A DNA stretch of 59,386 bases, filler included. It is 5 parts of 5 records of this genome, joined end to end, with 100 filler letters (N's around TTAATTAATTAA, not from the genome) between each part and the next. Parts side by side here need not be neighbours in the genome. Positions count along the whole stretch, not along the records: positions 32,313 to 50,783 come from SRR2962707_1813; 4 more parts are not named here. One strand, 5' to 3'. Below are positions 1 through 59,386 of this stretch, piece by piece. Positions within the stretch are counted from its first letter, which is position 1. The number at the start of each line of letters is the position of its first letter. The notes under the pieces were generated by a model. It saw only the letters and a list, made by a program, of their open reading frames with translations, was not told the DNA's origin and ran no database searches. The translations under genes and the position numbers were made by a program.

Positions 1-186
1 CATTTCGGGGCGGGAATAACGGGGGATCATCGGCGGCGATCCTTTCTCGGGTTGTGAGGATGTCAAGCGCGGTCATAGACTGCGTCTGCCGCTGCGACAA
101 GGCTTGCGATGTGGCGCAGAGCAAAGGAAGGGCCGAGGCATGAGACTGTCTGATCCAGACATATTCCCCAACACGGGGCAATCCTG

Positions 187-624
187 ATGCGGCCGACGTC
201 GTTGCGGGATTTTGCCGGGATCTGGAGCTTGACCCGGGACATAGATGATCACCGCGCCGGGCAGATCAGGCATGCAAACGGGCAGGCCGTGCTGTCGCCG
301 GGCGCGCAAGGTCTTGTCTATGATGAGGAGATTATATTGCATCTACATGGTCAAGCCCCCATGCAGGGGCACCGACGCTATCTTTGGCAGGCTGCCCCTG
401 CCGGCATTTCCGTGTGTTTTGCCGACGGGCGTGCCTTTCACACCTTCACCCTGGACGAGGATGCGCCGCAGGCCGCGCATTGGTGTGATCCGGACCAGTA
501 TGACGTCACCTATGATTTCAGGGATTGGCCGGGCTGGCGCTGCCGGTGGCGGGTCCGTGGCCCAAGAAAGGATTACGGCATGGAGACGCACTATGCCCCG
601 TTCCCCGGCGGGAAGGGCGCTTAG
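187..624 (+). CDS. DUF6314-like hypothetical protein
   Basis: 145-aa ORF; motifs W.L.R.I.D, Y.E.G/I.L, RRYLW, F.DGR.FH, H.C.PD.Y...Y.F, W.V.GPRKDY resemble Rhodobacterales DUF6314 proteins. Confidence 0.7.
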   Translation: MRPTSLRDFAGIWSLTRDIDDHRAGQIRHANGQAVLSPGAQGLVYDEEIILHLHGQAPMQGHRRYLWQAAPAGISVCFADGRAFHTFTLDEDAPQAAHWCDPDQYDVTYDFRDWPGWRCRWRVRGPRKDYGMETHYAPFPGGKGA

Positions 625-693
625 CACTTGCGGCAATTCGGGGCTTCAGGCAGAAATAGAGGTAGCAGTTATTTGAAACAAAGGGACACAGAG

Positions 694-1299
694 ATGAATC
701 TGGCACTGAACCGTAACGTACTGGTTGATATGTTCGGCGCAACCGAAGGGCTGGGCCTGCGGGTCAAGCAGGCCGTTCTTGTGGTTGTCGGCATCGCCAT
801 TCTGGCTGTCGCTGCCAAGATCAAGGTGGCTGTGCCCGGCTCTCCGGTGATGATGAACATGGGCACATTTGCCGTGCTCACCATCGGTGCCGCTTACGGT
901 GCACGCCTGGGACTGGTGACCATGCTGGGCTGGATGCTGGTTGGCCTGTTGGGCTTTGACGTCTTCCAGAGCTCGACCGCCGATCTGAACGGCATCCAAT
1001 ACATGATGGGTAGCACCGGCGGCTATCTGGTGGGCTATGTGCTGGCGACGCTGGCGTTGGGTTTTCTGGCGCGGGCCGGATGGGATCGGTCTGCACCCAA
1101 AATGGCCGGTGCGATGCTGCTGGGCAATGTGCTGATTTATGTGCCGGGCCTGATCTGGCTGGGCATGCTGTACGGATGGGATAAGCCAATCCTGCAGTGG
1201 GGTCTGACACCGTTCCTGCTGGGCGATGCGATCAAGCTTGGACTTGCGGCGCTGATGCTGCCGGCGATCTGGAAACTTGTCGGCCGCGCGCGCGGCTGA
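694..1299 (+). CDS. bioY: Biotin transporter BioY (ECF S-component)
   Basis: Hydrophobic ORF with PV.M.MGTFAVL, GSTGGYLVGY, IYVPGLIWL and GLTPFLLGDAIK motifs; ATG 694 after AAGGGA. Confidence 0.9.
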   Translation: MNLALNRNVLVDMFGATEGLGLRVKQAVLVVVGIAILAVAAKIKVAVPGSPVMMNMGTFAVLTIGAAYGARLGLVTMLGWMLVGLLGFDVFQSSTADLNGIQYMMGSTGGYLVGYVLATLALGFLARAGWDRSAPKMAGAMLLGNVLIYVPGLIWLGMLYGWDKPILQWGLTPFLLGDAIKLGLAALMLPAIWKLVGRARG

Positions 1300-1324
1300 T
1301 CCTTTCGCGGACCTGACTTGATTT

Positions 1325-1360
1325 AGAGGCGCAGAGCGATGCTCTGCGCCTCTCTGGTTT
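1325..1360 (+). terminator. Rho-independent terminator-like hairpin between convergent bioY and the OsmC-fusion gene
   Basis: Perfect 13-bp inverted repeat AGAGGCGCAGAGC-gat-GCTCTGCGCCTCT followed by CTGGTTT. Confidence 0.7.
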
Positions 1361-1456
1361 CTGGTGCCTGTGGAAACGTGAGGCCGTATTGTTGCCGGTC
1401 TTCCCGGGGCAGCGTGAGAGTTTTGCCTATCTGGAAATAGAAAACGCGGGCCGGGG

Positions 1457-2668
1457 TCAGACCAATTCAGTTTCGACCTTTGCACCCAATTCAATAGTCC
1501 GGTGCACCGGGCATTTGTCGGCGATGTCGAGCAGACGCTGGCGCTGCGTGTCGTCCAGTGGTCCGTCAAGCGTTATACGACGGCGGAACAGGTCGATTCG
1601 GGTTTTGGACTCCGGGCTGACATCCTGGGCGTGCACCTTGTCGTGACACACTTCCACGTGCACGCCCGTCAGCGGCCAGCCTTTGCGCCGGGCATACATC
1701 CTGATGGTCATCGACGTGCATGCCCCAAGACCCGCAGCGACGAAACCATAAGGTGACATACCGCGGTTGGTACCGCCATAGGCCAGCGGTTCGTCCGCCA
1801 AAGCATGGTGATGTGGCCCAGACTGCACATCCTGCAGGAACCCGTCGGCATCGGCCTCGGACACCCGCACCACGCCTTCGGGCGCCCCGATGGGCGGGGC
1901 GGGGTGGTTGAGGTCAAGGTATCGCCCGGCCCAGGCCGCGATTACGGTTGCGACGTATTCAGCATCCTTCGGATCGCTGATAAGGTGATCCGCATCATCC
2001 AGAGTGACAAAGCTTTTGGGATGTTTGGCCGCCTCGAAGATCTGAGAGGCGTTGGCTATGCCGACGGTGGTGTCGCGCGGCGCGTGCATCACCAGCAGCG
2101 CCTTGTTCAGGTTGGAAATGATAGGGGCCAGATTTGCGGCCTGCACATCGTCGAGGAAGCGTTCGGTGATGACGAAGGGGCGACCGCCCAGATCGACCGT
2201 TGCTTCGCCCTCACGGCGGATGGTGTCCAGCGCATCGCCGAAATTATGGGTGACATGGGCAGGATCGAAGGGGGCGCCGATCGTTACCACCGCCTTGGCC
2301 GAGGGAATGTGAGGAGAGGCGCGCAGGATCGCGGCACCGCCCAGAGAATGGCCGATGAGCAGAGTCGGGGCCATGCCGCGTTCCGTAAGGGCATCTGCAA
2401 CGGCGCGCAGATCACCGACATTCGACGTGAAAGTGGTGTTCGCGAATTCGCCCTGCGAATGGCCAAGACCGGTGAAATCAAAGCGCAGAACGGCGATGCC
2501 CATAGCGGCAAGCCGCGCGGCGATGCGCCGCGCCGCCGGGATATCCTTTGAACAGGTGAAGCAATGGGCAAAGAGCGCGGTGGCCAGGTGCGGGCCGTCC
2601 GGCAGATCAAGGCGGGCCGACAGCAGGTCACCCGAGGGACCCGGAAAAGTAAGGCGTTCGGTCGGCAT
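1457..2668 (-). CDS. Bifunctional alpha/beta hydrolase / OsmC family protein
   Basis: AHCFTCSKD, RFDFTGLG and GHSLGG nucleophile elbow; C-terminal OsmC motifs ADEP...GACTSMT...KCPVHRT; likely start MPTERL at 2668. Confidence 0.9.
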   Translation of the reverse strand: MPTERLTFPGPSGDLLSARLDLPDGPHLATALFAHCFTCSKDIPAARRIAARLAAMGIAVLRFDFTGLGHSQGEFANTTFTSNVGDLRAVADALTERGMAPTLLIGHSLGGAAILRASPHIPSAKAVVTIGAPFDPAHVTHNFGDALDTIRREGEATVDLGGRPFVITERFLDDVQAANLAPIISNLNKALLVMHAPRDTTVGIANASQIFEAAKHPKSFVTLDDADHLISDPKDAEYVATVIAAWAGRYLDLNHPAPPIGAPEGVVRVSEADADGFLQDVQSGPHHHALADEPLAYGGTNRGMSPYGFVAAGLGACTSMTIRMYARRKGWPLTGVHVEVCHDKVHAQDVSPESKTRIDLFRRRITLDGPLDDTQRQRLLDIADKCPVHRTIELGAKVETELV

Positions 2669-2869
2669 GGTATGTCCTTGCAGATGCGGAGAGATGGTGG
2701 CGCGGTGCCGGGTCATAGAGTGTGTGTTTCGGCGGCGGGCTGCAAGGGATGTGTCGCTGCTGTCACCGGAAGGTGAGCCAGACGGCGCGGATGTGAACGG
2801 GTCCAGCGTGCGAGCCATCCTGTCAGATTTCGACAGGCGGCTTTGAGGACGTGTCAGTGGACGCGCGTG

Positions 2870-3946
2870 TCAGCCCCGGCGGCGGCGGCCACCGGCACGA
2901 CGCCCGCCAGCCCCGCCATCGGCGGCATTGGGATCGCGGTTGAACATGATCCACTGCGCGCCCGATGCGTCATTGTCAGTCAGGAAGTTGGCGGCGCGGA
3001 TCGCTTCCATTTCCTTGCCGGGGCGCGGCTTGGTGCTGCCGATGCCGAACATCTTGCAGAATGCCTCGTCATCCATGTCGGGGGGCAGCATGATGCCCGC
3101 CGCCTCGACCGCAGCACGCTTTTCAGCGATCTTGGATGCGCCAATGGGCAGGCCGACAGGGTTCATGATGGCGCTGGTCATGCCCGCCGCGATGGCCATA
3201 GGCAAAAATGCGTTGTTGATGCCGTGACGATTGGGCAGCCCAAAGCTGATGTTAGAGGCGCCACAGGTGGTGTTAACGCCCAACTCTTCGCGCAGGCGCC
3301 GCACAAGGGTAAAGACCTGCAAGCCGGCCGTTGCCATCGCGCCGATCGGCATCACCAAGGGGTCGACCACAATGTCATGGGCGGGAATGCCAAAATCCGC
3401 CGCCCGTTGGACGATTTTCTTGGCAACGGCAAAGCGCACCTCTGGATCCTCGGATATGCCGGTGTCGTCGTTGGAAATTGCTACAACCGGGACATTGTAT
3501 TTTTTGACCAGCGGCAGAACACGTTCCAGCCGCTCTTCTTCGCCCGTGACCGAGTTCAGAAGCGGGCGACCCTCGCAGGCGGCAAGCCCCGCTTCGAGAG
3601 CGCCAGGCACTGAACTGTCGATGCACAGGGGGACATCAACCACCGCCTGCACCCGTCGGATCAGTTCTGGCATCAGCATGGGTTCGACAAAGTTGTTGTC
3701 GGCATACCGCGGGTCCTGGGCCATCTTGTTGGAAAATACCGCGCCGGAATTCACGTCCAGCATGGTCGCACCACAGGCGACCTGCGCGATAGCATCTGCT
3801 TCGACCCGGGAATAATCGTCCTGTTCCAGCTCGGCGGCCAGGATCTTGCGACCTGTCGGGTTGATTCTTTCACCAATTACGCAGAACGGCTGATCAAAGC
3901 CGATGATGGCGGTCTTGGTCTTGGATTCGACGATGGTGCGGGTCAT
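2870..3946 (-). CDS. Methyltetrahydrofolate:corrinoid methyltransferase (stand-alone pterin-binding domain of split methionine synthase)
   Basis: IGERINPTGRK, LDVN, PLCIDSS, LLNSVTGEEE, VVDPLV, GASNISFGLP..RH motifs. Confidence 0.88.
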   Translation of the reverse strand: MTRTIVESKTKTAIIGFDQPFCVIGERINPTGRKILAAELEQDDYSRVEADAIAQVACGATMLDVNSGAVFSNKMAQDPRYADNNFVEPMLMPELIRRVQAVVDVPLCIDSSVPGALEAGLAACEGRPLLNSVTGEEERLERVLPLVKKYNVPVVAISNDDTGISEDPEVRFAVAKKIVQRAADFGIPAHDIVVDPLVMPIGAMATAGLQVFTLVRRLREELGVNTTCGASNISFGLPNRHGINNAFLPMAIAAGMTSAIMNPVGLPIGASKIAEKRAAVEAAGIMLPPDMDDEAFCKMFGIGSTKPRPGKEMEAIRAANFLTDNDASGAQWIMFNRDPNAADGGAGGRRAGGRRRRG

Positions 3947-3960
3947 GCAGGTCGTGCTCC

Positions 3961-4614
3961 TTAGGATGGTCTGTGCCGGGATAGTATTTCGGACAGAATA
4001 GGATCTGTAAAATCCGCGATGGTAATCTGGGCACCGGCATTACACAAAGCGGCGTCGGTTAAAGAGGACCGGATGCCGACGGTATAGGCCCCCGCCGCCC
4101 GTGCCGAGCGCAGACCCGAGGGGCTGTCCTCAAAGGCGACGCAGTCGGCTGGGGTCACGTTCAGACGCTTCATCGCCTCGATATATGGCGCTGGATCGGG
4201 TTTGCCGCGCACGCATTCGTCGCCGATGATACGCAGGGGCAGCCGCTCTGCCAAACCGATGGCTGTCAGCATCGCTTCGGCGTTATCGCGCGGCGCGTTG
4301 GTGACCACCGCCATCGGCAAGCCGTCGGAATCGGCCCGGTCCAGCAGCGCGAGCAGCCCCGGCATCGGTTCGGCCGACGTGCCAAGGCGGGCACGGAATG
4401 CGGCCTCCTTAGCGTCGCTCATGGCTTGCGCATCTTCTTGGGGGAAATGTTCGGCAAAAATGTCGAGGTTGTGGCGCCCATGGATGTTACGCAGGTAAAA
4501 GCCATCTTCGAAATCGCGACCTCGTTCCGTAAAAAAATTGGCAAAGACAGCTGCATGCAGCGGATCGGTGTGTAGCAGCGTACCGTCCAGGTCGAAGAGT
4601 AATGCCAAAGTCAT
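3961..4614 (-). CDS. HAD-IA family phosphatase
   Basis: FDLDGTL motif I, VVTN motif II, GKPDPAPY and FEDSPSG motifs. Confidence 0.9.
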   Translation of the reverse strand: MTLALLFDLDGTLLHTDPLHAAVFANFFTERGRDFEDGFYLRNIHGRHNLDIFAEHFPQEDAQAMSDAKEAAFRARLGTSAEPMPGLLALLDRADSDGLPMAVVTNAPRDNAEAMLTAIGLAERLPLRIIGDECVRGKPDPAPYIEAMKRLNVTPADCVAFEDSPSGLRSARAAGAYTVGIRSSLTDAALCNAGAQITIADFTDPILSEILSRHRPS

Positions 4615-4632
4615 AGGGTTCCGATCCGAGCT

Positions 4633-5574
4633 TCAGGATGGCCTTAGCCGTTGCGGATAGCAGGGTACCCCGGCGGCCCCCCCATTGGCAATTGCCCATT
4701 CCGTATTGGTCGCGATCCCACCCAGCGGAAAAAAATGTACTTGTTCGATATTGCTGTCCGGATGCGCGGCCTTGTGCGCTGCCAGGCTGGCCAGCACCTC
4801 GGTCGGTTCATAGGGCAGCAGCAGTTTTGTCACATCCATCGCGCGTTTCTGCAGAACCTTCAGCGAAGGTCCGACCCCGCAGGTGATGGCGAACTTGATC
4901 AGGGTCTGAAGTTTGGCCGGGCCGGCGATACCGATGTGAACGGGCAGGGTGATCCCGGCGGCGGTCAGCCGGTTGGCCCAAGCTAAAATCGGGTCGGCGT
5001 CGAAACAGAACTGCGTGGCCAGTGCCATCTGCGCATCCGTGCGTTCTGCGAAAGCCTGTTTCCAGCGCAGCGCTTCCATCACCGCACGATCGCCACCGTC
5101 GGGATCGATGTCGCGGCTGCCCTCGGGGTGGCCTGCCACATGCAGGCGCGTGAATCCGGCGGCATCAAACAGGCCAGTTTCCAGCAGTTGCATGGAATTG
5201 TCGAAATCGCCATGGGGGGCTGATACGCCGCCTGCCAGTAGCAGGGCCTGACGCACATCGGCTTCGCCTTGGTAGCGGGCAATCCAATCGGCGAGCGTGG
5301 CGCGGTCCTTGATAATGCGGGCGGGAAAATGCGGCATGATGGTGTAGCCATCGTTGTTCAGACGTCGCGCCGTCGCCACCATTTCCTCGATCGGGGTGCC
5401 GTCGATATGGGCAATGTAAACACGGGTGCCCTTGGGTAACAGCACGCGGAAATCGTCGACCTTTTCTGCTGTGCGCGGCATCACCTCGATGGAGTAGTTT
5501 TTCAGAAAGCTTTGGATCTGGCCATTTGTGCAAACGGCGTCGGCATCCCGTTTCTTGAAATTGAACAGCGCCAT
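4633..5574 (-). CDS. metF: Methylenetetrahydrofolate reductase (MetF-like, Rhodobacterales type)
   Basis: SIEVMP, PHFPAR, VAGHPEG, ATQFCFD, GIAGPA, HFFPLGG motifs; adjacent to pterin-binding methyltransferase. Confidence 0.8.
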   Translation of the reverse strand: MALFNFKKRDADAVCTNGQIQSFLKNYSIEVMPRTAEKVDDFRVLLPKGTRVYIAHIDGTPIEEMVATARRLNNDGYTIMPHFPARIIKDRATLADWIARYQGEADVRQALLLAGGVSAPHGDFDNSMQLLETGLFDAAGFTRLHVAGHPEGSRDIDPDGGDRAVMEALRWKQAFAERTDAQMALATQFCFDADPILAWANRLTAAGITLPVHIGIAGPAKLQTLIKFAITCGVGPSLKVLQKRAMDVTKLLLPYEPTEVLASLAAHKAAHPDSNIEQVHFFPLGGIATNTEWAIANGGAAGVPCYPQRLRPS

Positions 5575-5600
5575 CACGGCCTCCATCATTCGCAAGGCCT

Positions 5601-5897
5601 TCAGGCCCATCCGTCGTTTGCGATCAGCGCCCTGATGCGATCCTGATTGTATTCCGCCTCAAGCCGCGCGGCTTCGGCGTTCGCAATATCAGTGGGGGTG
5701 CCCTCAACCGGATAGGGGGCAGCCTTGCGCCATTCAGCAAGGTATTCGTCTGTGCCCGCAGCGCCAGTTTTCATTGCGGCGCGGTCGATGGCCTGTTCAA
5801 AGCGTTCAGGTAGCTGCACCTTGGCGCTGGAACGGCCCCGGCCGACGATGACTTGGGCCGGAATGTCGCGCCAGAAAACGATAGTGACGTCGGGCAT
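5601..5897 (-). CDS. 'Virulence factor' family small protein (Virulence_fact-like)
   Basis: WRDIPAQV...LPERFEQAIDRAAM...YLAEWR signature; sits directly upstream of metF. Confidence 0.8.
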   Translation of the reverse strand: MPDVTIVFWRDIPAQVIVGRGRSSAKVQLPERFEQAIDRAAMKTGAAGTDEYLAEWRKAAPYPVEGTPTDIANAEAARLEAEYNQDRIRALIANDGWA

Positions 5898-5928
5898 GAA
5901 TGATTCCCCTTGTGCCGGTTGGATCTTT

Positions 5929-6126
5929 TTAGCGCCGAGCCGTCATGGCAAGGGGGCGGATTTCGACCGATGCGGCGCATTCCGCGACGCTGGATGACTT
6001 TGGCGACCCTAGGCCGTTTGTGGGGGCACCGCCACCGGGGCGGGCTGGAAAACCTCGTAGCTCCAAGATCAGCGGATTTAATCGATGTGCACCCGGGCGC
6101 GTGGTGTCGTTCTTGGGTGCGTTCAT
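5929..6126 (-). CDS. Possible small hypothetical protein / leader upstream of virulence factor-metF operon
   Basis: 65-aa ORF MNAPKND...GGGAP..GL.SPKSS.VA.CAASVEIRPLA co-oriented with the operon; no family recognised with certainty. Confidence 0.35.
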   Translation of the reverse strand: MNAPKNDTTRPGAHRLNPLILELRGFPARPGGGAPTNGLGSPKSSSVAECAASVEIRPLAMTARR

Positions 6127-6251
6127 ACGCAAGGCCGTGATCATTTATGTTACCCGGTCTCTCGTTTGTGATCCCGGGTGCCAAGAAACTTGCAGGTCCA
6201 CGCGTGCCTGCGTATCCTGATAGGAACTTGTATACGGAGAGGCGCAAAAAA

Positions 6252-7367
6252 ATGATGGCGCCAGAGCGTCCCATGGGTGCGGGCGCATTCCCGAAACCGG
6301 TCGAGAGCCCCGCGCCCGACAAACCGGATCCAGCCGAGCTTTATGCCGCGCTAGACCTGGGAACGAACAGTTGCCGCATGCTGATTGCCCAGCCAAAGGG
6401 CAGCCAGTTCCATGTGATCGACAGCTTTTCCAAATCCGTCCAGCTTGGGGCGGGTCTTGAGAAGAGCGGCCGCCTGAGCCGTGCGTCAATGGGGCGTACG
6501 GTGGCGGCGCTGAAGGTGTGTCAGCAGAAGATCGCACGCCATAAAGTGAAACGCATGCGCCTCGTGGCGACAGAGGCCTGTCGGAGGGCGATCAACGCGC
6601 GGGACTTTATCCGGCAGGTGCAGCGCGAGGCAGGCCTGCAGCTCGAGATCATCCAGCCAGAGGAAGAGGCGCGGCTTGCCGTAATTTCCTGTGCGCCCCT
6701 GGTGTCGACAAAGACGGAACAGCTGCTGGTGGTGGATATCGGCGGCGGGTCGACCGAACTGGTGTGGATCGACCTGTCTTCGGTACCCAACGCCGAACGC
6801 CCCCGCGCGATCATGCGGCTGCACGCCGGATTCCATCAGATCGACAGCCCGTTTCCCGCCGCAAAGGTGGTAGACTGGATATCGGTCCCGCTGGGGGTGG
6901 CGACGCTGCGCGATCATTTTTCGGATGTTGATGACGATGCGGCGCGGTACGCGCTGATGTCCTGGTATTTTGAGGAAAACCTGGCCGAATTCGCGCCTTA
7001 CAAGGACGAACAGGCGCGTGAGGGGTTTCAGATCGTCGGTACCAGCGGCACGGTCACCACTGTTGCCGCCTCGCATCTTGGATTGCGACGCTATGACCGG
7101 ACCAAGGTGGATGGGCTGCGCATGACCAGCGATCAGATCGAAACTGTGATCAACGGATACCTCGAACTTGGTCCCGCTGGACGGCGCCGCGACCCACGTA
7201 TCGGGCAAGACAGGCAAGCGCTGATCATGTCCGGTGCCGCTATCCTGCAGGCGCTGCTGCGCTGCTGGCCCACGGATCGGTTGTCTGTTGCGGACCGCGG
7301 TCTGCGCGAAGGGTTGCTTTATGCGCAGATGACGGCGGATGGTGTGCTCGAGGAAGGGCCCTACTAG
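6252..7367 (+). CDS. ppx: Ppx/GppA phosphatase family protein
   Basis: ALDLGTNSCRMLI, VATEACR, EEEARLA, DIGGGSTE, GTSGT, GLREGLL motifs; start estimated at MMAPER. Confidence 0.9.
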   Translation: MMAPERPMGAGAFPKPVESPAPDKPDPAELYAALDLGTNSCRMLIAQPKGSQFHVIDSFSKSVQLGAGLEKSGRLSRASMGRTVAALKVCQQKIARHKVKRMRLVATEACRRAINARDFIRQVQREAGLQLEIIQPEEEARLAVISCAPLVSTKTEQLLVVDIGGGSTELVWIDLSSVPNAERPRAIMRLHAGFHQIDSPFPAAKVVDWISVPLGVATLRDHFSDVDDDAARYALMSWYFEENLAEFAPYKDEQAREGFQIVGTSGTVTTVAASHLGLRRYDRTKVDGLRMTSDQIETVINGYLELGPAGRRRDPRIGQDRQALIMSGAAILQALLRCWPTDRLSVADRGLREGLLYAQMTADGVLEEGPY

Positions 7368-7461
7368 CCCTTGCAGCTTGTGGCGCAAGCGCCTAGCTGG
7401 GGGCCTTCGCGGGCGGCAGGGGCTGAACGTGCGTATTTGATAAGAGAAGAAGCGGAACGTC

Positions 7462-8208
7462 ATGGCCAAGGAACCCACCGGCAAGAATACCTCCGGACGC
7501 GGTCAGCGCGAGCTGAAGGTCAAGGTCAAGACCGCCCGCGGGCGCAGGCTCAGCTCAACCCGCTGGCTGCAGCGCCAATTGAACGACCCATATGTGAAAC
7601 GCGCCCAGGCCGAAGGCTATCGCGGGCGGGCGGCGTTTAAAATATTAGAGGTGGACGAAAAATTCCGCTTTCTGGTGCCCGGCGCGCGCATCGTCGATCT
7701 GGGCTGTGCTCCGGGTGGGTGGTGCCAGGTTGCTGCCAAGCGGGCCAATGCCCTTGGCGAAAAAAGTGGCAAGCCGATCGGGTTCATTCTGGGCGTCGAT
7801 CTGCAGGAGGTCGACCCCATTCCCGGGGTCGATTTGCACGTCCTCGATTTCCTGGCCGAAGGCGCGGACGATCAGGTCAAGGTTTGGCTGGGTGGCAAGG
7901 CGGATGTTGTGATGTCTGATATGGCGGCAGCGTCTTCGGGTCACAAACAGACTGACCACCTGCGCATCATTTCGCTTTGTGAGGCAGCCGCCTATTTCGC
8001 CTTTGATGTTCTTGAAGAGGGCGGAACCTTTGTTGCCAAGGTGTTGGCAGGCGGTGCGGAGGGAGAGTTGCAGAAACTGCTCAAGCAGCGTTTCGCCAAG
8101 GTTGCAAACGTCAAACCGCCGTCATCACGGTCGGACAGTTCTGAAAAGTTCGTCGTCGCCACCGGATTTCGCGGTGCATTGCCCGAGGCACCCGGCCCGT
8201 CGGAATGA
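7462..8208 (+). CDS. rlmE: 23S rRNA (Um2552) 2'-O-methyltransferase
   Basis: [46 protein letters not shown] motifs. Confidence 0.95.
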
Positions 8209-8347
8209 GGCTGTGGCACTCTGATCCATGGGCCAAATACGCGCAGTGACCAGGCAGGGATATTCCCGCATCCCAACGCCTTTCCCGACAACTGCATATT
8301 GACTTGCAGTGGTGCTGTACGGTCTGTGATAACGCAGATTTAGGCCT

Positions 8348-9289
8348 TCATTGGTCGTTCGGCGTTGCCAATTGTCGCCGCAACGCCTGCGGCGACATGC
8401 CAAAGCGCAGGCGGAAGGCTCGGCTCAGGGCTGTCGGATCATCGTAACCGCAGCGCAGGGCGATTTCAGAAATCGGCAGGATCGATGATTCCAGCAACTG
8501 ACGCGCGGCCGACAACCGCAGATGGCGGTACATGGCCCCCGGCGTCAGATCCAGTGTCGCCTGACACCGTCGTGCCAGCGTCCGGGGCGTGGTGCCAAGC
8601 GCGCGCGCCAGTTCCCCCAGCGCGAGCGGCGATTCCAGACGTGTGCGCATCAGCGCGGTGGCCCTGCTGACCAATGGGTCGCCACGACGCGTCCCGCCCT
8701 GGGGCGAAGGTCGTTCGGTCAGAAACAGCCCGTCGACATCCAGTGCAATCGCCGGGCCAAGATCGGCGCGGATCATCATCCGGGTCATGTCAAAGGCCGC
8801 CATCGCACCGGCGCAGGTTGCCCGGTCACCATCGCGCAGATGCGGTTCCTGCACTACGGCCACGTCCAAGAACCGTTCTGCAAAAGCTTCGGCCAGATCC
8901 CAGTGGATTGTCGCGCGCCGCCCAGACAGCAGCCCGGCCCCAGCCATCAGCCAGGCACCGGCGTCCATCCCCACAACCTGACCTGCACGTTGACCTGCGC
9001 GCGCCAGGGCGCGGCGTGTTGATTGGACGTCGTGCCTCAGATGGTCATAGCTTGCCATTACGAAAAGTCGGTCAACCGCCCCGATTTCCGCCAGCGCGGC
9101 ATCGGGCAGCACTGGCAGGCCCGAACTTGTCTGCACCGGCCCGCCGTCGAGCGTGGCAAAACGCCAGCGGTAGGCAGGCTGTGGCAGAAAATCGTTGGCG
9201 GCCCGCATCGGCTCCAGACAATTGGCGAGACACAGGTTGGAAAAGCGTTCGAATAGCAGGAAAACAATCTCGACCGGGGTTTCTGTCAT
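8348..9289 (-). CDS. GlxA-family AraC transcriptional regulator (CdhR/GbdR-like)
   Basis: N-terminal DJ-1-like domain (FSNLCLANCLEPMRAAN, ATIHW) plus C-terminal AraC HTH (RL..ARQLL...ISEIALRCGY); divergent from the carnitine operon. Confidence 0.88.
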   Translation of the reverse strand: MTETPVEIVFLLFERFSNLCLANCLEPMRAANDFLPQPAYRWRFATLDGGPVQTSSGLPVLPDAALAEIGAVDRLFVMASYDHLRHDVQSTRRALARAGQRAGQVVGMDAGAWLMAGAGLLSGRRATIHWDLAEAFAERFLDVAVVQEPHLRDGDRATCAGAMAAFDMTRMMIRADLGPAIALDVDGLFLTERPSPQGGTRRGDPLVSRATALMRTRLESPLALGELARALGTTPRTLARRCQATLDLTPGAMYRHLRLSAARQLLESSILPISEIALRCGYDDPTALSRAFRLRFGMSPQALRRQLATPNDQ

Positions 9290-9370
9290 TTTGCGCATGA
9301 TTTTGACTATTACTGCATGGTCGTGATCCGCGCCAGCGGCAAAGCTGCAGAAAATGAAGAGGAGTGTCCG

Positions 9371-10288
9371 ATGCCGCTGAGCATGAGCAAAGAGGTCTTT
9401 ATCACCTGCGCTGTCACCGGTTCGGGCACCACCCAAGACCGCAGCCCACATGTCCCCCGTTCGCCCCAGCAGATCGCAGAAAGCGCCATTGACGCCGCGA
9501 AAGCCGGCGCCGCGATTGTGCACTGCCACGTCCGCGATCCGGAAACTGGCGTGCCTTCGCGGCGGCTGGACCTTTACCGCGAAGTGACAGAGCGCATTCG
9601 CGACAGCGGCACCGACGTTGTGCTGAACCTCACTGCCGGCATGGGCGGCGACATCACCTTTGGCTCCGTTGACGCTCCGCTGCCCGTGAATGCCGACGGC
9701 ACAGATATGATCGGTGCGGCGGAACGTGTGGCTCACGTGGCGGAATGCCTGCCTGAACTTTGCACACTCGACTGCGGCACGATGAACTTTGCTGAAGCTG
9801 ACTATGTGATGACCAACACGCCTGGAATGCTGCGCGCCATGGGCCGGATGATGACCGACCTGGGCGTCAAGCCAGAGATCGAGGCATTTGATACCGGGCA
9901 TCTTTGGTTCGCCAAGCAGCTAGTGGAAGAGGGCGTTCTGGACAGCCCCGCGCTGGTACAGCTGTGCATGGGGGTGCCGTGGGGCGCGCCGGACGATCTG
10001 AACACCTTTATGGCGATGGTGAATAACGTGCCAAAGGACTGGACCTTTTCGGCCTTTGCCTTGGGTCGCCACCAGATGGCCTATACTGCGGCCACCGTGC
10101 TCGCGGGGGGGCATGTGCGCGTCGGGCTGGAAGACAATCTTTGGCTTGGTAAAGGTGAGCTTGCCACCAATGCGCAGCTGGTAGAACGGGCGGCCGGTAT
10201 TGTCGAAGGTATGGGCGCCCGCCTGATGACACCTCAGCAGGTTCGCGCCAAGCTGGGCCTGACAAAGCGCGCGCCGGTGGCGCGTTGA
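9371..10288 (+). CDS. Beta-keto acid cleavage enzyme (Kce/DUF849; likely 3-dehydrocarnitine cleavage, CdhC-like)
   Basis: ITCAVTG, GAAIVHCHVRDP, EAFDTGHL, RVGLEDN motifs; ATG 9371 after GAGGAG. Confidence 0.9.
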   Translation: MPLSMSKEVFITCAVTGSGTTQDRSPHVPRSPQQIAESAIDAAKAGAAIVHCHVRDPETGVPSRRLDLYREVTERIRDSGTDVVLNLTAGMGGDITFGSVDAPLPVNADGTDMIGAAERVAHVAECLPELCTLDCGTMNFAEADYVMTNTPGMLRAMGRMMTDLGVKPEIEAFDTGHLWFAKQLVEEGVLDSPALVQLCMGVPWGAPDDLNTFMAMVNNVPKDWTFSAFALGRHQMAYTAATVLAGGHVRVGLEDNLWLGKGELATNAQLVERAAGIVEGMGARLMTPQQVRAKLGLTKRAPVAR

Positions 10289-10743
10289 GGGCCATGGCGT
10301 TTGCCTTTGTCCTTGCCGGGTGCAGCACCGGACCTGCACAGACGACATCTGTTCCGCTGCGCAATCCGGGCGCGCAAGTGGCCTCTCAGCTAGATGCGTC
10401 ATTGGAGCGGCTCTCCGGTGATTGGGTGGTGGTGCAGGGCGTCGGTATGCCTGTCGGCACACGCATCCGCATTTCCGCGGATCAGATGATTATCGACACG
10501 CCCTCGGGTGACACATCTACTGCCTTCACAGCCCTCGGAGACGGGCGTTATCAGACTGGCGATGGGCTGCTGTGGGTTCACTGGCTGGATGTCGGAAATC
10601 GAACAGTTGCGATTGGCGACCCCGGTGGAAGCCGGGTCTGGATCATGGATCGCGCGGCGGTCAGCAGCCCTGACAGGATCGGCGCGGCGCGCGAAATCCT
10701 CGATTGGTACGGGTATGACATAACTCGTCTGAGTGCCGCTTGA
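10285..10743 (+). CDS. Lipocalin-like lipoprotein
   Basis: Lipobox LAGC, G.W strand, LWVHWLD..NRT..IG.P, WIMDR, AREILDWYGYD; overlaps its neighbours by 4 nt. Confidence 0.7.
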   Translation: MRAMAFAFVLAGCSTGPAQTTSVPLRNPGAQVASQLDASLERLSGDWVVVQGVGMPVGTRIRISADQMIIDTPSGDTSTAFTALGDGRYQTGDGLLWVHWLDVGNRTVAIGDPGGSRVWIMDRAAVSSPDRIGAAREILDWYGYDITRLSAA

Positions 10744-11501
10744 GGCGCGCCCTTATCACCGGTGGCGGAGCTGGCCTGGGTCTTGCCATGGCCGAGGCGT
10801 TTGTAGGGGCAGGAGACAAGATCGCCCTTTGTGACGCAGACGCAGAGGCCGTGGCGACAGCGGCCAAATCGATGCCTGACCAGATTGTAGCCCAAGTGGA
10901 TGTCACAGACGAAGACGGCATGACCGCCTTTCTGAACCGGGTCGAGGCTGAATGGGGCGGCGTCGATGTGGTCTGCGCCAACGCGGGAACGGGCGGGCCG
11001 GCCGGTCGAATAGAAGACTTGGACTATGCCGCCTGGAAAACCTGCCTGGACGTGAACCTGTCTGGAACATTCCTGACGTGTCGCTGGGCCGCCCGGGTCA
11101 TGCGGGCGCAGGGGGCTGGCCTCATTGTCATCACATCCTCGACCGCAGGCCTCTTTGGCTATCCTTTGCGGTCACCCTATGCCACGGCGAAATGGGGACT
11201 TGTCGGCCTGACCAAGACCCTCGCGATGGAGCTTGGCCCGGTCGGTGTGCGCGTCAATGCCATTTGCCCGGGAGCTGTCACAGGCGACCGAATGGACCGT
11301 GTAGTGGCGATGGAATCTGCCGCCTCCGGCCATAGTCATGACGATGTCCGCACGCAGTACGTCAAAGGCGTTTCCCTGCGCAGCTGGGTTTCGCCCACGG
11401 ATGTGGCAGACACGGTGTTGTACCTCGCCTCGCCGCAGGCGCGGATGATTTCAGGCCAGATCCTGGCCATCGACGGACATACGGAGACCCTAGTGCCATG
11501 A
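10740..11501 (+). CDS. SDR family oxidoreductase
   Basis: TGGGAGLG, ANAG, catalytic S...YATAK, VRVNAICPG, IDG. Confidence 0.92.
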   Translation: MRRALITGGGAGLGLAMAEAFVGAGDKIALCDADAEAVATAAKSMPDQIVAQVDVTDEDGMTAFLNRVEAEWGGVDVVCANAGTGGPAGRIEDLDYAAWKTCLDVNLSGTFLTCRWAARVMRAQGAGLIVITSSTAGLFGYPLRSPYATAKWGLVGLTKTLAMELGPVGVRVNAICPGAVTGDRMDRVVAMESAASGHSHDDVRTQYVKGVSLRSWVSPTDVADTVLYLASPQARMISGQILAIDGHTETLVP

Positions 11502-12907
11502 AAACTGCAGCAATCATTGGAGGCGGCGTTATCGGCGGCGGCTGGGCCGCGCGATTTGCGTTCATGGGCTGGGACGTGCGGATCTTTGACCCCGATCCCG
11601 AGGCAGGGCGCAAAATCGGCGAAATTCTTGCCAATGCCCGCCGCACCCTGCCGATGCTTTACGATACAAAGATGCCGACCACTGGCACGATAACCTATCA
11701 CGCGACAATCGCAGAGGCGGTGGCGGGCGCACAGTGGATACAAGAATCCGTGCCGGAACGGTTGTCCATCAAGAATGCGGCGTTTGCAGAAATTGCGCAA
11801 AACGCAGATTCAGACGCGCTGATTGGGTCCTCTACATCGGGTTATAAGCCTTCGGAACTGCAGGAAAATCAAGGTTCCATTGCGCCTAGGATATTGGTCG
11901 CGCACCCGTTCAACCCTGTCTATCTTTTGCCACTGGTCGAACTGGTCCCAAGCGCAAAAAACACACCGGAAACTATTGAAAAGGCAAAGGCGATCCTGAC
12001 GTCTATCGGGATGTATCCGCTGCACGTGCGTGCCGAAATCGACGCCCATATCGCCGACCGTTTCCTCGAGTCGGTCTGGCGCGAGGCGTTGTGGATGGTC
12101 AAGGATGGCATCGCAACGACCGAAGAAATCGATAATTCAATACGGTACGGCTTTGGCCTTAGGTGGGCGCAGATGGGTCTTTTCGAAACTTATCGCGTTG
12201 CGGGCGGTGAGGCCGGCATGAAACACTTTATGGCCCAGTTCGGTCCTTGTCTGGAATGGCCCTGGAGCCGCCTGACGGATGTGCCGGAATTCACCGACGA
12301 CTTGGTCGATTTGATTGCAGACCAATCCGATGCCCAGTCCGGGCACAAGTCGATCCGCGAGCTGGAAATCCTGCGGGACGACAACCTTGTGGCCATGATG
12401 CGGGCATTGAAACAGCAGCGGGCTGCAGCAGGTCAGCTTCTGATTGATCATGAAAATATCCTGCGCGCACCTTTGGCAGAAACGGTCCCGCTGATCACCC
12501 AGTCCCGGACGGTTCCAGTAGATTGGACCGACGTGAACGGGCACATGAATGAAGGCCGCTATGGGCAGGTCTTCTCGGATGCGTCCGAAGAACTGATGAC
12601 CCATATCGGGGCAGACCACGCCTATATCGCTGCCGGAAATAGTTATTTCACCGCCGAGACAACGATCAAATACTTGAACGAAACCCACGCCGGTGAAGGC
12701 TTTCACGTGGCAACGCGCGTGTTGCTGGGCGAAGGTAAAAAACTGAAGCTTTACCACGAGATGCGGCGAAGCGTTGATCAGGAGTTGCTGGCAACCTGCG
12801 ATCAGTTTCTGCTGCATGTGAGCCTTGAGACACGCAAATCCTGCCCGCCGCTGCCCGAGGTCGAGGCACGCCTGACTGCTTTGGCTGCCGCACATGAAGA
12901 GGTTTGA
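11498..12907 (+). CDS. L-carnitine 3-dehydrogenase fused to C-terminal thioesterase (betainyl-CoA thioesterase-like)
   Basis: GGGVIGGGW, QESVPER, SSTSG, AHPFNPVYLLPLVE, GFGLRWAQMG; C-terminal hotdog motif WTDVNGHMNE..Y. Confidence 0.9.
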   Translation: MKTAAIIGGGVIGGGWAARFAFMGWDVRIFDPDPEAGRKIGEILANARRTLPMLYDTKMPTTGTITYHATIAEAVAGAQWIQESVPERLSIKNAAFAEIAQNADSDALIGSSTSGYKPSELQENQGSIAPRILVAHPFNPVYLLPLVELVPSAKNTPETIEKAKAILTSIGMYPLHVRAEIDAHIADRFLESVWREALWMVKDGIATTEEIDNSIRYGFGLRWAQMGLFETYRVAGGEAGMKHFMAQFGPCLEWPWSRLTDVPEFTDDLVDLIADQSDAQSGHKSIRELEILRDDNLVAMMRALKQQRAAAGQLLIDHENILRAPLAETVPLITQSRTVPVDWTDVNGHMNEGRYGQVFSDASEELMTHIGADHAYIAAGNSYFTAETTIKYLNETHAGEGFHVATRVLLGEGKKLKLYHEMRRSVDQELLATCDQFLLHVSLETRKSCPPLPEVEARLTALAAAHEEV

Positions 12908-12911
12908 GAAA

Positions 12912-14072
12912 ATGAACTTTGGCCTGAGCGATGAGCAGGAAATGATCGTTTCGACCGTGCGCGACTTTGTCGAGCGTGAGATTTATCCGCACGAGGAATT
13001 GGTCGAGCGTACCGGTGAGGTGCCCGCCGAGATTGCCGCCGAGATCAAAAGCAAGGTTCTTGACCTCGGGTTCTACGCGGCAAATTTTCCCGAAGAGGTT
13101 GGCGGCGCGGGTCTGACCCATGTGGACTTTGCCCTGGTCGAGCGTGAGCTTGGTAGGGGTTCGATGGCCTTGACCCATTTCTTTGGCCGACCGCAGAATA
13201 TCCTGATGGCCTGCAACGAAGAGCAGCGCGACCGCTACTTGCTGCCTGCTGTGCGGGGCGAACGCATGGATGCGCTGGCTATGACCGAACCTGACGCGGG
13301 GTCGGATGTCAGGGGTATGAAATGCAGCGCACGCCGCGAGGGCGGCGATTGGGTGTTGAACGGATCAAAGCATTTCATATCTGGCGCGGAACACGCAGAT
13401 TTCTTTATCGTATTTGTGGCGACGGGTGTGGATGAAACGGCCCACGGCCCCAAAAAACGCATCACCTGTTTTCTCGTGGACCGGGACCATCGCGGCTTTG
13501 TCGTTCGCGACGGATACCAGAGCGTGAGCCATCGGGGTTACAAGAACTGCATTCTGGAATTCACCGATTGTCGGCTACCCGATGGTCAGGTTTTGGGCGC
13601 GGTGGATGGTGGTTTTGCGGTGATGAATGAATGGCTATATGCCACGCGCATCACTGTGGCGACCATGGCGGTGGGGCGTGCACGACGGGTGTTTGACCAT
13701 GCGCTGGCCTATGCAGCACAGCGAAAGCAATTCGGCCAACCAATTGGCAAGTTTCAGGGAGTGAGCTTTCAACTCGCCGATATGGTAACAGAAATTGACG
13801 CCGCCGATTGGCTGACCCTGGCATCGGCCTGGCGATTGGATCAGGGGCTGCCTGCCAACCGCGAGATCGCCTCGGCCAAGCTTTACGCCAGTGAAATGCT
13901 AGCCCGGGTGACAGATGCTACGCTGCAAATTCATGGTGGGATGGGTCTGATGGCGGACCTGCCGATTGAACGGTTCTGGCGTGATGCACGGGTGGAACGG
14001 ATCTGGGACGGCACCAGCGAAATCCAGCGCCACATCATAAGCCGGGATCTGCTGCGCCCTCTGGGGGCTTGA
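12912..14072 (+). CDS. Acyl-CoA dehydrogenase (likely gamma-butyrobetainyl-CoA dehydrogenase)
   Basis: AMTEPDAGSD, LNGSKHFIS, RKQFGQPI, QIHGGMG, ERIWDGTSEIQR; operon context. Confidence 0.9.
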   Translation: MNFGLSDEQEMIVSTVRDFVEREIYPHEELVERTGEVPAEIAAEIKSKVLDLGFYAANFPEEVGGAGLTHVDFALVERELGRGSMALTHFFGRPQNILMACNEEQRDRYLLPAVRGERMDALAMTEPDAGSDVRGMKCSARREGGDWVLNGSKHFISGAEHADFFIVFVATGVDETAHGPKKRITCFLVDRDHRGFVVRDGYQSVSHRGYKNCILEFTDCRLPDGQVLGAVDGGFAVMNEWLYATRITVATMAVGRARRVFDHALAYAAQRKQFGQPIGKFQGVSFQLADMVTEIDAADWLTLASAWRLDQGLPANREIASAKLYASEMLARVTDATLQIHGGMGLMADLPIERFWRDARVERIWDGTSEIQRHIISRDLLRPLGA

Positions 14073-14154
14073 CCTTGCGCTCTGGTCACCTCCGGGGCGC
14101 CGGTGTTTTGATCTTTAGACACCACAGGGCCTCTGGCGCGGGGAAGAAATTGCA

Positions 14155-16179
14155 ATGACTCATGACCTCAGCCGACTTTTGAAACCGCTTTCTGTGGCCG
14201 TCGTCGGCGGCGGAGACTGGTGCGCGGCGGTGATCGAAGGGCTGGCACGGATAGGTTATACTGGCAAGGTCTGGTCGGTGCATCCCTCTGCCGAAAGTGT
14301 CGCAGGCATTCGCTGCTATCCTCGGGTCGGTGATTTGCCAAGTGTGCCTGATGCCTGTTTTATTGGGGTGAACCGTACCGCAACGGTATCGGTCGTGCGG
14401 GCGCTGGCCGACATGGGTGCCGGGGGGGCGGTATGCTTTGCCTCCGGGTTTTCGGAAATGGCGGATGGCGCCGATCTGAACGCGCAACTGTTGGCCGCCG
14501 CAGGCGATATGCCGATCATCGGGCCGAATTGCTATGGGTTTATCAACGCGCTGGACCGTGCCGCGCTTTGGCCAGACATTCACGGCCTGTCCAATGTGAC
14601 GCGTGGTGTGGCGATCCTGACACAAAGTTCCAATATAGCGCTGAACCTGACAATGCAGAAGCGCGGACTGCCGATCGCGTATATGGCGACTGCGGGCAAT
14701 CAGGCGCAAACCGGCCTAGCGCAAATCGGGCATGCGCTTCTCGCAGATGAACGCGTCACGGCGCTTGGGCTGCATGTCGAGGGGTTCGGGGATATCGAGG
14801 CGTTTCAAGCACTGGCGCGACAGGCGCATTCGTTGGGTAAACCCATTGTGGTGCTCAAGACTGGCCTGTCCGAGGCGGCGCAGGTGGCGGCGGTGTCGCA
14901 TACCGCCTCTCTCGCGGGTAGCGATGCGGGCGCCAGTGCCCTGATCGCGCGGCTGGGGATGGCGCGGGTCGGTTCGCTAGAGGCATTGATCGAGACGCTG
15001 AAACTGCTGCACTTCGCCGGACCGCTATCGGCCAATCGGATCGCTTGCATGTCCTGTTCAGGAGGAGAGGCAAGTCTGGTCGCGGATGGTGCAGCGGCGC
15101 GGGAATTGGAGTTTGCGCCGCTTAGCGATCCGCAGGCAGAGCGTTTGACCGCCATACTGGGACCCCGGGTGCATGTGTCCAATCCGCTGGATTACAACAC
15201 CTTTATCTGGGGTGATGTACCGGTGATGACACAGGTTTTTGCGGAAATGATGCTAGGTTCCGCCAGTCTGAGCCTTCTGGTGGTGGATTTCCCGCGGGAG
15301 GATCGCTGTCCGGCACCTACCTGGGAAAAGCTGATCGACGCCGCAGGACAGGCCTGCGCACAGGCGGGCAGGCCGCTGGCGATCGTGTCTTCCATTGCGG
15401 ACACGATTTCCGAGCCGCGTGCGCAGGACCTGATCGACAGGGGGCTGATCCCGCTCTGCGGCCTTGATGCCGCGCTCGAGGCTGTGCGCGCGGCGGTGAA
15501 GCTGGGCGCAGTCTGGACATCGCCCGCGCCACTATTCCTGCCAAAGGCACCGGCCGAGGTGCGGATGCTGGATGAAATCACGGCCAAGGGGGCATTGTCT
15601 GCCCATGGCTTGAATGTTCCGGCAAGTCACGCGGTGGGCGATCCCACCTCTGCGGGGCAGGTGGCGGCGGGGATGGGTCCTGTCGCGCTAAAGGCGCGTG
15701 GGATGGCACATAAGTCAGAGCAGGGCGGAGTGGTGCTGGGGCTGGTGGGCGCAGATACAGTGAGCAAAGCCGCGCGCGACATGGACGCCACAGAGTACCT
15801 GGTCGAAGAGATGATCGGCGATGGTGTCGAACTGCTGATCGGGGTGGTTGCGGACCCGGCGCATGGCTATGTTCTTACATTGGGGGCCGGCGGCATCCTT
15901 ACCGAACTGTGGCGCGATACGCAGTCATTGCTACTTCCCGTAGGCGAAAAAGATATCCGTGCTGCTTTTGCCGCGTTGCGTATCGCGCGCCGACTGGGCG
16001 GGTATCGCGGTGCACCGGCTGTAGACAGTGATGCCCTGGTCGCGGCGGTTTTGGCCGTGCAGGCATACGTCATGTCACAGGGCGGCGAAGTGGTCGAGGT
16101 TGAGGTTAACCCACTGATTGCCCTGCCAGATCGCGCTGTGGCCGTCGATGCGTTAATACGTACAGGAGAGAGAACATGA
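14155..16179 (+). CDS. Acetate--CoA ligase (ADP-forming) family protein (likely gamma-butyrobetaine-CoA ligase)
   Basis: CoA-binding domain, IGPNCYG, SHTASLAG phospho-His motif, NPLD, HKSE.GGV, EVNPL ATP-grasp. Confidence 0.88.
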   Translation: MTHDLSRLLKPLSVAVVGGGDWCAAVIEGLARIGYTGKVWSVHPSAESVAGIRCYPRVGDLPSVPDACFIGVNRTATVSVVRALADMGAGGAVCFASGFSEMADGADLNAQLLAAAGDMPIIGPNCYGFINALDRAALWPDIHGLSNVTRGVAILTQSSNIALNLTMQKRGLPIAYMATAGNQAQTGLAQIGHALLADERVTALGLHVEGFGDIEAFQALARQAHSLGKPIVVLKTGLSEAAQVAAVSHTASLAGSDAGASALIARLGMARVGSLEALIETLKLLHFAGPLSANRIACMSCSGGEASLVADGAAARELEFAPLSDPQAERLTAILGPRVHVSNPLDYNTFIWGDVPVMTQVFAEMMLGSASLSLLVVDFPREDRCPAPTWEKLIDAAGQACAQAGRPLAIVSSIADTISEPRAQDLIDRGLIPLCGLDAALEAVRAAVKLGAVWTSPAPLFLPKAPAEVRMLDEITAKGALSAHGLNVPASHAVGDPTSAGQVAAGMGPVALKARGMAHKSEQGGVVLGLVGADTVSKAARDMDATEYLVEEMIGDGVELLIGVVADPAHGYVLTLGAGGILTELWRDTQSLLLPVGEKDIRAAFAALRIARRLGGYRGAPAVDSDALVAAVLAVQAYVMSQGGEVVEVEVNPLIALPDRAVAVDALIRTGERT

Positions 16180-16961
16180 ACGACAGCCCGGTAAAGCAGA
16201 AACGCGTTGGTGCGGTGCTTGAAGTGACGCTGGACAGGCCAAAGGCGAACGCCATCGACCTGGCTACCAGCGTTATTATGGGCGAGGTGTTCCGCAACTT
16301 TCGCGACGATCCCGATCTGCGCGTGGCGATTGTCACGGGCGCGGGTGAAAAATTCTTTTGCCCCGGCTGGGATCTAAAGGCCGCAGCCGATGGCGACGCC
16401 GTGGACGGCAACTATGGTGTGGGCGGCTTTGGCGGCCTGCAGGAACTGCGCGGACTGGGCAAGCCGGTAATCGCTGCGGTAAACGGGATTTGCTGCGGCG
16501 GTGGTCTTGAACTGGCGCTCTCTGCGGATATCATCCTGGCCGCCGATCATGCCACCTTTGCATTGCCTGAAATCCGTTCGGGGACGGTCGCGGACGCGGC
16601 CAGCATCAAACTGCCCAAGCGCATTCCCTACCACATCGCGATGGAGATGTTGTTGACCGGGCGCTGGATAGACGCGCAAGAGGCCGCGCGCTGGGGCATG
16701 ATAAACCACATCCATCCGGGCGGGGATCTGATGGCTGAGGCGTGGAAAATGGCTGAAATCCTCGCCTCAGGTCCGCCGCTGGTCTATGCAGCGATCAAGG
16801 AGATCGTGCTCGAGGCTGAAGCCATGAAGTTTCAGGATGCGCTGAACCGCATCACAAAGCGGCAGTTCGAATCTGTTGATCAGCTTTATGCGTCAGAGGA
16901 CCAGATGGAAGGCGCCAGGGCCTTTGCCGAAAAGCGCGATCCGGTGTGGACGGGAAAATAG
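16176..16961 (+). CDS. caiD: Carnitinyl-CoA dehydratase / crotonobetainyl-CoA hydratase
   Basis: Crotonase motifs LDRPKANAID, FF..GWDLKAAA.G, GGGLELAL, ALPE, EGARAFAEKRDPVW. Confidence 0.9.
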   Translation: MNDSPVKQKRVGAVLEVTLDRPKANAIDLATSVIMGEVFRNFRDDPDLRVAIVTGAGEKFFCPGWDLKAAADGDAVDGNYGVGGFGGLQELRGLGKPVIAAVNGICCGGGLELALSADIILAADHATFALPEIRSGTVADAASIKLPKRIPYHIAMEMLLTGRWIDAQEAARWGMINHIHPGGDLMAEAWKMAEILASGPPLVYAAIKEIVLEAEAMKFQDALNRITKRQFESVDQLYASEDQMEGARAFAEKRDPVWTGK

Positions 16962-17275
16962 GTTTGTCGTCCCCATAGCGGGACGCACAATATCTCAGAC
17001 AGGGCGGCATTGTCACTTGCGTGCGGCGTACCTTAACTTCCCAGAAGTTAGGCGCTTTGCATCGTTCTGATGCAGTCTTAAATCAAAAACTGTACCCTAC
17101 AGCTGGCAGGCCCGAGTCTCCGGAGACAAGTTGACCGGAAAACGTCAGAAAAATCAGGGCATTTCAACGGGCATACGGCACAGCAGGGCGCATCAGCGTG
17201 TAGGTGGTACGGACCGCAAAAGCCAAGCTCGGTGTGAAAAAGAGCACCATAGCTAGTAAGAAAGATCTATGTGCC

Positions 17276-17728
17276 ATGACCGATAGTATGACCAAGGAAG
17301 ACGTCACCGCCCTGATCCTATCCGCCAAAAAACAGGCCGGGCTGACGTGGGAAGGTATTGCTGAGCAGATCGACATGTCCCCGGTCTGGACCCACTCTGC
17401 CTGCATGGGCATGAACGCCTTTCCGCCTGACAAGGCTGAACTGCTGGTCAACACACTGGGCCTGCCACAGGACGCTGCAGGCGTTCTGACAGAAAGCCCT
17501 ACAAAGATCTGGCAACAGGCGGTGCCCACCGATCCCTGCATCTATCGTTTCTACGAAATCGTTGGTGTGTACGGGCCGACGCTCAAGGCACTGATCCATG
17601 AAAAATTCGGCGACGGCATCATGTCCGCAATCGATTTTAGCATGCAGGTCACGCGGGTGGCGCACCCCAAGGGGGACCGGGTAAAGGTCGAGATGTCCTG
17701 AAAGTATCTCGGCTACAATAGCTGGTAG
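17276..17728 (+). pseudogene. cynS: Cyanase (cyanate hydratase) with in-frame TGA at 17699-17701 just before the C-terminal KYL motif
   Basis: PTDPCIYRFYEIV.VYG..LK.LIHEKFGDGIMSAIDF core; frame reads DRVKVEMS-TGA-KYLGYNSW-TAG, where family members have G. Confidence 0.85.
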
Positions 17729-17874
17729 AGGTCAAAAGGGCAGGCGGTCGGTAACTCTATTGGCTCTTGTTCATCTTGCCCTGCATCCCATAGCTGGCGA
17801 TAAACGCTGTCGGGTGTCCGGATGTGACGTTGGTAGGGACGCTGTTTACGCATGGGCATTGTCGGCAGGCATGC

Positions 17875-18804
17875 CTAACCCAGTAAGGACAGCCATCCCC
17901 AAACCGTTACAACAGACAAAGCCGTGGCAAAAAGGACCGAAGACGCCGCCACCCGTTTTGCCCGCCCGTACATGTTTGCAAAGACATAGGCATTGATACC
18001 TGGTGCCATGGCAGCGGTCAGCACCGCTGAGCGAAAACCATCGCGTGGCAAGCCAAGGCTCTTGCCCATCATCCAAGTGATTGAGGGATGCATGATAAGA
18101 GTGACCGCACAGACAAAGGCGATGACGCGCAAATCACCTTCTGGACGATAACGATATAGCACGCCGCCCATGCCGAATAGCGCGACCGGTAGGGCCGTGC
18201 GGATCATCATGTCGAGAGCGGATGTCATTGGCGCGGGCAACGACAGGTTCGCAAGGTTGAACAGGAACCCAAGCGTGATGCCGATCACCAGCGCATTGCG
18301 GAACATCGCCCTAAGGACTTTGAGCGGCAGTTGGCCCGGGCTTGCGCCGCGTGCGCGCGCGATCTCCATCGCGGTGATGCCGATGCCGTAGCAGAAGGGT
18401 GAGTGCATGGCTATGATGGTGAAATTTGCCGACAGCTTGTCCGCGCCATAGGCGCGCTCGGTTATCGGGATACCCAGCATCAGCGAATTGGCAAACAAAC
18501 AGCAAAAGCCGATGGCAACCGAATCCTCCCAGTCGCGTTTGAAACCAAAATGCGCCACCAACAGACCAAGGGCAAAGCCTGAGGCCGACCCGGTGTAAAA
18601 GCTTAGCAGAAGTCGCGGATCAAAATCCTGGCTAAGGTCCAGCGTCCAGATTGCCCGAAACAACAGGCATGGGATGGCGAAGTTCTGGGTAAAGGTCATT
18701 AGCCCGTCGACGGCTGTATCTGGCATGAGCTTGCGCCAGCTGGCCAAATAGCCAAAGCCGATGATCAGAAAGACCGGTAGGATGACATCAAGAAGCGCTT
18801 GCAT
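17875..18804 (-). CDS. AEC (auxin efflux carrier-like) family transporter
   Basis: Multi-TM ORF; ILPVFLIIGFGY, FAIPCLLF, N...LGIP, P.ALFGMG, MAPGIN.YVFA. Confidence 0.88.
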   Translation of the reverse strand: MQALLDVILPVFLIIGFGYLASWRKLMPDTAVDGLMTFTQNFAIPCLLFRAIWTLDLSQDFDPRLLLSFYTGSASGFALGLLVAHFGFKRDWEDSVAIGFCCLFANSLMLGIPITERAYGADKLSANFTIIAMHSPFCYGIGITAMEIARARGASPGQLPLKVLRAMFRNALVIGITLGFLFNLANLSLPAPMTSALDMMIRTALPVALFGMGGVLYRYRPEGDLRVIAFVCAVTLIMHPSITWMMGKSLGLPRDGFRSAVLTAAMAPGINAYVFANMYGRAKRVAASSVLFATALSVVTVWGWLSLLG

Positions 18805-18882
18805 AGTGATGGGGTCCGAAACTGTCAGGCGTCGTTTTGATCGGCGGCCGAAGATGGAGTTCTGGTGAAGAAAAGAAGCTTC

Positions 18883-19683
18883 TCAGATAAGGGTATGGAT
18901 CACCATGCCGTCGTAGGCTGGCACAATGTGGTCGGGGGTTTCAGCATCAAGCGCGGTATAGTCGAGGTCGATGTGCATGTTGGTCAGGACCGCGCGTTTC
19001 GGCTGTGCCCGGTCGATCCATTCAAGGGATTGGGCAAGGTGCGAATGGGTCGGATGCGGCGTGCGGCGCAGTGCGTCAAGGATCCAGCAATCCAGATTTG
19101 CGAGATGTGGCCAGATATCTTCGGGGATGTCTTTGACGTCCGGTAGATATGCGGTGCCGCCAATGCGGAACCCCAGCGCATCCATACCCCCGTGCCGGAC
19201 GAGGAACGGCGTCAGGGTGATATCGCCACCGGCGCCGGTGATCGTAAAAGGGCCATCGATTTCGTTCATGTCGAGGATGGGCGGATAAGAGCTGCCTTCG
19301 GGCTGGATGAACGCATAGTCAAAGCGGTCGAGTAGACTTGTTCGGGTCGGGGCATCGGCCCAGACTGGTAGGCGGTTGTGCAGATTGAACACGATCATAC
19401 GCAGATCGTCGATGCCGTGGACATGGTCCGCATGGGCGTGGGTATAGGCGACTGCGTCCAGCGTGCCGATGTTCGCATCCAGCAACTGCGCACGCATGTC
19501 TGGCGAGGTGTCGATCAGCACACGTGTGATGCCACCCTGAGCTTCACGTTCGATCAGAAGCGAACAGCGACGGCGTACGTTTTTGGGATTAGCCGGGTCG
19601 CATTCGCCCCAGTGCCCGCCAAGACGCGGGACACCACCCGAAGATCCGCAGCCAAGAATGGTAAATCGCAGTTCCGGCGTCAT
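18883..19683 (-). CDS. MBL-fold metallo-hydrolase (PhnP-like)
   Basis: LGCGSSGGVP, LIDTSPD, THAHADHVHGIDDLR, HPTH, AYDGM. Confidence 0.92.
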   Translation of the reverse strand: MTPELRFTILGCGSSGGVPRLGGHWGECDPANPKNVRRRCSLLIEREAQGGITRVLIDTSPDMRAQLLDANIGTLDAVAYTHAHADHVHGIDDLRMIVFNLHNRLPVWADAPTRTSLLDRFDYAFIQPEGSSYPPILDMNEIDGPFTITGAGGDITLTPFLVRHGGMDALGFRIGGTAYLPDVKDIPEDIWPHLANLDCWILDALRRTPHPTHSHLAQSLEWIDRAQPKRAVLTNMHIDLDYTALDAETPDHIVPAYDGMVIHTLI

Positions 19684-20370
19684 GCGGCGGCCCTGTAGGC
19701 TGCGACCTTGGCAAAAAGGCGTTCAAAGTTCTGTTCGGTCTGGGCCGCGAATTCGGCGTAGTCGAGCCCAAATACTTCGGCCCCGCGCCGGGCGGTATGG
19801 GGGGTAAAGGCGGGTTCGTTCCGCTTGCCACGGTGGGGGGGCGGGGCGAGGTAGGGGCTGTCGGTTTCGACAAGGATGCGATCCTGCGGTGTTGCGGCAA
19901 AGATATCGCGCAGCTCCTGTGATCTGGGGAAAGCGGCGATGCCTGACATCGAGAGATAAAAGCCGAGATCCAGCGCGGCCCTGGCCAGCGCCGCAGAGGA
20001 GGAAAAGCAGTGCATGACGCAGGAATAGGGCCTGTCGCGGTAACCCTCGGTCAGGATCTGCGCCATGTCATCGTCGGCAGCACGGGCGTGGATTATCAAG
20101 GGCAGGCCAGTTTCCTGTGCTGCCTGGATATGTACGCGCAGGCTTTGCTTTTGCGCCTCGGCGCTGTCAGCGGTGTAGTGATAATCCAACCCTGTTTCGC
20201 CGATGGCCACAAATTTTTCGTGTCGCGCGAGAGCGATCAATTCGTCCAAGGTGACCATTGGCTCTTCGGTGACGCTCATCGGGTGGGTGCCCGCTGCATA
20301 GAATACCTGCGCATGCGCCTCGGCCAAGGCGCGCACCTGAGGTTCGTTTTTCAGCTTGGTGCAGATGGTG
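19680..20370 (-). CDS. tatD: TatD family DNase (5' truncated by contig end)
   Basis: GTHP, IGETGLDY, IIHAR.AD, VMHCFS, VETDSPYLAP..RGKRNEP. Confidence 0.92.
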
Positions 20371-20470
20371 NNNNNNNNNNNNNNNNNNNNNNNNNNNNNN
20401 NNNNNNNNNNNNNNTTAATTAATTAANNNNNNNNNNNNNNNNNNNNNNNNNNNNNNNNNNNNNNNNNNNN
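20371..20470. other. Artificial contig-joining spacer
   Basis: N-run containing TTAATTAATTAA (stops in all six frames); sequence character changes across it. Confidence 0.98.
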
Positions 20471-20517
20471 GCAGTAGCAGCAGCAGCAGCAGCAACAACA
20501 GCCACCACCACCACCAC
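20471..20517 (+). repeat. (CAG)n/(CAA)n/(CCA)n trinucleotide microsatellite at contig start
   Basis: gcagtagcagcagcagcagcagcaacaacagccaccaccaccacc. Confidence 0.85.
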
Positions 20518-20691
20518 GCCCAATCCGGAAGAACCCGCAGTGCTTCTGACCACGCCACTCCAAAAATCAGCGCGACACGCAGCCCAAGGGCTGCGGCTGC
20601 TGCTCGTTCAAAACGGAGCCGGCAGCAGCCATCCTTTAGCAGTCAGCGTGCGGGAGCTCCACCGGCTTCGCCCAGTCGCTCAGCGGCGACG

Positions 20692-23600
20692 GTGATCTCT
20701 TCGAACTCTGCAGATTCGTTTTCTTCGATGTCATCTAGTGCTTCCACTGCTTCGACTTCGCTGCCTGCCACGGGGTTGCTGCTCATGGGGAAGGCTCAGG
20801 AAGCGCGCGTCCAGCAGCAGCAGAACACGCTGTCCTCGCAGCTGTTCGAAAAACTCAGTAAACGCATGGGCGGGCTCATCGGCCCCACTGCTGCTGCTGC
20901 TGCTGCTGCAAGGTCGAAGGAAACGAATCAGGGCAGAATGAAAGAACAGGGCATGTTGGCCAAGTTTGAGCCAAAGGGCGGTTCTGGCAATGGGCAGGAC
21001 GCTGGATCGCCTGGGATCGAACGGAGGTCCTCGTCATCTTTGAGCCATGAGGAGCTTGCCGAGAGGCTGTCGCACCAGCTTCACTACCGTGCAACAGTGG
21101 CAAAAGCCAAAAACAAAGAGCAAGAAACCAAGACCGATCGATCTGGTTTGGGAGCTCGAAGTGGAGCCTCGACAGCTCCAAGCACACCGAAAGGTCGTTT
21201 CCGCGGAAGAGGCATCAGCTCCAGTCCGGTCAGAAATGCACGCACTCGAAGCCCCCCTTCGCCGTCATCGAGAACAACATCACTTGAAGTAAGAGAAAGG
21301 CAGCTTCGGGACGAACTTGAACGGCGAGGACAGGATTTGCTACGGCGTCACGAAGCTCGAAAGGCGGCCGGCAAACCAACCAACATTATCCCTTACATTC
21401 CACCTGCCCCAGAGCAAAAGGGTCATTACAATTCGCAGCAGCGCCCGAAACCAGACGTTCACCAACCTCCAGGAAGCCCACACAGGTACAGGAACCTCAA
21501 ATTGCCAGCAGATCCGCAGCATTCCGGTAATTTTTCGTCGGCGGGTCGAGGGTCATCCCCAAGCAACACGTTGTCTTCACACCATCGACAAGTCGGATCT
21601 GCATCGAATGGTGGACTACAGGCGCTGACCTCCCCAAGCCATAAAGGAGGAACCACACCAGGGCTTGGAAGTTTGAGTGATCTGGGCATCCTTGGGACCC
21701 GAAAACAGATTGCGCCCCCGCCAAAGTCAAAGCGTCGAATTGCTCATGCTGGCTGGGAAAATCGTGCTGGCGCTGGAGCTGGGACGGAGGATGGCACGGT
21801 TAATGGAGCTCGTGACAGTGGCAGCGGATCAATCGTTGGAGCAGATGGCAGCGAGGGTACTGCACAAAGCTACGAGCGACCGCGGCATCGCCGTTTGCGA
21901 CTTCGTGAGAAAATTGTTGCAGTGCTTGATCGAATCAACGATGCAAACGTGCCAATCGTTGCAGCAGGCGCTTGCCGGTCCGTGCTGACCGCCTTTCTGC
22001 ATGCCGTCGGCCTTTTTGTCACTTCTATTGCGCCATTCAAACGTCCTTCTGCTTGCGCCCGACTTGCACTTTGCGCTGGTATTGAATGACCTGCAGGTAT
22101 GATCTTGGTGAGAAGAATCGCATTATCAGTGACAAGAAGGATAGATGCACCATTCAGGTGGGACATCTCAGCGTCGGGACAGAAGAAGGAAACATGTACA
22201 ACGTCGAAGTCGTGATCAAGAACCAGATTGTGTCCTCTGACAGCGACGATTTTGAAGAGGTGCTCGAAGACTTTTGTATTGAGTGTGTTACTGGATGGGC
22301 TGTTTCCAAATTCAAAGACTACTGGGAAGCATCGTTTCACAAGTAAGTGGACGAAGCCTGTATTTGTTGTGAACCCACTCCACCCAACAGATAAATCCGT
22401 TTCAAGCCATTGTACCCCCGAAATAACCACGTGTGTGCGTGCAGGTACGACGATGACGCCGATATCAACTCAGAATTTGATGCTGAGGACGAATTCGAAG
22501 ATGACTCTGTGTCTCACGGGTCGGGTGACAACATTTTCTTGTCACTGGCCCAGGGTCGAGAGGAGGTGGACGACGACTTTGGTGGTAAGGGTGGGCACCG
22601 AAACCGTGCAGCCACCACAAACACAGCCTTGGCACAGTACCTGATGGGCAGCAACTCGCAAACCCTTTTGACGCTTATCCAGCACGCGCGACGCTGGACG
22701 AATTCGTTGGTCCCAGCTGCCAAAAAGACCAGAATTAATACGACTTTTGCCGCTGCAGTGGAGCGAGTTGGTACGAGCGTTTGTTGAATCATAGGACGTG
22801 CTGGGAAGAACTTTGTGGTTGCTTGCCATACTTCTGCGTTGCGGCAATTGCCGTGCCCATTCGGGCCATTGAATCCAGGCTCGCCGACTCGTACACGTTT
22901 CTGCGACTCACGAGCTTTTTTGTTTCCTGGCTTAGGGTCACGTGATGACGAGGACTACAACCCGGAAATACACAAGTACAATTTGTTGATCGTGATGCAA
23001 TTCTCCCGGCCCGCGTTTCCGCCCTCGTACCGTACGGCATCGCGTCTAAGCATGGACTTGGCAGATTGGGTCCAGGCTGATTCCTTCTGGAAATGCATTC
23101 GTGAAGGCGGAGGCGACACCGGGGAACGTGCTGTGTCGCGTATTTCGTTCTTGGATGATGAGGGCAACACCTTCATTTACAACATGGAAGAAGCGATGAA
23201 AAACCACATTTGCCTTGAGCTGGCAAAGGCTTTGGTAGAGCTTTGGCGCACAGGTGTGCAGCTATGTGCCACGGATGTACGCGTTTTGCCATGAGCGTGC
23301 CAGCCTGCTGTTGTTACTGATCGTTTGTGGGCATCTTTGTAGGTTATTTGCACTGCGACATCAAGCCGGCCAATTTCATTGTTTGCGCTAATGACTACCA
23401 GAGCAAAACTGCACGGCGACGGACTACGCGACGATTTGCTTCGAATTGCAAAAACATCAAGCTCAAACTGATCGACTTCGGGGAAGGTGGGCGGAAAAGC
23501 GAGATTCAGGTCAGTAGGTAGTGCTTGATTTTTCATTGACCGACCTCAGAGAAGGAAAAAATCGTCAGTGTTGTGCATTGAACTATTTGTGGCGCATTGG

Positions 23601-24552
23601 TAGGGAATTATTGCCGGAACGGATTGGTACATGGCTCCAGAAATGAAAGACTTCGGCACTCCGTCCATTCAGTCGGAAGTCTATTCCACGGGCGTGTCAA
23701 TGATTGAAATTTGGTCAGTGTTATAGCACCTGGTTCATTGGGTGGGAGCGGACACTGGAACATATCACTTGCCAGCGTGTATATTGAATGCCGAATGGGA
23801 ATACCTAACGTGAGTTTTTTTGGACACCTTGTTGTCCAGGTATGGCGAGCTTTGGGACGGGAAGCGCAGCGCTGCAAAGTGCCTCAGCGATGCGATCACC
23901 AATATTTCTGCGTACGTTCATGCTACAGCGTGGGATTTTCATTGTTGGTAGCGACTCAATGTTCGTGTTTCAAGGTGAATTGCACATTACCGAATTTAGG
24001 CGAAATTCCATCGTTGGTCAATTTTTGCAACGTTGTCTCGCAAAAGATCCTGAAAACCGGCCCTACCCGTATGATCTCTACACGTTCTTTGCGGGTCAGT
24101 GCCGCGCCGAGAGTGCAATTCACTTTGGGGGTGACGCAGGTACGGTGTTTCATGCTGCCTGTTTAAGTTTGCTCAAGTCTGGCGGACATGTTGGTGTCTT
24201 TACAATATGATGTGTGCGGGCGCCGATTCGTGTACATTGTGTGCACAGGCCACACTTCAAGCACAGGTGGCGTGCGAAAGACGCTGGAGGATCAAGAATT
24301 GCGGCTCCGAGAACAAGAGGCGAAACAGCAGCGCCGGTTCGTATGCGAGGCATTTGCGAGACGGCGATTGTGGTGGAACTTGTCTTGACAGAGAGGCAGT
24401 TTCAGTCTCACCAGATGTGTGCTGCTGGTCTGCGTGGGCGTGGTAGGCGTGAAGAGCAGGAGATGAAAAAACTGGAAAGGCGAAGAGCGGAACAACAACG
24501 ACGAGACAAGTACAGGCGCCAGCGCCAACACGGCAACGGAGGGGGGGAGTGA
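20692..24552 (+). CDS. Eukaryotic multi-exon protein kinase with long low-complexity N-terminus (true start may lie upstream)
   Basis: Frame-consistent GT-AG introns 21978-22096, 22343-22444, 22771-22935, 23254-23342, 23510-23603 and further ones. Spliced product has GYLHCDIKPANF, KLIDFGE, GTDWYMAPEM, SEVYSTG and RCLAKDPENRP. AATAAA follows the stop near 24577. Confidence 0.75.
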
Positions 24553-24608
24553 AGTCACCTCGAAAACCATTGTATTAATAAAACTTATTTATATTTTGCA
24601 AAACTCGC

Positions 24609-26859
24609 TCAACACTTGTATGGGTAGTTCCAGAGACTTGCGGTGAAACCTAAATTTTGAGCTGCAGCCTGCATGGAAAGTGGCAGGTCGGCAAAGCACT
24701 CGTTCACCGACGGTGGGGTGCCACCAGAATTCCACATCGATGACGTGTATCCCAACGTCGTCCAGTACGTCTGCCAATCGCAGCCAAAAAATTGCGCAAG
24801 CAACATTACTCATCAGCCCGCAAACTGGGAATGAAAAATGTGAGTCACTGCAGGAACAACGTGGTGCTTCTACCTTTTGAGATGAGCTGAGAGCGCTCCA
24901 AGTGTACGAAGTATCGTCCCAGCAGATGCGTTTGGTGCTGTCGGTGGGCACAGTGGGACAATCATCACACGCTGGCGTCAGAGAGTAATATCTATGGCAG
25001 AAAAAACATACAACGCACACACCCTTTTAAACTACAAAACATGTGCGAACAAAGGTTGGCTTGCAAAGAGACCCAAAGAGGCTCAATCGCTTTTTGGTCA
25101 AGAGCTGCACTGGACACTTACGTCGAACAATACTCCCCCGGGCGATAGCCGGTGACATATTGACGGCCACCGTTCTTGGACGCCAAGACCGCGACAGCAA
25201 TGATGGTTGCAAGGACTACGACAAACACAATCACGGAGACAACTCCGACACACGTGCGGCGAGTGTTGTCTTCAAGTGACGAAGTACTGCGAACAGTAAC
25301 CTCAACAACACCGACGGATATTTGAAATGAGGCCTCCTCAAGGGAAGAGTAGAAATCAAAGCCCTCAGGGCTTGACCACGCTTTTGAATCGTCCGGGGTG
25401 GTGCCAGTGGGAGGAACCAACTGTGCATTTGCGTGTTTAGGAATTGCAGCAAAAAATGGGATACGTCGGAAACAACCGATACGCACACACACATACATAC
25501 ATGCATACATTCATACAACATGCATGGCATATATACATCATGCATACGCCACTTCCAGTATTACCCTACAACCATGCTTGACCACAACATGGGCGAAAAA
25601 TGGTGACGACTTGCCTGCTGTGCCAATGGGATCGTCGCATCGTCGGGCACAACGACTTCCAGCGCCTCTCCAGCCGCGACACCCTCAGGTACACGGACTT
25701 GCAGCGCTTCGACTGAGCCAGTAATATCAGTGCCGACGTCAAAAGTGTCACCGGCATTGCAGCCGTCAGGAACAGTCACCACCACCACTCGGGGTGACAC
25801 CGTCACCTCCTGACCAAGGAACTGCTCGTGCTCCCAACGTGGTCCCTTGCCTTCGGCACCGACCTGGAGGGCCATACAAATGAGGTCAACACCGCAAACG
25901 CCGCCAAAATAAGGAATGCACACTATTTGTTACCAACAAAACCGATCATCACCAACCCCAAGCCGTTGTTCGCCACAGATTCGTACCTGCACCATGTCAA
26001 TGGTGAACGTAGAATCGACTACCGTCGCATCATTCTGGGTGCGCAGGGCTAGTGCAGCTTCTCCCCACGATTCGAGTGCGTCCACCACATGCTTCAGTGT
26101 CAAGGCAGATGTGGCTGGAATGTGCACAATGACATTGTCCGGGTTGCCCTGGTCTGCCAATACCGTCAGATACGCGTCTTGCCCTGGGATAAACGCGGCG
26201 GCGTCCGGCACTCCGTCTCCATCCGTATCAATGGAAGGCGCGGGATCCGTCGAACCTGGGGTTGCAAACAGATTCACCAACACATCCACACGGTCCGTGG
26301 ACGCAGGAACGGTCGCAGGAGGGATCATCAGCTCCACAGGAACATTCGACCCGGCATTCGCCGGGGCTGCAACAAGGTACTTCCGCGTGTCGCCCGGCGG
26401 GGTGAACTGGAAAACCTGGCCTGGCGCCACGTTCGGCGGCAAGAACGCAACAGACGCTGCGAACGGCACCAATGTCACGGTCAGGGTCCGCGGCTGCACC
26501 GTCGGGTCTGCCTGCAGACTCGCAAACTCTGCCCGGAAGGCGGCTGTCTCGTAGAATGGAAGTGGCGCGTACAGACCCAGACCCAGACCCAGACCCGGGG
26601 GTCCCCAGAAGTGCCTGATGCGGCGGCCGCGAAAGTACGTGCGGAACAGCGTGTGCCGATGCATTCTTCGGTTCGCAAGGCGCGCTCGAAAGCCCACTCG
26701 GTGGAAGCCCATGCGCACGCGCCGAAAGCCGCCGCCTCCCCCGAGGCGTGAACTTGTTAAAAGTTCTCGATGACGTGGGCCAAACGCGCGGCCCCCTCCT
26801 CCTCCTCCCATTCGTCGAAACCCGCCTCCTCCGATCCGGCCCATGGTTGGCACTCCCAA
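24609..26859 (-). CDS. Eukaryotic multi-exon single-pass membrane protein of unknown function
   Basis: Exons about 26859-25987, 25863-25615, 25420-25121 and two more ending YPYKC*. Gly/Arg-rich N-terminus, VTVPDG..AGD/VRVPEG..AGE repeats, TM segment VGVVSVIVFVVVLATIIAVAVLA, C-terminal LGYT...W/LGFT...W repeats. Confidence 0.6.
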
Positions 26860-26884
26860 ACAACAACAACAACAACAACAACAA
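26859..26884 (+). repeat. (CAA)n microsatellite at contig end
   Basis: aacaacaacaacaacaacaacaacaa runs into the spacer. Confidence 0.9.
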
Positions 26885-26984
26885 NNNNNNNNNNNNNNNN
26901 NNNNNNNNNNNNNNNNNNNNNNNNNNNNTTAATTAATTAANNNNNNNNNNNNNNNNNNNNNNNNNNNNNNNNNNNNNNNNNNNN
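26885..26984. other. Artificial contig-joining spacer
   Basis: N-run with TTAATTAATTAA. Confidence 0.98.
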
Positions 26985-27539
26985 AGTGAGTGTGAGTGAG
27001 AGTGAGAGTGAGTGCGCTGTGTGCGCAGACTTTCGTTGGTGAGAGCCCTAATAAATCCTTGTAGTGTTGACAGGAAATAGTCAAGTTGACTCGGAAGTTA
27101 CCCCAGCACATTGTGCAAAACCCGTTTTTATTTCGCGTATTAAGCCTGAGTCGCTTTTTTTTCAGGATCTGAAAGTGGTGAACGTCTGTCAGCCAACCCA
27201 CGTCACGCCGGCGTAGTCGGACGCCAGTCCAGTGTGTGTGGGTGCGGTAGTACACACATGCACTACGCTCATGGAACAGGCGCTGCTACGTGATGAGCAT
27301 AAACAGCTCAATTCACTTCTGAGTTGACCGTTTTTATTGGTCTTGAAATATTCTTCTGAAAAGCACCCTATACTGACCCCCAACGTTGGTAAACGACCTT
27401 TTTGTAAATTCAGACGCTCGCGAACCACAATCGATGTTCTGTATTTTCATTGGATGGTGGTTTTCCATGGCCAATGAAAATCGAAGAAAATGGTTGGCGT
27501 GTTGTCTGTGTTTTCATTGGTTTACATGGACCACCCATT

Positions 27540-30500
27540 TTATTGACCAATCAGCAACGAGTATCGGGTGCCACAAGAAGAAACAGCCACAAAGCCACAA
27601 GCGCAGAAGAGCCCAAAAAGCGCTAGGGATACAGTTTCAGCCACAGAAAAGGCGTCAGGCGTCTTGTTAGCATGCTTTGATTGACAGGCACGCACAGCAT
27701 TACTATGTTTGAACGACGGGGGCGGACTGTCAAAACTATACGGTGAAAGACACAGTTTGGAGCCTGATTGACACCTTCTGGAGCCATTCAATAAACCAGT
27801 CGGGAGTGTTACAATGTTCACGAGAGGGGGGCGTAGTTGTAGCATCCGCTTCCCGATAGATCGACTGTGCGGATCTCAACTCTTCGAAAAAGCACCATAA
27901 CCTGTGCATGTGGCATCGCCATTTTTTTCGAACGCCAGCACACCACCCGGGCTGTAGAAATTGAAGTCAAGCCCAACGAAGACTTCCATACACCACACGT
28001 GACATGCATCACATAACATAAATACACATAACATACATCACTTCCAAACAATTATGCTGAGTTCAATGACCTTATTTATTTATATTCCGTTCCCGGCTTC
28101 ACACAGGGTGCACGCCAAACTACAACTTCCGCTTCACTCCTAATGGTTCGCTGGGCGCGCCAAAAGCACTCCATCCACCATTTCCAGCGTGATCCTGGTT
28201 GCTTCTCGCCCTCACGCGAAAGCGATACTTCCGCGATGGCTCCAGCTGCGTGGAAAACCATGTGAGGGCAAGAGATTGCGGATAATTTTCAGGAACGTCA
28301 ATATTGCCTTGGTCAACCCACTCCTCTTCCTCACGGTCCACGTCCCGATCGCCACTCTTGGCATCTTCAAGTAAACTCTGAATATTGTACGACTCGATCC
28401 GGTACGGTGCTGTCAAAATGCGGCTGGGATCCCACGACACTGCAATTTTCGTGAACGTGTGGGAAGCAGTCTGATGCGTAAGATGGGGCCGATCGGCAAC
28501 GAAGCACGCCAAGAATGCGAAAAGATTACTAAACGTGTGTCTGGAAAGGCATGAACAGACAGTATGTGGGAGCTAAAATACAATGAAGATCCACACCTGA
28601 TGAAACCGAAACACTGGCAATGGTTCAGCATCGGCAGTTGATGACTGGTAAGGTACCCCTGCAAATAGATAGGGCAACAAAGTACATACAGTCAGATCAA
28701 CCGTCCTGACAGAAAAAAAAAAGCAACATGAGTCTGCAGCATGGCGGTGTGCTGACATCGCACCTGGTGGAGCAATTGCTGCTGTGCGCACAACGGCAGA
28801 TTGAACGCCAACGTCGCCCCAGCCAACACGATTGTGAGCAGAAACCCGAAACTTGTAATCTGTCAGAAAATCAAGACCAAGGACCTACAAACAAGGCCCA
28901 ACTCAGCCACCGACAAGGCTCTCAAATCCCACGACATGTGTTTCATAAGTACTTACTTCATAATGCCTTGCTCTGTGTGAAATGTCATCGTCAACTACCT
29001 GCCAATTCTGGCGTGGCAGTGCATCGACCGGCGCATCGGTACGATCCGGCAGCTTACAACCAAGCACATAAGCAGAAGTAATAAGTCGGCTGGGAGGTGA
29101 AAAGCATGCATCACAGGCACAATCCCAAACAGCCTTCCAAGCCGCAAATCAAACATTCCGAACAGGGTACCTGGTAATCAGGCGGTGCATGCTGCATGTC
29201 TGGGGACTCAAGGTCAAACCCGCGGCGGTCAGGCTGCTCTTCTTCAGGTTGAATCTGCATTTCGAGCTACATAAAACGAACATCAAAGAACTGTTTCAGA
29301 ACTCACGCCACGCAAAACTGGGGCACTGTCAAGTAAGATACAAAAAACATCATGCTGCGCCAACTCGACTTGCCTGATACGAGTCGATGTAAGCCCCATT
29401 CTCTAAAGGTTCCTGCCACCCAACGACAACTTTGTTGTAGTCAATGTGCAGCACAATCGGGGGTGCCATGCGATCTGGGAAAGTCTTTGGCAAGGCCACG
29501 ATCTCAGACGCAATCCCATCAGACCATTCCGCCCACCCAAAGTCGGGGTGGAATGATCGGCAGCGAAAGAGGTAGTCCTGTGCAATCCCATGCCCCGGAA
29601 AAAAATGAATCCATCATTCGGCAAAAAAAAACAATTCCGGTGGTGTACCGGTACTGTGCTACTCACCTCATTGGGCTGAAGTACTGGACGCGCTTCATCG
29701 CCCGGGTGAAAACCAGCAGAACTTGTGCCCGGGGGGGGGACATGGCCCTCAGCCACAAATACTTCACAATTAATGGAGTCCGACAAGCTGATCCAATACC
29801 TTCAACCACGGTACATGGAATGCATTTTGCGGTGGTTCAATGCGAAGAACAACCATATTGGTTGCACAAAGAACTTCCAACGATTCATACACACTTCTGA
29901 GGGATCGTGATGGGGTCAATCTCATCCTTTAGGGAGTAAAACAGTCCTGGCACATCCCGTAGCCGTGCAACTTCCACCTGTCAGTAATGCAAGCGTTGGT
30001 CATTGCAGCACACCGGTGCTGGCCACCGCTAGTCGCCCCAACATTAAAGCAACACACTGCACACGACATTCAAAAAAAAATATCCACACCTGGAAGCGAA
30101 AAATCAACTTGTCGGTCCGAGCCTTTCCCCACGACATTGTCACAGATCGCGGAGTGCAAGAAACTATTGTAATCGCCTTGTACGTCCAAATTTCTTCACT
30201 CTCGACGCTGTAATCACCCCAGCCCGCTCGATTTCGAGCGCGAACCCGAAAAATATGGCAGTCTCCTGCGGTCAGTTTAAACAACTTCAAGTCCGTTTCG
30301 AGCACCAGCTTGTACGACTTCCATTCTTGGCTGTGGCATGCCCGCGACGTGGGACCACGTTTCATCTGGATCTCGTACTGCAGCACAGGGGCTCCATTCA
30401 GCACGGGTTCATACCTTTTGATCACACAAGGTCAGCAATCCAAGCTTGACCGATAACAGTTCCTAAGACGACAAAAACTCAACATTTTTAACGGTGGAGA

Positions 30501-31954
30501 AAGTGCGCAAAGATGCACGCACCATCGCAACGCCACAGTACTTGGAGTAGTTGTGATGCTAAAGGGCGCGGGATCTGGTGCTTCTGGCGGTGCAATGGGT
30601 GAAGTGTAAATGAGTGTGGACGTCCAAGGACTCCAGCCAATAAGGTTTCGGCCTCGAGTACGCAGAAGATACCTGCATAAATCACATCCATACCATCCAC
30701 GCATATTTTACGAAGTCACATCCAACAAGCAAACCTCGGGCAAAACTCGCTTCGGGGACAGATTCTCGGACACACGCACGTCTGCGCTGGCAGCAGCCCA
30801 GTTCCATCATCGTTCCACACAAGTTGCACTGAGAAATACTGCTGGTATCTAGACCCCCACGCGTTGCCGCGTGGCAGCGGAAGAAGACATTCACGAATGC
30901 ACACAGAAATTAATCACACATCCGCACTAGCCCTGGCGCTAACACATATGCAGTCAACTTTTGACTCTGGCGCTGTGCGTGATACCCTTGAAAAAGGCTC
31001 AACTTACATTGCATCTTCAGCTGGAACCTGAATCACCTGCCAATCTTTCGCTTCTCGGATATGAGGAGCAGCACGCTCGTCGTCGCATGGCTCTCGCATC
31101 CGCCACACAAACTCATATTCCAAAACTGGAACTCGATCCTGGGGATCGGCGATGGACTTGAAGAATGTAAACGTGATGCACTTTTCCGAAAGCCACTGGG
31201 TGCTATCAACGGTGAGGTTTCCCGGGGGAGTAGGCGGGTCGTAAAACATCACCTGCAAGACACACACAAAGCCACAACGTGGAGGTTGAAACCCATGCTG
31301 CTGAGCAGGGCACAAGAAAAAACGGAGCAGGGTAAACGATTGCTCATTGGTTGCACAGACCTCCGCATCCCATTTCTGCATCTGTCGAGCGTAGTCCAAA
31401 GGCGTTTTGTTGGCAGAATTGATAGGGTCGCGCAAGGCCTCGCACTTCTTCAGCAAGTACTCAGCAATATCCGCTCGCCCCGCGAGCGCGGCAAAGTGCA
31501 GCGGAGTGTCCAACGACGTTTCTGGTTTCTCCACCAGGACCCCAACAGGCCGTCTCTGCGTCCCGCCGCGACTACCACCGCCACCAACATTCGAGCTTTT
31601 CCGTGCAAAGTTCTTGCGTTTGTCCAAAACCCGTGGGATGTTTACGTCCGCTCCTGCCTCCACCAATAACTGCACCATGCCCATGTGGCCCTGGTCGACA
31701 GCGCCGTGTAACGCCGAGTACCCGAGCACGGGGTGCAGTGAATTGACCTCCTGACCTTTGTCCAGCAACAGCCGCACGGTCTGCGCGTCGTTTCGAATAG
31801 CAGCCTCCACCAGTCGACTCGCACTCAAGTGCTGCGGGACAGTGCGAGGGTCAACAACGACGAGGTTTCGCTCTGCCTCCTCTTTCGCAGCCTTCTGCTG
31901 CGCGAGCTTCCAGCTTCTGCGAAGTGCGTTCGTCATGGCTAATGTCTTGTGCAC
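27540..31954 (-). CDS. Eukaryotic multi-exon ankyrin-repeat + fibronectin type III domain protein (ends approximate)
   Basis: Ankyrin repeats (GYSALHGAVDQGHMGMVQLLVEAGADVN, DTPLHFAALAGRADIAEYLL, KTPLDYA) at 31400-31800. FN3 signatures RTRGRNLIGWSPW (~30640), FRVRARNRAGWGDYS (~30230) and YRFRVRAR...GWSAF (~28200). Pieces separated by GT-AG intron-like gaps. Confidence 0.65.
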
Positions 31955-32212
31955 CGCGATGAGTGAGTCACATACATCACAGTTGACACTTCATTCGGTG
32001 CCTCCTGGTTCTTCAGGTTTTCAGTTTTCAAGTCCAGCCAGACATTCGTCGACACATCACACAGGCAGCTTATTAAGATTCGAACACCCACCGCCGCAGC
32101 AGTTCCTTTGGTTTTTTTTTCGAAAAAACGAAGGAGCATAGTGAGTGAGAGTGAGAAAGTATCGAGAGAGGGGGAAGGGGGGGGAGGGGGGGAGTGAGTG
32201 AGAGAGAGAGGG

Positions 32213-32312
32213 NNNNNNNNNNNNNNNNNNNNNNNNNNNNNNNNNNNNNNNNNNNNTTAATTAATTAANNNNNNNNNNNNNNNNNNNNNNNNNNNNNNNN
32301 NNNNNNNNNNNN
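32213..32312. other. Artificial contig-joining spacer
   Basis: N-run with TTAATTAATTAA; preceded by GA/G-rich simple repeat. Confidence 0.98.
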
Positions 32313-32341
32313 CGTGAGTTCGAATCTCATCGCCCGCTCCA
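32313..32341 (+). tRNA. 3' fragment of tRNA-Gly (T-arm, acceptor strand, CCA); may be an att-site copy
   Basis: GTGAG-TTCGAAT-CTCAT T-stem/loop, CGCCCGC acceptor strand, discriminator T, then CCA. U73 with a GCG-start acceptor is typical of bacterial tRNA-Gly; anticodon not in window. Confidence 0.8.
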
Positions 32342-32608
32342 ATAAAAGTCTAACACTGAGAAAGCTGCTTCCGTGCGGCGCAGACTGTAGGCCTCTTAAA
32401 ACGAGCAGGGCGGCCCGTGCGGCGTTGCGCCTCGTTGAGAATCAACACGCGCACCCTATTTCTAGAGTCAAGGTTTTTTGTAGCCAGCAGTCAGGTTGTG
32501 TGCATAAATAGCTCGTAGTCTTTGTCTTAACTCTTTGATTCTATGAATAGTTTTGTGGCTTTGGCGGGGCGTAGGGCGCTAAAGACGAATCTTTACAAGG
32601 AGTTGGAT

Positions 32609-32830
32609 GTGAGTGATTCTCGGAAATCTAAGGCCTATGGGGGGAGAATGACTTCACAGCGATTCGGGGACTTGATCCCTAATGTGGTTTTGTCAGCATC
32701 GACTTCTGACTCCACACCGCTGCCTGGCGCTGACTGGCAAGTTTCAGACGAGACGGTCCAAGCTATTGAGGACGTCGAGCGGATTTGCCGCTTTGCTGAA
32801 CCGCAAAGTGGGCGGCTGGTATTCGGCTGA
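32609..32830 (+). CDS. Small hypothetical protein (73 aa from GTG 32609; alternative ATG 32648)
   Basis: AAGGAG at 32597-32602, 6 nt before an in-frame GTG; co-oriented with and 39-78 nt upstream of the large islet ORF. Confidence 0.5.
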   Translation: MSDSRKSKAYGGRMTSQRFGDLIPNVVLSASTSDSTPLPGADWQVSDETVQAIEDVERICRFAEPQSGRLVFG

Positions 32831-32908
32831 AACACACTATCTGTACCCGAAGAATAAGTTTGACCCATTGTGCGCAGTCATTGGCCTGCGCCGAATATTG
32901 TCAATTTA

Positions 32909-34540
32909 ATGGAAATAACTCATTTCAAGTTATCTCTGGATGACGAGAAAACTTGGCAAGAATTGGAACTTCAACTCGCGAACGGTGGGCACCAACCCGT
33001 CACGAAAAAAATAGTCGAACAGCTTAAGGGGTTGGGTGCGACCTCGATCGTTGTAGAAAGCGAGTATTTTGATAGAGACTTCTCAGAAGCATATTCAGCT
33101 TTTTATTCAACAATATTTCGACGCCATCCAAAGGCATGTAGACGGTTCCATTTTTTTAGCGCCGATCTGACCGCTCTATTTCAACATTCCGAAGCTCCGG
33201 CGATTTTAGCGACGCGCATGCAGGAGGCGGCGCCTGCATATCTGGGATATTTAGTGCAACGGCCTTTGAGGCACGCTCCTATTGGTGTGGCGGTCCTCAA
33301 GCTTCCGTACGCCTTGGATCATTTGGAGCCGCACCTGCTGGTACGGTCAACGTATAAAACGCATCTTCTTGGTGCGGAGTTCACCGTTGTGGGTATTCCA
33401 TTTACCCAACAAGATTCGCGGGTGGGAGCATGCGCTCAAGCAACGATCTGGATGGCAGGCAGGCATTTTCATACGAAACATGCTGGTCCGTGGATATCGA
33501 CCGTTGGAATAACCGAGGCCGCGACAGAAGTTTCTCAAATTGCTTTGAACTTATCTCTTCCAGCTGGTTCTGAGTTCCTCACGCTTGATAATATGGCGAC
33601 GGCTCTGCGGGCTATGGGTCGCCAAGTTCGATTTTATCAAGGCGTTTGGAGCGACGAACAAAAGTGTTTCGACTGGGGAAACATTCGCCCTTACGATGAA
33701 ATCAACAGATATGTGGACTCTGGAATTCCAGTAATTCTCGGACTCGCGCAAGCTCCGACCGGAATTGGACATGCCATGTTGGCAACCGGTCATGTTTTAA
33801 AAACTTTAGATGTCTCCCAAGGACTTCCTCAGAGACCTACTCGTGCAGAGTTTTGTGAATCCTTCTTGGTCAACGATGATCAACGTGGTCCGAATTTGCA
33901 ATTTCCTATAAAGGACGGAATTGCAGGAGACATCGATGATTTCTCGTTTGCGAAACATCTTGCGTATCTCATCGTACCCCTTCCGTCGAAGGTATATCTT
34001 CCCGGAGAGGCGGCAGAGAAGTTGGCGTGGGATTTACTGTCCAATTATCGCAAAGACTGGGATGCTTTGAAAAAGTCCCACCAAAAGGAATTAGAAGGCT
34101 CTATCGAGTTAGCTGAGAATTTCTGCAACAGTATGGACTGTGGCGTGGTAGTGGCACGCACGTATCTTACATACGGTTGGAAACACAAACATCGAATGCT
34201 TCGCAATCGACTGGACGATAACTTCAAGGCGTTATTGTTGACACATGATTTGCCGAAATATGTCTGGGTCACTGAGTTCGGAACGCTTGATTCGCTGAAT
34301 ACACCTAACCCCACGGATCGCAAAATATTTGCTCATACAGTAGTTGATGCTACTGCTAGCCAATATTGGGATTCTTGGAATATGCTCTATGCGCCTGGAT
34401 TTGGAATGGCATTTGCGCACTCTGCTTCGGTGCCATTTGCGCCATTCGAGCGCCGTGCCGTTCTTATTCCAAATGCTTCATCATATTTCCCCAAGATACG
34501 TGGTGAGATGGACTTTGCTCGATTTGGATACACGATCTAG
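32909..34540 (+). CDS. Uncharacterised protein with papain-like (C39-like) cysteine peptidase core
   Basis: Ordered motifs QQD..VGACAQA.IW (oxyanion Gln, Cys), SGIPVILG...GHAM.ATG (His), FLVNDD (Asp); extra N- and C-terminal domains; start ATG 32909 or GTG 32870. Confidence 0.6.
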   Translation: MEITHFKLSLDDEKTWQELELQLANGGHQPVTKKIVEQLKGLGATSIVVESEYFDRDFSEAYSAFYSTIFRRHPKACRRFHFFSADLTALFQHSEAPAILATRMQEAAPAYLGYLVQRPLRHAPIGVAVLKLPYALDHLEPHLLVRSTYKTHLLGAEFTVVGIPFTQQDSRVGACAQATIWMAGRHFHTKHAGPWISTVGITEAATEVSQIALNLSLPAGSEFLTLDNMATALRAMGRQVRFYQGVWSDEQKCFDWGNIRPYDEINRYVDSGIPVILGLAQAPTGIGHAMLATGHVLKTLDVSQGLPQRPTRAEFCESFLVNDDQRGPNLQFPIKDGIAGDIDDFSFAKHLAYLIVPLPSKVYLPGEAAEKLAWDLLSNYRKDWDALKKSHQKELEGSIELAENFCNSMDCGVVVARTYLTYGWKHKHRMLRNRLDDNFKALLLTHDLPKYVWVTEFGTLDSLNTPNPTDRKIFAHTVVDATASQYWDSWNMLYAPGFGMAFAHSASVPFAPFERRAVLIPNASSYFPKIRGEMDFARFGYTI

Positions 34541-34590
34541 CGCCTCTAAATCCTTTGGCGTGATGTTTTCAAATCCCTTGGTATCTTTAA

Positions 34591-35079
34591 ATGAATAGTA
34601 TATGCCCCTGCAGTTCCGGGCTCGACTTTGCGAGCTGCTGCGAGCCTTACCTCACAGGCGCGAAACTGCCGCCCGCGCCGGAAGCGCTGATGCGCTCGCG
34701 GTACTCGGCCTTCGCGACCGGCAATATTCCCTATCTGGAAGAAACGCTGCTGCCCGGCACGCGCGACGATTTCGATGCCAAGGGCGCGGCGGAGTGGGCG
34801 GCGGCCAGCGAATGGACGGGGCTCGAAGTGCGCCACACCGAAGGTGGCGGACCCGGCGAAACGGAAGGCGTCGTCGAATTCGTTGCGCATTACCGGCAGG
34901 CGGGCGCGGAGCGCATCCATCACGAGACGGCGACCTTCACGCACAAGGACGGGCGCTGGTGGTACACCGACGGGATCATGGGCGTGAAGCCGCGCCGCGC
35001 CGAAAAGATCGGCCGCAACGATCCCTGCTCCTGCGGTTCCGGCAAGAAATACAAGAAGTGCTGCGGCGCCGCTGCCTGA
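34591..35079 (+). CDS. ychJ: YchJ family protein with SEC-C motifs
   Basis: N-terminal CPC.SG...[27 protein letters not shown]-terminal [18 protein letters not shown]. Confidence 0.9.
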
Positions 35080-35190
35080 GTTCCCTCGCCTGAGTTCCAT
35101 GCACCTGCGCATGCTTCCCTGATCCTGCCATTCATGCTCCACTGCGGCCCGCCGCTCGGCAAGAGAGCGTGTTTCGGGGGAGGGTTTCGA

Positions 35191-36666
35191 GTGGTGGATG
35201 CTGTCGGGAAAGGTCCGGTCAATGAGCCGGTCCGCGTGCAGGTGCCGGGACAGGCGAGCACGCAACTTCTCTCCGCCACGGGCGATGCGGCCGCCGACGC
35301 GAAGGGCCAGATGAGCTGGGCGCTCTTCGAATGGGCGCGCAATCCATACGTCATCCTCATCACCATCTATATCTTCTCGCCTTACTTCACGAGCACGGTG
35401 GTCGGCGATCCCGTCCGCGGCCAGGCGATCTGGGGCAACATCAACGGCATCGCCGGTTTCTTCATTGCGTGTCTCGGGCCTGTGCTCGGTGCGATCGCGG
35501 ACACGGGCGGCAAGCGCAAACCGTGGATCGTGTTCTTCGTCGCGCTGATGGTGCCCGCCATGTTCGCGCTCTGGTGGGCGATGCCGGGGGAGGGCGGGTT
35601 GTCGATCCTCTCCATTGCGGCGCTGATCGTGCTGATAGCGGTCGCGTTTGAATTCTCCGCCGTGTTTCACAATTCGATGCTGCCCGCTGTCGCGCCGCAT
35701 GAGCGGATCGGATTTCTCTCCGGTCTCGGGCTCGCGCTCGGCAATGCGGGCGCGCTGCTCATTCTCTGTTTCATGCTCTGGGCCTTCATGCTGCCGGGCG
35801 CCGTGCCGTGGAGCTTCGTGCCGGACGCACCGCTGTTCGGCATCGATGCGGGCGCGAATGAAAACAGCCGTATCTCCGGGCCCATCGTCGCGGTCTGGCT
35901 GCTCGTCTTCTCGCTGCCGCTGCTTTTGTGGACGCCGGATGTGAAGGGTGCAAACGTGCCGGTGACTGTCGCGATACGGCGCGGCCTCGGCTCGGTCGTC
36001 GGCACGGTCAGGAAGCTGAAGCACTACCGCAACATCGCGATCTATCTCGCCGCGCGCATGTTCTACAATGACGGCAAGACGGCGGTGCTCGTTTTCGGCG
36101 GCGTCTATGCGGCGGGCGTCTTCGGCTGGAATGCGCTGACGCTGACAATCTACGGCATCGTGCTTTCCGTCTTCGCGGTCGGCGGCGGCTTTTTCGGCGG
36201 CTGGCTCGACGACAGGTTCGGCTCGAAGCGCGCGATCCTCGTTTCCATCGGCGGCACCTGTGTCGGGCTCATCCTCGCGATCTCGATGACGCCGACAGAA
36301 ATCTTCTTCCTGCCCTATGACGCGGCTTCCGCTGAACCGGTCTGGGATCTGCCCTTCTTCGCGACGCTGCCGGAACTCATGTATCTGATCGTGGTGCTGA
36401 TCGTCGCGATCTGCATCACGGCCGCCTATGCCAACAGCCGCACCATGCTGGCGCGCATTGCGCCTGCATCGAAGATGTCGGAGTTCTTCGGCATCTATGC
36501 GCTGTCGGGTACGGCGACGGCGTTTCTCGGGCCGCTGCTTGTCGGCTATGCGACGTGGCTCTTCCAGAGCCAGCGCATCGGCTTTGCGTCGATTCTTCTG
36601 CTTCTCGGCATCGGCCTTGCCGGTATGCTGTTCGTGAAGGAAGAACGCGCGGAGGCGGTCGATTGA
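35191..36666 (+). CDS. MFS transporter (UMF1/ATG22-like)
   Basis: SWALFEWA, P.LGAIAD..GKRKPW, NSMLP, GFLSGLG, RMFYNDG, SRTMLARIAP...EFFG.YAL.G. Confidence 0.88.
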   Translation: MVDAVGKGPVNEPVRVQVPGQASTQLLSATGDAAADAKGQMSWALFEWARNPYVILITIYIFSPYFTSTVVGDPVRGQAIWGNINGIAGFFIACLGPVLGAIADTGGKRKPWIVFFVALMVPAMFALWWAMPGEGGLSILSIAALIVLIAVAFEFSAVFHNSMLPAVAPHERIGFLSGLGLALGNAGALLILCFMLWAFMLPGAVPWSFVPDAPLFGIDAGANENSRISGPIVAVWLLVFSLPLLLWTPDVKGANVPVTVAIRRGLGSVVGTVRKLKHYRNIAIYLAARMFYNDGKTAVLVFGGVYAAGVFGWNALTLTIYGIVLSVFAVGGGFFGGWLDDRFGSKRAILVSIGGTCVGLILAISMTPTEIFFLPYDAASAEPVWDLPFFATLPELMYLIVVLIVAICITAAYANSRTMLARIAPASKMSEFFGIYALSGTATAFLGPLLVGYATWLFQSQRIGFASILLLLGIGLAGMLFVKEERAEAVD

Positions 36667-36668
36667 GC

Positions 36669-38087
36669 ATGGTGGTGGAAGGGGCGGTGCCGGAGATGCA
36701 GCCGCCGCAGGGCGACCATGACGGCGAGCCTGCGTCGAATGTCGCGCAGGGCGCGTGGGTGCTCTACGAGTGGGCCAACCAGACCTATTTCTCGCTCATC
36801 ACGATCTTTCTGTTTCCGCCCTTCTTCACGCAAGTGCTGGCCGCGAACCCGATCGAGGGTCAGGCCTATTGGGGCTATGTGCAGGCGACTGCGGGCATCA
36901 CCATTGCGCTTCTCAGTCCACTGCTCGGGGCGATGGCGGATGCGGCCGGGCCGCGCAAGCCGTGGATCGTGTTCACGACGCTGCTCTGCGCGGCGGGCTG
37001 CTTCTCGCTCTGGTTTGCGGTGCCGGGGCAGCCGCTGCTGCCGGTTGCGATCTCGCTTGTCGTCGCTGCCGTCGGCATGGAATTCACGATCATCTTCGCG
37101 AACGCGATGCTGCCGACCATAGCGTCGGACCGGCGCATCGGGCTTCTGTCCGGCATCGGCATCGGTGTCGGCCAACTTGCCGCCATCGTTGCGCTGGTTC
37201 TCGTGCTGCTCTTGCTGCAACTGCCGGGCGAAGTCAGCGCCTCCTTCATTCCCGATGCGCCGCTGTTCGGCCTCTCGAAAGAGGCTTACGAAACCGACCG
37301 CATCGTCGGGCCGATTTCCGGGCTCTGGTTCATGGTCTTCATGCTGCCGCTCCTGCTCTTCGTGCCGGACCAGAAGGGGAAGGGGCTTGGGCGGCGCGAA
37401 GCAGCGCGCCAGGGGCTTCTCCGTCTCGTCAAGACGATCCGCTCGGCGGGGCATTTCCGCAATGTCGCGATCTATCTCGTCTCGCGGATGCTTTTTTATG
37501 ACGGCATGACGGCGATCTTCGTTTTCGGCGGCATTCTGGCGGCGTCCATCTTCGGCTGGGGCGCGATGGAGATGGCGGTCTATGGCATCTGGGTGACGTT
37601 GTTCGCGGCGTTCGGCGCCTTTGTCGGCGGCTGGGCGGATTTGAAGCTCGGCTCCAAGCGCACGCTGGTCTGGTCGCTTCTCGGCGTCCTCGCGACGTTC
37701 ATCGTGCTGCTCTCCTTCGACCGCGACATGATCTTCTATGTGATCGAGGTGGAGGTGGCCGCCGATGCGGGCGCGTTCACGACGCTGCCGCAGCAGCTCT
37801 TCCTGCTCACCGTCGGCCTGTTCGGCATGTCGGTCGGGCCGGTCATCGCGTCGAGCCGCACCATGATGGCGCGCATTTCGCCGAAGGAAATGATGACGGA
37901 GTTCTTCGGCCTCTTCGCGCTTGTCGGCAAGGCGACGGCCTGGATCGCGCCGCTGTTCATCGGCATCGTGACGGAAGTCACGCAGAACCAGCGCTACGGC
38001 CTGATGGTCACCGTGCCGCTGATCGTGATCGGCCTGATCGGACTTCTTTTCGTGAAGGAAGAACGGGCTTCGGCGGTTGTCCACTAG
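36669..38087 (+). CDS. MFS transporter (UMF1/ATG22-like), tandem paralogue
   Basis: AWVLYEWA, PLLGAMADAAGPRKPW, NAMLP, RMLFYDG, SRTMMARISP...EFFGLFAL.G; starts 2 nt after upstream stop. Confidence 0.88.
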   Translation: MVVEGAVPEMQPPQGDHDGEPASNVAQGAWVLYEWANQTYFSLITIFLFPPFFTQVLAANPIEGQAYWGYVQATAGITIALLSPLLGAMADAAGPRKPWIVFTTLLCAAGCFSLWFAVPGQPLLPVAISLVVAAVGMEFTIIFANAMLPTIASDRRIGLLSGIGIGVGQLAAIVALVLVLLLLQLPGEVSASFIPDAPLFGLSKEAYETDRIVGPISGLWFMVFMLPLLLFVPDQKGKGLGRREAARQGLLRLVKTIRSAGHFRNVAIYLVSRMLFYDGMTAIFVFGGILAASIFGWGAMEMAVYGIWVTLFAAFGAFVGGWADLKLGSKRTLVWSLLGVLATFIVLLSFDRDMIFYVIEVEVAADAGAFTTLPQQLFLLTVGLFGMSVGPVIASSRTMMARISPKEMMTEFFGLFALVGKATAWIAPLFIGIVTEVTQNQRYGLMVTVPLIVIGLIGLLFVKEERASAVVH

Positions 38088-38158
38088 CGCGTTGCGCTTT
38101 CGGGCGCGCCCGTTTATCCACTAAGGTTCATCTTTCGCGCATCGAGGGGCACGCGCTC

Positions 38159-38842
38159 ATGGCCAAGAAGTCCTTTTCCGAACGGCTCGTCCGCCGCTTC
38201 TACTACAAATATTTCGCGCGCAACCTGCTCTATGAATTGCAGATGCGGGCGCGCACGCAATCGGCGGATTATGCCGAGAAGCATATGGCCGAGGCCGTCA
38301 TATTCGAAGACGCGGCCAAGATGCTGAAATACTGCGTGCGCAAGGCGCCTGCCGGTGCGGTGCTTGAATTCGGCGTCGCCGATGGCGGCTCGATCGCCGA
38401 GATCGCGTCGGTGTGCAAGGGCACGGTGCATGGCTTCGACAGTTTCGAGGGCTTGCCGGAAGACTGGGCCGGACACACGGAAGCAGCTGGCACGTTCGAC
38501 CGCGGCGGATCGCTCCCCAAGGTGCCGAAGAATGTCGAGCTTCACAAAGGCTGGTTCTCGGACACGATCCCGCCCTGGAAGGCGCGCCACGCCGATCCGG
38601 TCGGCTTCCTGCACATGGATTGCGACATCTATTCATCGACGCGCGATGTGCTGGCGCTGATGAAGGACCGGCTGCGCGTCGGCACGATCATCAAGTTCGA
38701 CGAGTATTTCAATTACCCGAACTGGCAGCGCCACGAGTACCGCGCGTGGAAGGAATTCGTCGCCGAGCATAGCGTCGAATACCGCTATATCGCCTTCACC
38801 GCGCTGCATGGCCGCGTCGCGGTCGAGATCACGAAAATCTGA
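38159..38842 (+). CDS. Class I SAM-dependent methyltransferase (TylF/MycF-like)
   Basis: LEFGV..GGS, GFDSFEGLPEDW, KGWFSDT, LHMDCDIYSST, FDEY. Confidence 0.8.
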   Translation: MAKKSFSERLVRRFYYKYFARNLLYELQMRARTQSADYAEKHMAEAVIFEDAAKMLKYCVRKAPAGAVLEFGVADGGSIAEIASVCKGTVHGFDSFEGLPEDWAGHTEAAGTFDRGGSLPKVPKNVELHKGWFSDTIPPWKARHADPVGFLHMDCDIYSSTRDVLALMKDRLRVGTIIKFDEYFNYPNWQRHEYRAWKEFVAEHSVEYRYIAFTALHGRVAVEITKI

Positions 38843-38848
38843 GGCGGT

Positions 38849-39169
38849 TCAGCCGAGTTTGACGGCGGTGCCGGACGCGATGCAGATCAGCATGGAGCCA
38901 CCTTTTCCGGCGACTTCGTAGTCGAGATCGATGCCGACGACCGCATCGGCGCCGAGGCGCTCTGCCTCCTCGACCATGTCGCGCATCGCCCCGTCGCGGG
39001 CCGACTTCAGCACCTTCTCGTAGGCACCGGAGCGCCCGCCCACGAAGTCGCGGATCGAGGCGAAAACGTCGCGAAAGACATTGGCGCCGATCACGGCCTG
39101 GCCGGAGACGACGGCCTTGTATTCGGCGATCTTGCGGCCTTCGACCGAATTCGTTGTTGTAACGATCAT
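38849..39169 (-). CDS. YbjQ/UPF0145 family protein
   Basis: [52 protein letters not shown]. Confidence 0.92.
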
Positions 39170-39188
39170 CCCGTTCTCCCTCCGAGGA

Positions 39189-40802
39189 TCAGTGCCGGAA
39201 GTGGCGCATGCCCGTCATGACCATGGCGAGGCCTTTTTCGTCGGCCGCCGCGATCACTTCGTCGTCGCGCATGGAGCCGCCCGGCTGGATCACCGCTGTC
39301 GCGCCCGCTTCCGCCGCCGAGAGCAAGCCATCGGCGAAGGGGAAGAAGGCGTCCGACGCGACGACCGAGCCGATCGTGGCCGGCGTCTTCTCGCCCGCGG
39401 CTTCGGCGGCATCCTGCGCCTTGCGGGCGGCGATGCGCGCCGAATCCACGCGGCTCATCTGGCCCGCGCCGATGCCGACGGTCGCGCCGTTCTTCACATA
39501 GATGATCGCGTTCGACTTCACATGCTTGCAGACACGGAAGGCGAATTTGAGATCGGCCATTTCCTGCGCGCTCGGCGCGCGCTTCGTCACGACCTTGAGG
39601 TCGAGCGTGTCGATGCGGCCATTGTCGCGCGACTGCACCAGCATGCCGCCCGCAACCGCCTTGAAGTTGAGGCCCGGCGCGCCCGCATCGGGCAGCCCAT
39701 GGGTGATCAGCAAGCGGAGGTTTTTCTTCTGGCCGATGATGCGGCGCGCGTCTTCGTCGGCGTCCGGCGCGATGATGACTTCGGTGAAGATGCGCGCGAT
39801 CTCTTCCGCCGTCTCGCCATCGAGCGTTCGGTTCGCGGCGATGATGCCGCCGAAAGCCGAAACCGGGTCGCAGGCAAGCGCCTTGCGGTAGGCGTCGGCC
39901 AGCGTGTCGCCGGTTGCGACGCCGCAGGGGTTCGCGTGCTTGATGATCGCGATCGCGGGAGCGAGCTTCGGATCGAACTCGCCTGCGAGCTCGAAGGCCG
40001 CGTCCGTATCGTTGATGTTGTTGTAGGAGAGCTCCTTGCCCTGAAGCTGCTCGGCATTCGAGACGCCGGGGCGATGTTCGCCCGTCACGTAGAAGCTCGC
40101 AATCTGATGCGGGTTCTCGCCGTAGCGCAGCGTCTGCTTCAGGCTGCCGCCAAAGGCGCGGTAGTCCGGCGCCGCTTCGCCGATGGCATCGGCCATCCAG
40201 TTCGAGATCGCGGCATCGTAGGCCGCCGTGCGGGCATAGGCTTTCTGCGCGAGTTTCGTGCGGAGCGCGAGCGAGGTGCCGTTCTTCGTCTTCAATTCGT
40301 CGAGCACCGCGCCGTAGTCCGCCGCGTCCACGACGACTGCCACATAGGCATGGTTCTTCGCCGCGCCGCGTATCATCGCGGGGCCGCCGATATCGATGTT
40401 CTCCACGCAGTCGTCATAGCCCGCGCCCTTCGCGACCGTTTCCTCGAAGGGGTAGAGGTTCACCACCAGAAGGTCGATGTTGCCGATGCCGTGTTCCTTC
40501 ATCGAGGCGGTGTGGGCCGCGTCGTCGCGCACGGCCAGCAATCCGCCATGGACCTTCGGGTGCAGCGTCTTCACGCGCCCGTCCATCATTTCGGGGAAGC
40601 CTGTCAGGTCTGACACGTCCTTCACCGGCAGCGCCGCATCCTTGATCGCCTTGGCCGTACCGCCGGTCGAAACGAGTTCGACGCCTGCCTCGTGCAGCGC
40701 ACGGGCGAAATCGGCGAGGCCGGTTTTGTCGGAAACGGAAAGGAGCGCGCGGCGGACGCGCTGGATGTCGGCGGCTTGCGGGTTCGGTTTCGCGGTCGGC
40801 AT
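39189..40802 (-). CDS. purH: Bifunctional AICAR transformylase / IMP cyclohydrolase
   Basis: [64 protein letters not shown]. Confidence 0.97.
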
Positions 40803-40965
40803 GGGGCGGGGCTCCGGGGCGCGGGGAGGGATGGCCGGGGCGATAGCATGAAACGGGCAGGGGGCCAAGGCGGCGCGCGCGTCTTACCCCGCAGGTAATC
40901 GAAATAGCGGCGCGACGCCGCTAGGCTGCCGCCCCTGAACCCCGAAAACCGCAGGATTCCGCCTC

Positions 40966-41373
40966 ATGAGCCAGACTCCCGATATTTCCTACCTTCCCTT
41001 CGCCAATCTCCTCGGTATCGAGCTCACGGAGGCCAGTCCCGACCGGGTGGTGGCGACGCTTACTGTCCGCAAGGAGCTCTGCACGATCCCGGACATCCTG
41101 CATGGCGGGGCTATCATGTCCTTTGCGGACACGGTGGGGGCGGTTGCCACTGTTCTCAACCTCAAGGACGGGGCGACAACCACGACGGTCGAGAGCAAGA
41201 CCAATTTCCTCGCGCCGGTGCCGCTCGGCGACGTTGCGACGGCGACCTGCGAACCCTTCCACAAGGGCGGGCGGCTGATGGTCTGGCAGACGAAGATCAC
41301 GCGGAACGATGGACGGCTTTGCGCCGTGGTGACGCAGAGCCAGATGGTGCTGGAGCCGAAGAAGAAGGACTAG
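40966..41373 (+). CDS. PaaI family thioesterase
   Basis: LHGGAIMSFADT, TT.ESKTNFL, H.GGR..VWQT hotdog motifs. Confidence 0.9.
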   Translation: MSQTPDISYLPFANLLGIELTEASPDRVVATLTVRKELCTIPDILHGGAIMSFADTVGAVATVLNLKDGATTTTVESKTNFLAPVPLGDVATATCEPFHKGGRLMVWQTKITRNDGRLCAVVTQSQMVLEPKKKD

Positions 41374-43268
41374 CGTTCTTCCGGCAGGCCGAGATCGAGA
41401 TCGGGCAACTCCGGCAATTCCGCGTCTTCGCGCTTCGGATGGCCCGCATTGCGTGTCGAGAGCCTGCGCCAGGCCCAGTTGACGCGTGCCTCGCCCCGGA
41501 AGACGCGGCCTGCGACGACGATCTGCTCGGCGCGCCGTGTCGCGTCACCGGAGCCGAGATAGACGCTTTCCTCAATGGCGATTTCGCATTCGCCGCCGCC
41601 GGAGCGCGCGCGGAATTGCCAGCCGTCGCCGTTTGGCAGCATCACCAGCACGTTCATGCGGTCATGGGCGAGCGAGATGCGGGCATCCGGGTGGATGTGG
41701 AAGCGGATTGCGAAATCCGGGTCTTGCGGCGGCTTGTGCCAGTAACGCCGCTGCCAGGGCCGCGCGCGGAGCGGGCGGGGCGCCGTTTCGAGCATGTCCT
41801 CGCCGCGCAGGTCTTCGCCCGTCGCCGAAAGGAAGAAGCGGCGGCGATGGATGAGGTTGAAAAGCCCGACATAGCCGTCATGCGCCGTTTCGAGCCAGAC
41901 GCCTGCCTCGTTCTCATTGCGGCGGCTGTCGACCTCGACCGGGCCTTCCATCACGCGCCCGCCGAGCAGAAGCCGCGTGAGCTTGCCCTTCAGCATCCGC
42001 GCCGACGATGTATCGGCCAGCACCAGCGTCGAATGCGCCGCCGTCGCGCGGCTTGCGGCCTCCCAGTCGGGGCCGAGCACTTTCGTTGCGCCGCAATTCA
42101 CGATCATGCGGGCACGGCCCGCGCTCATCTCGAAGGCGAGGCAGCCCGCATGGGCCTCGTGACTGAAGGGGCCGGGCGGCGGCCTGCCGGTATCGACGAC
42201 GAGGCTCGCAGGGCCGGCGGCCAGGCGCTGATAGCCCGAATGCGGCGCGAAGCCGAAGGGCCGCCCCTTGGCGTCGTCGCGGTCGAAGACGGCGTCGATC
42301 GCGCCTTCCGGGCCTTCGGTCGAGCCGTTGAAGAGCGCCAGCTTGCCGTCGCCGTGCCGGAAGAAGCGCAGCATCGGCGTCATCCGGTCGATGGCGTCGC
42401 GCACGGGCTTCGGCACCTCGATGCGGCGCGTGGTCAGCGCATCGCGCAGCGAAATCAGGTCGAGCAGGATCGACAATTGCGCCGACGGGTTGCGGCTGAC
42501 ATGGCCGCCATCGGCAAGGATCTGCCGGTCGAGTTCGCGGCAGAGCAGCATCAACCCCTTTTTCAACCGCTTGTGGCCTTCGGACAGGCAGAGGCCGGAA
42601 AAGGCGAGGCCCATCGCCGCCGTGATGCGCGGTTCGCCCGCGGGCGCAATCGAGGCGACGCGGGCGAGGTGGCGCGCCTGACGCGCCATGTTGCGCAACA
42701 GCGTCGAGCGGTAGACGAGTTCGGTGCCGTCGATGATGAGCGCGCCGTTGGCGACCCATGAGGTGAGGCGCCGCCCGATCACCTGCGGACGCCACGCGAT
42801 GTCGTGCCAGTTGCCTTCGGTCTCGATCCAGTCGGCGACGAGCTTCTGCGCATAGCGCTGCGCCGTGTCGCCATTGTTCGCTTCGTGCGCCGCCGTGAAA
42901 TGGCGCAGCCATGAGAAGCCGTGGAGTTCTTCCGCCCATGTTTCGCTTGGCGGATCGGCGGCGAAGGGCGAGGAGCCGCCGGGCGCACGCACCTGTCCGC
43001 CGGGCAGGAACCATCTTCCCTGAAAGAGTGCGTCCGCCGCGCTGGCGCGGCCGGGGCGGAGTTCCGGCGGATAAAGCACCATGTGGTCGGGCATCGGCCC
43101 GCGCAAAGTCTGCCCGTAGGCCCATGTGTCGAAGGCGCGGGCGAGCCCCGCATCGCGCGTCCTGACCAATGCCGCGCCCGCAAGGTCGATGGCGCGGTTT
43201 CCCGACGGCGCGGCCATGCGTGCCATGGCGCCGCCGTTCCGTCCGGTTGTGGTTCGCGCTGCGGCCAT
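41370..43268 (-). CDS. Heparinase II/III family protein
   Basis: LHGFSWLRH, QILADGGHVSRNP, FFRHGDG.LALFNG, AHAGCLAFE, R.TAAHST, HDGY, FAIRFH; usual alphaproteobacterial position upstream of purH. Confidence 0.88.
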   Translation of the reverse strand: MAAARTTTGRNGGAMARMAAPSGNRAIDLAGAALVRTRDAGLARAFDTWAYGQTLRGPMPDHMVLYPPELRPGRASAADALFQGRWFLPGGQVRAPGGSSPFAADPPSETWAEELHGFSWLRHFTAAHEANNGDTAQRYAQKLVADWIETEGNWHDIAWRPQVIGRRLTSWVANGALIIDGTELVYRSTLLRNMARQARHLARVASIAPAGEPRITAAMGLAFSGLCLSEGHKRLKKGLMLLCRELDRQILADGGHVSRNPSAQLSILLDLISLRDALTTRRIEVPKPVRDAIDRMTPMLRFFRHGDGKLALFNGSTEGPEGAIDAVFDRDDAKGRPFGFAPHSGYQRLAAGPASLVVDTGRPPPGPFSHEAHAGCLAFEMSAGRARMIVNCGATKVLGPDWEAASRATAAHSTLVLADTSSARMLKGKLTRLLLGGRVMEGPVEVDSRRNENEAGVWLETAHDGYVGLFNLIHRRRFFLSATGEDLRGEDMLETAPRPLRARPWQRRYWHKPPQDPDFAIRFHIHPDARISLAHDRMNVLVMLPNGDGWQFRARSGGGECEIAIEESVYLGSGDATRRAEQIVVAGRVFRGEARVNWAWRRLSTRNAGHPKREDAELPELPDLDLGLPEER

Positions 43269-43302
43269 GTCCGCGGCCCTTCCGTTCACGCGCGTTCGCC
43301 CG

Positions 43303-43962
43303 TCAGGCGCCGCGCAGCGCCGCGATGTTTTTTGCGTAGGCCGACGGCCCGCCCTTGAATGTCGCCGTGCCCGCGACCAGCACGGTCGCGCCGGCGGCGA
43401 TGGCGCGCGGCGCGGTGTCGAAATTGATGCCGCCATCGACTTCGAGTTCGACGGCGAGACCTTCCTCGTCGATCCGCTTGCGGATGACTTCGATGCGGGC
43501 AAGCTGGCTTTCGATGAAACTCTGCCCGCCGAAGCCGGGGTTCACCGACATGACGAGCACGAGGTCGATATCGCCAAGCAATGGCCACAGCATTTCGAGC
43601 GGCGTACCGGGATTGAGCGACAGCCCCGCCTTGCAGCCCGCCTGCTTGATCGCCTGGATCGTGCGGTGGGGGTGCGGGCCTGCTTCGGGGTGGAAGGTGA
43701 TGATGTCCGCGCCTGCCTTCGCGAAGGCGTCGATATAGAGGTCGACCGGCGAGATCATCAGGTGGACGTCGAAGACCTTGTCCGAATGCGGCTTCAGCGC
43801 CTTCAAAACGTCGGGCCCGATAGTGATGTTCGGCACGAAATGCCCGTCCATCACATCGACATGGATGTAGTCCGCGCCCGCTTCCGTGATGGCGCGGACC
43901 TCCTCGCCCAGCCGGGCGAAGTCGGAGGCCAGAATGGACGGGGCGATCTTGATGCCGCTCAT
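43303..43962 (-). CDS. rpe: Ribulose-phosphate 3-epimerase
   Basis: IAPSIL.SDF, HVDVMDGHFVPN, DVHLM, MSVNPGFGGQ, VDGG, LVAG. Confidence 0.97.
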   Translation of the reverse strand: MSGIKIAPSILASDFARLGEEVRAITEAGADYIHVDVMDGHFVPNITIGPDVLKALKPHSDKVFDVHLMISPVDLYIDAFAKAGADIITFHPEAGPHPHRTIQAIKQAGCKAGLSLNPGTPLEMLWPLLGDIDLVLVMSVNPGFGGQSFIESQLARIEVIRKRIDEEGLAVELEVDGGINFDTAPRAIAAGATVLVAGTATFKGGPSAYAKNIAALRGA

Positions 43963-44102
43963 GACGCGAAGCTCTTGTGGTGGGTGATCCCGCAGCCTAC
44001 TGCATTTTGCATTCCGGGCTTCTGAAATCAGTGATTAACAGCTAGGTTCACGGGGTGCAAGAAAGAGCGGGCCGGGCCGCGCTCTGTCTGTTCGGGGGCT
44101 AT

Positions 44103-44894
44103 ATGTCTATCACGCTACCGGGACCGGTGCCTGCGCCGCAGGCACCGTCGCTCAATGCTCGTCAACGTCTCACCTGGTCGGCACATCTCTTCAAGGCACT
44201 TTTCTACCAGTATCACAGTGAATTCACGGAGCGGATCGCGCCGCTGGTGCCGGAAGACGGCGTCATCGTGGATGTCGGCGCGCATTCCGGCCAGTTCGCC
44301 AAGCTCTTTGCGCGGATGGTGCCGCGGGGCCGGGTTCACGCCTTCGAGCCCGGGGGCTATGCGCTGTCGATCCTCGGGCCGGTGGTGCGGTTCCGTCGCT
44401 TGCGCAATGTCGAGATCGTGCGTGCCGGGCTTTCCGACAAGCCGGGCACGGAGGTGCTCCATGTGCCGCTCAAGAAGCGCGGCACGCTCGGCTTCGGGCT
44501 CGCCCATATCGGTGCGGAGCTGAGCGGCCGCGATGTCGTCTCGCAGCAGATCGAGCTCACGACGCTCGACCTCTTCGCACATGAGCGGAACCTGACAAGG
44601 CTCGATTTCGTGAAAGCTGATATCGAGGGCTGGGAGCCACATTTCCTGCGCGGCGCGCGCGAGACCATCGCGCGGCTTCGGCCCTCCGTCATGATCGAGG
44701 TGTCGCCGAAGCAGCTTGCGCAATCGGGCTCCACGCCGGCGGAAATCTTTTCGGTCTTCGCGCCGCCCGGCTACCGCATCTTCAGGACCTTCGAGCGCGA
44801 GGGCTACCGGCTCCATCCGGCGCAAGGCTTCGAGGGGCTCGCGGATTATCTTTTCGTGCCGGAGGAAAAGGCGGCGTGTCTCGCCGCCGGGTGA
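44103..44894 (+). CDS. FkbM family methyltransferase
   Basis: VDVGAHSG, VHAFEP, TTLD, FVKADIEGWE...L.GA..TI...RP. Confidence 0.88.
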   Translation: MSITLPGPVPAPQAPSLNARQRLTWSAHLFKALFYQYHSEFTERIAPLVPEDGVIVDVGAHSGQFAKLFARMVPRGRVHAFEPGGYALSILGPVVRFRRLRNVEIVRAGLSDKPGTEVLHVPLKKRGTLGFGLAHIGAELSGRDVVSQQIELTTLDLFAHERNLTRLDFVKADIEGWEPHFLRGARETIARLRPSVMIEVSPKQLAQSGSTPAEIFSVFAPPGYRIFRTFEREGYRLHPAQGFEGLADYLFVPEEKAACLAAG

Positions 44895-44897
44895 GGT

Positions 44898-45647
44898 TCA
44901 GCGCTTGCGCGCCAGCACCTTCAGCGCGGGCTTCAGGCTCCAGACGAAGCGGATCACGTCGAAGCCGTGCCGGTCGAGAAAGCGCGTCATCGAATCCTTC
45001 GTGAAATAAAGGATGTGATGCGGCGGGAAGACCTGGTCCCATTCGGGAAAATTCGCGGGCACGCGCCAGTGTCCGGCGTCGGGCGTCGTGAGATAGAGCA
45101 GCGCGCCTGGCGCGAGCCGGGGTGTGAGCGCATCGAAATAGGCGTGCGGATCGGGAATGTGCTCGATCACTTCGGTCGAGAAGGCGAAGTCGAACGGGCC
45201 CCATTCCGGCGGCATGCTTTCGATGGGACCGGCGTGATACTTCCCGCCTGGAAAAACTTTCCGTGCAATGCCGACGCTTGCCCGGTCGATGTCGATGCCA
45301 TGCGCATCGAGGCCGAGTTCGCGCGCGGCTTCGACCGTCGTGCCGACATTGCAGCCGAGATCGACGAACCGGGCGCCCTTCGCCATGTCCCTGTAGCGCT
45401 TCAGGCGTTTGCGTGAGCGGACGACCTTCTTCTTCGCCTTGCGGGCGTAGCTGTCGTTCGAGGAATACTCGTCATAAATCGCCGCGACGTCCGAGCCTGT
45501 CGGCATCGGGTGAACGAAGCCGAAGCCGCACGCCCCGCAGCGAAACATCTGGTGGCCATTATATTCGCCGAGCGGCGTGAAGCTGGTGCCGCCGCAGATC
45601 ATGCAGCTCGCGGGCGTTTTGGCTTTTTCGGATGCGGTGTCGGGCAA
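44898..45647 (-). CDS. Class I SAM-dependent methyltransferase with N-terminal Zn-ribbon
   Basis: CxxC...CxxC, VDLGCNVG, GID, EVIEHIPDP, L.PGA.LYLTTPD, PPHH..YF. Confidence 0.85.
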   Translation of the reverse strand: MPDTASEKAKTPASCMICGGTSFTPLGEYNGHQMFRCGACGFGFVHPMPTGSDVAAIYDEYSSNDSYARKAKKKVVRSRKRLKRYRDMAKGARFVDLGCNVGTTVEAARELGLDAHGIDIDRASVGIARKVFPGGKYHAGPIESMPPEWGPFDFAFSTEVIEHIPDPHAYFDALTPRLAPGALLYLTTPDAGHWRVPANFPEWDQVFPPHHILYFTKDSMTRFLDRHGFDVIRFVWSLKPALKVLARKR

Positions 45648-45715
45648 GGGTGTCTTCCGGGAAATTCGGGCGCCAGCCTGCCTTTGGGGCCCCCGTTCGT
45701 CAATTGAATAGCATG

Positions 45716-47035
45716 TTAACCGCGTTCGAGCCGCGCGGCGAAGAAACCGTCCATGCCGCCTTCGATGCCCATGTGGCAGGGCAGGCTTCTGATGTCGCCT
45801 TCATCCGTCAGGATTTCGGCAAGCCCGCCGACTTCGCCCAAGCGGACAGGTTGGCGGCGGAACGCCGTGTTGGCGCCCAGAAAGCGGTCGACCTGGCGCA
45901 CACCCTCTTCGGGTTCGAGCGAACAGGTGCAATAGACGAGCGTGCCGCCCGGCGCGACGAGTGCTGCCGCGCGGTCGAGGTGCCGGGTCTGCAAGGCCGC
46001 GAGCTTGTCGCGGTCGGCGGGAGATTTGAGGTGCAGCACATCGGGGTGTCGCCGCGCCGTGCCCGTTGCCGTGCAGGGCGCATCGAGCAGGACTTTGTCC
46101 CACTGCCTGCCGGGGTCGTAAGCGCCTGCGTCCGCCACGACGGTTTCGGCGTTGAGGCCGAGGCGGGCGAGATTTTCCGTGAGGCGTTTGAGGCGCGGCT
46201 TCGAGCGGTCGAGCGCGGTGACGTTTGCGCCCTTCGCGGCGAGCGCCGCTGTCTTGCCGCCCGGCGCCGCGCAGAGGTCGAGCACGTCGTGGCCCATAAC
46301 ATCGCCGAGCAGTTTCACCGGCAGCGCCGCCGCCGCGTCCTGCACCCACCATGCGCCGTCGCCGAAGCCCTGCAGTTCCTCGATGCGGCCTGCATCGACG
46401 AGGCGCAGCGTTTCCGTCGGCAGCACGGTCGCGCCGAGCGTCTCCGCCCAGAGGCCAAGATCGTTCGCCACTTTCACCGACAGGTCGAGCGGCGGGTCTT
46501 CGTAGTGCGCGCGGATGATCGCGCGCGCCTTGTCCTCGCCATAGGCCGCTACCCAGCTCTCCCAGAGCCAGTCCGGCGTGTCGAGACGTTCCGTATCGAG
46601 AGTATCGAGAATGGCGTCGCCCTCGCGCGCGATGCGGCGCAGCACCGCGTTCACCAGCGCCTTGTAGTGTTGCGCGGCTTCGTCCCGCGAGGCGGCTTCC
46701 ACATTCATCGAAACGGCGGCGTGATGCGCAACGCGCAGGAACAGGATTTCAGCCGCCCCCGCGCGCAGGATGTTCATGGTCGCGCCGGCGCGCTTCGGCA
46801 ATTCCTTGTCGAGAAGCTGCGCCAGCACATGGTCGATGGTGCCGAGGCGGCGGATCGCGGTGGCGGCGATGGCGCGCGCAAAGGCTCGGTCGCGGGGTTC
46901 CGCGCGGGCGAGGCGCGGCCCCGCCGCTTCGTCGGCAAAGGCGTCGTCGAGCGCGCGGCGCTCCTTCAGGACGGCGGCGAGAATGGCCGCCGCGCCTTCG
47001 CGCGCGGCAAGGCCCGGTTCGGTTGTCGTTTTCAT
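45716..47035 (-). CDS. rsmB: RsmB/Sun (Fmu) 16S rRNA m5C methyltransferase
   Basis: NusB-like N-terminus (LVNAVLR), WVQDAAA, DLCAAPGGKT, LLDAPCTATGT.RRHPD, VYCTCSL..EE. Confidence 0.9.
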   Translation of the reverse strand: MKTTTEPGLAAREGAAAILAAVLKERRALDDAFADEAAGPRLARAEPRDRAFARAIAATAIRRLGTIDHVLAQLLDKELPKRAGATMNILRAGAAEILFLRVAHHAAVSMNVEAASRDEAAQHYKALVNAVLRRIAREGDAILDTLDTERLDTPDWLWESWVAAYGEDKARAIIRAHYEDPPLDLSVKVANDLGLWAETLGATVLPTETLRLVDAGRIEELQGFGDGAWWVQDAAAALPVKLLGDVMGHDVLDLCAAPGGKTAALAAKGANVTALDRSKPRLKRLTENLARLGLNAETVVADAGAYDPGRQWDKVLLDAPCTATGTARRHPDVLHLKSPADRDKLAALQTRHLDRAAALVAPGGTLVYCTCSLEPEEGVRQVDRFLGANTAFRRQPVRLGEVGGLAEILTDEGDIRSLPCHMGIEGGMDGFFAARLERG

Positions 47036-47085
47036 GGGCCGCTTTAGACCACAGGGGCCGCCCGCCGGGAAGGGGTTTGCTCGCC

Positions 47086-47949
47086 TTAGCTTCCGGCGCG
47101 GCCTGCCGCCTGCCGCATCGCCTGCGCCATCTCGCGCAGCGCGGAGATGCGATTCCCGGTTGCGGGGTGCGTCGAGAAGAGCTTGTCGCGGCCGCGCCCG
47201 TTCAGCGGATTGATGATGAACATATGCGCGGTGGCGGGGTTCGCTTCCGCCGCCTCGTTCGGTGCGCGGCGCGCCGCCTCGTCGATCCGTTCGAGCGCGG
47301 AGGCGAGCCAGAGCGGGTTGCCGGAAATTTCCGCGCCGCCCGCATCCGCCGAATATTCGCGGGTACGGCTGATCGCCATCTGCACCAGTGCGGCGGCCAT
47401 CGGCGCAAGGATCGCGAGCGCCAGCGTGCCGATGAAGCCGCCCGCGTTGCGGTTGCCGCCGAAGAACAGCGCGAAGTTCGCGAGCATCGAGATCGCACCC
47501 GCGATGGTGGCCGTCACCGTCATGGTCAGCGTGTCGCGGTTCCTGATGTGGGCAAGTTCATGCGCCATCACGCCCGCGAGTTCTTCGGGTGTCAGCATGC
47601 TGATGAGCCCGCTCGTCGCGGCGACGGCGGCATGTTCCGGGTCGCGCCCGGTCGCAAAAGCGTTCGGCTGCGGATTGTCGATGATGTAGGTCGCGGGCGC
47701 GGGAATGCCGGCGCGCTTCGCCAATTCGTTCACGATGCCGACGAAATTCGGTGCCGTGGTCTCGTCGACGGGCTGCGCCTTGTACATGCGCAGCACCATC
47801 TTGTCGGAGTTCCAGTAGGCGAAGAGGTTCATCGCGGCGGCGACAACGAAAGCGATCATCGCGCCTTTCGGACCGCCGATCAGGAAGCCAAGTCCCATGA
47901 AAAGCGCAGTCATGGCCGCGAGAAGCATGCCGGTTTTCAGCGTGTTCAT
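47086..47949 (-). CDS. htpX: Zinc metalloprotease HtpX
   Basis: [16 protein letters not shown] (HExxH), SRTREY.AD, FSTHP. Confidence 0.95.
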
Positions 47950-48071
47950 CGATTTCGTCTGTCACCTCTCGGGTTTCGTATCCGGTTTCCCGCCCCCTCC
48001 GGGGTGGAAGGGTGGGCCTGCCCGCTTTATATGTATCCTGAATGTGGCCGCTTCAAGAAAGGCATTCCGCG

Positions 48072-48275
48072 ATGGCGGATGACGAAAATCCCGAGGAGAA
48101 ACAGCCGCGCAAGGTTCTTTCACCCGCCGCGGCCCGCGCGCTCGCGGAAGCCGAGGCGCGCCGCCGCGAGGCGGATGCTGCGCCCGCGCGCCCGAAGGAG
48201 ATCGACGGGCGCGGCGGCGCGGAGCCCACGCGCTACGGCGACTGGGAAGTGAAGGGCATCGTCAGCGACTTCTGA
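48072..48275 (+). CDS. DUF1674 family protein
   Basis: AARALAEAEARR...PKE.DGRGG.EPTRYGDWEVKG..SDF. Confidence 0.9.
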   Translation: MADDENPEEKQPRKVLSPAAARALAEAEARRREADAAPARPKEIDGRGGAEPTRYGDWEVKGIVSDF

Positions 48276-48288
48276 CGGCGTAATTTCG

Positions 48289-49053
48289 ATGGGCGGGGGC
48301 CTGACTGAAGGAAAGAGTTTGCTCGAGAGGTTTTCGCCCCGCGTCCGCCGCGCGCTCGCCGTCGCCGGCGTCGTCTTCCGTTTCATTCTCTTTTTCGGCG
48401 GGCTCGGGTTTGCGGTCTGGTTCGCCGTCATCAAGTTTCCCGATGCCTATAATCCCTTCGTGCCGCCCGACATTCGCGACGAGCCGAACCTCGTCACCGG
48501 CCTGAAGCTCAAGGGTCTCGCCGACGAATACGATATCTGCGTTTCCGTCGTCCGGGCGTCCGGCACGAAATACCGCCGCGACAGCATTTCTTCAGACAGT
48601 GAAGGTTGCGGCATGCCCCAAGGGGTGCTGCTCGAACAATCGCAAATCTCCTACGGCGGCGGCATCAAGCTCACCTGTCCGGCGACGGCGGCGCTCCTCA
48701 TGTGGGAGCGCCACGTCGTTGCGCGCGCGGCGGCGGAACATTTCGGTTCTGACGTCATCCGCGTGCTTCACTACGGCACCTATGCCTGCCGGAATGTGAA
48801 CAACGCAGCGGCAGGCCGACGCAGCGGCCATGCGCGCGGTGATGCAATCGACATTGCGGGATTCGTTCTCGAAGACGGTCGCCGCATTACCGTGCTCGGC
48901 GACTGGGGTGAGGATACGGATGAAGGCCGGTTCCTCGCAGCCGTACATGAAGGCGCCTGCGGTCTGTTCTCCACCGTACTCGGCCCCGACTACAACGCCC
49001 TCCACGCGAACCATTTCCATTTCGAAATGGCACGGTGGGGGATCTGCCGGTGA
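48289..49053 (+). CDS. Extensin-like C-terminal domain protein
   Basis: N-terminal TM, LTCP.A, GTYACR, S.HA.GDAIDI.GF, AC..F.TVLGPDYN..H.NHFH. Confidence 0.85.
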   Translation: MGGGLTEGKSLLERFSPRVRRALAVAGVVFRFILFFGGLGFAVWFAVIKFPDAYNPFVPPDIRDEPNLVTGLKLKGLADEYDICVSVVRASGTKYRRDSISSDSEGCGMPQGVLLEQSQISYGGGIKLTCPATAALLMWERHVVARAAAEHFGSDVIRVLHYGTYACRNVNNAAAGRRSGHARGDAIDIAGFVLEDGRRITVLGDWGEDTDEGRFLAAVHEGACGLFSTVLGPDYNALHANHFHFEMARWGICR

Positions 49054-49056
49054 AGT

Positions 49057-49128
49057 CTAGAAAAGCAGATAGATCAGGATGATGACCGGGATCGGAATAC
49101 CAATCGCCCAGAGCAATATGCCACGCAT
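49057..49128 (-). CDS. 23-aa single-TM small protein MRGILLWAIGIPIPVIILIYLLF
   Basis: Minus-strand ATG 49128 to TAG 49057 with GGGAGA Shine-Dalgarno a few nt upstream; entirely hydrophobic; below ORF-track cutoff. Confidence 0.7.
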   Translation of the reverse strand: MRGILLWAIGIPIPVIILIYLLF

Positions 49129-49203
49129 TGTAATTCTCCCTGTTCGCATACTCACACACGTTTCAGGGGATAGAACGAGCGAAGCGGCGCGCGGGTTCCC
49201 TCG

Positions 49204-50064
49204 TCAGCCGATGTCGAGCCGGTAGCCGTCGCCGTCGCGCTTCACATGGCCGGCCGCCGGCGTCGCAAAATGCGTACCGATGACGAGCGTGTCTGCATCC
49301 GCCATTTCGGCGAGGAAAGATGCCCGCGTCTTCTCCGCCATGTCGCCATCGCTGTCGAAGCCGCTCCGCCAGCCGGTTCGCGCCATCTGGCAAGGGTGAT
49401 GCATCAGGTCGCCGGTGATGACGGCGTTCTCGCCTTTCGAGGAGATGACGATGCTGACATGGCCGGGCGTGTGGCCGGGTGTCGGGCGGAGCCGTACTTC
49501 GTCGCAGACAATGTGATCGTCCGCCACCAGGTCGGCAAGCCCCGCATCGAAGACCGGCTGCACGCTGTCACCGAGGATCGCCTTCGCGTCCGCATCTTCT
49601 TCCTGCTTCCAGAAGTCGTATTCGCGCTTGCCGACGAGGTAGCGCGCCTTCGGAAACGTCGGCACCCATTTGCCGTCGACCAGCATGGTGTTCCAGCCGA
49701 CATGATCGACGTGGAGATGCGTGCAGAGAACCGTGTCGACGCTGTCGCGCGTCCAGCCGGTTTTCTCGAAGTCCTTGAGGAACTGCGTCTGCAGCATGTT
49801 GAACACCGGGCTGACGCGGGGTTTGTCGTTGCCGATGCAGGTATCGACGATGATGCGCTTCGTCGGCGTTTCGATCAGCAGCGCCTGGATCGCGACGCGC
49901 ATATGCCCTTCGTCGGTCGCGAAATGCGGACGCAGCCAGCCGATCTCCTTCACGGCGTCCGGGTAAGCCTGCATCACCATCGAGTTCTCGCCGCCGCCCG
50001 GCAGCGCCACCTCGACCTCCACGACGCGCGTGATCTTCACGTCGCCAATCTGCCAATTCGCCAT
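49204..50064 (-). CDS. MBL-fold metallo-hydrolase
   Basis: IVDTCIGNDK, THLHVDHVGWN, PTFPKARY, PGHTPGH, TGDLMHH, GTHF; start MANWQIG after GGAGGG. Confidence 0.9.
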   Translation of the reverse strand: MANWQIGDVKITRVVEVEVALPGGGENSMVMQAYPDAVKEIGWLRPHFATDEGHMRVAIQALLIETPTKRIIVDTCIGNDKPRVSPVFNMLQTQFLKDFEKTGWTRDSVDTVLCTHLHVDHVGWNTMLVDGKWVPTFPKARYLVGKREYDFWKQEEDADAKAILGDSVQPVFDAGLADLVADDHIVCDEVRLRPTPGHTPGHVSIVISSKGENAVITGDLMHHPCQMARTGWRSGFDSDGDMAEKTRASFLAEMADADTLVIGTHFATPAAGHVKRDGDGYRLDIG

Positions 50065-50179
50065 GATTGCCCCTCCCTGACCCAAATTGCGAAGATGGTC
50101 AGTTAGGCATGGAGGGCGGCAGGTGCAAGAGCAAAAGCGAACCGTGTAGAAAGGAGCGAGCGCTTCGCGGAGGAAGACG

Positions 50180-50503
50180 ATGAATGGATCTGCCGAAGAA
50201 TTCTGGAAGACCGTGGCCGGTGATCTCGGCATCCGCGTCGATGTTTCTCCCGGCATCGTCCTGTCGGACGGCAGGTCTCTCAAGGTGGATGCGCTGGTGA
50301 CAGATTTCGGTGCGCGGCGCGGCATGCTCGTCGTGCAGGATTACGGCGTCATCAAGCCCTTCGCGAAACTTGTCGTTGCTGACGGCTATGGCTACTCGTC
50401 GAATATCGGCAGCGAGCCTTACGATCGCACCGGCATGATCGAAGTCTTGCGCGATTGGGGATGGATCGGTCCGTCGGAATTGAAGCCGGGCTGGTTGAGC
50501 TGA
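50180..50503 (+). CDS. Hypothetical protein
   Basis: 107-aa ORF with GGAGG SD, host-like codons, ends at terminator hairpin. Confidence 0.6.
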   Translation: MNGSAEEFWKTVAGDLGIRVDVSPGIVLSDGRSLKVDALVTDFGARRGMLVVQDYGVIKPFAKLVVADGYGYSSNIGSEPYDRTGMIEVLRDWGWIGPSELKPGWLS

Positions 50504-50508
50504 CTCAC

Positions 50509-50537
50509 GAAAAAGGGCCGCTCGATTGAGCGGCCCT
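50509..50537 (-). terminator. Rho-independent terminator (acs; possibly bidirectional)
   Basis: AGGGCCGCTC-gatt-GAGCGGCCCT hairpin with an A-run on + (U-run on -). Confidence 0.8.
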
Positions 50538-50563
50538 CGTTCATCGTCGCCTTGCGGGAAGCC

Positions 50564-50783
50564 TTATCCCGCCGCGCGGTTCTGCCGGTTGTCGACGAGG
50601 TCCGTCACCACGCCGGGGTCGGCCAGCGTCGAGGTGTCGCCGAGGTTCGAGAAGTCGTCTTCCGCGATCTTCCTCAAAATGCGCCGCATGATCTTGCCGG
50701 AGCGCGTTTTCGGCAGGCCGGGTGCGAACTGGATCAGGTCGGGCGAGGCGATGGGGCCGATTTCCTTCCGCACCCATTGCACC
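50564..50783 (-). CDS. acs: Acetyl-CoA synthetase, C-terminal fragment
   Basis: [43 protein letters not shown]. Confidence 0.95.
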
Positions 50784-50883
50784 NNNNNNNNNNNNNNNNN
50801 NNNNNNNNNNNNNNNNNNNNNNNNNNNTTAATTAATTAANNNNNNNNNNNNNNNNNNNNNNNNNNNNNNNNNNNNNNNNNNNN
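50784..50883. other. Artificial contig-joining spacer
   Basis: N-run with TTAATTAATTAA. Confidence 0.98.
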
Positions 50884-53079
50884 CAGCAGCAGCAGCAGCA
50901 GCAGCAGCGACGAAGACTGGCAGTTCCACTTAACCCACGCCTTGCCTGTGGCTGCCGGGAAAGATACCGTGGACCCTGGCTTTCTGCGATTGCTGAATGA
51001 ACTGCTGGTAGGAGGCCTTAGAGTCGCTGGATTGTACAGTATTTGGAGCACCGGCGGTGCAGGAGCGGTGGCGTCGAATGCAATGGACCGGCTGTGCCAG
51101 GCGGCCTTCCCTACGTTGCCGATGGTCATGCTGGAAAAGCTGGAGGGGAGCCACGAAGTCAAAGTACGCTTTGGGTGGGGGTTTGAGCTTTGGAATGCAC
51201 ACAAGTCTGCAACGTGTGAGGGTCGATTCGATCCGATTTGTCACGGGTTGGCATTGAAGCTGTGTGATTCGCTTTCTTTGGTGATTGTGATTGTGCCCGC
51301 AGGCTCGACTCTTTAACCGCGAGCGCGGCACGTCAGAGCCCGCTGAGATTAAGTACGCCTCTGTGCTGGTGGATTCGATTCGGCGTGTTTCGTGCGACTT
51401 TGCGTTTCCCACCAAAACGCTGATGTTCGACTCAGCCGCACACCAAGCTGGCGACGCGGCGGGCCCCTCGTCCCGCATCGCTGCTGGTTTGCAAAACTCT
51501 GCAGCCGCCATCCTTTCATCGGCGATTGCGGTCACATCAAAGGCGGGAATTCCGCTGGAAGCCTATCCCTCTGCCCATGCTCTCAAGACAACCGGCGGTG
51601 CGTGTCAGTTGTCCTTATACGCCACAACGCCCAAGTTGCTGCCGGCAAAGTCAGTTTTTGTGGAGACTGCTCCTGAAAAGCGGCCCAATTTGAAAGCTGT
51701 CAATGTGAATGGAGTGCTCAAGTGCGAAGGTGTAATTTGCTGTTCTGAGCCAGCAACTGCAGCTCTAGGTGCGGCATGTGCCTTTGCAGCTGTGTTGTCG
51801 GTGTTGGTAAAAAAAATTGTGTAGAGTGCGCTGCATCGTAATTTTGCTGCCGGTCAATGTTGAATACTCAGAGTCCATTCGCCAGGATGTTGAACGTAGC
51901 CTGAACATGCGCATTGGTGCCGACGACGCTTCCGAATCGCCGCTCCTCCTGAGTCGCTTTGTCATTGACGTTGGTGGCTCTGAATCTCTGTTGAGTTCGT
52001 CGGCGAAGCAAAGTGGGAAAAAGACAAAGCGGAATTCCCGCAACAATAGCGTTCTTCCTCTGCTATCCGTGTATGTCTGAAATCAATCCGCCGCTTGAAT
52101 AATTGCACTGCATCTCGCTCGCATCTCTCCCCCACCTCGGTTGTGCTGCTCGCTGTGCAAATTTGCTGCAGGTATTCCTCGGGGCTTGTCGCTGACCCGA
52201 ATCCGAAGGTGTGAGATGCAGTCGAAATTGCAGTCAGTTTTCGGCGGGAAACTATTATGTTGTAGCTTGTGCCCTTGAATGCTGCGCGTTCACTCGGCTC
52301 TGTCATTGGTCCAGGTAACTCATGTGCTTACCGCAATTGGTATCATGCCCGAAGAGCGCACATTGTTTGAGCGCAGCACCGACGGGGCTACCAGGAATGC
52401 CACAGTTCAGAGAGGCAACAGTTTTCACGTGTCCCCGTGGCTTGATAGCACCCAGGCGCTGGCTGCCTGCCATGCACCTACGGAGGATACCCCGACCGCG
52501 GCTACCAGCACACCAACTGAAGACACACAGGCAGCTGGTAGCGACGCCGAGCTCGATCTGGGCATTGAAGTCGTGGACCATGGATCATCGGCGCCAGCAG
52601 CGGCACCTCTCAGCACGGAAGTTGAAAGTCAGAGCACCACATCGGAAACCAAAGATGAGGGCACTTTGCGTCAACGAACAAGGCCGGAACGGCAGGGGGA
52701 GGAGTCTTCGACGCCTTCACTGAACAAAGGAATCAAACAGGTAGCCGCAGAGGCGCTGCAGGAAGAACTCAAGTGCGTTTGCACGTGTTTTGAAACTATT
52801 GTCCGCTTTCTGGTTTGCTGACGTAATGTCACTGATATATACGTGGTTCTCTGCAACATGTAGATACGCTCAGCACAGTGTTCCTGCTACCGCCAAGGCC
52901 AATAGCTCTCAGAATAGAATAATGATGGTTTGTTGCTGTTTGAGCCCATGCGCCTTTGCAGCTCTTTTCAAATTGCTTACTGTAATAATTCGCTAATATT
53001 ACTTCGCTGTCTTTCCAGGTCGTAGTCGGCGCCGCAGTCCTTGCTGTTGCATTTGCTCTGCTAATGGCGGTGGTGTGAA
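50884..53079 (+). CDS. Eukaryotic multi-exon ODR-4-like tail-anchored protein (5' truncated)
   Basis: LLVGGLRVAGLY (compare ODR-4 LPGG..V.G.F), NGVLKCEG...IRQDVERSL..R, final exon a C-terminal TM VVVGAAVLAVAFALLMAVV*; GT-AG intron-like gaps. Confidence 0.45.
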
Positions 53080-53652
53080 GCGTGAGTTCAAAGAAAGACA
53101 GAAAAAGTAACTATTACAACTCAGATTGGGGGTGTTTGCTCAGCCGTTGATGTGGTAAAACAACAACAGGGGCGACGCTTGTAGCCTACACATGTTTCGA
53201 TGCACGTCGCTCCAAGACGGCCCTACCAACTCCACTTTGGTGCCTGCGTTTACCCTACACACATGTCGGACAGCCAATGTGGTCCTGGGTTCAACACAAG
53301 AATTCAACACATCCGATGGGTTCCCGGTCAAAAGTAGGTGTGGGAAGCCTACCTGATCCACACCTTCAAAATACTGGACCGACAAAAGCTAACGATATTG
53401 CCTCCTACTTGCGAGACAACGCACTGCAGCTTGCAAGCCGGAGCTAGACAGCTGGCTGTTGCACTCGCGTCTTCACCCTGTGGGGGTGTGGGTGCCCGCA
53501 AAGTCTAAAACAAAAGGCGGCAAACCAAATTGCTCAGAAAAGTTCGCAACACCACAAGTAAAGCAGAAATCGCTACGATGCACGTCAATGCAATGCGACT
53601 TGCCTCTGCCGCCAAGAGAGCAGGTAGTAACGTCTCAAGGGCTTGCCGCTGA

Positions 53653-56600
53653 TTAACATCCTGTGATGGCCAGTTGAGACCTTTCGAACCAACGTGCACA
53701 GCAAGTGCCAATCAGTAGGCATGTCATACCGCGTGAAGCGAGGCGACGAACAGTGTGCGGCACGTACCAACACAAAAAACATGCCCGCCTTTGCTGCGGC
53801 CCTCGTGAGCAACTCGCCGTTTGTACCTGCCAGCAAACCATGCCAGCGAAATCAGCGTGAGAGGAGCGCACTTCGTGATACATCCGGCCTTCAAACCGGT
53901 GAAAGCAGTGCACGCACTCTGCGAATTGAGCTCGGTCCCAATGCACCCCCTCGCGCCATCCGCTTGCCGCAGCTTGCACGCTTGCTTTGTTTTCCGTGCG
54001 GTGAAGAGAACATATTACCGCGGACCAAACTCGGCTTTGCTTTGCGGCGTTTGCGCTCGACCAGTCTTTGGGTTGCTTCTCCGTGGATTCTACCCCTACG
54101 CTGCCCCAGCGACTAGGATCCTCGAGATGCCGAGCAAGTGACCGTGCAGACACTTCCAACATAAACTGACGCTGCAAGGGCCAAGGAGCTGCAACGCTGC
54201 CGGCATGCCCCTCTTTCGTTTTTATCCTCGTCGCTGCTGACAGGAAAGGACAAAAAAAAGTACGGTTGATCTCGTTTGTCAGCAGTTTCCCAACTGCGTC
54301 GTGCTCTGCAGGCCCTGAGCTCGCCGCCCGTGAGAGTCGAGAAGCTTTCAGCTGCCAGCCCCGATAAAGAGCGGCAACAAAGTCGCGGCAGGCGCCCGCG
54401 GTTGACGCGGAGTTGGGGGCAGCCAGAAGAAAGGCTGATGCAAGGCGTCTGCGAATTGCAAAATTCGCAACAATTCCGCTTCCACGAGGAGCTCCAGACA
54501 CCGCAACACCGTTCGTGCTCGGCGAAGGAGTAGACGCCGGTATCGTGCTGCGCTCGTGGACAAACGCCTCCATGAACGCTGAAAGTAAAGATTCCGTCGC
54601 ATCCATGGTGCGATGCTCTTGCTGCTCGCGCTGTTGAAAGTTCGGATTTTGGCGCTGCTCGCGAAGCACCTTGTCAAGGAGCTTCGACGACAAGCACCGC
54701 CGCCGCACAAGATCAAAGTGATAAAGACTTTGGGCCAAAACAATGACGAACGATGCCATGTGAGTTTCCCTGCTTTGCGCGACAGGCTGAACACGCGCAC
54801 ATGGCCAACCCAAACAAAAAGTACAGTCAAATTTTGCGACGAAAACAAAAGTCAAAACTTCAAGCTGAAATCGATACGCACCCATGGTCTTGCTCCGTGG
54901 GAACCCGGGTAGCTCGATACTTGAGGGTAATGCCCTTGCATTGGAACCGTGTGCAGAGGCATGAAACCCATCATCGTAATTTGATTCGACTCCGAAGCAT
55001 GCGCTGAAACTGAGTGAGCTTGGGCATGCAAATTTGGAGGCAAGAACGCGTGAGCGGCAGGTTGGTGATAGTGCTGGTGGTATGCCATTTGCTGGGCGTG
55101 ATACTGCTGAGGGCCGAAAGACTGTATTGTCATTGCATGTCCAGGCAAATCGTTGTTCAAAGACGCCCGATGCTGAAGCTCGAAATGAGCCTGCCACTCG
55201 TTGGACGTCGCAAACACAACGCCATGATTTGAAGGTATCGGAGGCGAGCCTCGCGACTGCAAACTTGCGCCAAACGGAATATGTTGGCTTTGCTTTAGGT
55301 GGCCGTTGGGCTCTTCGTGAACCGGCAGTTGTTGTCCCACGGAACTGTCTGCATAAGGGTGCGGCTGTGGCTGCTGTGTATTTTGCCGGTGCTCAGCTTC
55401 ATCCTGTATGGCATGAATAGCCGTCACAGGGGCTGGGATCCCAGCCAGAGTGACGTTCGCTCCTCCGGCCGTATTTTTGTCCCGTGCTCCTCCTTGGTGC
55501 CCGCGACCAAGAGCCGCATTCTCACCACGCTTAACTGCACAAGGCTGGTCAGGAGTATCTGGTCGTGAAACGTCGTCTGTTGCCAAAGCAACTTCTGCGT
55601 CGGCAACGGCATCCGCGAGCCCGGACCCAGTGGCAAAACGAGGACTGAGATTGTAAATCGATTCTCCTACGCCCTTCTGTATCGATCGTGTTGTTGAGAC
55701 TGCGGCTGAATTCGCCCCATTTCCAGTCACGCGGACGGATGCTGGCGGTGGTACACGCTTCGGGTCTTCCTTCGCTTCAAGATTGCCTTGGGTTTGCACC
55801 TTCATGTCTTCAATTTCGGCTTTGCTTGATGCCACAACTGTGCCGGGTTCATTCTCAACAAGTGTGAACCGCGCACCTGGGGGTGATACCTCTTGGCCCT
55901 GCGCGGGGCCACGAGCACTCGGAGCATCAAGTCCATCATGTTCTTCTTTTTGAACTGAGCTTGCTGGCACTGCCCTCATCGCTTGTGCGGCTTTTGCCGA
56001 GGCAGCGGCTTCCGTTGCAATGCGTTCATTTTCTTCTCGCTGCAGCATTACTTTTTTTTGGTGCTTACGCTCTTGTTCTCGTTCAAGTCGTTGTTGCTTT
56101 TTCAGTCTCGCGGCCTTGACCGCGGCCTCCTTCTTCTCACGTTTGTCCTTCGCATCATTTTCTGCGGTCTGCTCGAGTTCCTGCAACAGCAATTCTGCCT
56201 GCGCATCACGCCAATCACGACTAAGTTTGGACAACAGCATCAAAGCGCAGGTCTGCGCAAGTGTCGCATCGCTGGTTTCCGTATCATCGCAAACAGCGCG
56301 CAACCGACACTGCACTGAAAAGTAAAAGGTCTTGAGCTGAGTTTGCAGACGCACAGCAAGGTTGACTCTCCTTCGGTTCTGCATTACGTTGTTGTCACCA
56401 ATGACACAACACACAAGTGAAGGCAAATGACGTGATCAACCGAGCTCAAAACCACCGGAAACCAGGTCTGCCAATTACTTTTACAATTGCACGTCGAACG
56501 AACCTGTCGGATGTGAAAAAAACCGCGATGAATGCTCAGCTGGCTTTCCTGCACTTGCACAAGCCGTGCCGTTGATTTTCTCTGGTCATCTGCTGAAGGT

Positions 56601-59305
56601 AATTGGCGTTGTCTTTGCTTCAGCTTCTTCAGCTGTGCAGCTCGCTGGGTCAGGCCATGGTCGTCAAGACGAGCCTCGCGTCGCATAGCATACTCTTCTT
56701 CCGCAATGAGCGCACTCCAGTGCTGATCAAACGCAGCCCAGTCGCGGAGCAAGGGCGATTGCACAGCAGCCTCATTGGCGGTGGCAGCGCCAGAGGATCC
56801 GACATCTTGTTTTGGTGGTGCGTTCGGTGCTGCAAGCTGGCCAACGCAGCTGCTCTCCGAATTGTCTCCCGCCAAGTATTCTGCAGCGCGTCCCTCTGTC
56901 CAACGGCGTACCTTTTCTTTAACGCCATCAATATGACTGCGCCAGCTTTCAAGACAACGCTGCACGGGCACAAATCGCGCAATGTGGAGCTGGTCGCTGT
57001 TACCACTGTCGGAAGTGGTAGTTGCAGCACATATGCTTGAAACCCTTCCGCTGCCAGCAAAGTTCGCGCGCTGCAAAACTGCAGCAACAGCTGACGCCAG
57101 TTCCTTGTCGCACACCGCGGACAAAGCGGAGCAGCGGTGCCAGTCTTCTTCAATTTGTTGGAACAGTTGTTGGTCTTCTTCATGCAGAGTGGCTTTGATG
57201 CCGCCGCGCGCTGTCCGTCGTTTCGACGTTCGAGCGGCGGGTAAATTGAACGAAGCGCTACGAGATGTCATTTTGGACCGGGTAGCGGCACGCTTGTGGA
57301 AGGCGACAAATTCATCGCGAGATGCGCGACTTGACGCTGATCGAAAAATGAATGTCTGAAGTTCTGGAAACAAACGCATTAATTCGTTGGCCTGCGAGAT
57401 TGAAGCAAATCGGTCAGCACAGTCAGTTTACGCTCCAACAACACACTCAAACAGTGACACCCTGTCGCATTCGTATTGCGTCCACGTCAACGAGCCTGCT
57501 GTTGAAGAATTCCAAATGCCGCCTTGTTTGTCTCGTGGTAAAGCTGCCGCGTCTCACCCTCGCAATAATCTTGCAATCGCTCGCCGGATTGGTCGCCGGG
57601 TGATTGACGATGTTGTTGATGCTGTTCCATCACAGGATCAACGCCCGTGTCCCGAAGCATGATCCTCAGTTGACACTCTTTGAGTCGACGCCTCTTGTAA
57701 ACATCGTCAAGTTTCCCCCGTGCTTCATGGAAAGCCATTTGCAAGCCAATGAATTTTCCCAGGACTTTTTCTGAAGCATCCGAAAGTTGATGGCACACAA
57801 GTGCTGCGTCTGTCACGCATTCAACCAAACGCGCGACGTCAGACTCCCACACTTCGAGCCGTCGAGCAGTCATCAGCACATTTCCCGCCAGAGCAGGGTG
57901 CCGCCCGATGCGGGCAGACACGTCACTGTTGCCTGTTTTGCTATCGCTGTCGGTTCCTGATGCTTTTCCATCCGGCTTGGGATCGCCGCCAAGCAAAGGA
58001 CTTCCTTGAAGAGACAGCAGAGTGTCAGAAGTATGCTCCAGCTCTTTACGAATGCGCATTTGCTGCGTAATGACGGAATGGACAAGCGTCTTTAGCTGGT
58101 CCATCTCCCTCGTTGCAGTGCCAGATGCACCAAAGGCGGCGCTAGAAAATATTCCAGCTGTGAGCTTGGATGAGCGCCCATTGTCTGGGGCAAATGCGAG
58201 ATCGACCAAAGAATCGAGCAACGACATCACACTGTCCGTTCTCTCGGTGACTTGCTTGTACCGACGCCGCGGCAACGGGATACGAATGCACGCGCCGGAC
58301 GAGTCCTCATCCTCGACGGAGAACAGGCCTGCACTGCACAACGCCAACAATTCTTCTTCGTCGCCTTCATCGTCCGGGTCACGATCGCACTCGACCGTGA
58401 TCAGTCTGCAAGTAATTTTTTTCCAAACAACGCACAATCAAAGCAAAAAATGGCATGCAAGGGTACAAAACGTGGCGCACAACACCCGCAAGTAAAGGAC
58501 TGCATGCCTGAACGATCCACGCGAGCCAAACGTACCGCGACAGCCTTGGCAGCCTCAGCTCACCAGCCAGGAAACGCGTGAAACTGCGCAATATTGTGTA
58601 GAGGCGAAAGTCTTGGAAGCACTCGTTCAGACAAGCGTCAATGTCAGCGATTCGCAGCGACAGGTCAATGCCGCTGCGTGGCAAAGCGTTTCCCAGCCGA
58701 TTGAGCATTTTTTTAAGCTCGGTCAGCACCTACAACAACACAGCCGCCCAGCACAACAACCATGACCAAAATATTCATGACAGCATGGGTGTTTCATTCC
58801 AGCAATTCGAAGACAATCCCAGATCAATCCATCAACCACAGCACGAGCTCAACGACCCAGCCAGCACGTGATGCATTCCTTCTAAAGGGCAATCACGGAG
58901 CAAACCCACCTCTGCCACCGTGCCTCGGCGCAGCGCTCGCATCCGCGCAGCACTAGCAGGCGCCGTCTGTCCCTCTCGGTCATCGACGGAAGCCGGTTGC
59001 AGCAAGTGCGGCGCAAACGCTGTGTGCCGCACAATGTCGCGGAACTCGGCCTCCAACAACGTGCACGACGCGCCATCCACAGCGCCATCCACTGCAGCTG
59101 CAGAAGCGCCGCCTCCGCTTCCTGCCAACGACAACAACAGCGAGGACGACGACGAGGAGGAGGAGGTGGAGGAACCGCCGCGACTCGCCACAGCGTCAGG
59201 CCGGGTGGCTAGGCCTTTGGACCCGCCACCGCCGCTGCGGTGCTGCTGCTTCTTCTTCTTCTTCTTCTTGCGCTTAGCCGCAGCAGACGCTCCTTTCCTG
59301 GGCAT
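53653..59305 (-). CDS. Large eukaryotic multi-exon low-complexity/coiled-coil protein(s), function unknown (3' end uncertain)
   Basis: Chain of long minus-strand ORFs (58832-59305, 58379-58729, 57487-58437, 56384-57379, 54852-56426, 53653-55197) split by short intron-like gaps; starts MPRKG...KRKKKKKKK (NLS-like). Confidence 0.5.
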
Positions 59306-59344
59306 TGTTGCTGAGCAGGAACGGATTCAGCGCCAGACTCTACC

Positions 59345-59386
59345 TACTGATATTACTGCTGCTACTGCTACTACTGCTGCTGCTGC
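59345..59386 (+). repeat. (CTA/CTG)n microsatellite at window end
   Basis: tactgctgctactgctactactgctgctgctgc. Confidence 0.8.

Follow-up and report, generated by a model that had tools for sequence, protein, structure and literature searches.

The question raised by this locus is what a small and a large gene do together as the only content of a short AT-richer islet beside the 3' end of a tRNA. The window (the whole stretch of DNA analysed, 59,386 nucleotides) consists of five contigs joined via N44-TTAATTAATTAA-N44 linkers, and the islet (32313-34590) begins at the first base past the last linker preceding it (32213-32312), so the upstream window sequence is not contiguous with it. The first-pass annotation, which did not take in this junction, had described AT-richer DNA with two co-oriented reading frames of 73 and about 543 aa, and this description holds. 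The GC content is 48.2% in 32313-34590 against 65.0% for the remainder of the contig, and GC3 is 0.448 in the large ORF, compared with 0.80 and 0.83 for the two genes that follow. Both ORFs were confirmed on the plus strand, where they were listed as 32543..32830 (95 aa when the first ATG is used) and 32870..34540 (556 aa when started at a GTG); lengths of 73 and 543 aa correspond to starts at GTG 32609 and ATG 32909. The right border lies at 34541..34590, where GC climbs from approximately 0.45 to approximately 0.67 as a YchJ/SEC-C gene (34591-35079) starts, and the Pfam families of the genes flanking the islet include YchJ, MFS and others. The two ORFs are more than chance, as both have homologues in conserved synteny.

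The observation that the islet directly follows a tRNA-Gly 3' end stands with a caveat. The 3' end is present as a tRNA-Gly(GCC)-like sequence (32314..32342, plus strand) made up of the 3' half of the T-arm, the 3' strand of the acceptor and CCA, but it is a fragment of 29 nt at the start of the contig, and neither ARAGORN (0 genes) nor Rfam (0 gathering-level matches) found a whole tRNA gene in the window. The fragment matches the tRNA-Gly 3' ends of two related loci (L004 and L032) at 22/24 nt and is identical at 25/27 nt to an orphan fragment in a third relative (L002), where the corresponding tRNA 3' fragment has no tRNA body attached. The assembly may have cut an intact tRNA in the window and left only its end; alternatively, the fragment may be an orphan remnant of the att type. 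Among the features of a genomic island, the islet has the adjoining tRNA 3' end and the deviant composition; no integrase ORF lies within 32313-34590, and its far border is not marked by a direct repeat of the tRNA end, no such repeat (with up to 3 mismatches) being found in 32313-35200 or in the window as a whole. Scans for promoters and terminators gave sites that were no more numerous than in shuffled sequences. Taken as a whole, the islet is a foreign, self-contained and horizontally acquired two-gene operon of approximately 2.3 kb.

The small partner gene (32609..32830, plus strand), delimited by ORF calling and by its homologues, encodes 73 aa from GTG 32609, which is preceded by AAGGAG with a spacer of 6 nt, or 60 aa from ATG 32648. 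Its product has a variable N-terminus, a conserved helix at approximately residues 46-62 and, as its very C-terminus, the tail G68-R-L-V-F-G73; a Pfam search of this product found no HTH, DNA-binding or other domain. That a small upstream ORF is conserved, as had been suspected, is clear from two sets of loci. Of 41 sources, 34 have a homologous small ORF immediately upstream of the large gene, and the seven without one comprise two truncated genes, two contig edges, two relatives at 23-24% identity and the locus L035. In an independent metagenome set, scanned with alignment A1 as seed, the small gene was found upstream in 43/50 loci, which divide into 43/44 at 34% identity or more and 0/6 at 23-31%. 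All three plasmid records inspected likewise have a small ORF annotated upstream. A profile of the small protein matches 64 database proteins, mostly of 57-67 aa. The last residue is Gly in 20/27 and 44/64 sequences, some clades ending in R, K, S or A instead; G68 is kept in at least 90%, and the residue before the end (P2) is hydrophobic, not Gly. In one clade (13/64) a conserved ...VVG is followed by a variable extension of four residues. In L035, counted above as a miss, a similar small-protein motif is visible by eye.

The large gene (32909..34540 with its stop, plus strand) encodes, as judged from the ORF, its homologues and a structural model, a cytoplasmic cysteine peptidase of 543 aa with three domains. 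The residues expected to be catalytic lie in the motifs QQDSRVGAC, GIGHAM and VNDDQ, their codons starting at 33410 (Gln168), 33431 (Cys175), 33770 (His288), 33875 (Asp323) and 33878 (Asp324), in agreement with the earlier reading of Cys, His and Asp codons in papain-fold order. The order Gln, Cys, His, Asp is that of clan CA, and a helix starts at residue 175 in the model. Among the 110 relatives of alignment A4 (110 of the 150 representatives listed, at 24-44% identity), C175, H288 and D324 do not vary and Q168 is retained in at least 90%, and the catalytic residues are invariant in A1 as well (34 sequences, from the 120 matches listed). The AF2 model has a pLDDT of 88.5 and a pTM of 0.90. 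A Foldseek search with this model, the check originally suggested for the papain fold, returned almost exclusively papain-fold peptidases over approximately 200 columns with probabilities up to 1.00: the top PDB matches were staphopain (1pxv, the best, E 1.2e-3), PeiR, AvrRpt2 and the C39 domains of PCAT1/ComA, followed by weaker matches to UfSP, ZUFSP, Josephin and BpJOS (E 2e-2 to 2e-1 for UfSP, ZUFSP and Josephin). The best BFVD match was an AvrRpt2-like protease (E 2.6e-5). A PDB profile match to CroV588 (E 3.3e-7) was discarded as artefactual, since this LRR protein is matched only through ten weak repeats. The prediction of a papain/C39-like fold with the order Cys-His-Asp is thus supported for the middle domain.

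This catalytic domain (clan CA, C39-like), placed by Foldseek and the conserved residues, covers approximately residues 166-360 (33404..33988, plus strand, borders approximate), and the flanking regions noted in the first pass resolve into one domain on each side. The N-terminal alpha/beta domain (residues 1-165; 32909..33403, plus strand), delimited from alignments A1, A4 and A5 and a domain model, carries the residues Y53, D55, D57, C77, R79, R118 and P119, which are conserved in these alignments; modelled alone it reached a pLDDT of 86.9, and it is unclassified, Foldseek giving no structural match to its model (best PDB E-value 0.63, probability at most 0.11). The C-terminal domain (approximately residues 361-543; 33989..34537, plus strand), recognised from predicted secondary structure, the predicted interface described below and invariant columns, contains a long helix at 366-390 in which E367, E370 and W374 are invariant in A1. 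Neither an ABC-transporter domain nor a TM segment was seen, as first stated: Pfam gave no family at E<=1, and in a simple Kyte-Doolittle scan, used in place of a dedicated predictor, the largest mean over 19 residues was 1.29.

The peptidase belongs to a large family. Of 7997 scored candidates, 407 are homologues at E<=1e-3, the best non-self match having 51% identity, and among representative clusters at 50% identity there are 3387 at E<=1e-3 and 2272 at E<=1e-10. Only at its margins does the family touch Peptidase_C39_2 (PF13529, cut-off 24 bits), with scores of 24.7 and 22.9 bits for two distant relatives (L045 and L043) and a PF13529 annotation in one homologue among the 120 matches listed. 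The window protein shares the papain fold and the Gln-Cys...His...Asp order with Peptidase_C39_2 and clan CA; it differs in falling below the 24-bit threshold, in its two additional conserved domains (approximately 165 and 180 residues), in its obligate small partner and in having no link to a transporter. Peptidase C39 proper differs further, as the window protein is not the N-terminal domain of an ABC transporter and its partner ends at Gly without a double-glycine leader. The large protein is a remote branch near Peptidase_C39_2. That the pair was not recognised as a named system in the first pass was borne out in every collection searched: no NCBIfam model matches the pair, PADLOC-DB v2.0.0 (the 2023 library) gave no family at E<=1 for either of the two window proteins and none at E<=0.1 for seven relatives, the ESM Atlas returned only "hypothetical protein" clusters, and literature searches found no description of the pair or of the protease family. 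The large gene is truncated or broken in three loci (L020, L034 and L037), from which it follows that its loss is tolerated. The gene pair is a real, conserved operon.

It is also mobile. A tRNA lies within 1.2 kb of the module in 18/90 non-redundant loci against 1.1 expected (Poisson 3e-16), and in all 18 tRNA-adjacent loci, which involve eight tRNA species, it is the 3' end of the tRNA that faces the module. Most relatives have a module GC that is 8-17 points below the flanks, and the distribution is sparse, with the module in 4/401 alphaproteobacterial species genomes, two of them seeds. Scanning 11 tRNA-adjacent loci for att-type repeats of the tRNA end gave none near the module in eight; repeats at 7.5 kb (L016) and 10.4 kb (L032) delimit larger islands, and in L028 a short match to the tRNA end lies approximately 2.2 kb upstream of the tRNA. 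Neighbours of the relatives include tyrosine integrases (L008, L014 and L032), AbiEi/AbiEii, a CHAT protease, an HTH protein and Bub-like operons, so the suggested link to mobile or defence loci is supported. Searches of phage records gave 0 matches and those of viral contigs 21 pattern matches but 0 relatives, and the pair is present in 4/72,556 plasmid records; it is not typically borne by phages or plasmids.

Binding between the two proteins was examined by complex prediction. The pair scored 0.79, 0.81 and 0.81, the best of three controls scoring 0.00; the score mark used was reached by 51/78 solved complexes and 2/108 mismatched pairs. The runs share at least 65% of their contacts, and the confidence of the partner within the predicted complex is low (pLDDT 52-54). 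The interface, given as lists of residues with no pairing for the partner tail, comprises Q168, 174-176, 283-289 and 365-391 on the peptidase side and 36-60 and 68-73 on that of the partner, and the pairs with the lowest error join the partner helix with the C-domain helix 366-390. According to these predictions the two products bind each other, with the conserved helix of the small one docking on helix 366-390 of the peptidase, and the idea of a protease with a small partner, as put forward in the first-pass annotation, is strengthened to that extent. The small protein itself is predicted to be a helix with a tail and not a beta-grasp fold. From the interface lists we infer that the tail, GRLVFG-COOH, may lie in the catalytic cleft, in which case the last residue of the partner would occupy the position of a cleavage product.

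The best PDB match, 1pxv, is staphopain in complex with staphostatin, and this offers a parallel to such an arrangement. Staphostatin, a beta-barrel protein of approximately 105-110 aa, is a cytoplasmic inhibitor that fills the protease cleft in the same direction as a substrate and places a Gly at P1. The staphopains themselves are secreted as pro-enzymes, and the inhibitor gene lies downstream in the same operon. The shared idea would be a co-encoded small protein in the cleft, running in the substrate direction with Gly at P1, as may be the case here. The differences are that the present enzyme has no signal peptide, that the partner gene is upstream, that the partner is predicted to be a helix with a tail, and that its Gly is the last residue. 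The pair also resembles type II toxin-antitoxin systems in its co-oriented small upstream and large downstream genes, conserved as a pair, in the predicted direct binding, in its mobile islands and in its patchy distribution. It differs from them in the partner, which has no DNA-binding domain; many type II antitoxins carry one. To our knowledge no papain-fold protease toxin exists in the classical type II families.

The explanation that we favour, although with a confidence somewhat short of an even chance, is a latent protease plugged by its partner and acting as a conflict module of the toxin-antitoxin or defence kind. The partner would keep the peptidase latent in the manner of an antitoxin or a guard; its loss or displacement, for example upon phage infection or loss of the element, would free the peptidase, which would then cut proteins of the cell or of the invader. 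The pair would thus be a conflict or addiction module riding tRNA-associated islands, coupled in other lineages to a Bub-like conjugation operon, the copy in the window acting without one. Being the sole content of decayed tRNA islets would fit an addictive module. Several observations point the other way: the pair has no PADLOC or NCBIfam match and no copy in a phage or viral contig, the terminal Gly is not universal, loss of the large gene is tolerated, the partner lacks a DNA-binding domain and has low confidence in the predicted complex, and the clade with a four-residue extension after ...VVG looks like a processed substrate, not a pure inhibitor.

The main rival, which we consider possible but unlikely, is that the pair supplies a tag and its peptidase to a ubiquitin-like pathway. 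In that case the small protein would be a modifier without the beta-grasp fold, or its pro-form, and the enzyme would expose, recognise or remove the C-terminal Gly in a processing or DUB-like role and be the missing peptidase of Multi_ubiq-E2-E1 cassettes that lack BubE; the predicted complex would be an enzyme-product state. In its favour, 12/44 scorable non-redundant loci have a ThiF-family E1 homologue no more than 1.5 kb away, and the E1-adjacent branches require at least 4 changes on the protease tree, where shuffling gave a mean of 10.8 and 0/500 shuffles as low. The adjacency comes in two gene orders, either convergent, with -41 to +89 bp between the ends, or with the Bub genes upstream on the same strand, and Multi_ubiq and ThiF beside the module are confirmed by Pfam in L022 and annotated in two plasmid records. 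The ThiF gene beside the Sphingopyxis copies was considered as a housekeeping gene, which was rejected as it shares an operon with Multi_ubiq. DUF6527 (BubE) gave no match anywhere in four genomes with the convergent cassette (G405-G408); according to the Bub preprint, bubE is present in all Bub operons (bioRxiv 10.1101/2024.11.21.623953). The recurrent neighbourhood of the pair with Multi_ubiq-E2-E1 operons is new and was not noticed in the first pass; the terms papain, cysteine protease and C39 are absent from two Bub preprints. From the protein side, the variable extension after a conserved Gly in 13 of the 64 partners recalls Ubl precursors, a likeness shared with the Ufm1/UfSP, ZUFSP and Josephin systems, and UfSP, ZUFSP, Josephin and BpJOS are among the fold matches, albeit with weak E-values. 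The Ubl-E2-E1 adjacency and these DUB-type matches favour the tag-and-peptidase pair over the latent protease.

Against it stand the lineages without a conjugation operon. The Bub-like adjacency occurs in at least 4 clades but not in that of the window, whose loci have no Bub genes; tblastn with the Multi_ubiq, ThiF and DUF6527 components gave no match in the contig of the window; and in 4/5 genomes with a stand-alone module Multi_ubiq and DUF6527 had no match anywhere. Unlike for known papain-fold Ubl proteases, most host genomes checked lack Bub-type machinery for conjugation. In the large protein no domain for ATP-dependent activation was recognised, which leaves a free C-terminal Gly without an evident conjugation route. 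The partner is predicted not to be a beta-grasp protein, and the small proteins of the L035/L046 cassette have a C-terminal Arg. The partner tail was also considered as a mimic of the BubA tail and rejected, the BubA C-termini (RQGGSS, PTDKS and NDDNS) being unlike it. Bub operons of type II ("6E/DUF6527") adjoin the module in roughly one in four scorable relatives; the window, by contrast, carries neither a Ubl nor E1/E2 or BubE. Both Bub operons and the module are found at tRNA genes, the former riding in elements there according to section 12 of the preprint, and in both a peptidase presumably handles a C-terminal Gly; the Bub peptidases described are JAB and the Ser-His DUF6527, in contrast to the papain fold here (bioRxiv 10.1101/2024.11.21.623953).

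The adjoining Bub-like operons, together with HTH and ImmA/IrrE genes near some copies, could also mean that the pair is a regulatory protease and its substrate, resembling CapP/CapH or ImmA/ImmR and controlling the expression of a neighbouring immune operon; regulators of defence operons that consist of a protease and a small protein are known, as described in section 5 of that preprint (bioRxiv 10.1101/2024.11.21.623953). We hold this to be improbable. In the window and in most relatives the islet contains nothing besides the gene pair, the partner lacks an HTH or any other Pfam domain, and the conserved element is the extreme C-terminus, so that the primed side would be empty with nothing to cut.

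The peptide-processing option of the first-pass annotation, in the sense of a C39-type leader peptidase maturing a bacteriocin or RiPP precursor, draws on the PCAT1, ComA and LahT-type C39 domains among the fold matches and on a Gly at the presumed P1. It is very unlikely, as neither an ABC transporter nor a TM segment nor a modification enzyme is encoded in the islet, the protein stops at its Gly and hence has no core peptide, the variable part of the small protein is N-terminal, and a hydrophobic residue takes the place of Gly at P2. The possibility of a decaying island remnant that has no function at present, to which the missing integrase and att repeat in the window and the broken copies elsewhere might point, is scarcely credible given that both frames are intact with every conserved residue present, and that synteny and residues are conserved across 24-51% identity.

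What the locus adds is a large family (the 3387 clusters above) that has no domain-library entry and for which our literature searches found no description, with the genomic behaviour of a conflict system: it is sparse, attached to tRNA 3' ends and foreign in its composition. A structural hypothesis comes with it, in which the C-terminus of the partner may sit in the catalytic cleft. Where Bub-like cassettes occur, several of them without BubE, the peptidase by which published Bub operons are defined, the neighbouring protease pair is a candidate for their missing part. A bolder reading, which we regard as quite doubtful, is that the pair lies at the heart of a protein-tagging or immune pathway that has yet to be described. 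A three-domain papain-fold enzyme would there act on a helical protein of approximately 60 aa whose C-terminal Gly is exposed or processed, the pair working alone in most hosts and as the peptidase or effector arm of BubE-less Multi_ubiq-E2-E1 cassettes elsewhere. The authors of the Bub preprint report in its section 12 that they have as yet found no phage-protection phenotype or targets (bioRxiv 10.1101/2024.11.21.623953); if the tagging or immune-pathway reading were true, the pair would provide a handle on the biological role and the targets of Bub-type pathways.

The islet at 32313-34590 carries a conserved mobile two-gene operon, in which a cysteine peptidase of the papain fold, its catalytic residues all intact, is encoded together with a co-evolving small protein. 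The peptidase gene (32909-34540, 543 aa) is co-oriented with the small ORF, and neither a TM segment nor a signal-like N-terminus was seen in its product. Searches with the large protein returned nothing at E ≤ 1 from Pfam, NCBIfam and PADLOC and nothing at E ≤ 10 from the PDB sequences; a CroV588 profile match was rejected as a repeat artefact. Among 7997 candidates scored there were 407 homologues at E ≤ 1e-3, the closest non-self one at 51% identity and every named one "hypothetical", and the family amounts to 3387 clusters (50% identity) at E ≤ 1e-3 and 2272 at 1e-10. The AlphaFold2 model, built from a 34-sequence alignment, is confident (pLDDT 88.5, pTM 0.90), and in Foldseek about 200 columns in the middle of the protein align with papain-fold peptidases, bearing out the papain/C39-like fold proposed in the first-pass annotation. 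The matches include staphopain, the pseudomurein endoisopeptidase PeiR, AvrRpt2, the C39 domains of PCAT1 and ComA, phytochelatin synthase and the Ubl proteases UfSP, ZUFSP and Josephin, with modest best E-values (1.2e-3 in PDB, 2.6e-5 in BFVD). The catalytic codons named in that annotation are those of conserved residues: an alignment of 110 full-length representatives (of 150 listed; 24-44% identity) shows no substitution of Cys175, His288 or Asp324 and a conservation of at least 90% for Gln168. Two distant relatives score close to the Peptidase_C39_2 cut-off of 24 bits (24.7 and 22.9), which places the catalytic domain in clan CA as a remote, C39-like branch. Residues 1-165 form the N-domain, which has conserved Y53, D55, D57, C77, R79 and P119; it is also confidently modelled when taken alone (pLDDT 86.9), and its model found no match in PDB (best E 0.63).

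The small ORF (32543-32830) has its best start at GTG 32609, preceded by AAGGAG and a 6-nt spacer and giving 73 aa, with ATG 32648 (60 aa) as the alternative. In tblastn it matched the DNA immediately 5' of the large gene at six loci (best E 2e-9), and an iterated profile placed a homologue there in 34 of the 41 sources where the large ORF's start could be called, terminating 9-91 nt ahead of its first start codon. Of the seven misses, two are 5'-truncated genes, two fall at contig edges and two are relatives at 23-24% identity; the last is locus L035, where a similar motif is discernible by eye. In 64 metagenome loci, which form an independent set, this profile detected the partner in 43 of the 44 with an identity of at least 34% that retained the N-terminus and 250 bp or more of upstream sequence, and in none of six at 23-31% identity. 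The small upstream gene suspected of belonging to the peptidase is thus conserved, and its product is an obligate partner of the large protein, co-evolving with the peptidase. A database search with the small-protein alignment gave 64 proteins, mostly of 57-67 aa and all unnamed, and all three plasmid records inspected annotate a 52-60-aa ORF at this position. Conservation covers a helix and, after it, the motif ...AEQ+xGxhxhG, in which the Gly equivalent to G68 is at least 90% conserved. Gly is the C-terminal residue in 20/27 and 44/64 distinct small proteins, and 13 of 64 carry a short variable extension (e.g. ANRG, GNHH, DGRR, TTER) after the conserved ...VVG.

In complex prediction the pair obtained scores of 0.79, 0.81 and 0.81, whereas the best of three controls scored 0.00. 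Among solved complexes 51 of 78 reach that mark, as do 2 of 108 mismatched pairs; for comparison, the same test is passed by 7 of 44 pairs of neighbouring genes drawn blindly. The runs have at least 65% of their contacts in common, with a partner pLDDT of at least 52. The lowest-error pairs join the partner helix (40-57) to helix 365-383 of the C-domain and to residues 486-500. The two proteins are thus predicted to form a complex in which the active site receives the partner's tail: since the interface lists hold catalytic residues on the enzyme side (Q168, 174-176, 179, 283-289) and include 68-73 on the partner side, we infer that the tail would occupy the catalytic cleft and that its last residue would reach the nucleophile.

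The contigs occupy 1-20370, 20471-26884, 26985-32212, 32313-50783 and 50884-59386, separated by four N44-TTAATTAATTAA-N44 spacers (20371-20470, 26885-26984, 32213-32312 and 50784-50883), and adjacency across these is artificial because the 59,386-nt window is a concatenation of five contigs. The operon lies within the opening 2.3 kb of contig 4, which begins with a 29-nt tRNA 3' fragment (T-arm 3' half, acceptor strand and CCA; 32314-32342) identical at 22 of 24 nt to the 3' ends of tRNA-Gly(GCC) genes at relatives' loci. ARAGORN and Rfam found no tRNA in the window, because the remainder of this one is missing from it. The related locus L002 keeps an orphan tRNA-Gly 3' fragment (7446-7472, 27 nt, no tRNA body) 250 bp before its small gene, which looks like an att remnant from displacement of the tRNA by a later element; since the spacing is the same, the window's fragment may be a remnant of this kind or else the end of a cut tRNA. 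The islet has 48.2% GC against 65.0% for the remainder of the contig, and the large ORF has a GC3 of 0.448, whereas the two genes that follow, for a YchJ/SEC-C protein and an ATG22-like MFS transporter, reach 0.80 and 0.83. Neither an integrase nor a repeat of the tRNA end was found in the islet, and a scan gave no promoter or terminator signal beyond chance. Just downstream, two ATG22-like ORFs of 510 aa each (35134-36666 and 36555-38087) share about 110 nt as called, and the second probably starts later. Contig 3 (26985-32212) has about 50% GC, against 65% in the contig that follows, carries minus-strand ankyrin-repeat (31004-31954, Ank_2 1.6e-16) and weakly fn3-like (30000-30425) ORFs and ends in a purine-rich GAGTGAGAG/G-run (32140-32212); with composition and content unlike those of the next contig, it may derive from a different replicon or organism.

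The module is rare: of 401 species genomes of Alphaproteobacteria, 4 carry it, the two seeds included, and in most loci its GC is 8-17 points under that of the flanks. A tRNA gene lies within 1.2 kb in 18 of 90 loci, 24 near-duplicates having been left out, where 1.1 is expected from the tRNA density of the farther flanks (Poisson 3e-16). All 18, spanning eight tRNA species and one relative at 23% identity, point their 3' end toward the module (p 4e-6), in most cases across a gap too small for another gene. In L016 and L032 the pair sits at the tRNA-proximal end of islands with a tRNA-end repeat, one of 7.5 kb (7433-14918) with a REP_ORF2-G2P-like gene and one of 10.4 kb (217-10756) with an integrase and an HTH gene adjoining the module. 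An integrase is directly downstream in L008 and L014, and truncated or broken copies adjoin tRNAs in L020, L034 and L037.

The flanks, surveyed as 125 proteins from 33 of 43 genome loci (ten near-duplicates or fragments left out), gave a heterogeneous Pfam tally led by ThiF (5), followed by integrases (3), AbiEii (2) and DUF6088 (2). In Sphingopyxis, with AbiEi/AbiEii upstream, the large gene is convergent with an operon of Multi_ubiq (286 aa), E2-like (194 aa) and ThiF (302 aa) genes, and the two overlap. The block [small, large][ThiF fusion, 130-aa gene, multiubiquitin] is common to a Mesorhizobium plasmid and a Rhodothermales MAG, whose E1 proteins are 69% identical, and a Pseudomonas plasmid has multiubiquitin, ThiF and DUF6527 genes followed on the same strand by the pair, with HTH and ImmA/IrrE genes alongside. 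A ThiF homologue lies within 300 bp downstream in 20 of 81 loci of a redundant set having the large gene's 3' end intact and at least 1.5 kb beyond it. A maximum-likelihood tree was computed from 64 large proteins, after removal of partial and identical rows and of two near-identical ones; in it, 12 of the 44 scorable rows are adjacent to such bacterial ubiquitination-like (Bub) operons; the starred branches require at least 4 changes of adjacency against a shuffled mean of 10.8, and none of 500 shuffles was as low. Both gene orders occur among these loci. One genome, G159, has two family members (L049, L051), one converging on a ThiF gene and the other, more distant, 5.4 kb downstream of a DUF6527 match. 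Elsewhere, L013 has on the same strand downstream of the pair (2317-5539) genes for a CHAT-domain protease, a 253-aa product without match and a lipase/esterase-like protein, which may be another conflict system.

The neighbouring operons resemble type II Bub, which in the accessible text of a preprint comprises BubA (Ubl), BubBD (E2-E1) and the serine protease BubE (DUF6527), with bubE present in all Bub operons (bioRxiv 10.1101/2024.11.21.623953). DUF6527 had no match anywhere in the four genomes with a convergent cassette, so these cassettes are BubE-less Bub relatives with the papain-fold enzyme as the sole peptidase nearby. The Multi_ubiq-E2-E1 operons of L022 (6167-8764; equivalents in L028, L040 and L086), L035 (9583-11623) and L046 (5587-7759), all in genomes without a DUF6527 match, look like a BubE-less relative of the published type II Bub. 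The module itself is independent of Bub; the window's clade (nearest rows L053, L029, L002 and L001) has no Bub neighbours, and 4 of 5 stand-alone-module genomes are without any Multi_ubiq or DUF6527 match.

Our preferred reading, held tentatively, is that the partner would keep the peptidase latent and that the pair would act as a conflict or addiction module, which would explain both why nothing else survives in decayed tRNA islets and why it is accompanied by integrases, AbiE, CHAT and Ubl systems. The main rival, rather unlikely, takes the predicted complex instead for an enzyme-product state, in which the partner would be a tag or pro-form and the enzyme would expose or remove the partner's C-terminal Gly. 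The Bub link would fit this, as would the variable extensions, but most hosts are without any activating enzyme, the partner is non-beta-grasp and some clades have endings other than Gly. That the pair is a regulator, a RiPP system or a dead remnant is less likely.

In keeping with the first-pass annotation, in which the pair was not recognised as a named system, none of the curated families and defence models, PADLOC's included, covers either protein. Full-text literature searches returned no description of it, nor does it appear in the accessible parts of two Bub preprints, whose list of 544 Bub operons could contain the neighbour unnoticed, of Iyer et al. 2006 (PMC1779556) or of the 2023 papain-like classification (PMC10318531). 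Taken as a clan-CA peptidase with a putative cognate cleft-binding partner, the pair could realistically prove central to something of greater novelty.
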